Shown here: in pieces, positions 1 to 64,000 of the stretch | Layout of the letters: the number at the start of each line of letters is the position of its first letter | Position numbering within the stretch: the stretch's first letter is position 1 | Assembly (NCBI GenBank): GCA_030141605.1 | Contig: JAQGDQ010000235.1 | Coordinates: forward strand, 124,001 to 188,000 | Length of the DNA: 64,000 bases | DNA from: Tubiluchus corallicola | Lineage: Eukaryota > Animalia > Priapulida | Direction: 5' to 3' | Made by a program: the position numbers and the translations under genes | Notes under the pieces: model-generated | Database searches by the model: none | What the model was told of the DNA's origin: nothing | The model's input: the letters and a program-made list of their open reading frames with translations, nothing else

Positions 1-641
1 GTATGTCAGTCCTCACAGCTAGGGTGTACAGGTGTATCTGTATGTCAGTCCTCACAGCTAGGGTGTACAGGTGTATCTGTATGTCAGTCCTCACAGCTAG
101 GGTGTACAGGTGTATCTGTATGTCAGTCCTCACAGTTAGGGTGTACAGGTGTATCTGTATGTCAGTCCTCACAGCTAGGGTGTACAGGTGTATCTGTATG
201 TCAGTCCTCACAGCTAGGGTGTACAGGTGTATCTGTATGTCAGTCCTCACAGTTAGGGTGTACAGGTATATCTGTATGTCAGTCCTCACAGTTAGGGTGT
301 ACAGGTGTATCTGTATGTCAGTCCTCACAGCTAGGGTGTACAGGTGTATCTGTATGTCAGTCCTCATAGCTAGGGTGTACAGGTGTATCTGTATGTCAGT
401 CCTCACAGCTAGGGTGTACAGGTGTATCTGTATGTCAGTCCTCACAGTTAGGGTGTACAGGTGTATCTGTATGTCAGTCCTCACAGTTAGGGTGTACAGG
501 TGTATCTGTATGTCAGTCCTCACAGTTAGGGTGTACAGGTGTATCTGTATGTCAGTCCTCACAGTTAGGGTGTACAGGTGTATCTGTATGTCAGTCCTCA
601 CAGCTAGGGTGTACAGGTGTATCTGTATGTCAGTCCTCACA
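1..641. repeat. 39-bp tandem minisatellite, ~16 copies, runs off the window start
   Basis: Unit gtatgtcagtcctcacag(c/t)tagggtgtacaggtgtatct repeats head-to-tail with almost no divergence. It produces the repetitive ORF 3..794. Confidence 0.97.
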
Positions 642-2811
642 ATTAAAATTGGAATGGATACATGTGTAATAAGCCCTGGAAGATGTGGAAACTTATTGAT
701 TTTTCGTTCAGAAGTTCAAAGTTCAAGGTCACAAGTTTGTTCTAGGAATCTAGATTCTTGTAGTCTTGTTTGCATAAATTATTGCAGTGTTTAAATCGCC
801 TGTTCCGTGTTCGTAGTTCCTTTTAGAATTTTTTCTGTTTAACTATAATTTGTGCACACAGCCAAAGTACCAAAACTTAGAAAACATGATACGTACTGAT
901 AGTATTTGATTATTCGTATCAGCGGATGAAATTAACTGCAGATGTTGGCCTATCTTCATTACATAACGAGACTTGTTCGCATTTTTGGAATGAATACCTA
1001 GCAATGGCATTTCTGTGCTCCGTGTGAATTACAGAATTTTCTCTATGCTGCAGTGCAGTAGCGGGTCGTGTATAGTTACTATGGTACTAGAGCACCCCTT
1101 GTTTTCAACTCATTGTTATAGATAATATTCAATATAATAAGTCTTTTTTGTTTAGTTCTTTTTATACTTGTGAGGAACCGGATCACGTGAGGGTAGTACA
1201 GTTTTTGCTTCACAGCACAAGCAACATGATATTTGATTATTGTGTGCATGCGGCCATGCACACATGTATGTCTGAGACAACACGTTAGACACTAGCGTTT
1301 GCTGCTAGGTAGAAAAGTACTGCCTCGAACACAGTAACAATTGCCATGTGATTACCGCGTAGCGTCATATTCTTGGATGTGATAAAGTGTAAACTTAGCA
1401 TGTGTGCTTAAAACATGAATTATTTAATAATGGATGCCTTGCATCCCCAATAAATAAGTTCTGTGACTGTAAGTGAACTACAACAGCTTAGTTTTTCACA
1501 GTTGTCTCTCCATGAGAAAGTTGCAGTTAAAAAAAGAGGCCTTTCAAATGTGACTAAAACATTAAAATTACATATCTTTATCACGTTTTACACAGTATTA
1601 AATCAACATCTAAAAATTTTCTGAAGCAGCACCCCCAGTAATTTTAGTCACGAGCCGCCACAGGTGCAGTATAATTCTCTTTTTGTAATTCTTTCAGTTA
1701 ATGGCTTCCCTTATGAATTCATCTCACCTGCCCACCTGAGTCTCGTCCTATTTCTTAATCTTACGATCTCGTTACTTACAGCTTCCCAAGTCTTATCATC
1801 TTAATAAAAAGATACGTTAGAATAACTTGCGGATGCGAAATTGTCACTTGGGTTGAATCATTTTGCTCGTACTAATGAGTTTTGGGGAACTGGGTGAATC
1901 ATTTGATCTGTAACCTGTGTAGATGAGGGACAGTGGGCTGAGAGACCAGGATTGTCTTGTTTTCCAGAAGTAGTTGCTGGCTTGTTTCTCTTATTTTTGA
2001 TTAGCCAGAGAAAAGCAGGGAGATTGTTCGTACTTACTGATACTAAGCTAAATCAGTAGGCCCCGTGTATTAGACCCACGGTCTTGTAGAACCAATCGTC
2101 TAATTGTCTCAAAAACCTCTAGTACGGACCATTTCTTACTAGTATAAAAAACTAGTTTACAAAAGTATATAAAAACTGTCGACAATTGACTCAAATAATT
2201 CTGCACAATTGATACAATATTTTTATACTGAGAGATATTCATGTGGTTACACTGATGTAATGATGTAAACAAATTGACGGCCCGCCAACTAGCGGTCAAC
2301 TCGCAAAACTGATTCTTGCAATATCCTTAAAAGCGAGGTCTGGCAAACGGAAATTTGAGTCTAGTTACTCTAGTAGATACTGAACATCCGTAAGCTTGTG
2401 TAGATGGATAACTGTGCAATCAGCCTTCTAAATTTTGACAATTATGGATGCGTCTGTTTTATTTCTCGCAATGATAGTAGCATTGTTGACCAAATAAAAG
2501 CAAAATGGATGACACAACGCATACAGTGATCCAGTTTTTCAACCAAGCATTTCACAATGTTATATTCTATTGTTGCTCCTGGACGTAACTTTTTTAATGT
2601 CGTCTTTCTCATTTTCATCTGGAACCGTCTACAATAAGATGTTGATCAGACAAGTCACAAGTGTTTCTGTATGGTAATATTGTTACAGTTTGTAGAGCTG
2701 ACAAACTTCTAACTTCGTTTAAAAACACATTTATTAAAACTGATTTAAAAAAACAAGTAGCTTTTAACAAAGTAGAGCAACAAATTTCCTCGCCATAACT
2801 CCGGCGTTCTG

Positions 2812-3240
2812 CTTCTTCTTCTTCTTCTTCTTCTTCTTCTTCTTCTTCTTCTTCTTCACTGAATCACACATCCAGGGACATGATTCTGCTCACCTCCCTA
2901 TGCCAGGACTCCCTACACTCTGCAATGCCCCAAGTGGATTTATTTCTAATGATCAATGCTGAAGTGTTTAAATCTTTCTGTGCAAAATCTAAATATGTTA
3001 ACATTTGTCCTCCTGCAGGTTTTTTAGCTGGTTCTACGAGTTGTTAAAGAGTTGTCTTCACTGGAATATCATCAGGTAGTCTAAGCATATGACGTCTTAA
3101 ACGGCGTCTTTTTATTTTTCTTGTCCAAGGTGCTTCTTTTATTTTTTCATATAAATCTTTGTTAGAAATTTTCTTTGGCCATCTAATACCCAAAATGTTT
3201 CTGTAATTTCGCCTTTGAAACGCATCGATTTTAATGTCCA
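2812..3240 (-). mobile_element. 5'-truncated RTE-like LINE 3' end with (GAA)n tail
   Basis: Minus strand reads WPRKISNKDLYEKIKEAPWTRKIKRRRL...HMLRLPDDIPVK...KKPAGGQMLTY...CRESW, typical of an RTE ORF C-terminus. It is followed by (gaa)n, seen as (ctt)n at 2812-2857. Confidence 0.75.
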
Positions 3241-3807
3241 GAGCTCAGAGTTATACTAATCTGCACACTTCTTTTTTTTGCTCTCCTCTGCTCCGTCTTC
3301 CTAATTTGCCCAACTAGTTCACTAATCAAGCCATATTATATCTGTGACTCAAGTACAGCTTAGTCGAGCGCAACAATATTACCACACAAAGATTCATAGC
3401 AGTTATGTGAAGCATTTAAGGATCGAGTCACTGTAGTTAGACATTATTACTACAACAACAACATAGTTAAGATCGAATTATTACTTTCAAAATTGAGAAA
3501 AAAACAACAATTTTTCTAGAGCCTTTTGGACTTTGCGAACACAATATTGATCAGATGAAGAACAAATTATTACTTTCAAAATTGAGAAAAAAACGAACAA
3601 CTTTTCTAGAGCCTTTTTTTAAAGGAAGACGGGATGATTTTTCATGTTACCCCATTTTCAAGTCCGGTAAAAGTATGCATTTTAACACAGTTAATACTGG
3701 AAAAGTGTTTCTGATTTAACGGCGGGCGAGCCCAACTATTGATGATAATTTTCAACAGGAAAAATTTTCCACGAGCGCCTTGCATGTGTTTGCGAAAGCG
3801 AAAATTG

Positions 3808-4210
3808 AAGTACATTGCTGCTGTAAGATATTCAGTGTGTTGTACTAAAACTAGGCAAGTTTTAAGGTAAAAATTCAAATTTCAAATTTACCGCTTTGTT
3901 CATGCATAATGTGTCGGACGTGTGTAGCCCGTCGTAAACTAACACATCTGGACTGAGAGGTACAGCACCTGTACCTGGTGCAATGTTGTTTGTGCAAAGC
4001 ATTTGTGCAACACTAGTGCCCGTATAACTAGCGAATGGCGAAATCCATGTAACAGTGAAGAACTAGTCGCGCGAACGTGAAATTGTGTTTGAGAAGTAAT
4101 AATTTTTTCACGTAAATCATTTTTGAAAAAGTAGTATGTTTTCCCTTTAATACTTTAAAAGAATTGATTGTTTTGACCTGCAGTTTAAGATTGGGTCCGG
4201 TTTTGCTTTA
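3808..4210. repeat. ~400-bp dispersed repeat, copy 1 (other copies 6518-6652 partial, 6751-7147)
   Basis: Shared blocks gctgtaagatattcagt...aaatttcaaatttacc...gtgaagaactagt.gcgcgaacgtgaaattgtg...cagtttaaga...ggttttgcttt. Confidence 0.75.
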
Positions 4211-4214
4211 AAAT

Positions 4215-5050
4215 GGAAGGACAAAAGCTGGCAATGTCCTACTGACGTTTTAGGATTTCATTAGATACATTTGCACGAAACACGATGCCGACAGTGAGTT
4301 CCATAGAAAAGCAGTCCTGGGGAACATTGGGTCCAGTTTTGCTTTAATATGAAGGGACAAAGGTTGGCGAAGTCCTACTGATGTTTTAGGATTTCATTAG
4401 ATACATTTGCACGAAACACGATGCCGCCAGTGGGTTCCATACAAAAGCAGTCCTGGGGAAGGCTAGAAAAATGATGGCTCGGGAAATTTGAAGTGAATTG
4501 ACATCTCTTTCTGTTCGAGTGTGGCTTCCTCTAATCTTCTACTGTCAACAGTATGACTGGTCGTGGCTTCAGTCTACTGGTAATTTGTTTTTTCTTTCCG
4601 AGGAGGAGTGTCTGTCTGAGACTTCTGGGAAATGAAATAATCAATAACTGTGAAGAATTTTCAGACATTCAAATTCCCACTTGAGTGGCCATTTACTGTG
4701 AAACCTGTGTTATCTGGAGATAATGGTTTCTTGATCACGTCAATTCAGAGGAGAATAGTGAAATTGCAGAGAATTTGCCGCGCGTCGGACTTTGACGAAA
4801 GAGAAAGTAAGCAACGACAGGGGCGCCTCTCTGTGTTACGTAATCTTGCAGTAAATGTTTCACAGAATGTAGAATAATTTATTCGTCTCAATAACATAGT
4901 AAACACAGCATTAACAGATCGTGTTGTTGGGCGCCGAGTAATCCACTAGCCGAAGTAGGAGATGTCATACATGGGCTGCCCAAGTAGGACACTAGAGACA
5001 GGTCGCGAATTGAGTCGTTAAGTGTACTGGCACCGTCCGTTGTCCTTGTT
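4215..5050 (-). mobile_element. Decayed CR1/L2-group LINE 3' fragment with ~137-bp local duplication
   Basis: Minus strand FPRTAFLWNSLSASCF matches the LINE ORF2 C-terminal FPRT..LWNSLP motif. It occurs twice (about 4190-4325 and 4327-4460). A QIRP-like remnant lies near 5000. Confidence 0.55.
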
Positions 5051-6517
5051 TATGGAATAATAATTAAAAACGTCAGTAGACGTTGAATAATTTATTATAC
5101 ATCTGATAAAAGAAAAGAATTTTATTCCGAGCTACAAGAATTAATATTTGCCAATATTAATCTTCTTTGAAGTGAAATAAGCACACTTTTAGCTGATTCC
5201 AACATTTGTTTAAGGTATATCATTTTTTATCTTGTCTTGCTTCACAGACAGGTGATACTTTCACTCCCTCTTGGACAAATAATTGTTTTCTACTAAGTAA
5301 ACGGGTTAGCGAGTTATGTGCCCTACATAGTTTCTCTCTTTAAAGCATTAGATACTTAAGTTAATGTTATGATGATATTGTTGTAAAAAATACATTTGTA
5401 AATAGTCAAGGACTATCCAGCATTATTATAAAGTTACTTTTTTTCGAAAAACAAATTTACTTTTATGTTTTAGTATGTCATAAATCTCAATTTTCGCTTG
5501 GGCTACCCATGTACGACGCTGCTTTTCCGCAAATTTAGCACATGCGTTTTGCCGGAAGTGTCCTACTTGGGCTAATGGGCTACTCGGCGCCCTACATGTG
5601 TGACAGTTAAGAAGGACAGGGTGGTGAAAAGATCGAAAGGTCATCAAGTCTACCACCCTTCTACTAAGTTGACATTACAAAACTCTACTTAGATTAGCAC
5701 TGTGAGCTATGTAAATTGAAGATTTCAATGTTATTATATTTTAGCACACACGTCACCAACTGAGTAAAATTTTAAATCATTATATCCTGTCAATAAGATT
5801 AAAAATAGCTTTTCTGGTTAGTGAGTGGCGCCGCCTGCAGGGTGAGCGAGTGACATCCAATTGGCATTAACATTTTAAATTATTATTTCTAGTTACAAAA
5901 GTCTTTCCAGCAGGTAAATGAAATGCTAAGTAACCTAGATTTGCATGGAAAGTAAAGTAAAGTAAAGCCGCCTGCCTCATCAGTTGAGTAGCTTCAGTTT
6001 TTTACATGGACTTTACTTAAATATGCATTAGTCCGTGTGTGGAGTAATTTACTAGCAGGATCTTGCTTGGGGCACTTCACCATGTTTTTGACCCATTGAT
6101 TTATTTACTAGTTTTTTGGTTTGGTCGTCTATTTATGATTGTTGACAAAATTCTGAAAAAAAACTTTTACGGTGAACTCTGATTTGTAGAAATTTTTTGC
6201 TTAATGAATGTGGCTAGAACAATTTGAATTACTTTGCGGCGTATTGTCCTTTGGCGCAATGGATGAGGCAGCAGACCATTTTGCTACGTTCCAGAGATTG
6301 TCGTGTCGTAAGCCTAGAAATAATGAAGTTGAACTCAAATCAAAATGTATTTAACTCCTGTTGTTGATTAATTGCATTATTAACCCAAAGTGTTTTTCTC
6401 ATTTCATAACAATTTTGACCTGTGTTTCACATAAAATCTAAATGCTATTTTTAGTTTGATCAAGATTGACCTGATTTTGTTGCCCTCTAATGAAAGTACA
6501 TGAATTTTCTTTACTAT

Positions 6518-7147
6518 GGCGCGAACGTGAAATTGTGTCTGTGTGGTAATAATTCTTTCACGTAAGTCATTTTTGAAAAATAGTATGTTTCCTTTCAATG
6601 TTTTAAAGAGTAAATTGTTTTGACATACAGTTCAAGAGTGGGGGTCGGTTTTATACATGCTTCTTTCGTTTCTCCCTCCTTCTCTCTCTGTCTCTCTCTC
6701 TCTCCGTCTCTCTGTCTCTCCCTCCCTCTCTCCCTCGCCCTCTCTCTCTCGAAGTGCAGTGCTACTGTAAGATATTCAGTATGTTGTACTATAAAACTAG
6801 ACAAGTTTTAAGATAAACATTCAAATTTCAAATTTACCACTGTTCTCATGCATGAGCTGTCAAATGTGCGTAGTTCGTCACAAACTAACACATCTGAACT
6901 GAGCGGTACTGCACCTGTTTTTTGTATAATGCATTTCCGAAACCTAGGCTGTAGTGCCCGTGTAACTAGTGAATGGTGAAATTCATGTAAAAGTGAAGAA
7001 CTAGTGGCGCGAACGTGAAATTGTGTTTGTGTGGTAATAATTGTTTCACGTAAGTCATTTTTGAAAAAATAGCATGTTTCTTTCAATATTTTAAAGAGTA
7101 GATTGTTTTGACCTACAGTTTAAGAATGGGGGTCGGTTTTGCTTTTA
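6518..7147. repeat. Partial plus full copy of the ~400-bp repeat, separated by a (CT)n microsatellite (~6670-6750)
   Basis: Direct similarity to 3808-4210, and a CT-rich tract between the copies. Confidence 0.75.
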
Positions 7148-9017
7148 TTGCACTTTGTTAATAAAACAATAAATTTGATTCATTCTCTCATATAGCATCA
7201 TGTTCTGCCATAATTATCAGTCTTACAAATTTCGACTCAGATTTATTGGTGTCTTGAAAAAGAGAAATTAGTCATTTTAATGAATTTACAAACCACTGCA
7301 CTGATTTTAAAGCAGATTTCATAGATAAAGCATAAAAATTCTTCTTGAAATTTCATATCATTTACGTGCCATCTTATTGCGCACAGAACCTGCTTCAGTA
7401 GTAACGCTGTATGAAACTTGTAAATTTAAACTCCCGCGATGACCGTTAGGCGCAGCCATTTTGAGGGCAAGTCGTTTCAGATAAATTTAGATAAAATTGT
7501 GTAAAGTTTGAAAAAATAATCAAAACATTCATACCGCATTCCTCAACAACTAAAAAAAGTTTAAATTACTTTACATGCTCAATAACAACAATGATGTGTT
7601 TTTGGTGAATCAGCGGTGCACACTGGGATGGCGATACAGTGGTGCATGCTGGGAAGGTGAATCAGCGGTGCACACTGGGATGGCGATACAGTGCCATTTT
7701 ACTAGGTGGCGCGAATATTGTAAATTATTAAAAATTTTCTTTTCAAATTGCATAAGTTTTTTAATTTTAAACAGGTAAGCGTAATGTAAAGTAATATAAA
7801 GTCGCGTGGGAAGTTTTTTGGCACACACTTCAAAATTGCCAATATAGAACCAACATAGCTAAACATTTTATAATATTTCAAGGACCAAAAGTCTGTAATG
7901 AGATTTGTCAATCTGCAAAAAATAGCAGATCTATTACTAGATTTATAAAAATGCTAAAAAATCAAATTTTAAGCAAGTATCAGTGAGTAATCAAAATTTC
8001 TATCAGTATCCATCCACATAGTAGTGGCAAAACAGTGGTGTTATCTTAATCAAGTTATCTTAATTTTACATACTATTAACAAATAATAGTCTTTCTATCT
8101 TTTATATCATCTCATATATGAGCTTCATTCATTACATCATTCCATTTTAAGCACTAATGTTTTTTTATCACGATTCACTTTAAATTTCAGATTATCTCCA
8201 TTACTTTTTTTTCTATCACTGTGTGGGACAATCTAACAAGCCCTGCTTTTTGATTGCCCGCAACACATTTACCTTCGTGTATAAGTGAACAGTGTTTGAG
8301 GCTTTTCCTGTGCAGTATTTCTTATTTGTATTACGTTCATTGTAGGCCCTTTCACTAGATATTGTACATGAAACTATTGTAAATGTGTAATGTGAAATAA
8401 ATGACTTATGACTTATGCCGTTTTTTCTCCTTTAACCCAGACCACGCCAAGAGTTGTGTAAACTCGTAAACTGATTATTTCGTAGTACTTTCAATGTTCT
8501 GTGGTATTTTTTCAACTGTTCCAGTATAGCCATGTTTAATGAGACGTATCTTGAAGGAATTGTGCAATAAATTATGAATGTTAGCCATTGCTGTAGGCAT
8601 CAGTGAAAGTAAAACGCTAGTAAAATCAATGAGACATGTTTCTAGCTGTTCTAGCCAGGTGATTATGATGTCTATTTTTAATTATTTACCTCAAGCAATA
8701 CCTGCTCCATAAGCCTTAGGTGAAAACAACACTAAACACTTTGACCCAGTAAAACATTTGCCGCTTTGTTAAAAGGGAAGGAAAGAGAATTTTAATGTAC
8801 ATCCCAAACAACTTTTCGTACAAAAGAACTTTTCATACAAACTTTCATTACGTAGCATTATGCTTACTTGTTTGAAGAACTTATGCAACCTAAAATTTTT
8901 TTTGTGATAAAAATGTACTAGACATATAATTTTCAGCATTATACACTTTTCTTCATTTGTGTCTTAATTATAGGCTGTGCTAATTTGCATCTTATTCACG
9001 AGTACTACTCATTTCAG

Positions 9018-9227
9018 CTTGCAAAGTCGAGTTGTCATGGGTCAACAGACAGGTCGGAATAATCGCCGGAATAGTCGGAGTTTTTAAGCCACGTTGCACG
9101 GCTTCTGGTGATTACCAGCCATTCCAGAGTTGGGCCAGTACAGGATATTCGTGGTGTGTTGACAAGCATGGTTATGAAATTAATGGAACAAAGGTTAGGC
9201 CTGGTGAAATTGCTAAATGTGCAGAAG
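9018..9227 (+). CDS. Host gene exon: thyroglobulin type-1 domain (4-Cys variant)
   Basis: tttcag|ct...gaag|gtatga, 210 bp, phase 1-1. CKVELSW...VFKPRCTASGDYQPFQSWASTGYSWCVDKHGYEINGTKVRPGEIAKC contains the P.C...G.Y...Q and WCVD..G.EI.GT motifs. Confidence 0.9.
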
Positions 9228-9599
9228 GTATGAGCTTTTGTAACTAACTTTAGAAGTTTTCTTTTTTGTTTTACGTAAATACTATAGATATATCTGCCAT
9301 ACTTTGTAGTCCTCATACATAATATTCGGGCAGCAGAGTAAGAATTTTTAGCTGAATCGTGTTTAGCATTTAACAATCAATTATTTTAGATTTTATTTCT
9401 TTGGAAAATCTTAAAAGTATTCAGGTGATGGCATTTTGTCATCCTGGATTAAAATATGCACGCTTTCTTTCAAAACGGCTGTCAATTCCTTTATATATAA
9501 ATTGCCTTATATGCAAAGTTTATATATGTATGTATTTTATCTGAGTTGTGTGCAGGCTTTCACTAACAATGCTTAAGTAATTCACTCATTAGGATTTTA

Positions 9600-11220
9600 A
9601 TCCTTAGTGCACGGTGTGCAGAATATGCAACTTCATGTCACAATTTTGTTCAGGGACTTTGTTTCCATTCAGTTTTCAGAAACATAGCATGAGGGCTGAC
9701 AAGAAAAATGTGATAAAATCTGCCAGTGGTTCAAATAATATGCACAGGGCTGTGTGCATAGTTTAACTTTTTCCCAACTTGTACAAACATTTACCCAATA
9801 TGTGTGATGGGTAAAAGCAAAGCCTTCTTAACAAAACTTTCAATGGAGTTTGGGAAAGAAATGACCAACATTCAAGCATATCATATAAAAGCAAAATAAG
9901 TTCTGTTGTTTTCAATTTTTTCAATAAACTGTTCGCATCCTAGTGGATTTTGCCTTCACTTGTATTGGACACCCACCCAGCAAAAGATGATCTACCTTGC
10001 TGCACTCTTTAACTCAGGTTATTATTACCATACTAAGGTAGTTTTTATTGCACCTGGGCATATTATTCACACAAGATAATCACAACTAATGTAAACTTTT
10101 CTGTACAAAATGTTTGCCACATCTTACAAAATTTGAAAACCAAATGTAGTCACACCCCTGATGGCATACTGAGCATTTCGTTTTCTAAACTTACTCGTAA
10201 CATAGCGACTCCTTTGAGCATGATATTTTGAATATCTTTTCATTTCTATACTCTGTCTACGGGTTGGTTAACCACAGATATCATCCCTGTTTTTAAAAAA
10301 AGCTGACTTGCCAGATCTCTGTAATTATTGACCAGTTTTATTAAGTTATGATGGTTGCAACAGAATGGAAACTTGCATTAGAAATGAATTGTTTCATTAC
10401 TTTTAACTCGTAAACTTATCACAATCACATTTTTAAAGATAAATCCGCTTGTACTGAACTGTTAGAATGTACAAATAAATGGAGTAATTTCTTAGACGAA
10501 GGGTTTTAATATGAAAGAATTGTTTCGAGCACAGCCCAGAGTTCCATATTAGGACTAATATATTTTTACTGTATATAAATGATTTTTCTGACAATCTGAA
10601 CTTGGTCTTTGTTAAGCTGTACGTTGATGTAACTGATGGTAATCAAAGTCTTAGTCATGCTTTGGACATTCTTGCAGAACGGCCCAACAAATGGCAGCTC
10701 ATAAGCGTGAATTCCTTCACATATGACACAGTAATCACCATTTTTAGTATGCATTAAACCACACACCTTATCAGTAAATACTAATTGTAGAAACTTGGGT
10801 GTTACCCTGCTTTCAGACATAAAATTTTCGATTTTCTGTACTGAACAATTATCCAATGCATTTACATTTAAAGCGGAAAATATGATTTTTCATGGCTTTG
10901 TTGCTAAAAACATTGGCACTCTTTTAACATTGTATAAGTTATTCGTTCAACCTTTGTTGGAATACTGCACCCTGTATGGAATTTTATCCTCATAATGTTA
11001 CTATGATTGATAAAATTGAGTGGGTACAAAGATATGTACAAAACGGTTATAAGTTAACTGTTTTAGTAAACTTGACCGTTTGAAACTACAGGCTTTTGTA
11101 CCAGACATTTTATTTTTGATATGAAAAGTGTGTGCAAAATTTGCCATGGTGGGAGCAAGCTGAAATTTGGCAGTTTCTTCAGGGACATTTTCTCTTAATG
11201 TCACAAACAAGTCATTGTCC
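9600..11220 (+). mobile_element. Heavily decayed CR1/L2-group LINE ORF2 (RT) remnant
   Basis: Fragments TPDGILS, IIPVFKK..YxPV, SSILGL..LYINDF and LYKLFVQPLLEYC, with many stops and indels. Boundaries approximate. Confidence 0.7.
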
Positions 11221-11871
11221 GTAATAATAAATCTTATGTCTCTAATTCCTTTACTAAATCCTCTTACAACAATTTCTTGCTAACAGCTCTACTCACTAAT
11301 GTACACAGACTCTTAAGGAGAGTGCTGGCAGTCAATTCCACAGGCATAGGTCAGTAGCTGCATCCTCACTCTCGTGCAGCTTGCTTTGCTTTCCTGTACA
11401 AATTTCATAACGTATTTTTGTAACACGGTTAAATTTACAGAGTTAAAGTGATATAAATATTTTAAGCAAATCTTTTTGCAGAATAGAATGCTCTTCAGTT
11501 TTTACGCTATACAGTTTTAGGTATAAACTGTGACTTAGAAACTACAAGGCTATGGAAGATCTGTGAAAAATCTATTGACTTTTCGTATTTTCCTGTTAAA
11601 TACTCCTTGAATAAAAAAATCAAAGTGTAATTCTCTTTCACAAAAGATAGAGTTTGCTCTGCAGTTAGGCTGTTGTTGGCATTTTTGTACAGCGACGTTT
11701 ATTTCATTAGAATTTGGTTACAGAACTATTTCATATTGTGCATGCTTGCTGAAAGACATTGCTTTTATACCTTTATTGGGACAAAGTTGATCTAGCCGTT
11801 CAATTGTGTAATGCAGTGTTGTATGTCAAGTTTGTGGTCTTACAAATGTGACAAACTTGTTCATTTTTTAG

Positions 11872-12099
11872 ATGTTTTGGAGAATGTGCTTGTTTCAAGA
11901 AAAAGTGCTACAGAGACACAGCTACCACCAGTTCCACCACCGATCTTTCCAATATCACCAGAGCCGTGCGCATGTCCAAAACTACATTTTCCTGTGTGTG
12001 GAAGTGATGGAAAGATATATGCAAATCCGTGTGTTTTAAAGTGTGAAAGCCTTACAAGCGGTCTTACAGTAGTAGCAGCAGACAATGACGACTGTTTAG
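11872..12099 (+). CDS. Host gene exon: Pro-rich linker plus Kazal domain (P1 = Lys)
   Basis: ttttag|at...ttag|gtaggc, 228 bp, phase 1-1. CACPKLHFPVCGSDGKIYANPCVLKC...DDC shows the six-Cys Kazal pattern. Confidence 0.92.
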
Positions 12100-12613
12100 G
12101 TAGGCTAATAAACAATTTTATTTTTTAGATGAAAGTTTAAATCTAAACATGATTATTGAGCTTGGGCTAAATTAAATCATTATTAAATGCATATTATACA
12201 TTAAAGGGGTAGTTTTCGCTGTGAACTATTCCTTTATTAAGTATGGGGGAGTATGGGAGCTGAAACCACCTGGAAATCATTATACTGGCTGGTACTTACC
12301 GAGGTTTGTAGCTGAGTTTTCCTTCCGTTTACTAACATTGTACTGTTTAACTTCATTTTGTACAGTAAAAGAATAGAGTAGAATTCCTAATCTTGAAGAA
12401 CCTATGCTTTGGAGATTGATGTGCTCCCAATGTGGGTTTGGTTTAATGCATGTTTTTACAAGGATGACCTACCAAAGCACAAGATCTTTAATTTGCCAAA
12501 CTTCACGCATTCAAGTAAAAGAAATCTTAAGGCATAAACACGAGAAAACAATTTGAAGCCGAATCAAATAATGCCATTGTCTAAAAAAAGGCTACTAGGT
12601 GCTAGATTACGTT

Positions 12614-13108
12614 TGTGAAAGTCATGTTTGAGGTTGTAGATGAATCACTTTGTAGAAAAACAAAAAACAACTATACTACATATTTGCACAAAACTGAAAA
12701 GCATTTGTTAGACTACATACACATATGTAGAATGACTGCTACACTGAACACTGAGAACAAGAGTGTCCTGCACTGATCACTGAGAGTTAGACAGTAAGTA
12801 ACATGAGTATCACGACTGCTGCACTGCACTGAGAGTGTGAGTTAGACAGGTGTGTAGCACGACTAGCATGACTTCTGCACTGTGAGTGAGACAGTGACTA
12901 GAAAGTAAATCCAGTCAGTATATATAGGTATAGGTAATTATGCAAACTTGGCTTCACGAAAACCATTACTATAAAATAGGGAGAGATCCAGTGAATATGC
13001 ATATTCACTGGACTGTACAATTATACTAGGGGTGAGTTTAGCTAGTAAAATGTAAAAGGATTAGTTAATAGATGCAGCACCTAAAAATATACACTTACAA
13101 TTTCAACA
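12614..13108 (-). repeat. BEL-1 3' LTR
   Basis: Direct repeat of 17977-18423 with substitutions and a ~50-bp indel. The adjacent PPT reads caaggtgggagta on the minus strand (13109-13121). Confidence 0.95.
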
Positions 13109-13210
13109 TACTCCCACCTTGAAACGAGAACATTAGAGTTTCAATACAATGCAATTCAATACAGTGAAGCAACAATAAATGAAATACTGCAAGATTTGGC
13201 ATCAGAGGGA

Positions 13211-16200
13211 TCAGGTGCATTCTAAGGGGTAGAGGAGACAAAGAGGACGGCGAGTAAGGCATCCACGACTCCTGATATAGGCTGCTCGTGGTTTTCCGTC
13301 TTGACCGGGGATCAGCGATTCGATCTTGCCTAGTGGCCAACGCCATCGAGGGACAGGCTTGGCATGGACGAGGATGATATCTCCTTCTTTAGGAATAGCT
13401 GGAAGTCTTGACTTGGTTCTCCATTGTCGTAATGATAGAAGGTACTCGTTCCTCCATCTGGACCAAAGATGAGTGCTGATGGCAAGAAGATGTCTCCATC
13501 TCCTCTGTAGATCTTCAGAAGGTGGTGAATCGTGGATGCTTATGTCCAGAAGTGCAGGTGGGGTAGTCCCAAAGATGAAGTGTCCTGGAGTCAAAGGCTC
13601 TTCTCCAGACAAAACGAGCGGGCGCCTATTGATGCGTTCCTCTAATTCCGTGACTACTGTGGTAAGTTCAGTCAGAGATAAGGATGTGCTGCCAAGTGTC
13701 TTGCGACAAGAGCGTTTGATAGTTCTGATGAGTCTCTCCCAGTAACCTCCCCACCAAGGTGCAGCTTCAGGGATGAAGGACCAGGACAGACGCTTCTGCA
13801 TGTGTTTCGCCAAGCTGACGAATTATCGAGCATTGTCGCTGTAGAACTGAGCGGGTCCACGGCGTGCTAAGAACCGACGAACAGCAAGTTCAGTATCCTT
13901 CTCATTGAGTGAGGTGACAACTTCCATGTGTACGGCTCTAGTGACGGCACATGTGAACAGCAGAACCCATGATTTGGTCTGGTCGCCAAGATACAATGGG
14001 CCGAAGTGATCAAGTCCGGTGTGCGCAAATGGTTTCGCCTCTGTGACTCTAAATGGTGGAAGACTGCCTTCAGTAGATGTGTATGGTCGTCCTTGAATCT
14101 TCTTGCAGGAAATGCACTTCTGAAGAATCTTCTTGACAGTCCTGTAATTCTTTGGGAGCCAGTAGGATTTGCTAACTTCTGTAGCTATGGTGGAAACGCC
14201 TTGGTGATAAAGTTTGTGATGACAATCCATGATGATAAGTGATGCAAGTGGTGAGCCAGGGTGTAACCAAGGTATCATCTGCTCACTATTTCTCGGTGTA
14301 CACATAATGAGTTGAAGAGACTCGGACCATTGCAGACGAGCATTCCAAAGTGAAGAAGAGGGAGTTACATCACCATTTTTTGCAAGCTAAGTATGTCGTC
14401 AGAGTTATAAACATTCTGACTGTCTCTGAGAAGAGCATCTATCGCCGTGACCCTCTCGTGTGGTGTAATCGGTCCACCAACGCGATTTGACCTGATGAGT
14501 CGCAAATTATGAACGAATCTAAGTACATACGAGGTGACGTTGATAGCCCTTTGAAAGGAAGACCATCTATAAACAGGAAAAAGTGGTGTCTTCTTAGAGT
14601 CTATAAGAGGAGTTGATGCAGTAAGCAAAGTGGAGGACTTCTGTTCGAAGTCAGAGTAGTCCGACTCATCCCTATAAGTGAGACGAAAAGGTGGACCATA
14701 TCTCCAAAGATCCAGGTGTTGCAAGTCTAGTAGCTCACAACCACGAGTTGGCAGGTCTGCGGGATTCTGTGAACTCGGTACATGTGACCACTCGCTGGCT
14801 TGCAAGAGTGTGTGGATTTCAGCAACTCGGTTCCTCACGAACATGTCTTTAGGCATACTTCATATCCATCCGAGTGTTACCATCGAGTCCGATTAGAAAT
14901 GTCTGCTGCATGATGATAAAACTGGTGCGTGTTGCTGTATGTAGGTCCCTAGACGTGCCCCAAGAAGAGCAGCCATCAGCTCTAAATGTGGAAGAGTAAG
15001 AGTCTGTGGTTTAAGTGGGGCTAGTTTACTCTTCGACATGAGTAAGTCTACATTAGTGTTTGTCTTGATGTACGCAACAGCTGCATAAGCGGCCTCACTG
15101 GAAGGACAAAAGATTTGAAGTTCAGAATGTGAAGTCATTGGTACGTATCTAGGAAAGTGTATCCGGGATTCGTGTTGCTGAGTCTCCTCAATGAAACAAC
15201 CCCATTGTACAGCAATACTGGAAGGCAGTTCATCTTCCCAGTCGAGAGACTCTCTCCAGAGTGACTGAAAGAGAATCCTGAGACGTATGGTGAATGGGGA
15301 AATAAATCCCAGCGGGTCGAAAATCTTTGAGATTTCGGCTAGCATTTGACGCTTGGTAATGGGAGTTTCGGATGAAAGCTTCAGGCTGGCGGCTATGGTA
15401 TCAGATCGATAGCACCAGCTGAGACCAAGAACTTTGGTAAAGTCATCAGTGTTACACTCCTACCGTTCTCTTGCAGAAGAGGAAGAAGTCTGCCAAGCAC
15501 GCAGGTTCGTACCGGCACTGGCAAAGGCTTGAACAGCTTCGGATTAGTATGGATCAATGTCGGATTTGTAGTCCCAACCGGCTACTAGATTGTCGACGTA
15601 CATGTTGTGCCTAAGAGAGGTGACTGTTGAAGTCGCAGGTAGGCTGTCCAGATGCATCGCAATTATGGCATGGAGAATGGCTGGGCTTGCAGAAAGCCCA
15701 AAGGGAAGTCTGACAAATCTGCTGACGTGCTGTTTGCTGTCCAAGGCCCAAATGAACTTGAGAAACTCTCGATCAGGAGGCGAGACCAATTTGGTGATTG
15801 CGGAAACGTACCAAAATGGCTAAAAGGTCGCTGAGCAAGTTGGGACCGGTTACAAGACAATTATTGATGCTAAGGCCAATAGTAGGCTTTGCTGAGCCGT
15901 TGAAAACAACTCGTATCTTCGTTCCTTGGATGAGACTATGATGGGGTAAGAAATTCCCACTTTCTGTGTCAGGAGAGTCTTCTATGATTCCAAGGCTATG
16001 CCTCTCTTTTAAAGAGTCTCTGTATCTATGTTGCCTTTCTAGTGGCAACCTGTAGAAGGATCGACCATGTGTCAAGGCTTGCTGTTTCGTGAACTGAGGA
16101 CGTTCGAACCCAGCCCATGGCAAAGTAGTCTTGTATCGACCATCAATGTGCTTGATCGATAAAGGAAATTCGTCCTTTTCCGAGTCAGGATAGATGTTCA

Positions 16201-17880
16201 TGGATTCCAACTGCCACCAAGATTCACAGATATTGGCATCTGCATTCCTAGACTACAGAGTGAGTACAAGACCAACTAAGGAGGACTGTTGTGACAGGGA
16301 GTTAGGAACACAACCACTCAAGGTCCAACCAAAGATGGTAGGAATCAGCATAAGAGTGGAGTATTAGGGGAAAAGGGGTGCATTAGGAGTAAAGATGTGA
16401 GGAAGGGCATCATTTCCAACCAATGTATCAATGGGTAATTGTAGTTGACTGTAGTCATCAGCATAATCTAGACCCTGTGGTAACATAGTTAAGCAAGACA
16501 ATTCAACACCCTGAAGAGCTGAACATATGATTGGAACAACCCAACAATTTATGAAATACCATTGATCATTATACATACTACGAAGTTTAAACTCATATTT
16601 CTGTCGGTTAATTGAGGAAGTATTCTTCCCACCAAAAGTTTGATCTTCAAACAACTTACGTTGAGTGGCACGTTTGCACTGAATTTGTTGACTGAGAGCT
16701 TCGCTAATGTAGGTCTCTTCAGGACAGGACCTCCTAAACAGGACGATCGATTCCATCCATGTGGACAAGAACAGTTTGTAGAACTGTGCGGTGACCGTTG
16801 CTGGTAGTTTTCACCATGCAGTTGAGTTTAGGAGGAGGCGTATCACAAACACCACCAGGAGAAATTCCGCTGAATGCACTGTTTGAAGAAACACGATGCA
16901 GCAGTGTATGGTGCAAGGAACTACATTCTTTACACACATTCTTGGATGTGCACTGTTGTAGTTGATGAGACTGCAAACAATTGAAACACAAGTGTCTGTC
17001 CTTGATGAGCTTCTGTCGAGCATCAACGGACAAGTCTAAGAGCTTCTGACAACGGAAAGGGGTTCTACATGAATCGCCACACAATAAACAAGACTTGGTG
17101 TTATTGGTGCCCCTTGTCAGAAATGTAGAACGTTTACCAGAAAACTGCTTTACAGTTGGTTGAGCAGGCTTCTCGACGAAATAGTTGACTTTACGAAGTG
17201 GCTTCACATCGAGAGAAGTGCATGGTTGTAATCGAAGAAGTGCTGACATATGTGCACTTATTAGAACTTCTTTGTGCCCAAACCGACACGTGACAGTAGC
17301 GTAGTTAGCTGAGGAAAGAGGTAACCTGGCTATGGCTGTGGCAGCCTCACCACATAGTTGTCCTTTTAAGTAAGTGAACTTCTGTACAGGTAATAACTGC
17401 TCATGAGAATGGATAGCAGCATCAAACTGTTCCCAGAACGCCAACCATTCCAAAACCTGGCCATCAAATTTTGGCAGTTTCAGCTTAGGCAAATGAGTAA
17501 AAGCAGCTGAACGAGAAAGTGAAGTGTCAGAGAGAGTGTCAGCTCGATGGGAGCCTGCAGCAGGACCTGTGGTAGGATGGTCTGCTGCAGAAGCAGGGCC
17601 AAGAAACTGATTGGCACGATGTACTTCACGTGTAACACACAATTTATACTCATCAACAGATTCGACTTCCTCATCAAGTGACTCCTGTTCGGCATCAACG
17701 TCTAACAACTGTGACAAGATGTTGTTGTCTGCTTCAACAGATGCTCTGTTCTTTCAGTAACAAGTGATAAGAGAAGGCTTACCTCTTCCTTCCTTGGAAT
17801 TTCTCGATTTAGTTTGTCAGATAATAAGTTGGTAGCATTGGTAACTGAAGATCTTAAAGCTCGTCAAACTCGTTTAGTTT
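13211..17880 (-). pseudogene. BEL-1 gag-pol, disrupted by many stops and frameshifts
   Basis: LPKLKLPKFDG...FWEQF (DUF1759-like); CFNCLQSH...CKECSSLHHTLLH; RLPFGLSASP...YVDN (RT); SEAAYAAVAY...SKSKLAP (RNase H); GLDHFGP, SDNA and APWWGGYWERLI (integrase); RWRWPLGKI. Confidence 0.93.
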
Positions 17881-17956
17881 TCTCCACTTGCTCTGTCATG
17901 TTGACAACAGAAGTAGAAGTGCTGTGTTGTTATCCCTGTGTGCTGTCTGGGCTCAC

Positions 17957-17974
17957 ATCCGGCTCGAAGGACCA
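17957..17974 (-). promoter_or_regulatory. Primer binding site, tRNA-Tyr
   Basis: Minus strand TGGTCCTTCGAGCCGGAT lies 2 nt inside the 5' LTR boundary and is complementary to the metazoan tRNA-Tyr 3' end (ATCCGGCTCGAAGGACCA). Confidence 0.9.
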
Positions 17975-17976
17975 TA

Positions 17977-18423
17977 TGTGACAGTCATGTTTGAGGTTGT
18001 AGATGAACCACTTTGTAGAAAAAGAATAAACAACTATACTACATATTTGCACAAAACTGAAAAGCATTTATTATACACATATGTAGAATGACTGCTACAC
18101 TGAACACTTAGAACAAGAGTGTCCTGCACTGATCACTGAGAATTAGACAGTAAGTAACATGAGTATCACGACTGTTGCACTGCACTGAGAGTGTGAGTTA
18201 GACAGGTGTGTAGCACGACTAGCATGACTTCTGCACTGCATTGAGAGTGAGACAGTGCAAACTTGGCTTCACAAAAACCGTTACTGTAAAATAGGGAGAG
18301 ATCTAGTGAATATGTATATTCACTGGACCGTACAATTATACTAGGGGTGAGTTTAGCTAGTAAAATGTAAAAGGATTAGTTAATAGATGCAGCACCTAAA
18401 AATATACACTTACAATTTCCACA
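17977..18423 (-). repeat. BEL-1 5' LTR
   Basis: tgtgacagtc...tttccaca, followed by the TSD acgtt. Confidence 0.95.
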
Positions 18424-18449
18424 ACGTTTCTTACTGAAATCCTTAGAAC

Positions 18450-19160
18450 TAAAATGCTATTTAAGAACAACTGGTCTGTATTCACTATGGTGTAAAGATT
18501 ACTTTTGCAAAATTTCATTGTTGAGCTCAGAATGTGTTAATTTAATGAGTTAATGAGCTCAATTTAATTTGGGGGTACAACTTTTTGTGCACCATCTATG
18601 TAATTTATAAAACTGAAAACTTAAGAGGCACCAATATGTGACCTTCGTGATGAAATTCAACTTCTAAGAGCAACTAATCTTAAACAGTGTAAGGTTACAT
18701 TGTGGTGCTCAAAATGTGATTTAAATTGATTTTGGTGCACCCCTTACATAACGCACCGATTTGATCCACGATTAAATTCATCATTTAAGAGCCACTGATC
18801 TTTATTTAGGAGGTAGAAATGAAAATTTTTGCAAAGTACCACTAATGTACTGAAAGTGTGATTTAAATTGAGTTTGCGGTACTTTAATTAGGGTGCCATT
18901 ATATAACACACCAATTTGAATATGTAAAATTGACAAATAAGTGATCTCAATGACAAAATTCATCATTTAAGAACTACTGATCTTTATTCAGTAAAGATTA
19001 AAGAACATTTTTGCAAAGTTTCAATGATGTGCTGAAAGTGTGTTTTAAATTTTTTTGAGGTACTTTAAGGGCACCCCTATATAATGCATCAACTTGAAAA
19101 CTTAAAAATGATCATTACGTGATATATACGTGATCATTTTCATCATTTAGGAGCACCCTG
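18450..19160. repeat. Degenerate tandem repeats (~120-185 bp period)
   Basis: Recurrent aaattcatcatttaagagc.actgatctt, ttttgcaaag and gaaagtgtgatttaaattg motifs. Confidence 0.55.
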
Positions 19161-19878
19161 TAAAATCTGCTCCAATAAAAGAACTTAAGAGTAACCAAGA
19201 AATGATTTCCAACAGACTACTAATGTGTTCTAGTACTTAAACTGCTTGTATGCCAGATGTCATATAAACTTTAATCAGCACCCGCAGTAACAATATGTGG
19301 GTAAGAAATTGTCAGTTCTTGCACTTGGCTGAAAAAGGGGATTTGGATGTGGAAAATGTTTTTCTAAAAACTTAAAATGAGGAAGTCGGAAAAACATATA
19401 TTTTTCCAGTATTGGGGCAGTGATTTTAAATGATACAGTATCGAATTGATAGTTATTGATACAATTTCTTATCATATCGAATCGACACGAAAATTTTCCC
19501 ACTTTTGTTATCTTACCGATCTTCCAAATAAAAAATCGTTATCGTACCGATAAAATTGCATATTGCAATCGTACTCGTTGTGCCATATTCGACAATTTGC
19601 AAGGAGTTGTCGCCAACACGTTTGAAAAACAAAAGTGCACTCCAAGGTTGCACATGATAGCGTCTATGCAAAAGCGAGTTTTTTGCATGTATTTTTACGG
19701 AATTATTATTATGGTGAAATTCTTCTAGTTTTTTTTTATTCTGATTCTGATTCTGATAACATTAGTTTATTAATTTTTGTGAAATGTAGAGCAAGAATTT
19801 TTTCTAAAAGTTTTATACAACTAAATAAATATTATTTCTGTTCTATTTGTATTGTTACTAGTATTTGTATATATATAT

Positions 19879-19916
<38 letters not shown>

Positions 19917-22028
19917 TATTGGTAATAGTATAATTATAATGTTATAATAGTATATAAACAAATGTAGTTGAAAATCGTTTTGTATCGTTTTAAAAAATGT
20001 ATCAAATCGCATCATATCGCTAATCTTTTTCTTATATTGAAATGGAGGTGAACTAAAACTGTATCGCATCGAATTGAAAACAATTGTGACCTGAATTGAC
20101 ATTGTGAGACACCAGCTGAAATTGCTGTAAAAGAAGGCCTACCAATTGTAGACCCTATTGTTCAACACCCAGATATCCTAAAGTAGGCCTGCACCAAATT
20201 CTAGAAGGCTGAAATATACAATGACAGCCACTTTACTTGGTAGATGGTAATGACCAAATACCAAAAAGTAGGATCAAAACCAGAACAAGAATAGAGAAAA
20301 TAAAATACCTGGAATAACAATGACAGATGAGCAAAGACATAATGACTAATTACCAGATGCCTTAAAAATAGGAATGGCCGAATTTGGGACCGCCATATCC
20401 CAATCTGTTTCTATTATCACTGAAACCATTTTTTTCATATTAGGTACTAGTTGAAGTGTCTATTGTTATATATTTCAAACTTTTATAAAATTTACAACAA
20501 TTTATAAAGCTTATTAATATTTGAAATATATCTTCTGCCTAATTAATTTGTACTGTGTATACTAATTAAGTATACTGTACATATATTGTTCAGTTATGTA
20601 CTGTGAAAAACAAGATGACAACTAACAAGACTATACACCATTATTTCTAACCGCAGAATTAGTTTAAATCATTATAAACTAAAAAAAACTAAAAATATAG
20701 ATTGTGTTTAGAAAAAAGTAATAACAAAAGTTATAACAATAACGAACTTAACCACCATAATAATAATAGTTTTTCAATAATTCTAAGTTTTAACTGCTGT
20801 AGCTGGCAGTCACATAAAATGTATCACTGCTTAAGTAACTCAACTAAGTTATTAACTAATGTCCAACTAAAAAGTTATGGTACTTATAAATGCATTATTA
20901 AGCTTTCTTTGGCTGCTGTTTATAGTTTATAATATTTGTAGTGTCTTTACTGTAGTGGTGTTAATACAGGAAAAATTTTGAAAACACAAATAAATATACA
21001 ACGTTAGGCTTAAGGTGTTGAGGCCTGGAAGTAATACGAAATATCCATAAAAATTATAAAATTTGTAAGGGAAACCACTGTTTGTATGTTGAATTACAAA
21101 GTGCAACACATATTACACATTGTTTTAACTGAAATAACACAATTCTAGCATCCCACTATTTTGTGTTAGAAACTTGAGATCTTTTTTCGATTTGTGACTT
21201 TCAACTTTCCAAACTTGACTTTTATGTAATTCGCGAGTCTCAGGCTGACTGTCGATAGCTGACAGTTAGAACAGTATGTAGCGTGCCTCGTTCCTCCCAG
21301 TCACTTCATTCAGCTCGCAAGTTGAGAATTATTACTGAGTGACAACCAACATGCACTTTGTAATTGCAATAACAAATGATTTTTCGTTTTTTCTATTTCT
21401 AAAACAATTCTCTATTTCACGTTTTTGCACTTACTGCTTTCCCATTTTTCCAGTTGCTTATATTTAACCGCTTGGAGCAAAACAATCAGGGGCTCTTGCT
21501 CTTTTCAGGTGATGTCCTTCGTTGGTCTACTGAAGGACATTCTCTGATAGCACTTACTTGTCATTGTAATTACAGATATTCATGTAGCCTTTATATTTGA
21601 ACTTGCGCAACTGTTTATGGTGTAATACATTTTATGTAATACTGTAATTGTATTTTTTATTTGGAGGTTTTTGTTACATAAAAGCAGGCTCTGTAATGTG
21701 TGTGATATGCGATAAGTTAACCACTCACGAAAGGATACATGTTTTTCAGAAGAGAATAACAATTTTTTTAACTCCGAGCCCCTAAAATCTGCCAGCCTGG
21801 GCCTATAGGCTACAGCATAGTTTTGCGTATTGATAAATATGCCCCTACTTGATTGGAGTTTGTGGTAATTAATCATGTCTTTGCTTTTTATATGACCACC
21901 AACAAAGTAAGTATAGTGCATTAATTAGAAATTGATAATTTTGTTCCTCGCAAGCAAGGCAGGTTATAAGTTATATTCATAGTTCTGGTATTTTACGTCT
22001 GTAAAATGATGATCAATTTTGCCTGCAG

Positions 22029-22190
22029 GCTCGGAAGCATTCACTTCAATTTGTGGTGGTAAAATGCCTCTTATGGCTACTGATACACAGCCTATAGAAT
22101 GTCGGCCTTTTAATCCATGCCCAGAAAGTGACGCTGGTACCGTCTGTGTATTTGAAAAAGGCAAGTCTGCTGGCATCTGTTGTCTAAGAG
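22029..22190 (+). CDS. Host gene exon: Lustrin/WR1-like cysteine-rich repeat
   Basis: ctgcag|gc...agag|gtaggt, 162 bp, phase 1-1. SICGGKMPLMATDTQPIECRPFNPCPESDAGTVCVFEKGKSAGICCLR has the pattern C..G.P....C....CP....C....G.CC. Confidence 0.85.
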
Positions 22191-22379
22191 GTAGGTATTT
22201 ATATTGTTTTTTTTAATAATTATTGTTTGATTCTTGAAGTTACTTATGTTATAGATCATTTTTCTTCCACTTAGGTACTTATATATATATTTATATGTTT
22301 ATTGACTGATTAAGAGATAGTCGAACATGATATTTTGGTTCAGTCCATAGTTCTCTACAAAAAAGGACTTTTGATCAAT

Positions 22380-24300
22380 AGCATGATCATTACTGTCCAA
22401 AAACAGCTCAGGGGTTATTTACAAATTCACAATATACGCTTTTAATCACATAACATGATCATTACCATCCAAAAATCGGTAAAGAGTTATTTACAAATTT
22501 ACAATATGACATTGGGTTTTCATTGAAAAATTCATGCAGATTGTTAAATTTCAGTTCAGTGTTATCTTCACGAAGGTGATTCATAAGTGGACAAAAACAG
22601 ATAACATGCACTATCTAAATGTTTGAATGTTTAAGCCAGGACAGGAGCATAACCTGTCGTCTCTTTTTATCTTTGCCCATCTTCCAGTCTCAATAGCTAG
22701 GTTATGTGAGGAGAGGCGTAACCGAGATGTTTTAATCCTGAGGAGCTCATTTACTTTAACACTATACATTGCACTGACAGATAGTTCTGGATTCAGATAC
22801 AGATAGGTGCACAGTTTAGTTCTTTCAGAATCCCTGACACGTTGTTTTGTGTTCTCGAACTCGTCAGAGATAATATCCGTTTTACGAAGGATAGCTTTCA
22901 CATATTGTACACATGGTGTGTTCGCTTCTGAGCACAAATTCCACACGATTGAAAATGGGTCATCGGGATCGTTGGTTCTCGATTCGATTATCCTTTTAAA
23001 GAACTTTGATTGAACGTTTTGAACGTACGCTTTGGCACAAGGTAATCCTAGCTCGACTAAACATAAGTCATTAGCGGTTGTCTTCCTGACATTGATATTC
23101 CAATGAATAATCTTAAATTCAGTTCAACTATCTCATAAAAAAGAAAGGGTTCTCCAACTATCAATGACGCTACCGTTTTGCAGTATTTGTCGCTTTTTCC
23201 TATCAAATACTATGTGACATCCAGCATTTTCAGCCTTATCTCGTTTTTCGGCATCAAACAAGCATTTCCACTCCTTTCAGATCGCGGGACGGGAATCGAT
23301 TGCGTCAAATAGCTTTCAATTTGGGATCAGCACTACCATTAAGCTTAGGAGCTTTCTTCATAAGCTTCTCACGACGATCATTTATGTCAAGCAACCAATA
23401 TGGGCCGGTTGCGACCGACAGTTTCCGCTCCAAGCCTCTTGAAAGTGTGAGAGACTACTACTTCATGATGCCCAAAGTCAAAAAATTCATGTCTGAGTAG
23501 ATTTATTACGTTTTACCTGTAAGAAAAATCATAATAAAATAGAACAAACTAATTTGAGCCCAAAAAAACAAAGAAATTAATAATAAAGTCAGACTGAACA
23601 ATCAAAATAAACTTACATCATGGCTCTACTACTCTTGACAAATAAATGGTTTAACTGAGACATAACAACAACAACAACTCTCTTAGCCAAGAACAGACTG
23701 CCAACTAAGCTAGTTGGTAAACTAGCTCTGTCAGTAGAGCATGACAGAAAGAAGCCAAGTCAAGACATACATATGAATGCAGTTAAAGGACAGTATAGGG
23801 GGGTTTACAGAATAAGAGAACACTGAAGTAATAAAATAACCTAAAATCCTTCACAAAAGTCTAATCATCAGGGGTTTCATCCAGTGCGTCAAACACGGCG
23901 TTCACCTTGTCTGAGTCAGCACTATATGTTCCAATGTTTTCTTTTTTGGGAACACCCATCAAAACAAGGTTCTGGCTGCATAACCGACTATCTAATTGTT
24001 CAAGGAACCTTTGTGGAGTATTAACTGTAGTCCTAAGAGCATCAATTTCGTTCTGCATAAGCTTCCTCTTTCTCATTGATTTTGTCAATCAATTCAGATT
24101 CCAGTTTGTCAGTCCGAGTCAAAATCGCACCACTACTGTCATCAGGGCTGTTCATTAAAATATCAGTTATTGTTGATTTGTTAATTGTGTTCATCTGTGT
24201 CTTCGACAGAGCACGTAATGCAGCTGAAGTTGTGGGTAAAGACATTTTGTACGTCTGCAATAGTATGCTATTCGGCCTATTAAAGGCCTTTCTGCTCTAG
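22380..24300 (-). mobile_element. Internally deleted non-LTR retrotransposon (RTEX-like): ORF1 remnant plus ORF2 C-terminus
   Basis: ORF1-like QRFLEQLDSRLCSQNLVLMGVP at 23861-24260. ORF2 end TSRLRLSSHNLAIETGRWAKIKRDDRLCSC at 22611-22946. The RT core is absent. A short duplication lies at the 3' end (22382-22508). The clade assignment is from memory. Confidence 0.7.
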
Positions 24301-24991
24301 TTAATTACCTTGTCCAACAACTCTGCAACCGTATTGCTCTTGTCGAACTACACAATGTACTCTGATATATCAGAAAGTTGTTGATGACTAATATCACAAT
24401 AATTAATAACCTGATAAGATTTTTAGTATCAAAATTGTTTTCTTCACACATTAATTCACCATAATGAATACTTTTTGATACTTTGTCAGTTGATTTACAC
24501 TTTAAAATTATACAAAAACTGGGAGCGTTGAAAAACATAACAAGCTATAACCACTCAACCAAGATACAACGCCTTACAAAAGCTGCTGGATAATCTGCCA
24601 GGAATACGGGCTGATTTGTGGCCTGCTGGATGTTGTGCAGTCATAGATAATTGGTAGTCATCCACCCATTGGTAGTTTTAATTGATACCAGTTACACCTG
24701 AGCCAGTAGGATTAGTCTCGAGATTTGTGGTATGGGGTAACTTTGGTAGATGGTGATGGTCAAGCTGAAAGGTCGTCCCAAGAGTATATCTAAAACAACA
24801 GAAATGGTTATAAACTTCAGTAGCTGCGATGACAGGCATTGTAAGAGAATCTGAGTCGGCTCAATATGAGAAACAAAGGCACTTATCACCGACTGACATT
24901 TACAAAATACCACTCCCCCCCTATAAAGAGAGAGGGATGCATTCAGGATTCAAATAGTTGTAAGTGTAATGAACACAAGATTTTAAATATA

Positions 24992-25422
24992 CAGTGTTCT
25001 CTCACTTATCGCGGGTGTTCTGTTCCAGGCCCCCCGCGATAAGTGAATTAGGGATGCTATACCCATTTTAGTAGTTATACATTACTATTTATATTTAGTA
25101 GTTAGTATTATATATTAGTAGTTATATTTTAAGTCTTTATAAACCCTCCCCACACTCTTATAGATAACCCTTTCATTCCCTAACTTATACATTCCTTTAA
25201 TAACTTTTCCCATACTGTACATGTACCTTTTCAAAAACTTCATTTAAATGTTCATAAAAATGTTTTGAACTTTTAAACCTAGATACGTAATTTTGACGGA
25301 GTATCGCAAAAACCCTCGAAATAGGGAAAATGCCGCGATAAATATTTTACATTAATATTTTTGAAAACCCGAGAAAGAGCGAAACTGCGATAAACGAACC
25401 GCGAAGTAGTGAGGGAACACTG
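24992..25422. mobile_element. Tc1/mariner (pogo/Tigger-like) MITE
   Basis: TA|cagtgttctctcacttatcgcgg ... ccgcgaagtagtgagggaacactg|TA: imperfect ~24-bp TIRs, TA target duplication, no ORF. Confidence 0.85.
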
Positions 25423-26470
25423 TACGGCTTCTCGAATAATTGGCATATTCAGCTACTCCATAATTTCATTCAGAATTGAGTAAGTGTTTCGTGGTCCTTG
25501 TGGCCGGGCTTTTTATGTAGGGCTAGGCATTATAGTTTGGGATTTTCGTCTTACTGAATGACCCTCAATGCATTCCTATCGAATTGTCAGCATACTTCCT
25601 ATAATGCATCATTGTATGGTTTCTTGCATAACTGGCTTACCACACTGATTGCAAAATTTAAATAACCCTAACAATTTTTTTAAGTATATGGGGAAATAGT
25701 CATTCATCATGTGATCTGAAAGCAATTCTTGTCTGTCTTAAAACGATCATTCAGCAAATTTAGCATCTGTCGCAAAATAAGATGCCTTGACAGACTCGTC
25801 AATTTCTGATTCGTAGAAAATGTTTTTCAAATCCTCATACTCAGTGTCAGATCATGATCAGTCAGAATTACAGGACTCTTAAAATGATGCTGATTATGGA
25901 CCATAGTAGCAGAACAATCAGATGTCATTCGTGCTTTAGTAAGAACTTGCAGCTCTTCACTTGGTGCAAATGCTTGTGATTCTAGAGAGTATGCATGTGC
26001 CTCACCTAAGTTTATAGAAGGAACCCCACAAGTCTCACTTTCCTTTTTCTTTCAAACCTCACACTTTTAATCCAGACAATATACCTTCCTGTGGCTTATA
26101 ATTCTGTCTTGGTGTCTAGTTTCTTTCCCCACAATCAAGCGTATTTGTATCCACAGTTCTGTTACAAGTTTCTCCTTCAGAAAATCGAAAAATGATAAGT
26201 CTTTATTGTTTGTTTTATTAAACCAACAAAAGGCAATTTGACAATGGGGCTTTTTTATTAAGTGTTATTTTTAACCAGAAGACATTAAGTGTAGTAAGAA
26301 AAAAGTGTTGCGCAAGATACCACTAATGTCACAGCAATATTTTCGTAGGCTGAACTTGGTTATTAATCTTTTTCAATGAATGAATGCAGTGTTTTGACCT
26401 TAACCATTAGGAAAGCCTTTATTGTTGTTTTAAGCTGGTTTTTATAATAGGGGGTTTATTAATATATCCA

Positions 26471-26526
<56 letters not shown>

Positions 26527-27641
26527 ATAACATAACTATATATAATTATAATAATAATAATTTATATAACACAGAATACAGAACACAGAAATACAAAAAA
26601 ATTCTGCATTTGCGTCTTGGATTAATCAGATTTGCAAATATAAATGAATGTTTATTTGTGCAGTGCAAAATTCTCTATATGGAGAACGTATCATTTTACG
26701 TTATAGCTCTCTTTTCATATTAAACTAATTATAAATTGCTTCCAGAGTTTTTTAATAATCCATTAAAATTTAATTGGAAGCATTATAATACTGTTTTTTT
26801 AGGTTATGTTCGTATTAATGTTGCTGATCATTTTGTTATATTTTTACGATTTTACGGGCCCCTCATTTGGAATTATCTGCCTGACAACATTAAAAATCAA
26901 TGTAATGCTTTCAAGTTTAGAAAAAGGTCAAAAGATTTCATATTAGAACATAACTGTAACGTACACCATATGTAATTGTTTTCGTAATAGATCATTTCAT
27001 GTAATGTGAAGTGTAAGTCTAGAAGAAGCAGCAGCATGAAGAAAAATAAGTTGCAAAAGTAAGAAAAAGTAAATTCGTTTTGGTACCTTTGAGTGTTTCT
27101 GCTTGCATCTTGCTCTGTAGGTTGCTATAGCTTGTTAATATTATTAAAATGTTAACATAAATTTAATCCCTACATTTTGTCACTCTCTATTGTTTCTCAC
27201 CATATCTCCACTCTCATTACCTTACCGGTTTTTCTTCCTTCTTCCTTTCAGCTTCCACACACCTGATATTTCATATTGCCTGTTCGGCTCATTTCTTACA
27301 GGTTTACCTTCCAATTTGAACCGATTATCGTCTGCATTAATGGTTTCACTCTATGTGATGTTATATCTATTTTTCTTAAGTTAATTTTATGTTGTACATT
27401 TTTGTTTAAGATATTGTTAAATTGTTCTCGTTACAGTTGTTGTTGCTGCTGTTTTTGTTTTGTTGGATCATTTTCTATTTTTCCTTTATTTTCCTTAATT
27501 ACACCAGGACGAACAGTTTTTCTAGCAGTGGTACACAAGCAGTGTTGTACTAAACAATGCTGCTTAAATCTTCTTATTAATCATTATTAACCTATTATTA
27601 AGCATAGCAGAGTATGCTTCATAAAGTTTAATCTTTTTCAG

Positions 27642-27773
27642 ATGTTTGTAACTGTTCGCTGGAGAAAGACCCAGTGTGTTCAACGGCTGGGAAATTTAAC
27701 AACCTGTGTCTACTAGAATGTGCAGCCAAAACAAATCCGGAAATAAAACTCCTGAACCACACTCGTTGTTTCG
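27642..27773 (+). CDS. Host gene exon: Kazal domain (P1 = Leu), absent from the ORF track
   Basis: ttttcag|at...ttcg|gtaaaa, 132 bp, phase 1-1. Translates as DVCNCSLEKDPVCSTAGKFNNLCLLECAAKTNPEIKLLNHTRCF. Confidence 0.88.
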
Positions 27774-27804
27774 GTAAAATCTTGTGACCAATAAATTTGA
27801 TTTA

Positions 27805-28259
27805 CCGTATTTTCCCGTGTATAAGAGACCCTTTTTTGCTCAGAATTTTCACTTTAAAAATAGGGGGTCTCTTATACATGGGAGTAAGTCTTTTCAATAA
27901 GATGCATAAATTGTGACACTAATGATTTTAAAGAAATAAGTGCTCTACAACTGTTTTGCGTGTCGCGTTCGACTATGAAGCGGTTGTAAGCAATACAAGC
28001 ATCGTGACACAGGCATTATCTCCTCGTTTTCTCTTTCCCTGTTACAGGTTTGCAGGTACGCACTTTAATATATACCAGTACTCTTTTTCTACAACACATT
28101 AACTGGTTTTATTTTGTTTTCAGTACCGCACTGAGTTGAAAAAAGTTGTACTTTACCCTCTAAAAATGTCCGTCTGAAAAAACTTTTTTCCAGAATTTTT
28201 GCCTAAAAATTGAAGGGGTCTCTTATACACAAGGGTCTCTTATACACGGGAAAATACGG
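27805..28259. mobile_element. Tc1/mariner (Tc2/pogo-like) MITE
   Basis: Perfect 27-bp TIR ccgtattttcccgtgtataagagaccc with TA on both sides. Internal repeats of gggtctcttatac. Confidence 0.92.
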
Positions 28260-28779
28260 TAGCTGACTTACTACTTTCCTCTATTTTCACAATTTGAATA
28301 CCCTGCCTGAACTTTGACAAATGTGTGTAAAAATTATTTTTGTTTTGTCTTATCCCTTTTTCTGAAATTAATATAAAAAGTAGCCGTAAATAACTATGGA
28401 ACCTATCAAACTGGCTTATTTAGGATATTGCAGCAATGATCAGGCTGAAATAACAACAACAAAATAGTTACATATAATACTGCCATACCTAAATATAGCC
28501 TAAGTGCAAATATAAATGTTTCAAATTGTACTAATTTAAGTAATGTTCCCTTAATCACAAAAGCAAAACTGCAAATAAAATACCGTTCTTAATGTTAATC
28601 ATCTGCCTGATACTGCATTAAGTTCTTATTGTTAAATGTGTTTAAAAATTGCCTCCCTGTAGACAGCAATACGGGTACTCTTCACATGCTGAAATCTTCG
28701 AGATCACATTTTGTCAGGAAAACAGCCTGAGCCTTCCCAAAATTAGCAGTCAGCTGAATTAGGATTTTATTTGTATGCA

Positions 28780-30115
28780 GTTGAGAAATCTAAACTTTCA
28801 ATGAAAGATGGAGAAATTTTATGACAGACAGATGGTAACCTAATTAGCCAAAAACTGATGGTGCTTGAGAAAGTGTTGAAATTAGTTCATGACAGCCCCC
28901 TTTTCTGGACACTTTGGAGCTCGTCTTACAATTCATAATTTGACTAAATTGTATTATTGGTGTAATTTGAAAAAAGATATCAGATAGTACATCAAGTCTG
29001 CTTTAGTTGCATTTGTGTGAATCGTAATGCACAGCCAGTGAGAGAATCGCGAGGCACCATTGAAGTTTTTGGAGATAAGTTTGAGCAGATCAGTGATGAT
29101 GTATTGATGCTCAACCGGAATTCTTGAGGTCAACAGTACTTTTTAGTCGTAACCGTTCTTCTGCAAACATGGGGGAAGCTATTTCTGCCAGCCCACCACA
29201 ACAGACAGCATTGCCGAGTATTAAATTGGGTTCTTCGAACCAATTAAAGGTCCGAATCAATCATTCTACTTAACAGTCAAGGTGCACTTTGAAGCGGAGT
29301 TGGTAAAGAAACTTTATGAGAGACTATGAATCGAAAAGCTTTGCACATCACCCCATAGACCTCAGACAAACGGGCAGTGTAAGAGTAAATTCTACCATTT
29401 GAGAAGCCCTGTCACACTATGTAAACAATGCCAAAGATGACTGGCATATGTTCTCACCGATGATTGTGGGTATATAGCCTGTATGAACTAGTATTCGGAA
29501 AACTAGCCAGACAGCCGTTGGCGAGCGAAATAATTGTAAATGAAGGTTAAGAATCATCTGTAGTAACTCACTTCAAGAGCTATAATGTAAAGCTGACAGA
29601 AAACTTGGTTGCCACATGGGAAAAAGCCAAGCAGCATATTCGTGACTATCAGAATTGGCTGAGAGCTCAAAGCCAGCCGCATGGGTCCTTTAGTGAAGGT
29701 GATTTGGTAGCAAATCTAGGGGCTCAAAATCTCGCAGTAGTGCCAAGAGGAAGCTTTCTCGTTCTTTGAAGGCCCATTTCGTGTTGTGGAAGCTCGTCCA
29801 CCTGATTTCCATGTGTGCAGACCAAATGCACAATGTGGATTTATGGTCATAATCTGACACAAAGCTAGACTTTAAGCGAAGATCAGTTGACGATCACCTG
29901 TTGGAATCTGTAAATTTGTGTGCAGATGATGTCAGTGAAGAAGTTCAATCTGTAGTGAGTGGTATAAACAGTAGTGATTTCAATTTTAGTGATTGAGTTG
30001 GAGCTTGATATTCCTGTAGAATCTATGGTTGTGGAGAATTGACCAGATGTACATTCTCGACTAAGTCGACCCAAAAGACCTCTTGTTAAATTCCAAGAAT
30101 ATGTAAAGGAGTAAT
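28780..30115 (+). mobile_element. Decayed Gypsy-type integrase remnant
   Basis: KVLKLVHDSP..GHFG...LYYWCNLKKDI..YIKS, QGAxFEAELVK, TSPHRPQTNGQC, HYVNNAKDDWH and FEGPFRVV, with many frameshifts. Confidence 0.75.
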
Positions 30116-32789
30116 TCAATATGGATTTGTTGTGAAAAATTTTGTTGATTTGTGTTTTCGCACTTACATGACATTGTTTTAAGTTTGGAAGGTTTAGTTT
30201 AATATGCGTATTCGAACTTACATAGTCTTGTTTTGAAATTCAAGTTGCAATACTTTTTTTCATATTTATGTAATTTAACTGCTAAAAATTTCTTATATAT
30301 TAGTGATGTTGAACAGTGTCTAGTTACTGAATAGGCAGGATTTTTTCTTGGTGGCAGTATGTTAAACAGAATACTTTATTCGGAATAGTCAGAATCAGTA
30401 ACTTTTCAGTCTCGTTTAAGCTTCAAACTGGATAACTATAGCAATTATGGTTTTGTAAGACTCGATAAATGTTGTAGATTTGCATTAGGCCTATATGTTG
30501 CAATGAGTAGGTTGTATTGTGTTGATGCCTCTGTATAGGTGTTTGTCTCTAACATACAGTATAACGTAGTAATCCAGTCCCCTATAAAACAGTGCGCTAA
30601 AGTGCGTGCAAAAGACAGCTGGCAGAAACCAGTTTGAAGCCAGGTATGTGCACAAATCCAAATGCTAGTTAGACCAAATGTACACTACAAATTTAAAAAA
30701 ATGCATTTACAATAGAATTACAAAATCTATTGTTAATAGAATTAAGTTAACAACAAAAGCTAGATATACATTTAAATATTCTACCTTCGGTATCACTTCA
30801 ACCTACATCTGCCTTGTAAAATGTCTATGACTGTATTTGGGATTACTTTTGTTATACAAAACAGGTCTAATCTCCACAGTGTGGACGATTTGTTCGTCAT
30901 CAATTATGAAAATGTACTTGACCGACTGCACAAAAAAGTTTTGGCAATTAATTGTCTTTCTGTGTGGACGCAGTGGAAACGGCAAACACGGAAAACTGAT
31001 TTGCAGTTGTGCGCTATACTTCGAAAGTTTTCCATATGAATCGTGCATAAAAAAGTTCGTGCCCGTGCGGTGCACCTGTACCATTTATGTGGAAGCTCGC
31101 CCTAAGGTGTTTTACATTCCACTGCTAGGTAGCATTACTGACTTTCTCTCCCCTCCCCTCTCCCCTGGTGTATGCAGTGAACAAAATGTTTTTATTGCAG
31201 TTTTGGACACTAGATTATATAGCCTTTTAAAGGTTGCTAGGGTGTAAGCATGACCATTTCTTCCAAAACAGATAAAGTACATATTCCTTGACAATTTTGA
31301 GGCCAAATATATGATACATACAGAAAACATTGAAATGCCAGAGTTTTTGATGTTGCTAAAATTTTGGCCTACCCGGGGTCACCCAAAGGTCAGCAACAGA
31401 GAATGTCTCAATCATATCTAGTAATATATCAAAATAAACCTTGGGGTGAGGTAGGTTTGGCACTAAGAAAAGTTGACCCACCTTTAGGTTGCCTAAAGGT
31501 CATCTAGAAGTTATCTCTCAAACATGATTTGTAATATATCAAATTAAAGCTTAGGGCGAGATGGGTTTGGTACTGCCATATTTTAACCCAGTTGGTATTA
31601 CCTAAAAGGCATCTAAAAGGAATGTTTCAATACGGAATGTGTTGGTTGGAAATATAAAATTAATGTCAAAATTTAGAACTTCAAACAAGAGTACATTTCA
31701 TTGGCATTTGCTGACCAGTGTGTATTTCTGTAATGCATTTTTATGACTTTTTTGTATTACTAGAGTTGTTTTGTACTATTGAATAATTTCACTTCAGAAC
31801 CTCTTGGAATCTCATTATATCAGTTTTGGAACAAATACAACTTACAGAAACCATTATAATATAGCAGTTCTTGACACTGCAAAATTTTGCCTCAGGCAGG
31901 GTTACCACGATGTTACACGTAATATTATACAATTTTTCTTCAGGGGGACCAACACCATCACAGTCTTGTTAAAACATATAATAATGCTGAATCTTACTTT
32001 AATAAAATAATGAATAATACAAGTGGCGGTTTTAAGTTATTTTTATATAATTTTCTATAGTGTATGTGTGGTGTGTGTTCCTAATTTTGATAGTAAATGC
32101 TTGATTGGCTTGCATTGCTGTATGTGTTCTTTCATTTCATCATCTCCTCGCCCCTGTCACTTAAAATGGTTTGTACTTACCTGTTGGAGTGCTTCGTTTG
32201 CTTATGCAGAAAAAGCATTACCTGTTGATAATTTTCACTGATACAGACGTTCGTTGTTGGTCTGACCAGTGGGCATGTTCCAGCATACCTGTAGTTAACG
32301 TATTTGTCTGGAAAGGCTGATACACGATCTACGATGTAAATTCTTTACCATGGAGAGCTGAGCTAAGTGTTGTTTTTGCAAAAAGGACAGTGTTCCTGTT
32401 ATATAGTCTGTCTTTGTCAGTCTCGTAGCTGTTCATGGTCTGATGGTCTGGTCAAGCCACGAAAGTGTGATGTTTTTCCATTCCAGTCAGCTGTTGGTAC
32501 ATTGCTGTTGTAGACTACAAGAGGGTTGCTGGAAGCTGTTGGTTAGCTGTCGTCATCTGCATTGCTGGCGTCAGTGTAGTCATTGTAGGAGGAGGATCGT
32601 TGTATTGTGCACAATATCTTCATGAACAGTCAGATAAATTATGCGCGATCATTTTCTTATCCTTGTCTTTCCTTGAGCGTTTTCACAGCAAGCAATTAGT
32701 AGTAATTTTGAACTCTTACTGCTGTCTTGTTGTTGAACTATTGTCTTTTGTAATAATTATAGCTTTAAAATTTATCTTGTTTCATCTTG

Positions 32790-34734
32790 TTTTAAAATAT
32801 ATGTAGTATATTTTCCTGATCACTATATAAAGATTAGGAAGCCAATAGCCCTCAAAACGTTACAATGGTGGCAGTGTTTTAGGAGAAATCTGCTCTCTAG
32901 TTTTTCTTAGGTGTTTGGTGTAAGCTGGTTCATGTTGCTAACTTATATTATATTTTCGTCAGATAATTATTTCCCTTAACCTGATACTTTCTCTTTGGTG
33001 TAAAGAAGCCAGGTTATTTAAATTGTGATGGCCGTTCGTAAGCAGAAATGTACCTGTCTTGAGCTATTTTCGTAGACATGGAGAGCACACAGTAATTCAA
33101 CAGCTAGTTTTGAGCTGTAATATTTTTATAGGAGTGTTTTTACGTTAATATTGGTTTTGATTTTCTGGTAGCTGCCTACACCTGTATACAGTTTAAATTC
33201 AAGAGTAGAATTTTTTTGCAACTAGCAGAAGCACTTTACTAAACAGCGTTGTATGCACTTTGCTGAGAAATAACGGAACTCTTGTACAGACTGAAAACTG
33301 TGTACAATAACAAATTTAAATGATTTGGTTCATGCAGAGTTTTAACACAGCTGCTTAAAGCAAATTACCTTAAACACAAATCAAGTGCAAACTAGTACAG
33401 GTGGTCCACATTTCGTCTTCTAAAAAACTTTTACGGGGTAGTCACATTTTAGCAGTATTAGGTGGTTTGAAGAAACCAAAAAACTTGAAATTTAGTTTTA
33501 AGATTTTATTCTGGAATGCCTACATAAACAGTGAAGTAGTGTCATGTTGAAAAACAGAAAACCAAGTGCCAGAACTACAGGTGAAATCATTTAGGTGTGA
33601 AAACAGGTTTAGAGATTATGCATTCATAAACACTGTAGAAGCCAATGGAAATTTAAACAGTAAAGAGAAAGATTTAACAATTTTAACAAGAACACCTGAA
33701 GGTGGCAGCACTATCCAAAAGTCAAAAAAGTATGATGACAATACAACATAAATTTAAATTTAGAGTAATTAAAATGATTTTCTTCTGTCCACCAGGTTTG
33801 TACAGGGCGGTCCAGAAATTTGATATGCAAATAAACACAGCTAATACTGGAAAATTTAAAAATTCTACTGAACAAATTTAATTATCATAGTACAGGGTGG
33901 CTCGAAAATTTAAATACATAAATTTAAACTGATACAAGATGGAAAAAATTCACAAAATTTGTTTGCATTTGGAACATAAGGTACAAGTATAAATATGTTA
34001 GGGGAAATAATACAACACACATTGGAAGATTTGTCTAGTTTTACAAAATCTTAATTACGAGAAATATTAAAGGAATATGGGGAACTTCCACAAAAAAAGA
34101 TGACATGATACATTGCATTTTGGGGCATCAAACTACAGAGAATGTGATTGACACTATGAATGATCATGTTTTACCCAACAATGCACCTATTCGCCAAATT
34201 TAAATGTTGGTGAACAAGGTGCAACAGACAGTAAAGATGAATCTACTGTTGTATCTGGGCAATCAGTTTGGAGTAAGGTGTTGAAACCAGAAGTTTTAGC
34301 TCTAAACACTAATGTTTTGGAGAGTATCCCTCATCAGAGTGGGGGTATGCAATCCCAGATTCAGGGTGATTTGGGGGAAGTCACAATTATGCCAGTTGCA
34401 AACTGACTCCTGCTGAGTGCAACTACAGTGCAGTTGAAATAGAGCTGCTTGCAATAATTTTTTTTGCACTGAAAAATTGAAATTTTATCTTGAAGCAGCT
34501 ACTTTCGTATTGAGAAGGGATCAGCGTTCCCTATTGGCTTTGCCGAAAATCAAAAGAAATAACAATCGTAGGTTATGTAGATGGAGCCTTATTTTGAGCG
34601 AATATTTATGTTTCATCTTGTGTTTCAACTGAATAGCCTTAAAAAACAGCAGACGAACCTGTAAATATACATGTAGTATATTTTCCTGATCATTATATAA
34701 AGATTAGGAGTGCAATAGCCCTCGGCAAGTTACA
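32790..34734 (+). mobile_element. Internally deleted Gypsy LTR element remnant
   Basis: Direct repeat LTR ends atgtagtatattttcctgatca...gttaca at 32801-32864 and 34671-34734. PBS-like tggtggcag at 32866. RNase H remnant YSAVEIELLAII...RRLCRWSLILSEY at 34400-34610. The left LTR probably extends further upstream. Confidence 0.7.
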
Positions 34735-36854
34735 CATTACAGGCCTGAAGGCAGGTTTAATTTTGCAAATCTGGAACTCATTAATCCAGTTTACACTGTT
34801 TGTGATGGGAAAAACTGATTTGGGTTACAGACAATTTAGTTTGCGACCAGGCTCCTCATAGGAATTAAATTTTGACGGAGGTTTGACTGTAATTACACTC
34901 TTGGCACTCCCTACTTAGTGGTATTGCAAACTTGGAAATCCAATTCAAAATAAGAGCTGTTTTAAAATGATGTTTTAAGAATTTATTTTTTGGAAACTGA
35001 TTTTCTTTTGAATTTTTTGTTGTACAAGTACAGTGGGGGATTATGTTACATTTGTTTTTATGGCCCTTGTCTGTACATAATTTTCTGTGGTTACTACTTT
35101 AGTGTAACTTCGACATTCTCAACCAGGCTTATATCAATCGAAAGTCTCATGATGGTTTATTTTTGAGTTTGGCCCGTAGGAGAAATAGGGCAAAACGACA
35201 AAAGTGGGGCTTTTAGTTTCACAAAACTTAGAATATTTATTTGAGAGAACATGACAGCCTTAGAAGCAGAGCCAGTTTATGGCGAACCAATTCAGCTTTC
35301 AAGGGAAGTTGCGGAAAAGCTTCAACTCTTTCAGTGCGAATGACTGTGATGCGTTACCATTTCGGGGCATTTTCGGTTAGGAACTATTAAGCACGTATCC
35401 TTGTTGTGATGTCATCAACTATTCTTGTCATCAATTACAGTAAACAGACACGGTGGAATGTACACAACTTATTGATTACAATACAGTTTATTTTTATAAG
35501 CTATGTTTATTTTACGAACATATTATGTACAATATATACTAATGTTATTACAGTTGATTGTACATGTAGCTATTAAGTGTTTTAAGTGGGAGTTACACGC
35601 CTAAATCGGGGCCCAAAGCGTCATTTCTGAGCTTCACCGCGAGTGACTAAATGGGTCACACCGAACCATCCCACATATTGGCTTCGTTCATTATAGTTTG
35701 ATTAAGTCTTGAGTATTTAATATTTTTGTCTTTTTGTTGATTTTGCTATTAGCTTGTGACTCTGCTTCTTGGTTTTCTGTCACTTTACTAAGTTTTTGTT
35801 ATTCTCTCTAAGTGGCTTCTTTAATTATTTTATATTTAAGCTGTGTATATTTTCAGTTTCTTGTCTTTGCGTTAGTCAGCACTGATCGTAACTATAAATA
35901 GGATATTTGTTAGTTAGAATGCTTTGCATAATTATATATATATATATATATTTCAACAATATTTTTGGTTATTTTGACTTACTTTTGGGTATTGTGTTGC
36001 TACAGTGCTAGCTCTGATTTTCTAGCTTTTTTCAAGTTATTTACGTGTTTGCATTATTGTTGTTGTGATATAATGTAATGTGTTAATGAATGCTAGTCAT
36101 ATATATTTCGTTCGCAACATTTAGTGTTTCATTTTTGTAGCACTGTTTGAACCACAGAGAGGAAGTCTTCAACCAGTACACGCTCTCCCTCTTATTATCC
36201 TGACTGAGCCAAAATTAAAAATCCAACCATCCCACTACACTTCTAACTTAAAACTGTATGGTCACATTCACATGTTACTGTCAGCACAGTAAGACTGTTT
36301 GTGAGCAAAATGTTTTGCTTTAAGCTTGCATTATTACATCATTTATTTGTCTCACAACTAAAAGATACATACAGAACAATCAGTACCATGTACAAACAAG
36401 CTTGATGAGTGTGCCAAGCGTAGCAGCAAAGAATCCAGTCTCCCAACTGCAAGAATTATCTGACTTCCAAACAAGTAGGCAATGTAAAGAAACATTTGTG
36501 AATTCGGGTAAAATAAATATATAAAATCAAGACTAAATAATACAAAATATTCACAGATAGGCTACATGCAATAAATACAATTAATTGTAATGAAAAAGGA
36601 AGCAACTGTGAGATGTAAGATTGTATATTTTTTATGCATAATGTGCCATCTACATAAATATGTGTGTGTGTGTGTGTGCGCGTGTGCGTGCGTGCATGTA
36701 TATTTTGGCAAATTTGTTTTCGCAATATACATTTCCTAAGAATAGTTTTGTTAAAAAATTAGTTTCTTTTAGTTATTTGCCAGAACTATATGTATATATA
36801 TTTGCACATCGTTATACTTTTCTTAATGTTGCTAATTGAAGAAATTTTTCTTAG

Positions 36855-36995
36855 ATGGATCTTACCATTGTCGTGGCAGTCGGGCATTTATTGACCCAGA
36901 AACTAAAGAAGCAATGATTTGTTCTCCCTCATGTCCTCAAGATTATTTCTGTAATCAAGAGCTCATGGATGCACCAGCTTTATGCTGCCCTATAG
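36855..36995 (+). CDS. Host gene exon: Lustrin/WR1-like cysteine-rich repeat
   Basis: ttcttag|at...atag|gtacaa, 141 bp, phase 1-1. Translates as YHCRGSRAFIDPETKEAMICSPSCPQDYFCNQELMDAPALCCPI. Confidence 0.85.
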
Positions 36996-37398
36996 GTACA
37001 ATTTTTATTTATTCTGTATTTTTCAGATAGTGATTTTTCATGCTCTTAGTCTTTATTCCAATATTCAGTGTGCTGTACATGTGTTTTGCTTGGTTTGTAT
37101 ATATAAATGACTAACACACGCTTTATTTCACTAGCTACATAGTGAAATTTTTCTTTTAGTTAGCAGTTAGCTAATGTCTTGTATTGTAATGTATGTGAGT
37201 CCTTACTTTTCTGGCATAGCTATGATGTCTACTTTGCCCTAGTAATTAGTCATGCCATATATATATTTCCCTTTTTTGCTGTATGAGATGCTTTTTTTCC
37301 AGCAAAATCATGATAAAAACCTTCTTTTATGCTGTTGGTAGATACCTAATATGTACACCTTTTATTTTTACACTTATTATAATGAAACATATTAAAGA

Positions 37399-40300
37399 CA
37401 GTGGCGTCGTGCCATAGGGGCCCGGGGGGGCCCGGGCCCCCCCCAATTTTTTTAGAAAATGTCAAAAATTTGAAGGGCGTCAGCAGCTCGTAATGAGACC
37501 GGTAAGCAAATTTATTTCCGACTTTTTGACACGCGGCCAGCGCTCCATAAATGCGAACAGTATGAGCATGAGTATGTGTTTACCTGAAAGTCAGGATGTA
37601 GTTAATTTGTTTGCCTGTAATCTATCTATTCAGGAGGCAGGCAGGAACAGTTAACAAAGCAGCTCGTTTAGTAGCATTAGCGTCTTTGCACAAAAGACTG
37701 TTAGTTAACAAAACGGCTCAGTTAGCACTCGAGCTTCGTTCAGCAGTGTGTTATAATAGAGAATAAGTGAAATAATAGAGCAAAAACAATGCAAACATTG
37801 AAGTCATGTTGAGCTTGCCTAGTACCAGAGAGTCAGTTTGATCAGCTAGCCTAGTACCAGAGAGTCGGTTTGGGAGATACCAATTGATGATCCATGGCTC
37901 AGCCACCTCCTGATTGGACATTAACGACTCTTTGCTACTCCTTAGTGACTCTTTCCCACGAGTTTGCTGCATAAAAGGGCGTGATTTTGAGCACATTTCT
38001 TCATTTTTCTGCTGCTAGGAAAATCTTTGCTAGTTTTCGCTGCAATTTTAGCTATTTCTTAAACGATGTCGAGACAGTCCAATCTGACTTCATTTTTCAA
38101 ATCCAACCGTGTTCCCGACCCAGGTTCTACGGCGTCTGTATCTACTGTAACGTCGATTCCAACAGAACGAATCCAAAAGGATGAGTACATCCGTCGCGGG
38201 CCATTGCGGGACGTAGTGGATGCATACCCAAAGACCAAAATGGGAGGAAATCGAAATCATTTCAGGGTCAGTGGTTCAACGATAGGTCATGGTTGGAATA
38301 CGTAAAGGATATTGATGCTGCATTCTGTTTCCCGTGTCGTGTGTTTGGCGCATCGACTTACGACGTGACGTTTCAGAAGACAGGATTCAGAAATTGGCAT
38401 CGAGCGTTGGAAAGTAATAAGGGCTTCGACAAACACTCTAAATCTGCGGAGCACCAAGCCTGCATGCAGTCTTGGCAAGCATTTTTGACGAAACCCCCCA
38501 TCGACGCAGTATTAGATGCAGAGAGGAAGAGGCTCTTGGAGTTGGGCGACTCTGATCGGCAGAGACGACACGACATTCTCCCTATACTTGTGGATGTTAC
38601 TAAGACGCTAGCAAGACTCCGATTACCATTCCGCGGTCACGACGAGTCTGAAGATTCTAATAATAAAGGAGTGTTCATGGAGATCACAAATCTTCTCTCT
38701 CGATGGAACCCTGACCTGGCTACACACCTCGCCAAGTCAAGTGCCAATCCAAAGGGATACCCCAGCTACACGTCTCCCAGTTCTCAGAACGATTTGATTA
38801 AGTGCAGCGCTGATGTGATCCGTTCTGGAATTATCAAGGACGTAAAGGCAGCCAAGTATTTCGCCGTGTGCTTGGACACTACACCAGACACGAGCAAGCA
38901 AGATCAACTCTCAGTCATTCTCCGTTATGTCGATAAAAGTGGAGGCGTGCACGAAGATTTTTTAGACCTTGTCCATTCTGAGGACATGACTGCTGCAGGA
39001 CTGTTCAACGATCTACAGAAGGTTCTTGAAGCACATGGGCTCGAGATGACAAATATCCGAGGACAAGGATACGACGGCTGCTCAACGATGTCAGGCATTT
39101 ACTCTGGGGTACAGACTCGAGTCCGGAACATTTCCAAATCCGCATTCTTCGTTCACTGTTTCGCACACAGACTTAATCTTGTCATTGTGGACACGTGTTC
39201 ACGAAACATCATCATTCGAAACTTCTTTGGTGTAGTTGAATCCCTCTACAATTTCATCGAAGGATCCACAAAACGACACGCGGCATTTGCGAAAATCCGA
39301 GATGATATTCTACAGCTCGAATCGAATGAACACAACAAAGCATCCAAGACTCTGCACCCGCTTTCAGCAACTCGGTGGTCATCTCGCGTCGACAACTGCA
39401 AGACTCTTAAGGACAATCTGACTGGTGTAGTCATGACATTGGAATCCTTTAGCGAAAATCGATCATATGATCGAAAAACTGCTGGAGAGGCGTTCTCCCT
39501 CCTAAAATCAATAAATTATGAATTTTGTCTGTGTTTAGCAATCATGACTGATCTGCTGGGAATGTCACAGATTGTTTCCAAAGCACTCCAGAGCAAAGAA
39601 CTCAATGTGCCCTCAGCAGTGCTTCTCATCCAAGCCTTAATTAAAGAGACTGCAGCAAAGCGAACGGTGAATGACTTCGAAAAGTACTGGAAGATTGCAC
39701 AAGAAATAGCTGAGAGCATTGGGGTGGAGTACAGTGAGCCACGTCGTCGCAAAGTCTCGAAAAGAATTGACGAGTACTGGCAAACAGAGGCAACGCAAAC
39801 CGGTGTTGATTCTCTCCGAACAGCTCTGTTCTATGAGACCATCGACCTGATGACAAGTGCATTGAACTCTAGATTTGGTTCTGATGTCATTCCGTTGCTA
39901 CTGTCAACTGACTGTCTGATCAACCCATCAACATCACCTGCAAAGATGGAGAAAGTCAAAACTCTTTGCACTTTCTACATGGCTGATCTCGATGAAGAAA
40001 CCCTCGAGTTGGAGTACCGCTTGTTCACTCATGCTGTCACTGCAGACTCTGTTCCTGAACATGTCAACACAAACTGCATTCACTCAATATACTGTTATAT
40101 GACTTCTTCTGGACTGGACAAACTTTTCCCAATGATCTCCATCGCATACCAGTTGATTCTGACTCTGCCCATTACATCTTGCTCTTGTGAGAGATCCTTT
40201 TCTGCTCTTAAATTTGTCAAGAATGCTCTCCGCAGTACAATGAGTCAGACGCGACTGAGTGACCTGATGATCCTTGCAGTTGAGGCTGAGAAAACAAAGA

Positions 40301-40597
40301 ATATGGACTTGAAGTCTGTGGTTGAGCTCTTCTGGAGTGATTTTCTGCGTCGGATTCCTGACAGCTGATAAATACTTAATTAAATTTTAATTTAATTTTT
40401 AATTTTAATTAAGTTTCCGTTGCTATAGCTTTAAGTTAAATGCCATGTTAAATAAATCGTTTTTCTTGCACGCAAAATACTGTTTATTTTTTTTCAAAAT
40501 TAAATTTTCAAAATTTAAAATTAAAATTTAAACAGTTAAAATCCGTCATTATAGTCGGGCCCCCCCCCCCAATTTTTTTGGGTGCACGACGCCCCTG
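37399..40597 (+). mobile_element. hAT DNA transposon (Tip100/ZMYM1-like), full length
   Basis: TIRs cagtggcgtcgtgc / gcacgacgcccctg (one mismatch). Perfect 8-bp TSD attaaaga at 37391-37398 and 40598-40605. Confidence 0.96.
38066..40368 (+). CDS. hAT transposase (TTF-type Zn finger, DUF4371-like DDE core, C-terminal dimerisation domain) with one frameshift near 38255
   Basis: MSRQSNLTSFFK start, then in another frame FQGQWF..RSWLEY..DAAFCFPC, FRGHDES, LDTTPD.SKQDQ, GQGYDG, HCFAHRLNL, TRWSSR, SCERSFSALK. Confidence 0.92.
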
Positions 40598-40782
40598 ATT
40601 AAAGACGAATAACACACTAACCTTTTTATCACACAATAATTTTTTTAAACAAATTTAAATATTTCTCTTACCGGTGAACTTAGTCGGTTCTTCTGCCATT
40701 TTTTAAATGCCACAAGTGTGAGCAACAGAACTAGCGATGCGTGAGAGCAAAATTGAGTATTAAACTATTAAAAATTAGAGGC

Positions 40783-41173
40783 TGTTGTTACAGCAAAACA
40801 CAAGAGTTCCTTTCATTTTGTGTTCACTGCCGTCTTTATTTTCTAAAGTTGTAAACAAAACAATACATAAAATCTGCAGAATGCAATTTGAACAAAAAAC
40901 ACAGAAGTTCAACAAAAAAATTACACAGAAAATTGCTATGTATTAAATATACAAAAAACACTCACTTCGTACGGCCAAAGAGCGCACACCGTTTATGGCT
41001 GAAGCATAAAACCAATTCCTTACATCAAAATTGCACTATCGACATTACAACACATTGCATTATTCACAAAACCAGACAACTCTGCTCGCAATTCCCACCC
41101 GTCCCCTTCAGTTTTTGGCTCCCTCATGTGGGAAAAAGAAAAAACAAATTATATGGGCTATTTGCCCATAGCA
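40783..41173 (-). repeat. BEL-2 3' LTR
   Basis: Direct repeat of 61508-61898. Confidence 0.96.
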
Positions 41174-41256
41174 CCCCCACCTCAAATGGCGCATTGTGCC
41201 ATTTCCTAAGTAAAGGGTCAAGGGTCAACTCTATTAAATACTACAAAGTGTTGATC

Positions 41257-44200
41257 TTACAATCCTTCAACAAAACAGAGTTTATGAATTGGACGGGTTA
41301 GAATAGAATTTTTGGTCTGTATATCTGCAGAGCGAACATTGCCATCATCTCTGCAGTGTGTTTTTATGACTCTTCCCAAGGGCCAGTGATTCCTTGGTAC
41401 CTGATCACTGATGACAACGATGTCATTTTCTTTGAGGTTTTCCTTTTTGTGGAACCATTTTGTTCTTGCGTTAACCAAAGGCAAATACTCCTTGTACCAG
41501 CGTGACCAGAAAACGTTGGCCAAATACTGAGTTTGCTTCCATCGTCTTCTGTAATGATCAGTAGGTGAGAACTCTCCTGGAGGTAGGTTAGAATTCGAAC
41601 GAAGCAATAAAATGTGATTTGGCGTAAGAGCTTGCAAGTCACTAGGGTCATCTGATGAAATAGTCAGAGGTCTACTGTTGATGATCGATTCAACTAGGCA
41701 AAACAAAGTAGTTAATCGTTCGTCATCGATTGCTTGTAAATTACTACCTACGAGAATTCGTCTAACTGATCGAATTAAACGTTCAAAGAAGCCACCAAAA
41801 TGACTTGAAGCGGGTGGATTGTACAACCATTGGATGTCTTTTTGCCTCAACTCAATATGTACCTGTTCTTGGTTCCATTCGCTAATCGATTTTCTAAGTT
41901 CCTTGTCAGCAGAGATAAAGTTTGTACCCTGGTCACATCTGATAGTAGTGGGTGTCCTCTTCTGGTTATGAACCTATGTAGTGCTTGTATCATGGAGTCT
42001 GTATCCATCGTATATAGTACTTCAAGATGAACAGCTCTGGATGTTGCACATGCGAAGATGCAACCATATCTTTTGATTCTGGTGCGTCCTCTATTAACCC
42101 AAAAATGACCAAAACAGTCGATGCCTACAGTTTCAAATGCATAAGAGCTGCCAACTCTATCAGGGGTAAGTCGGCCTATTTTTTCCCCATTTGACGAGCA
42201 AATAGGCGCCGGCAGATTCTGCAGTCTCGAAGAACCTTCTTTGTCAGATTCCTGACTCCAATTATCCAGTACTTTGTCCTAGTTAAAGCAATAACATGCT
42301 CTCTACCGACATGTGCATTAGTTTCATGAAAGTCACGAACTATTAAAGTTGACAGATGAGATTCGCTTGGAAGGATGATAGGATACTTTGTTTCTTCCTC
42401 AATGGTGGCATGTTTCAGGCGTCCATATATGTGGAGTAAGCCATCTTGGAAAATCTGGGGATTCAGCTTTATCAGCTTGCTTGATTTTGTAATCTGGCTA
42501 CCAGTTTTAAGAGACTTCAGTTCTTGAGAAAAATATTCGTGTTGCACGTGCTTTATGAGTGCCTTTTCTGCATCCTGTAGCTCGTCAACAGAAATACTTG
42601 TACTATACTGACGAGAAGTATGTGGTGTTTTATTTCTCAATATCTCTTTCACTCGTAGCAACCAGGCTGCAGCTTTCTTTAACTTGTAGAGACTGCTGTA
42701 GTGATTTATCAGCTTATTCACTGGTTCGTGATTTGTTGAGACAGCTGCATACGTTAGAATCTTGGATTCCTTCTTAAGTTCTGGATCTAAACTTAAGTCT
42801 GGCACTGCTATGATCGGATGCGACCATGTGGACTTGTCGTTTCTTAAAAAGTCGTGACCATTTATCCATCTTTTATCAGAAGCGAGTTTCTTTGCTGACA
42901 TGCCTCTAGATACATCGTTAGCAGGATTGACGTCTCCAGGTACATAATTCAATGGATCTGGATCTGTCAGTCGTCGAATGGTTGCCACCCTATTGGCAAC
43001 AAATGTCTTATAACGAGTTGCCTCATTACTTATGTAGCCTAAAACTGCCATGCTGTCAACCCAAAAACACGATTTTAACAGTGGAACTGTTAGCTCTCTT
43101 CTAAGCATGAAATCCACTTTTGCTGCAAGAACAGCCGCAGCAAGTTCAAGACGGGGGATTGTCACAGTTTTTATGGGAGCTAAGCGAGATTTGCTTAAGA
43201 CCAAAGTACAATTAATATCTCTGGATGTGTTTGTGACACGCAGGTATGAGGCTGTCCCGTATGCCTTTTCTGAACTATCGGAAAAATGATGCAGCTGGTA
43301 ATTAACTACATTTCCAAAGTCTGCAGGGATGTAGCATCTTGGAACACTCAAAGTCTTAAGATAATGTAGATTCTCTAGCCAAGCTTGCCATTTGGCCTTA
43401 ATGTGGTCAGAAAGATCATCATCCCAATCTTTTTTAGACGTGTTTCTTCTTGAAACAGAAGCTTGGCATTCAAGATGCATGGGCTGGTTATACCCAATGG
43501 GTCATAGGTCGAAGCTGTGACACTCAAAAGCCTACGTCGGGTCATAGGTCTGTCCTTCTTCTTGACTTGAATATTAAAAGTATCTGATTCCAGGTCCCAC
43601 ATTATCCCAAGGACCCTGTCCACAGGAAGAGTAGCTGGATTTCTTTGACATGATTGCTGCGATCTTTGGGTGCTACAGAAGATATTACTTCCCGATTGTT
43701 GCTGGACCATTTTGTCAAGTGAAAGCCTCCTTGGCGAAGTAATTCAGAAAGGTCCTTGATCAGAGAGGTAGCATCTGCTACAGTTTGTGTGGTTGCCAGA
43801 AGATCAACAACATAAAAGTTCCTTAAAACTGTCTGAATGACTATGTCCTCATAGTCATTGCTGTTGTCTTCTGCTGTCTTCCGCAATACAAAGGATGCAA
43901 TGCTAGGGCACCACATGCCTCCAAATATGTGCACTGTCATCTGGTAGATTTGTGGTTCTAAATCCACGTTCCCATCAGGCCACCAAATAAATCGTAAAAC
44001 GTCTCTGTCATCTGGATGCACTTGAACTTGGTACAACATCTTCTCGATGTCTGCTGCAATTGCAATAGGCTTTTCACGAAACCTGACCAACACCCCAACA
44101 AGGTTGTTAGTTAGGTCAGAGCTTTGTAAAACATTTTTATTGAGAGTTGTTCCACGAAAAATAACTGCACAGTCGAACACCACTCTGGTCTTATCTGGTT

Positions 44201-46408
44201 TGCTTTCACTTTTGACAGCAAAATGTGGGATGTACCATACTTTACCGGGCACAGGCTCATGATCCTTAGGAATGAGTTCTGCATGTCCGTTTCGTAGCAA
44301 CGTTGCAATTTCATTTGCATATTTATTATGAAAAGTGCTGTCCTGCCTGAATCTTTTTGCTAAACTTTCTAATCGGGACAGAGCAATGACTTTGTTATCC
44401 CCTAGTTGAGGATTTTTGTCTCTGAACGGTATTCTTATCTGGTAATGCCCATCTGGAGTTACAACAGCTGAATTTTTCCAAATTTTAATAGCTTTCGCAT
44501 CCTCTACAGACATGCCGACAGTTTCATTTTGACATTCTTCCAACTGCCAAAATTTTTGAATCACTTCCTGCAGCCCTTCCATATGAGCATAATGACTTAA
44601 GGCAATCTTAGTTTCTCCTGAACATAGCGGACCATTCAAAGTCCATCCAAGTTTAGTACGTGTCGCCCAAGGTGCATATTTTGGACCTGTCTTAATCTCC
44701 AGTGGCATGAGTGCTTCAGGTATGTCTTGACCAATTAAAAGACCTACATCTAAGTTGCTGCAATTGCCATTTAGGCAATGGAAATCAAGCCATTGAATGT
44801 GCGGCCATTCTTTTAGATGGTCTTGCGTTGGCATATTCTCCATATCGCACATCAAGGAAGGTCTGGTGAAGACGAAGACAGATCAATAAAATCTTGATTG
44901 TCAATATGCGAGACTTTGAGCTTGACAACAGTAGTCTTATTTTCACTCATCTTCCTTTCCAGAGTTGTTAGACGTAAAACAACACTCCTTCCCTGAGCAC
45001 CTAGTCTTAGGCGCAATGACTCTGAACAAAATGTATTCGTTGAACCATTGTCCAGTAAAGCTAGAGTCCTAGTTGGTACACCGCCTGGTACCTTTACTTG
45101 GACTGGTAGTATAGGCAAAGCTGTTCTTGCATTTGGCTTTTGTTGCTTTACATATCCACTTTGAGAGTTTGGCTTTGGTGATGCATCTCTATCTTCCTTT
45201 GCGTTGTTCTCAATTCTGGGAGATTTGTTACGCTTTCCATATGCTTCTTTAATCTGTGAAACATCTCTGTTTGGTATGGCGCTTGCTGTATCTTCCCTCT
45301 TCAGGTGCAAAAAATTGGTGTGCCTTTCATGTCAAACCTCACATCTTTTCTCAGACCTGCAATTTCTGCTGATGTGGCTGTGCTTCAAGCAGTTGAAGCA
45401 AAGCTTATTTTGAGTAATAAACTCGCGACGTTCTTGAACAGATAACTTCTTGAAAGCAGGACATTTAATTAGTAGATGTTCTCCTGAGCAGGAAATGCAT
45501 TTTAAAATTTGAAACCTCTTGTCATTGCTCTTAGGATCATCTGCAGCTTGCGGTTGTTGTGTGTTTGTGTTAGCAAAGGGCTTTGTGCTTTTCTTGCTTT
45601 CTTTTCTGTCTACAGGCTTCTTGCGATATGTTGGGTCATTCTCTATTTTTGCCTGAAGTTCAATGAAACTCACAACATCTTCAATCCTGGGATCTCTGCC
45701 TGAAGTTCGTATTTTATAGACTTCCTTTCTCCATGAAGCATGAATTCCAGGCGGTAATTTGTCAACAATCTGAGATAGGTTTCATTGCGTGTTTATCTCA
45801 GATATGTGTCCAACTGCAGATAAAGCTTCTGAGCAACTTCTTAAAGTATCAGCGTAATCACGAAGCAGCTCTGGTTCGGACGCTTTTATATATTTGAAGC
45901 TTGATATTTCTTTCAACCAGGCCTACGTAATGGAGAATTCATCACCATACCTCTCCTTCAGCATTTCTTTGGCACGCATGTAACCAGTATCTGGGCGCAT
46001 ATTCATGCAACAGTCCATATATTTTCGCACCTTTTCGCTTCAAAATTGCAGGAGAAGTGAAAGTCTCGCAACACTATCTGTCGTGTTATTCTCTACAGTT
46101 GATTCAAAACGTCTAATGAATCTAGCATACTGGAGTTCTGAACCGTCAAATGTTTCGAGTTGGATGCTAGGAAATGGAAAACCGCTAAAGGCGCTATAGG
46201 TAGGCATACCTGTATTCATTGCAGGGGTATATTCAAGCTGTAGAGGTTGATTGCATGGGTTGGATGCATAGATGGTTGCTTGGTTACCTGGTTGCTTAAG
46301 GTTGCTGACACTGATTGGTTGGTTGCCAAAATGCCGATCTTGTACACGTGGCTGCTGAAAGAAATCTGTTTCGCTTTCACTAATATTAGGCTGGCTTGTG
46401 CGCAAAAG
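41257..46408 (-). pseudogene. BEL-2 gag (capsid region, Zn knuckles) and pol (PR, RT, RNase H, IN), disrupted
   Basis: PSIQLETFDGSELQY; CISCSGEH...CFNCLKHSH...C..HTNFLH; ALLDNGSTNTF (protease); RVVFDCA, DIEKM, NFYVVDLL (mutated YVDD); HHFSDSSEKAYG; PPASSHFGGFFERLI; HWPLGRV. Confidence 0.94.
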
Positions 46409-47044
46409 CACCCGCCAAATCTTCTCTGTCGCACGTAAAGGGTTGCGGGTTCGCGTCTCGCCGAGTTCACTTTTTTTCGCGCGGATTCGAGCCGAAACTG
46501 GTGGAACTTAATGCTCGGGCCTTCCTTCGTCGCGTACGCACGTTAAAAAAATCGCGCTACTTTTGTGCGAGGTGAAAAATTTTTGCCGCAGCAATGTGCG
46601 AACCCGGGGCCCCTCATTACAGCACGGGCGTGTCAGCAGACGAAGATAATTTATTGAGCATAAGCAATAGTATAAATTTTCGTACGATTAGTAGATGCAT
46701 TGAATACCTGTTTATGCGGAAATTCTCACAGTAATTCATTTTTCACAGTTTGTGCCTTGCAACTCATTCAACGTAATCAGAATGTAATGTTTTAATTCAG
46801 TTAATGTTTGTAATTTTTTGAATGCTTAATTGAACGTGCATAAACTACTTTTCACAAGTTTCTGGTGTTATTCGGCACTTTATATACTGTGTATAATTTA
46901 TTTATTCAGCAAAATCAATTCCAACATACCAAAAGAAAACAAGATTGTAAGGTTATAAGGTTTTATTTTTAAGGCTTTAAACATTTTTATAAATATACTA
47001 CTGATTTCATTATTATTTTATTTTAGTTTTAAAAACATTTATAC

Positions 47045-47257
47045 TTATACATTTTTATGTTTTAGCAAAAAAACTGCACTTCTGGTTAGAATGGAACCAC
47101 AATCACAATATAATATATATATCACAACATTACAGTCAAAATTACATGTTGAAAAGAAGAATACAGTGCAGAAAAAATACAGATATACACGTTTAAGCAA
47201 AAAAACTGCACTAACCATATAATTTAAGGAACACAGTGCAGAAAAAATACAGATATA
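47045..47257. repeat. Left stub of the ~120-bp satellite, cut off by the Gmr1-type insertion
   Basis: Same motifs as 55510-57930: agcaaaaaaactgcacttctggttagaatg and cagtgcagaaaaaatacagatata. Confidence 0.88.
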
Positions 47258-48564
47258 TGTAATGGCCCGTGCATGCAGGGGCAGACCATAGGGGCCAATT
47301 AATGGTAGTTGCTGCTAAGTTCGATCAGTTCCTTGGCCGAGCTAGGGGCACTAACCGACTGCCCACTAAAGAAACAGACAATAGCTGAGCGTAGGCAGAC
47401 TCTACGGGGGCTCTACCTAAATAGCATGGGTTCTTTTGTTGTGGGATTGATTAAAAACAGGCTTCCCATCAATACCTCAAAAACCAAACTGTAACCAGTC
47501 GAATAAATGACAAAATATTAAGTTTAATGACACAAACAAAAACAGTTGTATAATTTAGCTTTTTGTAAACAATGGAAATTAGTAATAAGCAAAAGCTAAT
47601 CTGAAAACGCTACTAAACAGCATGGCATGAAATAAATGCAATGACTAAACACACAAAAATCATACAGTGTTCCTAACTATTTAAAGGGTTCCTACTTACT
47701 CTACCAGCCACCCCAAAATGCGTACGCTAGCATAGTATATTCTCCAGACAAGTGTAGTTTGCGGTCAGAGTCCTTTAGAACGACTGAAGTATGGTTCTGA
47801 CTTCATGTAACGGGTTCACGACTCCCACAGTAACGACTCAAAAATCTGAGAGAAACGTAGCTAAATGTTTCAACGTAAGTCTAACAAAAGGGTGACGTGT
47901 GAACGGAGCTGTAGGCATACATGCGCTCGGAAATTCACATCAAAAACAAGTTCTCCCTCTGGCGCCAATTAACGATAACGTAAGTAAACAGGTACCTTTG
48001 CCTTCCGGTTTATTGGCATACAGTTCCTACCCGGGCAGTGACGACTTCTCCGTCCCATGCGACGGACTATCGAGCTGGGCACCTTTCCAACTGCACGACG
48101 GTGCTCTCACATGATCCGAAACGACATCTTCCCGGCATGGTAAGATCAGCAAAGCCAGGTAAACCAATGAGTGGACATCTTTCACCACCACAAATAGATC
48201 ATTAGCTTTTCAAACGTCAGCTAATGGACAATCAGGTAAAACGCAAAAACGCAGTTTAACCAACCAAAGTCAAGTTGCATATCCTGTCCGAGAAATCTGT
48301 GTCATGAACGTACAGAAATCCATGTGTTTGGCTTCAATCCGCTTAAATACACCAACGTACAGTTACACGTTTAACCCAACCCAGGGGGGGGCTAACATTC
48401 CCTAAACTAACAAATAGTATTACCTAGTTGATTATAACAATCTAGAAACAATTTACACTTAGTGAACATAAGTAAGGAAAAGCTGGTGTCAAAATCAGAA
48501 AATAAAGCTTAATGTTTATCTGCAAGTTAAAGTACGGCTCTATGATTTAACCTGGGTCCTTACA
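47258..48564 (-). repeat. Gmr1-type element 3' LTR
   Basis: tgtaatggcc...ggtccttaca, near-identical to 54202-55509. Confidence 0.97.
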
Positions 48565-48863
48565 ATGGCCCCCTCTCAAACGAGTGCTGAAATACCGATA
48601 TTTGGCTTGCAAAATAGTAAGGGTTTCAGCACTACAAGAAGTTTTGGGTAAAGATCAACAAATATATTTACTATAACAGAACCAAAATAAGTCGGTTTCG
48701 ACTTGTTCAATATCAAGAACAAAAAAGGGTACTCCCAAACAAAAGCTTAGGTATTTACGCAGTACTCCGCTGTGTTTCGAACATGTCAAAATATGCATGT
48801 TGTACTTGTCATGTAAAATGTTGATCGTGTTTTAGCAAAAATATATAACTGTGCCATATATGA

Positions 48864-51800
48864 TTATATGCGTGATAATGTGTCAGCAGGCACATTCTTT
48901 CTGCCAGGTAGGTGTTCCACAGTGAGAGAATAGTTTTGCAGAATGAGTGCCCACCTTGAGATTCTCCGATTGGAGTGCCTCATTTTGTGCAAATGTTGCA
49001 AAGGGGAGTGGTCACAGCGTATTATGAATTTACGCCCTTCGAGATAGTAGTTCCACTTCTCGACAGCATGGACAATACTTAAGAGCTCCAGCTCAATAGC
49101 TGAGTAGTTCTTCTCAGCAGACGTAAGCTTACGGCTGAGGTAGGTGATCGGAACTTCATTGCCTGGTTCCTGTTCCTTACTCAAGATAGCACCCAAACCC
49201 CGAATTGACGCGTCAGTAGTTACGATGAAAGGTAAACTAAAATTCGGACTATGGAGTACACTATCTGAGGTAAGAAAGTCACGCAGGGTAACAAAGCTCT
49301 GTTCATGATCAGCAGACCATGTGACTGTAGATGGTTGGGTCTTTTGAGTTAGCTCAAAGAGTGGTAGAGCAATTTGGCTAAAATGGGGGATGAATCTACG
49401 GTAAAACCCCACTAAGCCCAAGAAGGCTCTTACTTGAGTGTTCGTCTCTGGACGAGGAAAGTTTTGTATTGTCTGAATCTTTTCTGCTTGAGGACGTAAA
49501 CGATTACGCCCCACCACATAGCCTAAGAACTCTGTTTCTCGTTGGGCGAGGAAACATTTCTTTGGCTTAATAGTAAGTTGTGCTGCTCTTAAAATACAAA
49601 AGACCGTTTCAAGGTGCCGGAGGTGGTCATCCCAATTGTTCGACTTGACACATATGTCATCGGTAAAACCTCTTGCATGCTGGTTGATATCTTCTAAAAG
49701 GATGTCGATAAGTTGTTGAGATGTTTGGGCTGCATTCTGTAATCCGAAAGGCATAGCCTTGAATTCCCATTTCCCAAAGTCTGTTATGAAGGCAGAAATT
49801 GGCCTGGATTCTTGGGCGAGAGGAATTTGCCAATATGCCTTAGTCATATCAATGTGGGAAATCCATTCTGAACAGTGCAATTCATCGACCATCTCATCAA
49901 CCCTAGGCATTGCGTACTGGACAAAAAGTGTCTTGCGATTCACAGCACGATAGTCGATGCAAAAGCGAATGGTTTGGTCCTGCTTAGGTACTAAAATGGC
50001 AGGAGAAGCATAGGGTGAGTCGGATTTCTGAATTACATCGAGCTTCTCCATCTCGATAATCTCTTTTCGGACAATTTCTTTCCGAGATTGAGGGATGCGA
50101 TACGCTCGCTGATGCACTGGAGTACAATCTGAGAGAATGATATGGTGCTCTGTTACATGGGTTCGGCCTGGGATGTCTGAGAAAATGTCAGCATGCTTTT
50201 GTAGAAGCTGACTAAGTTGGCAAGATTGTTGTTTGGTTAGGTGCTCTGGTATCTCCACATCGGTGGCGAATTGAGTTTGTATCGCTGGGGGTAAGAAAGC
50301 AACTTCAGGGAGTTGAGCTGCCTGCATAGGGGTAGGAGCCAATTCTTCCTCATCATAACTTGGAGACAGGTCATCTACCCCTGGGAATGCCAGATCTGAC
50401 TGTTGGCATTTGGAAAACAGAGCTACGCTCTCTGATCGTTTCACCAAAGGCTTTAATAAGTTTATGTGAAACGTCCTTGTATGTACTTTTACACCAGGTT
50501 TGGAAATCTGAACTTTATAACTATGATCTGACAACTTGTCAACCACTTGGTAGGGGCCCTGCCAGATTCGATTTAGTTTTTTCTTGGAAGATGGTAATAA
50601 AACTAACACCTCTTGTCCGATTTCCAATGAGCGAGCAGATGATACTTTGTCGTACCATCTTTTTTGGGCTAGTTTGGCCTGGTTTAAGGCCTGGTGAGCT
50701 TCCTCAGTGGATTGCTCTAATTCATTGATGACCCTATCAACATAGTCATCAACATTGTAATATGATGGAGGGTCTGTACAACCCCATCTTCTTCGCAGGG
50801 CTGACATTGGGCCTCGAACTGGGAAGCCATATACTAGTTCGAATGGGCTATACTTTAAAGAAGCTTGGGGTATCTCTCTATAGGCAAAGAGTACAAACGG
50901 GATTAATTCATCCCATTCAAAGATACATTGAGTTTGTAGCAACTTCCTTATGGAACTCTTGAGTGAGTCATTAAATTTTTCCGTGACACCCTGTGTCATC
51001 GGATGGTAAGGTGTTGCAAACATTCCTTTAATACCTAAAGCATCTTCAAGCTTCATGATGAGAGTCGAAGTGAATTGAGCACCACGATCTGATAATATTT
51101 CTTTGGGTATGCCATGCCTACAAATAAATTGGAGGAGAGCCTGTGCAACACATTCTGCTGACTCTGATTTGAGGGGGTAGGCATCCGGATATCGGGTTGC
51201 TTGATCGACGATGACCAAAGCATACTTATGACCAGAGCGTGTTCTCGGTAAAGGGCCAATTAGGTCTATGCAGATCTGCGCAAATGGCTCCTTTACTATT
51301 GGCAAAGGCTTGAGTGGGGCTCTGTCGGCAGTCCTACGTTTAGATGCTCTTTGACAGGCTAAACATGACTTGACATATGCCTTAATGTCACTCAAGACTT
51401 TGGGCCAATAATATTGGGATAAGACCCGATCAATGGTCTTGCGCATCCCTTGATGTGCAGCTGGCAGTTTGTCATGGGCAAGCTCGAGCACTTGCTGACG
51501 ACGGACTGAGGGTACTACTAGAAGGTCAGTGTGGCCTCCTCTTGCATTACGGCGCACTGTGTGAAGTACTCCTTGCTTTAAGAAGTAGCCAACCTTTTGG
51601 GCTTTGCATTCAGCTTCTGCTTGCACATGGTCAAATAAGTTGCGCAAAGTAACATCATTTTTCTGTTCACTTATTAAGTGTTCTCTTTGCACCAATTCTG
51701 CAAGGTTCTGTTGTTTCCTAGCCTGTTTCTCATTTAAGACAGGTAGGGGTGTATCAGAACTAGCTTGGTGCTGTATTTCTGCATCATGTTTTTCTTGTTC

Positions 51801-53789
51801 AGTTAGAGCCCTTGCCTTAGCTCTCGTTACTATCGGGAATGCAACAAATTTTGTAGCGTCTGCATCAGCAACAGGCTGAGGTTCCCAACTGGGTTGAGGG
51901 GCAGACATGCTCTTTTGCTCAGTAGACTGAACTACCTGAGAGTACAACTTGGGTGTCTCCCGACCTTCACCCGAAGTCAATGGTTGGTTTCTGAGTGTGG
52001 GAGCTTTCCCAGGTTGCTTGGGTTGTTGCTTGTTTGTCCCACTAGATTTGTCTTTCTTTGACAAAAATGGAGAGATTTCAGTTTCAAAGTCATTCCCCAA
52101 CAATAGTGGAACTGGACAATCAACCGCGACTGTGACTGTCAGATAACCTGTAGCGTAAGGCGATTCTATTTCAACAATAGCAACGGGACAAGATTTGTCA
52201 CAGTTATGTATGCAAGACAGTTGGTTGGACAAACCTTTCACGTATTGTTCAGGGCGGACATGGTCTGGGTGGACAACAGACTTTGAGGCTCCAGTGTCTC
52301 GCAACCCGATGACGTCTTTTCCATTCAAGACGGCTCGAAAACATGGTTGACCAGACACACACTCTTCGGTTCCGGCTCCAGCAGTGACTAAAGCCGACAT
52401 ATCTGGAGCACAAGGGACCAAAAGTTGTTTGTATGACGGTTTGTCTCTCACACTAAGTGCTAATCTAGGCCTTTCAGTGGGAGAGGCCTTCTTTCTTGGG
52501 CAAGAGGAAGAATAATGGCCCTGCTGGCCGCAATGGTAACATTGCACTCGGGCTAGTGCGGTTCCTCCCTTGTGTGTTGCAGGTTTTACGTCAGGTTTAC
52601 GGTTTGCTGATGATGAAGAGAATTTAATAGAGGTTGCTCTGGGATTCTGAGCTGAAATATAAGCGTCAGCTTTTTGAGCAGCTTCGTCAAGTTTGTAGAT
52701 GCCATTTTTCTTCAGCCACAAAGCGACCTCTGCAGGGATTATTGTCATGAAATGCTCATAGGCTATTAAATCTACGGCCTGATCTTTACTGGTGACCGAC
52801 ATAGCATCTGCCCAGTCCCGTAGGCTCTGCCTGAGACGTACCACTGTCTGCGTACACGTCTCATCTTTGCGTTTAGAAAGGTCCCTAAACGCTATGCGGT
52901 AACTCTCAGGAGTCACCATATAAGCTGCAAGAATGGCTTCCCTGACTTTGGTATAAGAACGAATATCATCCCCTTCAATAAGTTGGAATGCATAACTAGC
53001 CTTACCCGAGAGGTGAGGGGCAAGAGAACAACACCACTGTGACCTCGGTATATCATTCACTTGGCAACAACGCTCATAATAAGTCAAGTACTCCAGGATC
53101 GACTCACCTTGACCTTCCTTAAAAGGTCGCACTTTGAGTTTAATATACTGTGTGGATTCAGTAGATGTAGAGTTTGCATTTGCGTTTGATGTATTTAATG
53201 AAAGACGTGCTCTTTGCAACTCTCTGTCATGTCTTTTGCTTTCTTGCATTGCTTCCCACTCTCTCTCCATCCTCCTTTCTTCACGCTCCCGTTGACGTTC
53301 CTTTATCTCTAATTCACGCACCTGCCATTCTCTGTCTCTCGCTAACTCTCTCTCTCTCGCTCTGGACTCCTCCAGTTGTAAAATTAATTTGACTTTATCA
53401 TCTGGGGGCAACCCCGTTAAATCATACGTGCCTGTCTCATTACTAGTAGTTATTTGTGTGCTAGGATCGCTAAGCTGTTTTGCTGGTGTTTGGTGCAAGG
53501 TAAGCTGTGGCGGACTCGAGTCGGGGGAGGGCGGCGCTAACCTCGTAGCTTGTGTTTTCTCGACTGTCTGTTGTACTGCTGACAACAGTGTAGTGACGGG
53601 CGAAACCATTACTTGTTGGGTTTCCGATGGTAGTGGGCGCTGGGCCTGAATTTCTAATATTGTGTCAATAAGAACTACCCGCCTATTAGACAAAGAGATC
53701 ATACCCAATGATCTAGCTATTTCTCGAAGCTTGGACATTGGCAATGTGTCCAACTGTTCTTTTGTATAAACATTATCCTCGTCTTCCAT
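48864..53789 (-). CDS. Gag-Pol polyprotein, 1641 aa, order Gag-PR-IN-RT-RH
   Basis: CYHCGQQGHYSSSC knuckle; LRDTGA protease; AHD..AAHQG...CLAC, IDLIGP, SDRG and TEKFN integrase; RFCIDYR, DMTKAYWQI, MPFGL and FTDD RT; TDAS, YSAIELE and CDH RNase H. Confidence 0.96.
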   Translation of the reverse strand: MEDEDNVYTKEQLDTLPMSKLREIARSLGMISLSNRRVVLIDTILEIQAQRPLPSETQQVMVSPVTTLLSAVQQTVEKTQATRLAPPSPDSSPPQLTLHQTPAKQLSDPSTQITTSNETGTYDLTGLPPDDKVKLILQLEESRARERELARDREWQVRELEIKERQREREERRMEREWEAMQESKRHDRELQRARLSLNTSNANANSTSTESTQYIKLKVRPFKEGQGESILEYLTYYERCCQVNDIPRSQWCCSLAPHLSGKASYAFQLIEGDDIRSYTKVREAILAAYMVTPESYRIAFRDLSKRKDETCTQTVVRLRQSLRDWADAMSVTSKDQAVDLIAYEHFMTIIPAEVALWLKKNGIYKLDEAAQKADAYISAQNPRATSIKFSSSSANRKPDVKPATHKGGTALARVQCYHCGQQGHYSSSCPRKKASPTERPRLALSVRDKPSYKQLLVPCAPDMSALVTAGAGTEECVSGQPCFRAVLNGKDVIGLRDTGASKSVVHPDHVRPEQYVKGLSNQLSCIHNCDKSCPVAIVEIESPYATGYLTVTVAVDCPVPLLLGNDFETEISPFLSKKDKSSGTNKQQPKQPGKAPTLRNQPLTSGEGRETPKLYSQVVQSTEQKSMSAPQPSWEPQPVADADATKFVAFPIVTRAKARALTEQEKHDAEIQHQASSDTPLPVLNEKQARKQQNLAELVQREHLISEQKNDVTLRNLFDHVQAEAECKAQKVGYFLKQGVLHTVRRNARGGHTDLLVVPSVRRQQVLELAHDKLPAAHQGMRKTIDRVLSQYYWPKVLSDIKAYVKSCLACQRASKRRTADRAPLKPLPIVKEPFAQICIDLIGPLPRTRSGHKYALVIVDQATRYPDAYPLKSESAECVAQALLQFICRHGIPKEILSDRGAQFTSTLIMKLEDALGIKGMFATPYHPMTQGVTEKFNDSLKSSIRKLLQTQCIFEWDELIPFVLFAYREIPQASLKYSPFELVYGFPVRGPMSALRRRWGCTDPPSYYNVDDYVDRVINELEQSTEEAHQALNQAKLAQKRWYDKVSSARSLEIGQEVLVLLPSSKKKLNRIWQGPYQVVDKLSDHSYKVQISKPGVKVHTRTFHINLLKPLVKRSESVALFSKCQQSDLAFPGVDDLSPSYDEEELAPTPMQAAQLPEVAFLPPAIQTQFATDVEIPEHLTKQQSCQLSQLLQKHADIFSDIPGRTHVTEHHIILSDCTPVHQRAYRIPQSRKEIVRKEIIEMEKLDVIQKSDSPYASPAILVPKQDQTIRFCIDYRAVNRKTLFVQYAMPRVDEMVDELHCSEWISHIDMTKAYWQIPLAQESRPISAFITDFGKWEFKAMPFGLQNAAQTSQQLIDILLEDINQHARGFTDDICVKSNNWDDHLRHLETVFCILRAAQLTIKPKKCFLAQRETEFLGYVVGRNRLRPQAEKIQTIQNFPRPETNTQVRAFLGLVGFYRRFIPHFSQIALPLFELTQKTQPSTVTWSADHEQSFVTLRDFLTSDSVLHSPNFSLPFIVTTDASIRGLGAILSKEQEPGNEVPITYLSRKLTSAEKNYSAIELELLSIVHAVEKWNYYLEGRKFIIRCDHSPLQHLHKMRHSNRRISRWALILQNYSLTVEHLPGRKNVPADTLSRI

Positions 53790-54181
53790 GTTTATTAATG
53801 TAGTATTATAATACTGTAAGTGTGAATAAATTTATTATTCGACTTTTGCCAAGCAGTATCAACTGTGCGAATTCTTTAAATTGTGTAATTCGCCACAGCG
53901 AATTCTGCGCAAAACTCGGCTTCAATAACTGCAACAAGATTTTGCTATGGAAGCCACGAGAACAAAGTACACTAAAGCGCAGCAAAAAATTCGTATTACT
54001 GCACAAAGTTATAACAACTAAACCTGTTATACGTTCAACGCAATGTTAGAGAAATGAAATATCAGTGACCTAGTTTCTCGCACCTACTTTCTTGTGCGAG
54101 TGCTAAATTTCTTCCCAAGGTCTTTGTATTAAACTTAAATTTTTGAAATAAACGCACAGAGTAGCAAACCTGATTAAATCA

Positions 54182-54199
54182 ATCCCACCGCTGCCACCA
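54182..54199 (-). promoter_or_regulatory. Primer binding site, tRNA-Leu
   Basis: Minus strand TGGTGGCAGCGGTGGGAT lies 2 nt from the 5' LTR and is complementary to the tRNA-Leu 3' end ATCCCACCGCTGCCACCA. Confidence 0.9.
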
Positions 54200-54201
54200 T
54201 C

Positions 54202-55509
54202 TGTAATGGCCCGTGCATGCAGGGGCAGACCATAGGGGCCAATTAATGGTAGTCGCTGCTAAGTTCGATCAGTTCCTTGGCCGAGCTAGGGGCACTAACC
54301 GACTGCCCACTAAAGAAACAGACAATAGCTGAGCGTAGGCAGACTCTACGGGGGCTCTACCTAAATAGCATGGGTTCTTTTGTTGTGGGATTGATTAAAA
54401 ACAGGCTTCCCATCAATACCTCAAAAACCAAACTGTAACCAGTCGAATAAATGACAAAATATTAAGTTTAATGACACAAACAAAAACAGTTGTATAATTG
54501 AGCTTTTTGTAAACAATGGAAATTAGTAATAAGCAAAAGCTAATCTGAAAACGCTACTAAACAGCATGGCATGAAATAAATGCAATGACTAAACACACAA
54601 AAATCATACAGTGTTCCTAACTATTTAAAGGGTTCCTACTTACTCTACCAGCCACCCCAAAATGCGTACGCTAGCATAATATCTTCTCCAGACAAGTGTA
54701 GTTTGCGGTCAGAGTCCTTTAGAACGACTGAAGTATGGTTCTGACTTCATGTAACGGGTTCACGACTCCCACAGTAACGACTCAAAAATCTGAGAGAAAC
54801 GTAGCTAAATGTTTCAACGTAAGTCTAACAAAAGGGTGACGTGTGAACGGAGCTGTAGGCATACATGCGCTCGGAAATTCACATCAAAAACAAGTTCTCC
54901 CTCTGGCGCCAATTAACGATAACGTAAGTAAACAGGTACCTTTGCCTTCCGGTTTATTGGCATACAGTTCCTACCCGGGCAGTGACGACTTCTCCGTCCC
55001 ATGCGACGGACTATCGAGCTGGGCACCTTTCCAACTGCACGACGGTGCTCTCACATGATCCGAAACGACATCTTCCCGGCATGGTAAGATCAGCAAAGCC
55101 AGGTAAACCAATGAGTGGACATCTTTCACCACCACAAATAGATCATTAGCTTTTCAAACGTCAGCTAATGGACAATCAGGTAAAACGCAAAAACGCAGTT
55201 TAACCAACCAAAGTCAAGTTGCATATCCTGTCCGAGAAATCTGTGTCATGAACGTACAGAAATCCATGTGTTTGGCTTCAATCCGCTTAAATACACCAAC
55301 GTACAGTTACACGTTTAACCCAACCCAGGGGGGGGGCTAACATTCCCTAAACTAACAAATAGTATTACCTAGTTGATTATAACAATCTAGAAACAATTTA
55401 CACTTAGTGAACATAAGTAAGGAAAAGCTGGTGTCAAAATCAGAAAATAAAGCTTAATGTTTATCTGCAAGTTAAAGTACGGCTCTATGATTTAACCTGG
55501 GTCCTTACA
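54202..55509 (-). repeat. Gmr1-type element 5' LTR
   Basis: Direct repeat of 47258-48564, followed by the TSD atata. Confidence 0.97.
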
Positions 55510-57930
55510 ATATACATGTTTAAGCAAAAAAACTGCACTTCTGGTTAGAATGAAACCACAATCACAATATAAATGAAAACCACAAATTACAGAAACATTA
55601 CAGTCAAAATACAGTGCAGAAAAAATACAGATATACATGTTTAAGCAAAAAAACTGCACTTCTGGTTAAAATGAAACCACAATCACAATATAAATGAAAA
55701 CCACAAATTACAGTCAAAATACAGTGCAGAAAAACAGATATACATGTTTAAGCAAAAAACTGCAATTCTGGTTAGAATGAAACCACAATCACAATATAAA
55801 TGAAAACCACAAATTACAGAAACATTACAGTCAAAATACAGTGCAGAAAAAATACAGATATACATGTTTAAGCAAAAAACTGCACTTCTGGTTAGAATGA
55901 AACCACAATCACAATATAAATGAAAACCACAAATTACAGAAACATTACAGTCAAAATACAGTGCAGAAAAAATACAGATATACATGTTTAAGCAAAAAAA
56001 CTGCACTTCTGGTTAGAATGAAACCACAATCACAATATAAATGAAAACCACAAATTACAGTCAAAATACAGTGCAGAAAAATACAGATATACATGTTTAA
56101 GCAAAAACTGCAATTCTGGTTAGAATGAAACCACAATCACAATATAAATGAAAACCACAAATTACAGAAACATTACAGTCACAATACAGTGCAGAAAAAA
56201 TACAGATATACATGTTTAAGCAAAATACTGCAATTCTGGTTAGAATGAAACCACAATCACAATATAAATGAAAACCTCAAATTACAGAAACATTACAGTC
56301 AAAATACAGTGCAGAAAAATACAGATATACATGTTTAAGCAAGAAAACTGCACTTCTGGTTAGAATGAAACCACAATCACAATATAAATGAAAACCACAA
56401 ATTACAGAAACATTACAGTCAAAATACAGTGCAGAAAAATACAGATATACATGTTTAAGCAAAAAAACTGCACTTCTGGTTAGAATGAAACCACAATCAC
56501 AATATAAATGAAAACCACAAATTACAGAAACATTACAGTCAAAATACAGTGCAGAAAAATACAGATATACATGTTTAAGCAAAAAAACTGTACTTCTGGT
56601 TAGAATGAAACCACAATCACAATATAAATGAAAACCACAAATTACAGTCAAAATACAGTGCAGAAAATACAGATATACATGTTTAAGCAAAAACTGCAAT
56701 TCTGGTTAGAATGAAACCACAATCACAATATAAATGAAAACCACAAATTACAGAAACATTACAGTCACAATACAGTGCAGAAAAAATACAGATATACATG
56801 TTTAAGCAAAATACTGCAATTCTGGTTAGAATGAAACCACAATCACAATATAAATGAAAACCTCAAATTACAGAAACATTACAGTCAAAATACAGTGCAG
56901 AAAAATACAGATATACATGTTTAAGCAAGAAAACTGCACTTCTGGTTAGAATGAAACCACAATCACAATATAAATGAAAACCACAAATTACAGAAACATT
57001 ACAGTCTCAAAATACAGTGCAGAAAAATACAGATATACATGTTTAAGCAAAAAAACTGCACTTCTGGTTAGAATGAAACCACAGTCACAATATAAATGAA
57101 AACCACAAATTACAGAAACATTACAGTCAAAATACAGTGCAGAAAAATACAGATATACATGTTTAAGCAAAAAAACTGCACTTCTGGTTAGAATGAAACC
57201 ACTATCACAATATAAATGAGAACCACAAATTACAGTCAAAATACAGTGCAGAAAAATACAGATATACATGTTTAAGCAAAAACTGCAATTCTGGTTAGAA
57301 TGAAACCACAATCACAATATAAATGAAAACCACAAATTACAGAAACATTACAGTCACAATACAGTGCAGAAAAAATACAGATATACATGTTTAAGCAAAA
57401 TACTGCAATTCTGGTTAGAATGAAACCACAATCACAATATAAATGAAAACCTCAAATTACAGAAACATTACAGTCAAAATACAGTGCAGAAAAATACAGA
57501 TATACATGTTTAAGCAAAAAAAACTGCACTTCTGGTTAGAATGAAACCACAATCACAATATAAATGAAAACCACAAATTACAGAAACATTACAGTCTCAA
57601 AATACAGTGCAGAAAAAATACAGATATACATGTTTAAGCAAAAAAACTGCACTTCTGGTTAGAATGAAACCACTATCACAATATAAATGAGAACCACAAA
57701 TTACAGAAACATTACAGTCAAAATACAGTGCAGAAAAAATACAGATATACATGTTTAAGCAAAAAACTGCACTTCTGGTTAGAATGAAACCACAATCACA
57801 ATATAAATGAAAACCACAATTACAATCAAAATACAGTGCAGAAAAATACAGATATACATGTTTAAGCAAAAACAAACTGTACTAACCATATAATTTAAAG
57901 AATACAGTGCAGAAAAAATACAGATATACA
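55510..57930. repeat. ~120-bp (and ~109-bp variant) tandem satellite, ~20 units, with 5-mer higher-order structure
   Basis: Unit atatacatgtttaagcaaaaaaactgcacttctggttagaatgaaaccacaatcacaatataaatgaaaaccacaaattacag[aaacattacag]tcaaaatacagtgcagaaaaaatacag. Confidence 0.97.
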
Positions 57931-58099
57931 AGTTATACAGTTCACAGCATGGCAGAACTGCATGGATGGCAAGGGAATCAAAATGAGTTATAGTTAGTAG
58001 TGTTTGGTAGGGGCAGAAAAAATATTTAAAAAACCCCAAAAAAACTGTGCACAGCAAAAAATAAAATAATACAAAATATAAAAATACAATACAAAGTTT

Positions 58100-59190
58100 A
58101 CAACTGAACTCCAGCTCCGACCGTTTGGCTGCAATGAGTTTATGCACGTCTTGGTCATCCCACTCGAATATGGGTGCTGAGATTTGCCTCATGAATTGTG
58201 CATACAGTGGATGAGACTTGAGAGGACAGGATGCTATTCTTCTAATGAAGTGGTAGATATCTAGCCGAACAATCAGGTTCTTCCACAAGTGAAACATGGC
58301 ATGTGTCTTACTCCTTGTTCCTGTCGATGAACAGCAATCCCTGTCCACGTACATCAGATGTGGCGGATCTTGGTTCGCCTCGCTGTAACGTCTCATCAGT
58401 CCAGCAGCCATCTCCGTCAATCCAGCACCTTCTGCACACGTGGCAACAGATATGTTAGTAGTGCAGGAAACTGCGAACGATGGCCTACATCGATTTGCTG
58501 TAGTATTCCTGGGCACCATGCTGCAACTTTGGTATGGCACACTCTACATTCCAGATAGTCAGTAGCAAGAAGAAAGATGCCATCCACATCGACTACTTGG
58601 CGAACTGTCTTGTAATATCCACAAAGAGCCATTTGTCCTACGCAGTCAGGTTTTACACACTGCAGTCTCATTTTCAAGAAACGAAGTGGCATCCAAAGAA
58701 ATAATGGTCTTGCAAAAAGCAGAGCCGTGGATGCTGGTGGCTGATTATGAATCATTGGAGGTTGCGGTGGATGAACCCACATCTGGATGTTCGGCTTCTA
58801 CTGCCGCTTACCACCAGGTCCAATGATGAAAACAGCCTTAGAGATCCAGGCCTATTCCCTCTTTGGTATGGCTTCTTTCCAAGCTGAAGGCAAGAGACTC
58901 TATAGAGAAATAAAACCAGTGTTAAAATTATATAAACACTATATTCAACATAGTCATACTATAGTCAGTTTCTAAAGTGCAGTTTCTAAAAATTACAGTT
59001 TCTAAAAATTAGTAAGAACACATGAGGTACAAAAAAATTAGAAAAAAATTAGAACTAACCTGAGGACCAGCTGGCCTTAGCTGACTCGTGCTTGGCTTAC
59101 TCACGACAACTGGCTCAACTGGGGGTGGTACATGTTGTAGTTGACCACGTTGTGCTATGTCGTCTAGCACAACACGCACAGTACGTGCTA
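58100..59190 (-). pseudogene. Truncated, intron-containing transposase-like gene (Cys-rich domain plus YVDxDCC / DIYH core; DUF6729-like)
   Basis: LFARPLFLWMP...LQCVKPDC...GYYKTVRQVVDVDG...YLECRVC...QFPALLTY, then after a frame break EGAGLTEMAAGLMRRY...PPHLMYVDRDCC...VRLDIYHFIRR...HPLYAQFM. Probable GT-AG intron at about 58900-59059. The 3' exons are missing. Confidence 0.7.
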
Positions 59191-59817
59191 TAAAAAATAT
59201 AGTATTTAGTATACATAATTACAACACCTTCACACAAGTGCACACGAGTTATGTTAGTGGCTCATCAATTTCTATCTCCCAAACTGACTCTCTGGTACTA
59301 CTAGGCTAGCTCAACATGACTTCAATGTTTGCATTGTTTTTGCTCTATTATTTCACTTTTTCACTATTATAACACACTGCTGAACGACCCTCGAGTGCTA
59401 ACTGAGCCGTTTTGTTAACGTATTAACAGTCAGAATAATTTAACTCGGCGACAAACTTTAATAATAAAAAATATTATTGGGCTACTGTACCGAAGCGCTC
59501 ATACTGTTCGCATTTATGGAGCGCTGGCCCGCTATTGCGTGTCAAAAAGTCGGAAATAAATTTGCTTACCGTTTGCTGTCGAGTTCTCATGTTTCTCTCT
59601 CGAAAAAATGGTAAAAATTTCACACAAAGTGTAAATAATTTGTCACAAACGCATTTCAAATGTGGCGGTGTGGCGAATCTACGGCGCGTGCGTAAAATTT
59701 GCGTCAGCGCCATCTATTTGAAGAAATTCAAACGAATTCCCATTTTGTCCCAATTTGTCTCAATTGTCTCAATTTCACATTGAAAATTGGTGTCCGGGAG
59801 GCGCAAAGGTCTGTATT

Positions 59818-60489
59818 TCATTGAAATATTTCCAGTGGCGTAAAGACATCTCTTAACTTGTCATAATGGTGTTGCCAAGGCTTCTCTTTCCCAAGGAAAT
59901 GTACAACTTTTATTTCATCCCTACAAGCTTCAAATGCAGGTAGATATGTGTAGCACGTAGATGCCAAAACATTATAAGTAAAGAGGAGACGATCCCAGTC
60001 TTTAAAAAAGCTGTTCAACAAGCCCTGATCTCCTCCTTCAAAGCTTGGGAATGTTCTGGCAAAGGTTAATAGACTGTTATAAGTGTCAAGACTTGGTCTG
60101 ATGACCATAACACCACTGTTGAAATGGTCAGGCCAACCAATATCAAGAGGTTCTTCTTTTTCAAAGTCAATATTTCGCAGGACAATCGTGTCTGCATCCA
60201 TGAAAATGCATTTAGAGTAACGTGTCAAAGCCCAACAATGAAGCTTGGTGTATGTTGCTCTCAACTCGGGACGTCCTGCATATAGCGCCTCTAAACCGTC
60301 GCAGATTTGTTCTTCAACAAGCTCAACGTCATCAAAAATTGTCTGCATTTGTATCATAATCTTCGACGAGAGCTGCGCTCTTACCATGACAACTATGCTA
60401 TGCTTAGTATTTGTTTTTCACAAAGAATGAGCTAAGACCATAGCGCTTTGAGCATAAAAGTCATTAGTTGCAAGGGTTACCTAAGCTTC
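59818..60489 (-). pseudogene. GYG: Glycogenin (GT8) catalytic domain embedded in BEL-2 gag; intronless, two premature stops
   Basis: EA*VTLATNDFYAQSAMVLAHSL*KTNT...RPELRATYTKLHCWALTRYSKCIFMDADTIVL...GWPDHFNSGV...SFEGGDQGLLNSFF...YTYLPAF...KVVHFLGKEKPW is collinear with animal glycogenin-1. Confidence 0.93.
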
Positions 60490-61027
60490 ATTTGGGGTTT
60501 CCAAGTTATCCTTTGTCTGCTGTGCCTTTACCCATGAAGTGTTTCGTCTTATTTTATTTTCAGAGCTTGCTTCGCAAATTGAGCGCTCACTAGCTTCATT
60601 ATTAGAGTACACTGCAGCTTCGGCATTTCCTACTTTGAGCCTCGTCTCCAGATCTACGCGCTCTTGTTGCTGCTTTAATCGTTGTTGCTGCAGTTCCATT
60701 TCTTTTTGTTTTTGTTCAAGCTCTTGCTTTGTACTAAGGCATCCCTTTCTACCAGCAAAGCAGCTTTTCTAGCTTCTGCTGCTACTCTTTTTGATAATAC
60801 AGAAGAAATAGCTGATGCTTTGGATGATCCTTTATTTACTTTATAGTTTGTCTCTTATGCGCATCTTCTTCATGGATGGCCGAAGGGCCGGGCTCAATAG
60901 GTAAAAACCCAGTAATGCTCTCCTTTAATCTATCAATAAGTTCGGCTTTTGACCCAGATACCTTTAACCCTCTCTCTTTCAACTTTTTTCTCAACTGCTC
61001 AACAGTGTAATTTTCTATATCAGACAT
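60490..61027 (-). pseudogene. BEL-2 Gag N-terminus: SAP domain plus Ser-rich/coiled-coil region (frameshifted)
   Basis: MSDIENYTVEQLRKKLKERGLKVSGSKAELIDRL fits the SAP consensus. SSKASAISSVLSKRVAAEARKAALL...QELEQKQKEMELQQQRLKQQQERVDLETRL is typical of BEL Gag N-termini. Confidence 0.85.
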
Positions 61028-61507
61028 TGTAAAAGAATTAGCACAAACTATAACAAGAACAGTGTTAAACAATGCAACACCTATTCAACAATGTAATAGC
61101 AACTTTGCATAATATCCAGAAACGCAAAACTGTAAAGATTATACTATCAAATTGTAACATAGCTCTGTCTTTTAGCATGTATACAGACTAGATCAATTTT
61201 TTCCTCTCAATATTAAAATATTGCAACGAAGTATCATTACAGATTACATCAAAAAGTTTTCTTCAAACTTGTATTTAGTTTATAGAAACCTGTAACTTCA
61301 TACAGCTGGTTGACTTTGCATAACTCACCTTGCAGCCAAGTTCTTCAGACAGGTAAAACAGGTAAGTTGATTGCTTGTACAGCCTGGCTTCCTGTGATGT
61401 ATGAAACTAGTTCGTCCGTGTCAAGGTAGTAAAAATGGCTCCTCGCTTTCAGTTTATGCTCCATACACCCAACAGCCTGCACGGTCCATTTCAGCCGAAA
61501 AAATAAA

Positions 61508-61898
61508 TGTTGTTACAGCAAAACACGAGAGTTCCTTTCATTTTGTGTTCACTGCCGTCTTTATTTTCTAAAGTGGAAAACAAAACAATACATAAAATCT
61601 GCAGAATGCAATTTGAACAAAAAACACAGAAGTTCAACAAAAAAATTACACAGAAAATTGCTATGTATTAAATATACAAAAAACACTCACTTCGTACGGC
61701 CAAACAGCACACACCGTTTATGGCTGAAGCATAAAACCAATTCCTTACATCTAAATTGCACTATCGACATTACAACACATTGCATTATTCACAAAACCAG
61801 ACAACGCTGCTCGCAATTCCCACCCGTCCCCTTCAGTTTTTAGCTCCCTCGTGCGGGAAAAAGAAAAAACAAATTATATAGGCAATTTGCCCATAACA
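61508..61898 (-). repeat. BEL-2 5' LTR
   Basis: tgttgttaca...cccataaca, followed by the TSD gaggc. Confidence 0.96.
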
Positions 61899-63149
61899 GA
61901 GGCATACAGCTATAGTTACAATAAAAGAAAATCTGCTTTTTAAAAACATAGCCAAACTGTTAAATTAAAAACAATTGAAATTAGAAAGTATAAAGAAACG
62001 TATCTTATTTACATCTATGTTTGGCTGAGAATTGAAAAAAATAGAAAACAAAAAGAGGGAGAGGGAAATAACTGCATCTCAAAATTTAAATTAGGCATTC
62101 TATTTCTTTGCATCCAATGCTAAGCAGCTGTTTAACATCATCTGTCTTACGCTGAGTTTAGAAGTGAAATATCTGCTCAGAAAAACTAACTTCTCCCAGC
62201 TCTTTCTCTATCTAATTTTAAAGGCGTATAAAACTCCCTTAAGCATTTCCATAACATGCACGACAGATGCTTTTTCTTGACGATGTTTCGTGAAAATTTA
62301 ATAAATCGAGATCAGACTTATTTATATATTACAAAGGCAAATTTCAGTCTCTTTACATTCTATTAAAAGGGTGTTATGAAAAAAGGCACAAATCTGTGAA
62401 TGCTGGGAATGGCTTTTCTAGCAGTCAGCCATCCATTTATTGACTAAGTCTAGCATTATTTACTTTGTTTTCTAAGTACACATGCTGTGAACTCTCAAAC
62501 TGTTTCCGTACTTGCCTTTTGCAGCATAAATGTAGTGGCGTCACTATTACAAAGACCCGCAAAACTTTAATTACTTATGCAGTTATTGCAGTATAACTAT
62601 AACAGTGAACAATTTTCTGATTTTTGCTTGCTTTAAGTAAAATTAAATAAAGAAGTGACTTGAACATTATTATTATTAGTGTTTGTGGTCACTATACTGA
62701 AGTTTTAAAATAATTGACATTAAAATTAAAAATAACAGACCGTGTACACTATTTTGGCAAATACATGAAAATTTTAAACGTTTGAATATAATTAATTGGT
62801 TCGTTTTTACACTATCTGCACAAAGGTATGGCAATAAAAAGGTACCAGGAACATAAATTAATATGCATGCCATGACTGACTTGTGAGACCTATTTACGAT
62901 AAAAGTTTGTGTTTAGTCTGCAAGTACTTTATTTTAATAGCTATGATCTGTGTGTTGTTTGGTAGTTTAAATTTAACTTATTAACTTCAGTTCCATATTT
63001 TATATAAAGCTTTATTGAAGCATATGCTTCATGATTATAATCTTTGCAATTTTTGTAATTAATGAGGATAATAATATGAATGAATTACTCATATTTTCTA
63101 ACTACGGTACTACCTGCATTAGGATTGTTTTTTGTGGAAATGGTGCAAA

Positions 63150-63660
63150 CTCATATTCACCTGTCTGTAAAAATCTATCAACTGTATTGCTAAACCTCTA
63201 TTTTATAATTTTAACAAGTCATTTTCAACGGGTATAGTACCAGACTCTCTGTAAAAGGATAATCCAATCGTTAAAAACGGTGACAAGTCCTAACTGGAAA
63301 TTTATAGACCCATTTCAATTCTTCCCCATTTTGCCAAAATTCTTGAAAGAGTAATGTATAATAGACTATTAAGTTTCATGAAAAAACATACCATATAGCC
63401 ACAGTCTCTCTACTTACATGGCTCCACTTGAACTTCTTGATCTAATATCAAATGCAATTGACAATAATGAATTTACAATTTGTATCTTTATTCATTTATT
63501 TAAGGCCTTTGATACTGTTGACTATAAAATCTTAGCTAAATTAAACAACTATGGTGTCAAAGGTCTGCTTTTACAGTGCTTTACATAAGAGAATGCAGTC
63601 AGCACTAATAGACAACACATTGTCTTCTTTGAAGCATATCAGTTATGGTGTCCCACATTA
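63150..63660 (+). mobile_element. Decayed L2/Crack/CR1-group LINE RT fragment
   Basis: YRPISILPHFAKILERVMYNRLLSF...STYMAPLELLDLISNAIDNNEFTICIFIHLFKAFDTVDYKILAKLNNYGVKG...YGVP. Confidence 0.8.
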
Positions 63661-64000
63661 GAGCATTAGATACTTAGTTTAATATTATGAATTTATGAAG
63701 ATATTTATGGAGCTAATAATAATGATTATATTGTTGTAAAAATACAATTGTAAATTGTCACAATAACGTCACTTAACTTTTATGATTTCACTTCACAATA
63801 ACTAAACATATACATGATTTTATCAAAATTACTGCACAGGAAAAAACATTGCATTTCACATAATAGATATCACAAAATAACAAAATACATTATAAGCACA
63901 TTATAAGTACATGTGGACTAGTGGACTATCGAACTGACACGTGTCAAATAGTCAGCGTATACTTATATAGCGTAGCTTATATAAACTTTAGAAAGAGGCC

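What the first reader, a model, noticed from the sequence alone, without database searches (positions are those of the whole stretch)
59818..61027. BEL/Pao retrotransposon with a glycogenin (self-glucosylating GT8) domain built into Gag
Seen in sequence: the glycogenin homology lies between the two TSD-matched LTRs, on the gag-pol strand. It has no introns, poly(A) or TSD of its own. It is in the same frame as the upstream Gag coiled coil (ORFs starting at 60699 and 60387 differ by 312 nt). Only two stops interrupt it, each one transition from the expected codon: TAG at 60481-3 (TGG gives EAWVTL) and TGA at 60418-20 (CGA gives HSLRK). After excising 46409-59800, one extra A near 59828 joins it to the capsid-side Gag (ENISMKYRPLRTSQP...PSIQLETFDG). 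The capture spans the catalytic domain, from the first beta strand to KPW..YD, and omits the C-terminal glycogen-synthase-binding tail. Established knowledge: the DAD motif, TKL lysine, GGDQG, the acceptor-Tyr region (YTYLPAF) and VHFLG are the functional glycogenin motifs, and all are kept. Inference: the active ancestor encoded SAP-coil-glycogenin-CA-NC-PR-RT-RH-IN. It might glucosylate its own particles or tie them to glycogen stores, for example in oocytes. I know of no described glycosyltransferase-bearing BEL Gag.
Basis: partly seen in the sequence, partly recalled or inferred. Interest (0 to 1): 0.93.

Follow-up and report, generated by a model that had tools for sequence, protein, structure and literature searches.

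The report
Retrotransposon Gag with captured glycogenin domain
An animal BEL/Pao retrotransposon carries the catalytic domain of glycogenin, the enzyme that starts glycogen, inside its capsid-forming gag gene in more than one sequence variant; the active ancestor likely used it to put short sugar chains on its own particles, an arrangement I found in none of the papers or protein records searched.

Summary
Core observation confirmed; junction details corrected. A glycogenin catalytic domain (about 50% identical to animal glycogenins; D102/D104, K86, Y195, H212 kept; synthase-binding tail absent) lies between the Gag coiled coil and capsid of a decayed 7.7-kb BEL/Pao element with 96.7% identical LTRs. 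It is not a misassembly, nor a quirk of this one sequence: contigs from two samples join the domain directly to the capsid side without the nested insert, at a length that fits one frame, and read sense codons where the window has stops. The domain keeps 69 of 78 conserved columns but matches its nearest host protein at only 19 of 82 variable ones, and has the longest branch in the tree, so selection in the element is likely; the host's own gene was not seen. No intact copy, RNA or activity was seen; separate loci are inferred. No such fusion appeared in four protein searches or ten paper searches. Best mechanism: Gag self-glucosylation decorating particles (0.42).

The parts
61508..61898 (-). 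5' LTR, 391 nt, TG...CA
   Evidence: 378 of 391 identical to the 3' LTR
61899..61903 (.). 5-bp target-site duplication, 5' side
   Evidence: same 5-mer as 40778-40782
60836..61027 (-). Gag start with SAP domain
   Evidence: PF02037 E 7.3e-15; no hit among 120 BEL relatives
60700..60833 (-). Gag linker, in a different frame in this copy
   Evidence: matches 6 of 120 BEL Gags at E<=0.01; other copies differ by small indels at both frame changes
60484..60726 (-). Gag coiled coil, same frame as the GT8 domain
   Evidence: matches 31 of 120 BEL Gags at E<=0.01; frame
59835..60483 (-). Captured glycogenin (GT8) catalytic domain; stops at 60481-3 and 60418-20
   Evidence: model pLDDT 83, Foldseek TMq about 0.8 to glycogenin
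59809..59834 (-). Piece resembling glycogenin's last catalytic-domain helix, cut off by a deletion at 59834/59835
46401..59808 (.). Later nested insert (DUF6729 element holding a SCAN-Gypsy element); not part of the BEL element
   Evidence: contigs in all 4 runs skip it; contents
45332..46400 (-). Gag linker, capsid and two CCHC knuckles; 4 stops in this copy
   Evidence: capsid piece hits 96 of 120 BEL relatives; motifs and stops
44855..45331 (-). Aspartic protease (LDNGS)
   Evidence: PF13650 E 3e-4, below its cut-off; motif
43605..44882 (-). Reverse transcriptase, catalytic motif altered in this copy
   Evidence: 39-46% identical to 120 BEL polyproteins; translation
41260..43743 (-). RNase H (Peptidase_A17), integrase zinc finger, DUF5641, in several frames
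   Evidence: PF05380 E 2e-36, PF17921 E 7e-8, PF18701 E 4.5e-28
41174..41183 (-). Polypurine tract
   Evidence: G-rich 10-mer directly before the 3' LTR
40783..41173 (-). 3' LTR
40778..40782 (.). 5-bp target-site duplication, 3' side

Best explanation
A BEL/Pao element carries the catalytic domain of an animal-type glycogenin between its Gag coiled coil and capsid; the family likely kept it under selection as a working enzyme that would glucosylate its own tyrosine and so coat Gag particles with short alpha-1,4-glucose chains. Shown: position, domain content, kept catalytic residues, no synthase-binding tail, and uninterrupted variants in two samples. Inferred: capture by template switching onto a spliced glycogenin mRNA; one open SAP-coil-glycogenin-CA-NC frame in the active ancestor; transposition with the domain on board. 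Untested: Gag assembly would bring the domains together as dimers, which would add a short primer chain from cytosolic UDP-glucose. Without the tail they would not recruit glycogen synthase themselves, so the product would be a short sugar tag, not a glycogen granule. The likeliest gain is docking of particles on glycogen or glycogen-binding proteins in germ-line cells, or shielding of the capsid.
For: Domain identity and fold. D102, D104, K86, T83, N133-G135, D163-Q164, Y195, H212 and K218 of human glycogenin-1 are kept (numbering counted on the alignment); Y195 is the acceptor (PMC9188544) and a D102 change abolishes autoglucosylation (PMC5203857, start of abstract). Flanks are ordinary BEL Gag on both sides. 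Two bridging contigs (X2 1120 nt, X4 1580 nt; two samples) run from capsid to GT8 with the same 73-letter spacing, which fits one frame. All 6 stops at covered substitution sites are read as sense in at least one other contig, and 0 of 41 other listed differences make a stop. 69 of 78 conserved columns versus 19 of 82 variable columns match the nearest host protein, Fisher p 1e-17. Nearest-neighbour identity is 0.539, below all 143 host sequences (minimum 0.549), and the branch is the longest of 61 (1.58, median 0.4), whereas LTR decay explains about 1.7% per copy. In X2 and X4 one contig alone covers 59882-60269 at 80% likeness, so no near-identical host exons showed (weak, see against). A 5' variant about 85% identical joins the same GT8 contig at 60371-60400.
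Against: No intact copy was seen: other copies carry indels of 8, 17 and 1 letters that would shift the frame unless compensated among unlisted rows. Differences between copies are not significantly synonymous-biased: 7 of 19 and 12 of 36 against 21-27% expected, p 0.06-0.25. The host's glycogenin was not seen (no genome), so the conservation pattern could come from a fast-evolving host gene, and the read tool may filter out conserved host genes. The domain misses 9 of 78 conserved columns, more than 141 of 143 hosts, including D160. Separate loci are inferred; no contig ties a second GT8 copy to its own flank, and it could be an old allele. No related fusion, so the family is narrow or unsampled. 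Two stops alone do not exclude neutral decay (P about 0.33 in a random-codon simulation). No activity data.
Confidence: 0.42

Rival explanations
1. Selected but not for catalysis: the domain works as a dimerisation or docking module, pairing Gag with itself or with host glycogenin so that particles ride on glycogen granules.
For: Glycogenin is a dimer at the core of the glycogen particle (PMC9188544). The domain misses more conserved columns than 141 of 143 hosts. Unchecked earlier notes report degenerate glycogenin domains fused to other proteins (e1-7469275, e1-7470136).
Against: DxD, H212, K86, D163-Q164 and the acceptor tyrosine are all kept despite about 50% divergence. In the D160 codon, contigs of X1, X3 and X4 read another letter than the window.
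Confidence: 0.2
2. Tolerated passenger: a fairly recent in-frame capture from an unsampled, fast-evolving host glycogenin, carried through a few copying rounds (perhaps complemented in trans) with no benefit to the element.
For: Few variants seen. No synonymous excess between them. No fusion among 120 BEL relatives or the long GT8 proteins listed. The pre-capsid region of BEL Gag varies in length, about 130-440 residues in the rows printed, so it may tolerate inserts.
Against: The capture matches the catalytic-domain boundaries and both junctions fit the frame. No near-identical host exons were laid in X2 or X4 (filter caveat). An 85% variant joins the domain. No GT8-less sibling at the capsid junction in 4 of 4 runs.
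Confidence: 0.3
3. One-off retrocopy into this single dead copy, or an assembly chimera.
For: The window copy is dead and split by a 13.4-kb insert. No contig spans the whole element. The second variant could be an old allele of the same insertion.
Against: Bridging contigs in two samples, plus exact-match contigs across the window's own insert junction in X1 and X3. No poly(A) or TSD around the domain. Other copies lack the window's stops.
Confidence: 0.08

Closest known systems
Belpaoviridae / BEL-Pao LTR retrotransposons (ICTV profile PMC8742986, whole text read; PMC3118150, passages)
   Same: LTR length, genome size without the insert, PPT, gag with CA and NC, PR-RT-RH-IN order; RT 39-46% identical to 120 BEL polyproteins, the named ones from marine invertebrates.
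   Different: SAP and glycogenin domains in the pre-capsid Gag; neither hit among the 120 relatives. The profile names only env as an extra gene.
Glycogenin-1/-2 (GT8, PF01501; PDB 3t7m, 7q0b, 3v8z)
   Same: Catalytic domain, fold and catalytic/acceptor residues; the short loop after GGDQG also occurs in 13 of 279 host-type proteins.
   Different: No linker or C-terminal synthase-binding region of about 34 residues (PMC9188544); embedded in Gag; at most 54-55% identical to any glycogenin found.
Host-domain captures by LTR elements: Copia-MBD (PMC6673714, abstract), orchid Gypsy-AlkB (PMC9289625, abstract and introduction), planarian Burro polyprotein domains (PMC6431247, passages)
   Same: A host domain fixed in an LTR lineage, in Burro within the polyprotein.
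   Different: Those act on nucleic acids, chromatin, apoptosis or ubiquitin; none is a sugar transferase in the passages seen, none is BEL/Pao, and MBD and AlkB were tested for activity.
GT8 proteins of giant viruses and baculovirus p13
   Same: A GT8 fold in a virus (Foldseek BFVD, best E 1e-14).
   Different: Only 9-28% identical, in DNA viruses; the BEL domain is of animal glycogenin type.

Membership tests
Belpaoviridae (BEL/Pao) | LTRs of 0.2-1.2 kb; genome 4.2-10 kb | tested here: met
   391-nt LTRs; 7,708 nt without the insert
Belpaoviridae (BEL/Pao) | Gag with capsid and nucleocapsid | tested here: met
   capsid piece hits 96 of 120 BEL polyproteins; two CCHC knuckles
Belpaoviridae (BEL/Pao) | PR-RT-RH-IN order with Pao-type domains | tested here: met
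Belpaoviridae (BEL/Pao) | Polypurine tract before the 3' LTR | tested here: met
   41174-41183
Belpaoviridae (BEL/Pao) | tRNA-Arg/Gly primer-binding site | tested here: inconclusive
   sequence after the 5' LTR printed but no host tRNA to compare
Belpaoviridae (BEL/Pao) | Working RT and replication through particles | not testable with these tools
   this copy is defective: stops, frame changes, YVVD motif
Glycogenin | GT8 / GT-A catalytic domain | tested here: met
Glycogenin | DxD (D102/D104), H212, K86, D163-Q164 | tested here: met
   alignment; roles other than D102 recalled; D160 reads Glu in this copy
Glycogenin | Acceptor tyrosine (Y195) | tested here: met
   first Y of CYTYLPAF aligns to Y195 (PMC9188544)
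Glycogenin | C-terminal glycogen-synthase-binding region | tested here: not met
   homology ends at the catalytic domain and is followed by Gag sequence; so a glycogenin-derived domain, not a full glycogenin
Glycogenin | Autoglucosylation and dimer formation | not testable with these tools
   no assay; no complex job sent

The most novel reading that the evidence does not exclude
A retroelement lineage whose capsid polyprotein is a self-priming glucosyltransferase: particles glucosylate themselves in the cytosol and use glycogen metabolism to hide from host sensing or to reach glycogen-rich germ cells.
Probability: 0.35. Interest if true: 0.9.

Novelty: new variant of a known kind. Interest (0 to 1): 0.7.

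Why it matters
Fixed extra domains in LTR elements are rare and point to what limits them in the host (PMC9289625). The cases in the papers seen act on nucleic acids, chromatin, apoptosis or ubiquitin. A carbohydrate-priming enzyme inside Gag would link retrotransposon particles to glycogen metabolism, for which I found no precedent in ten searches of the held library. It is also a natural test of what glycogenin's catalytic domain does without its synthase-binding tail. The isolated domain is small and has a standard assay, so the central claim is directly testable.

Tried and rejected
Fusion searches found none. (554-2000 aa; best 120 of 358 listed): no retroelement Pfam domain. (RT query, 747-2130 aa; best 120 of 808): no PF01501. 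(1265-4027 aa; 41 of 41): no retroelement domain. (best 150 of 4013): none hit BEL proteins; across calls, 0 of 279 GT8 proteins hit 120 BEL polyproteins, and 13 long or internal-domain proteins showed only GT families. These lists are cut, and predicted proteins under-sample broken transposons, so the blank is weak. Donor placement: quick tree of 61 rows (60 of the 143 hosts), careful search unfinished; the element is unplaced and long-branched, so no donor is named. A crab paralogue (P0272) shares local motifs but does not group with it. Synonymous-excess test between copies: not significant; the GT8 difference list was cut (11 rows seen). Stop-count argument: uninformative. Depth as copy number: not relied on; run ratios differ. 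No genome held. Paper searches; the 16 papers holding both 'glycogenin' and 'retrotransposon' were seen as listings only and none describes such an element. Subscription journals, Repbase reports and supplements were not seen and may hold a description. PMC5203857 term look-up gave no hits. Earlier scan notes: no match by all words or by sequence. Rejected: GT8 as cargo of the nested insert (contigs lacking the insert keep GT8); a virus-type GT8 origin.

Full report
Anatomy. On the minus strand, two 391-nt LTRs (61508-61898, 40783-41173; 378 of 391 identical; same 5-bp flank) enclose a BEL/Pao element. Pfam finds SAP, GT8, Peptidase_A17, the integrase zinc finger and DUF5641 in order. The RT is 39-46% identical to the 120 best BEL polyproteins listed. 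A 13.4-kb later insert splits Gag; without it the element is 7,708 nt. This copy is dead: three frames before GT8, two stops in GT8, four in capsid-NC and an altered RT motif.

The domain. Read with X at the stops, it matches human glycogenin-1 at E 1e-60 and folds like it (pLDDT 83; Foldseek TMq about 0.8). Counting on the alignment, T83, K86, D102, D104, N133-G135, D163, Q164, Y195, H212 and K218 are kept; D160 reads Glu. Y195 is the autoglucosylation acceptor, and a C-terminal region of about 34 residues binds glycogen synthase (PMC9188544, Introduction and passages). That region is absent here. The short loop after GGDQG is a natural variant, seen in 13 of 279 host-type proteins. The pieces upstream match the pre-capsid region of ordinary BEL Gags (6 and 31 of 120), and the piece downstream matches their capsid (96 of 120). 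The domain therefore sits inside Gag, between coil and capsid.

Other copies. No genome is held, so contigs of four public DNA runs were laid (two samples, two studies; X1, X3 and X4 share a sample that may be the window's source). In 4 of 4 runs a contig leaves the window at 46400 and continues with letters matching 59809-59834. One contig in X2 (1120 nt) and one in X4 (1580 nt) appear in both calls, matched by length and depth, and span capsid to GT8. Both hold 73 letters between the matched pieces; the window keeps 26. The count fits the GT8 frame running into the capsid frame. So the window copy has a deletion at 59834/59835, not one extra base. The spacing from KPW to the piece at 59834-59809 comes to about 28 residues, against a mode of 26 in hosts (169 of 263), so the capture probably covers the whole catalytic domain. 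X1 and X3 also hold exact-match contigs across the window's insert junction, so that sample has both an interrupted and an uninterrupted version. All six stops are read as sense in at least one other contig, and 0 of 41 other listed differences make a stop. Small indels at the two upstream frame changes have lengths that fit one frame in X1 and X3; X2 shows only one of them.

How many copies. X2 holds the window's 5' flank and shares some lesions (one capsid stop, the gap near 60149), so it is likely an allele from before the nested insert. The variant in X1, X3 and X4 lacks those lesions and differs at 19 further capsid-side sites. It is likely a sister insertion: 36 differences over about 1,150 nt match the 3.3% LTR distance, and other LTR flanks occur (5 contigs in X1, 3 in X3). 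An old allele is not excluded. A 5' variant about 85% identical in SAP and coil joins the GT8 contig at 60371-60400, and a deletion variant skips 60696-61228. No GT8-less capsid junction was seen (loose-end table complete). No intact copy was seen either: other contigs carry indels of 8, 17 and 1 letters. Tables 3, 4, 7 and 8 were cut by the tool.

Selection. Against 143 host-type domains the element matches the nearest at 69 of 78 conserved but 19 of 82 variable columns (p 1e-17). That shows purifying selection somewhere on its path. Its nearest-neighbour identity (0.539) is below every host's (minimum 0.549), and its branch is the longest of 61 (1.58; median 0.4; quick tree, unplaced). Decay since insertion is about 1.7%. 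In X2, which assembled the flank, and in X4, a single contig covers 59882-60269 at 80% likeness, so no near-identical host exons showed; the tool may filter such genes. Against: the host gene was not seen; differences between copies show no significant synonymous excess (7 of 19; 12 of 36; p 0.06-0.25), as expected for young decayed sisters but no proof of function; and the domain misses 9 conserved columns, more than 141 of 143 hosts. I put selection within the element at about 0.65.

Mechanism. Capture by template switching onto spliced mRNA is inferred from the intronless, tail-less, in-frame insert. Glycogenin adds 8-12 alpha-1,4-glucoses to its own tyrosine, works as a dimer and recruits synthase through its tail (PMC9188544). 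In a Gag lattice the domains would be crowded together and could self-glucosylate, giving short chains without synthase recruitment. Docking on glycogen or shielding is my inference, with no data. Odds: active enzyme 0.42, non-catalytic docking 0.2, tolerated passenger 0.3, one-off or artefact 0.08.

Comparison. It meets the testable Belpaoviridae features (PMC8742986, whole text). It is a glycogenin-derived domain, not a full glycogenin. Host-domain capture by LTR elements is known (Copia-MBD, PMC6673714, abstract; Gypsy-AlkB, PMC9289625, abstract and introduction; Burro, PMC6431247, passages), so the kind is known. A glycosyltransferase in Gag was found in none of four protein searches or ten paper searches. 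These cover only open-licence papers and cut hit lists. Viral GT8s are distant (9-28%). Earlier scan notes on glycogenin-like domains fused to PKS or RNase III are unchecked leads that the domain is a mobile module.

Verdict. A real and previously unreported-looking domain capture, better supported than one window suggests, with function unproven. New variant of a known kind; interest 0.70.

Noticed in passing
window 46401-59808: Nested element with DUF6729 ORFs (57779-58797, minus) and a 120-bp tandem array (about 55500-57930). The near-repeat at its ends is absent from uninterrupted contigs, and an X4 contig shows a head-to-tail end junction; its ends reach very high depth.
   Followed up: partly
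window 47255-55511: Very young SCAN-bearing Gypsy element with integrase before RT, LTRs 99.5% identical, one open frame of 1655 codons at 48864-53831.
   Followed up: no
window 38185-40368: Open hAT-type ORF of 727 codons (DUF4371 and dimerisation domain) just beyond the 3' LTR.
   Followed up: no
window 12614-18423: Second, distantly related decayed BEL/Pao element; none of its seven ORF pieces scanned hit GT8.
   Followed up: partly
window 60842-61027: The SAP domain at the Gag N-terminus hit 0 of 120 BEL relatives, so it may be a second acquired domain; many relatives may be N-truncated.
   Followed up: partly
window 60696-61228: Contigs in X1, X2 and X3 skip this stretch, a deletion derivative lacking the Gag start.
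   Followed up: no
window 61047-61330: The 5' leader has donor- and acceptor-like motifs (GTGAGT; pyrimidine run then AG) that may mark a leader intron (by eye).
   Followed up: no
window 1-807: 39-bp tandem array with open frames on both strands.
   Followed up: no
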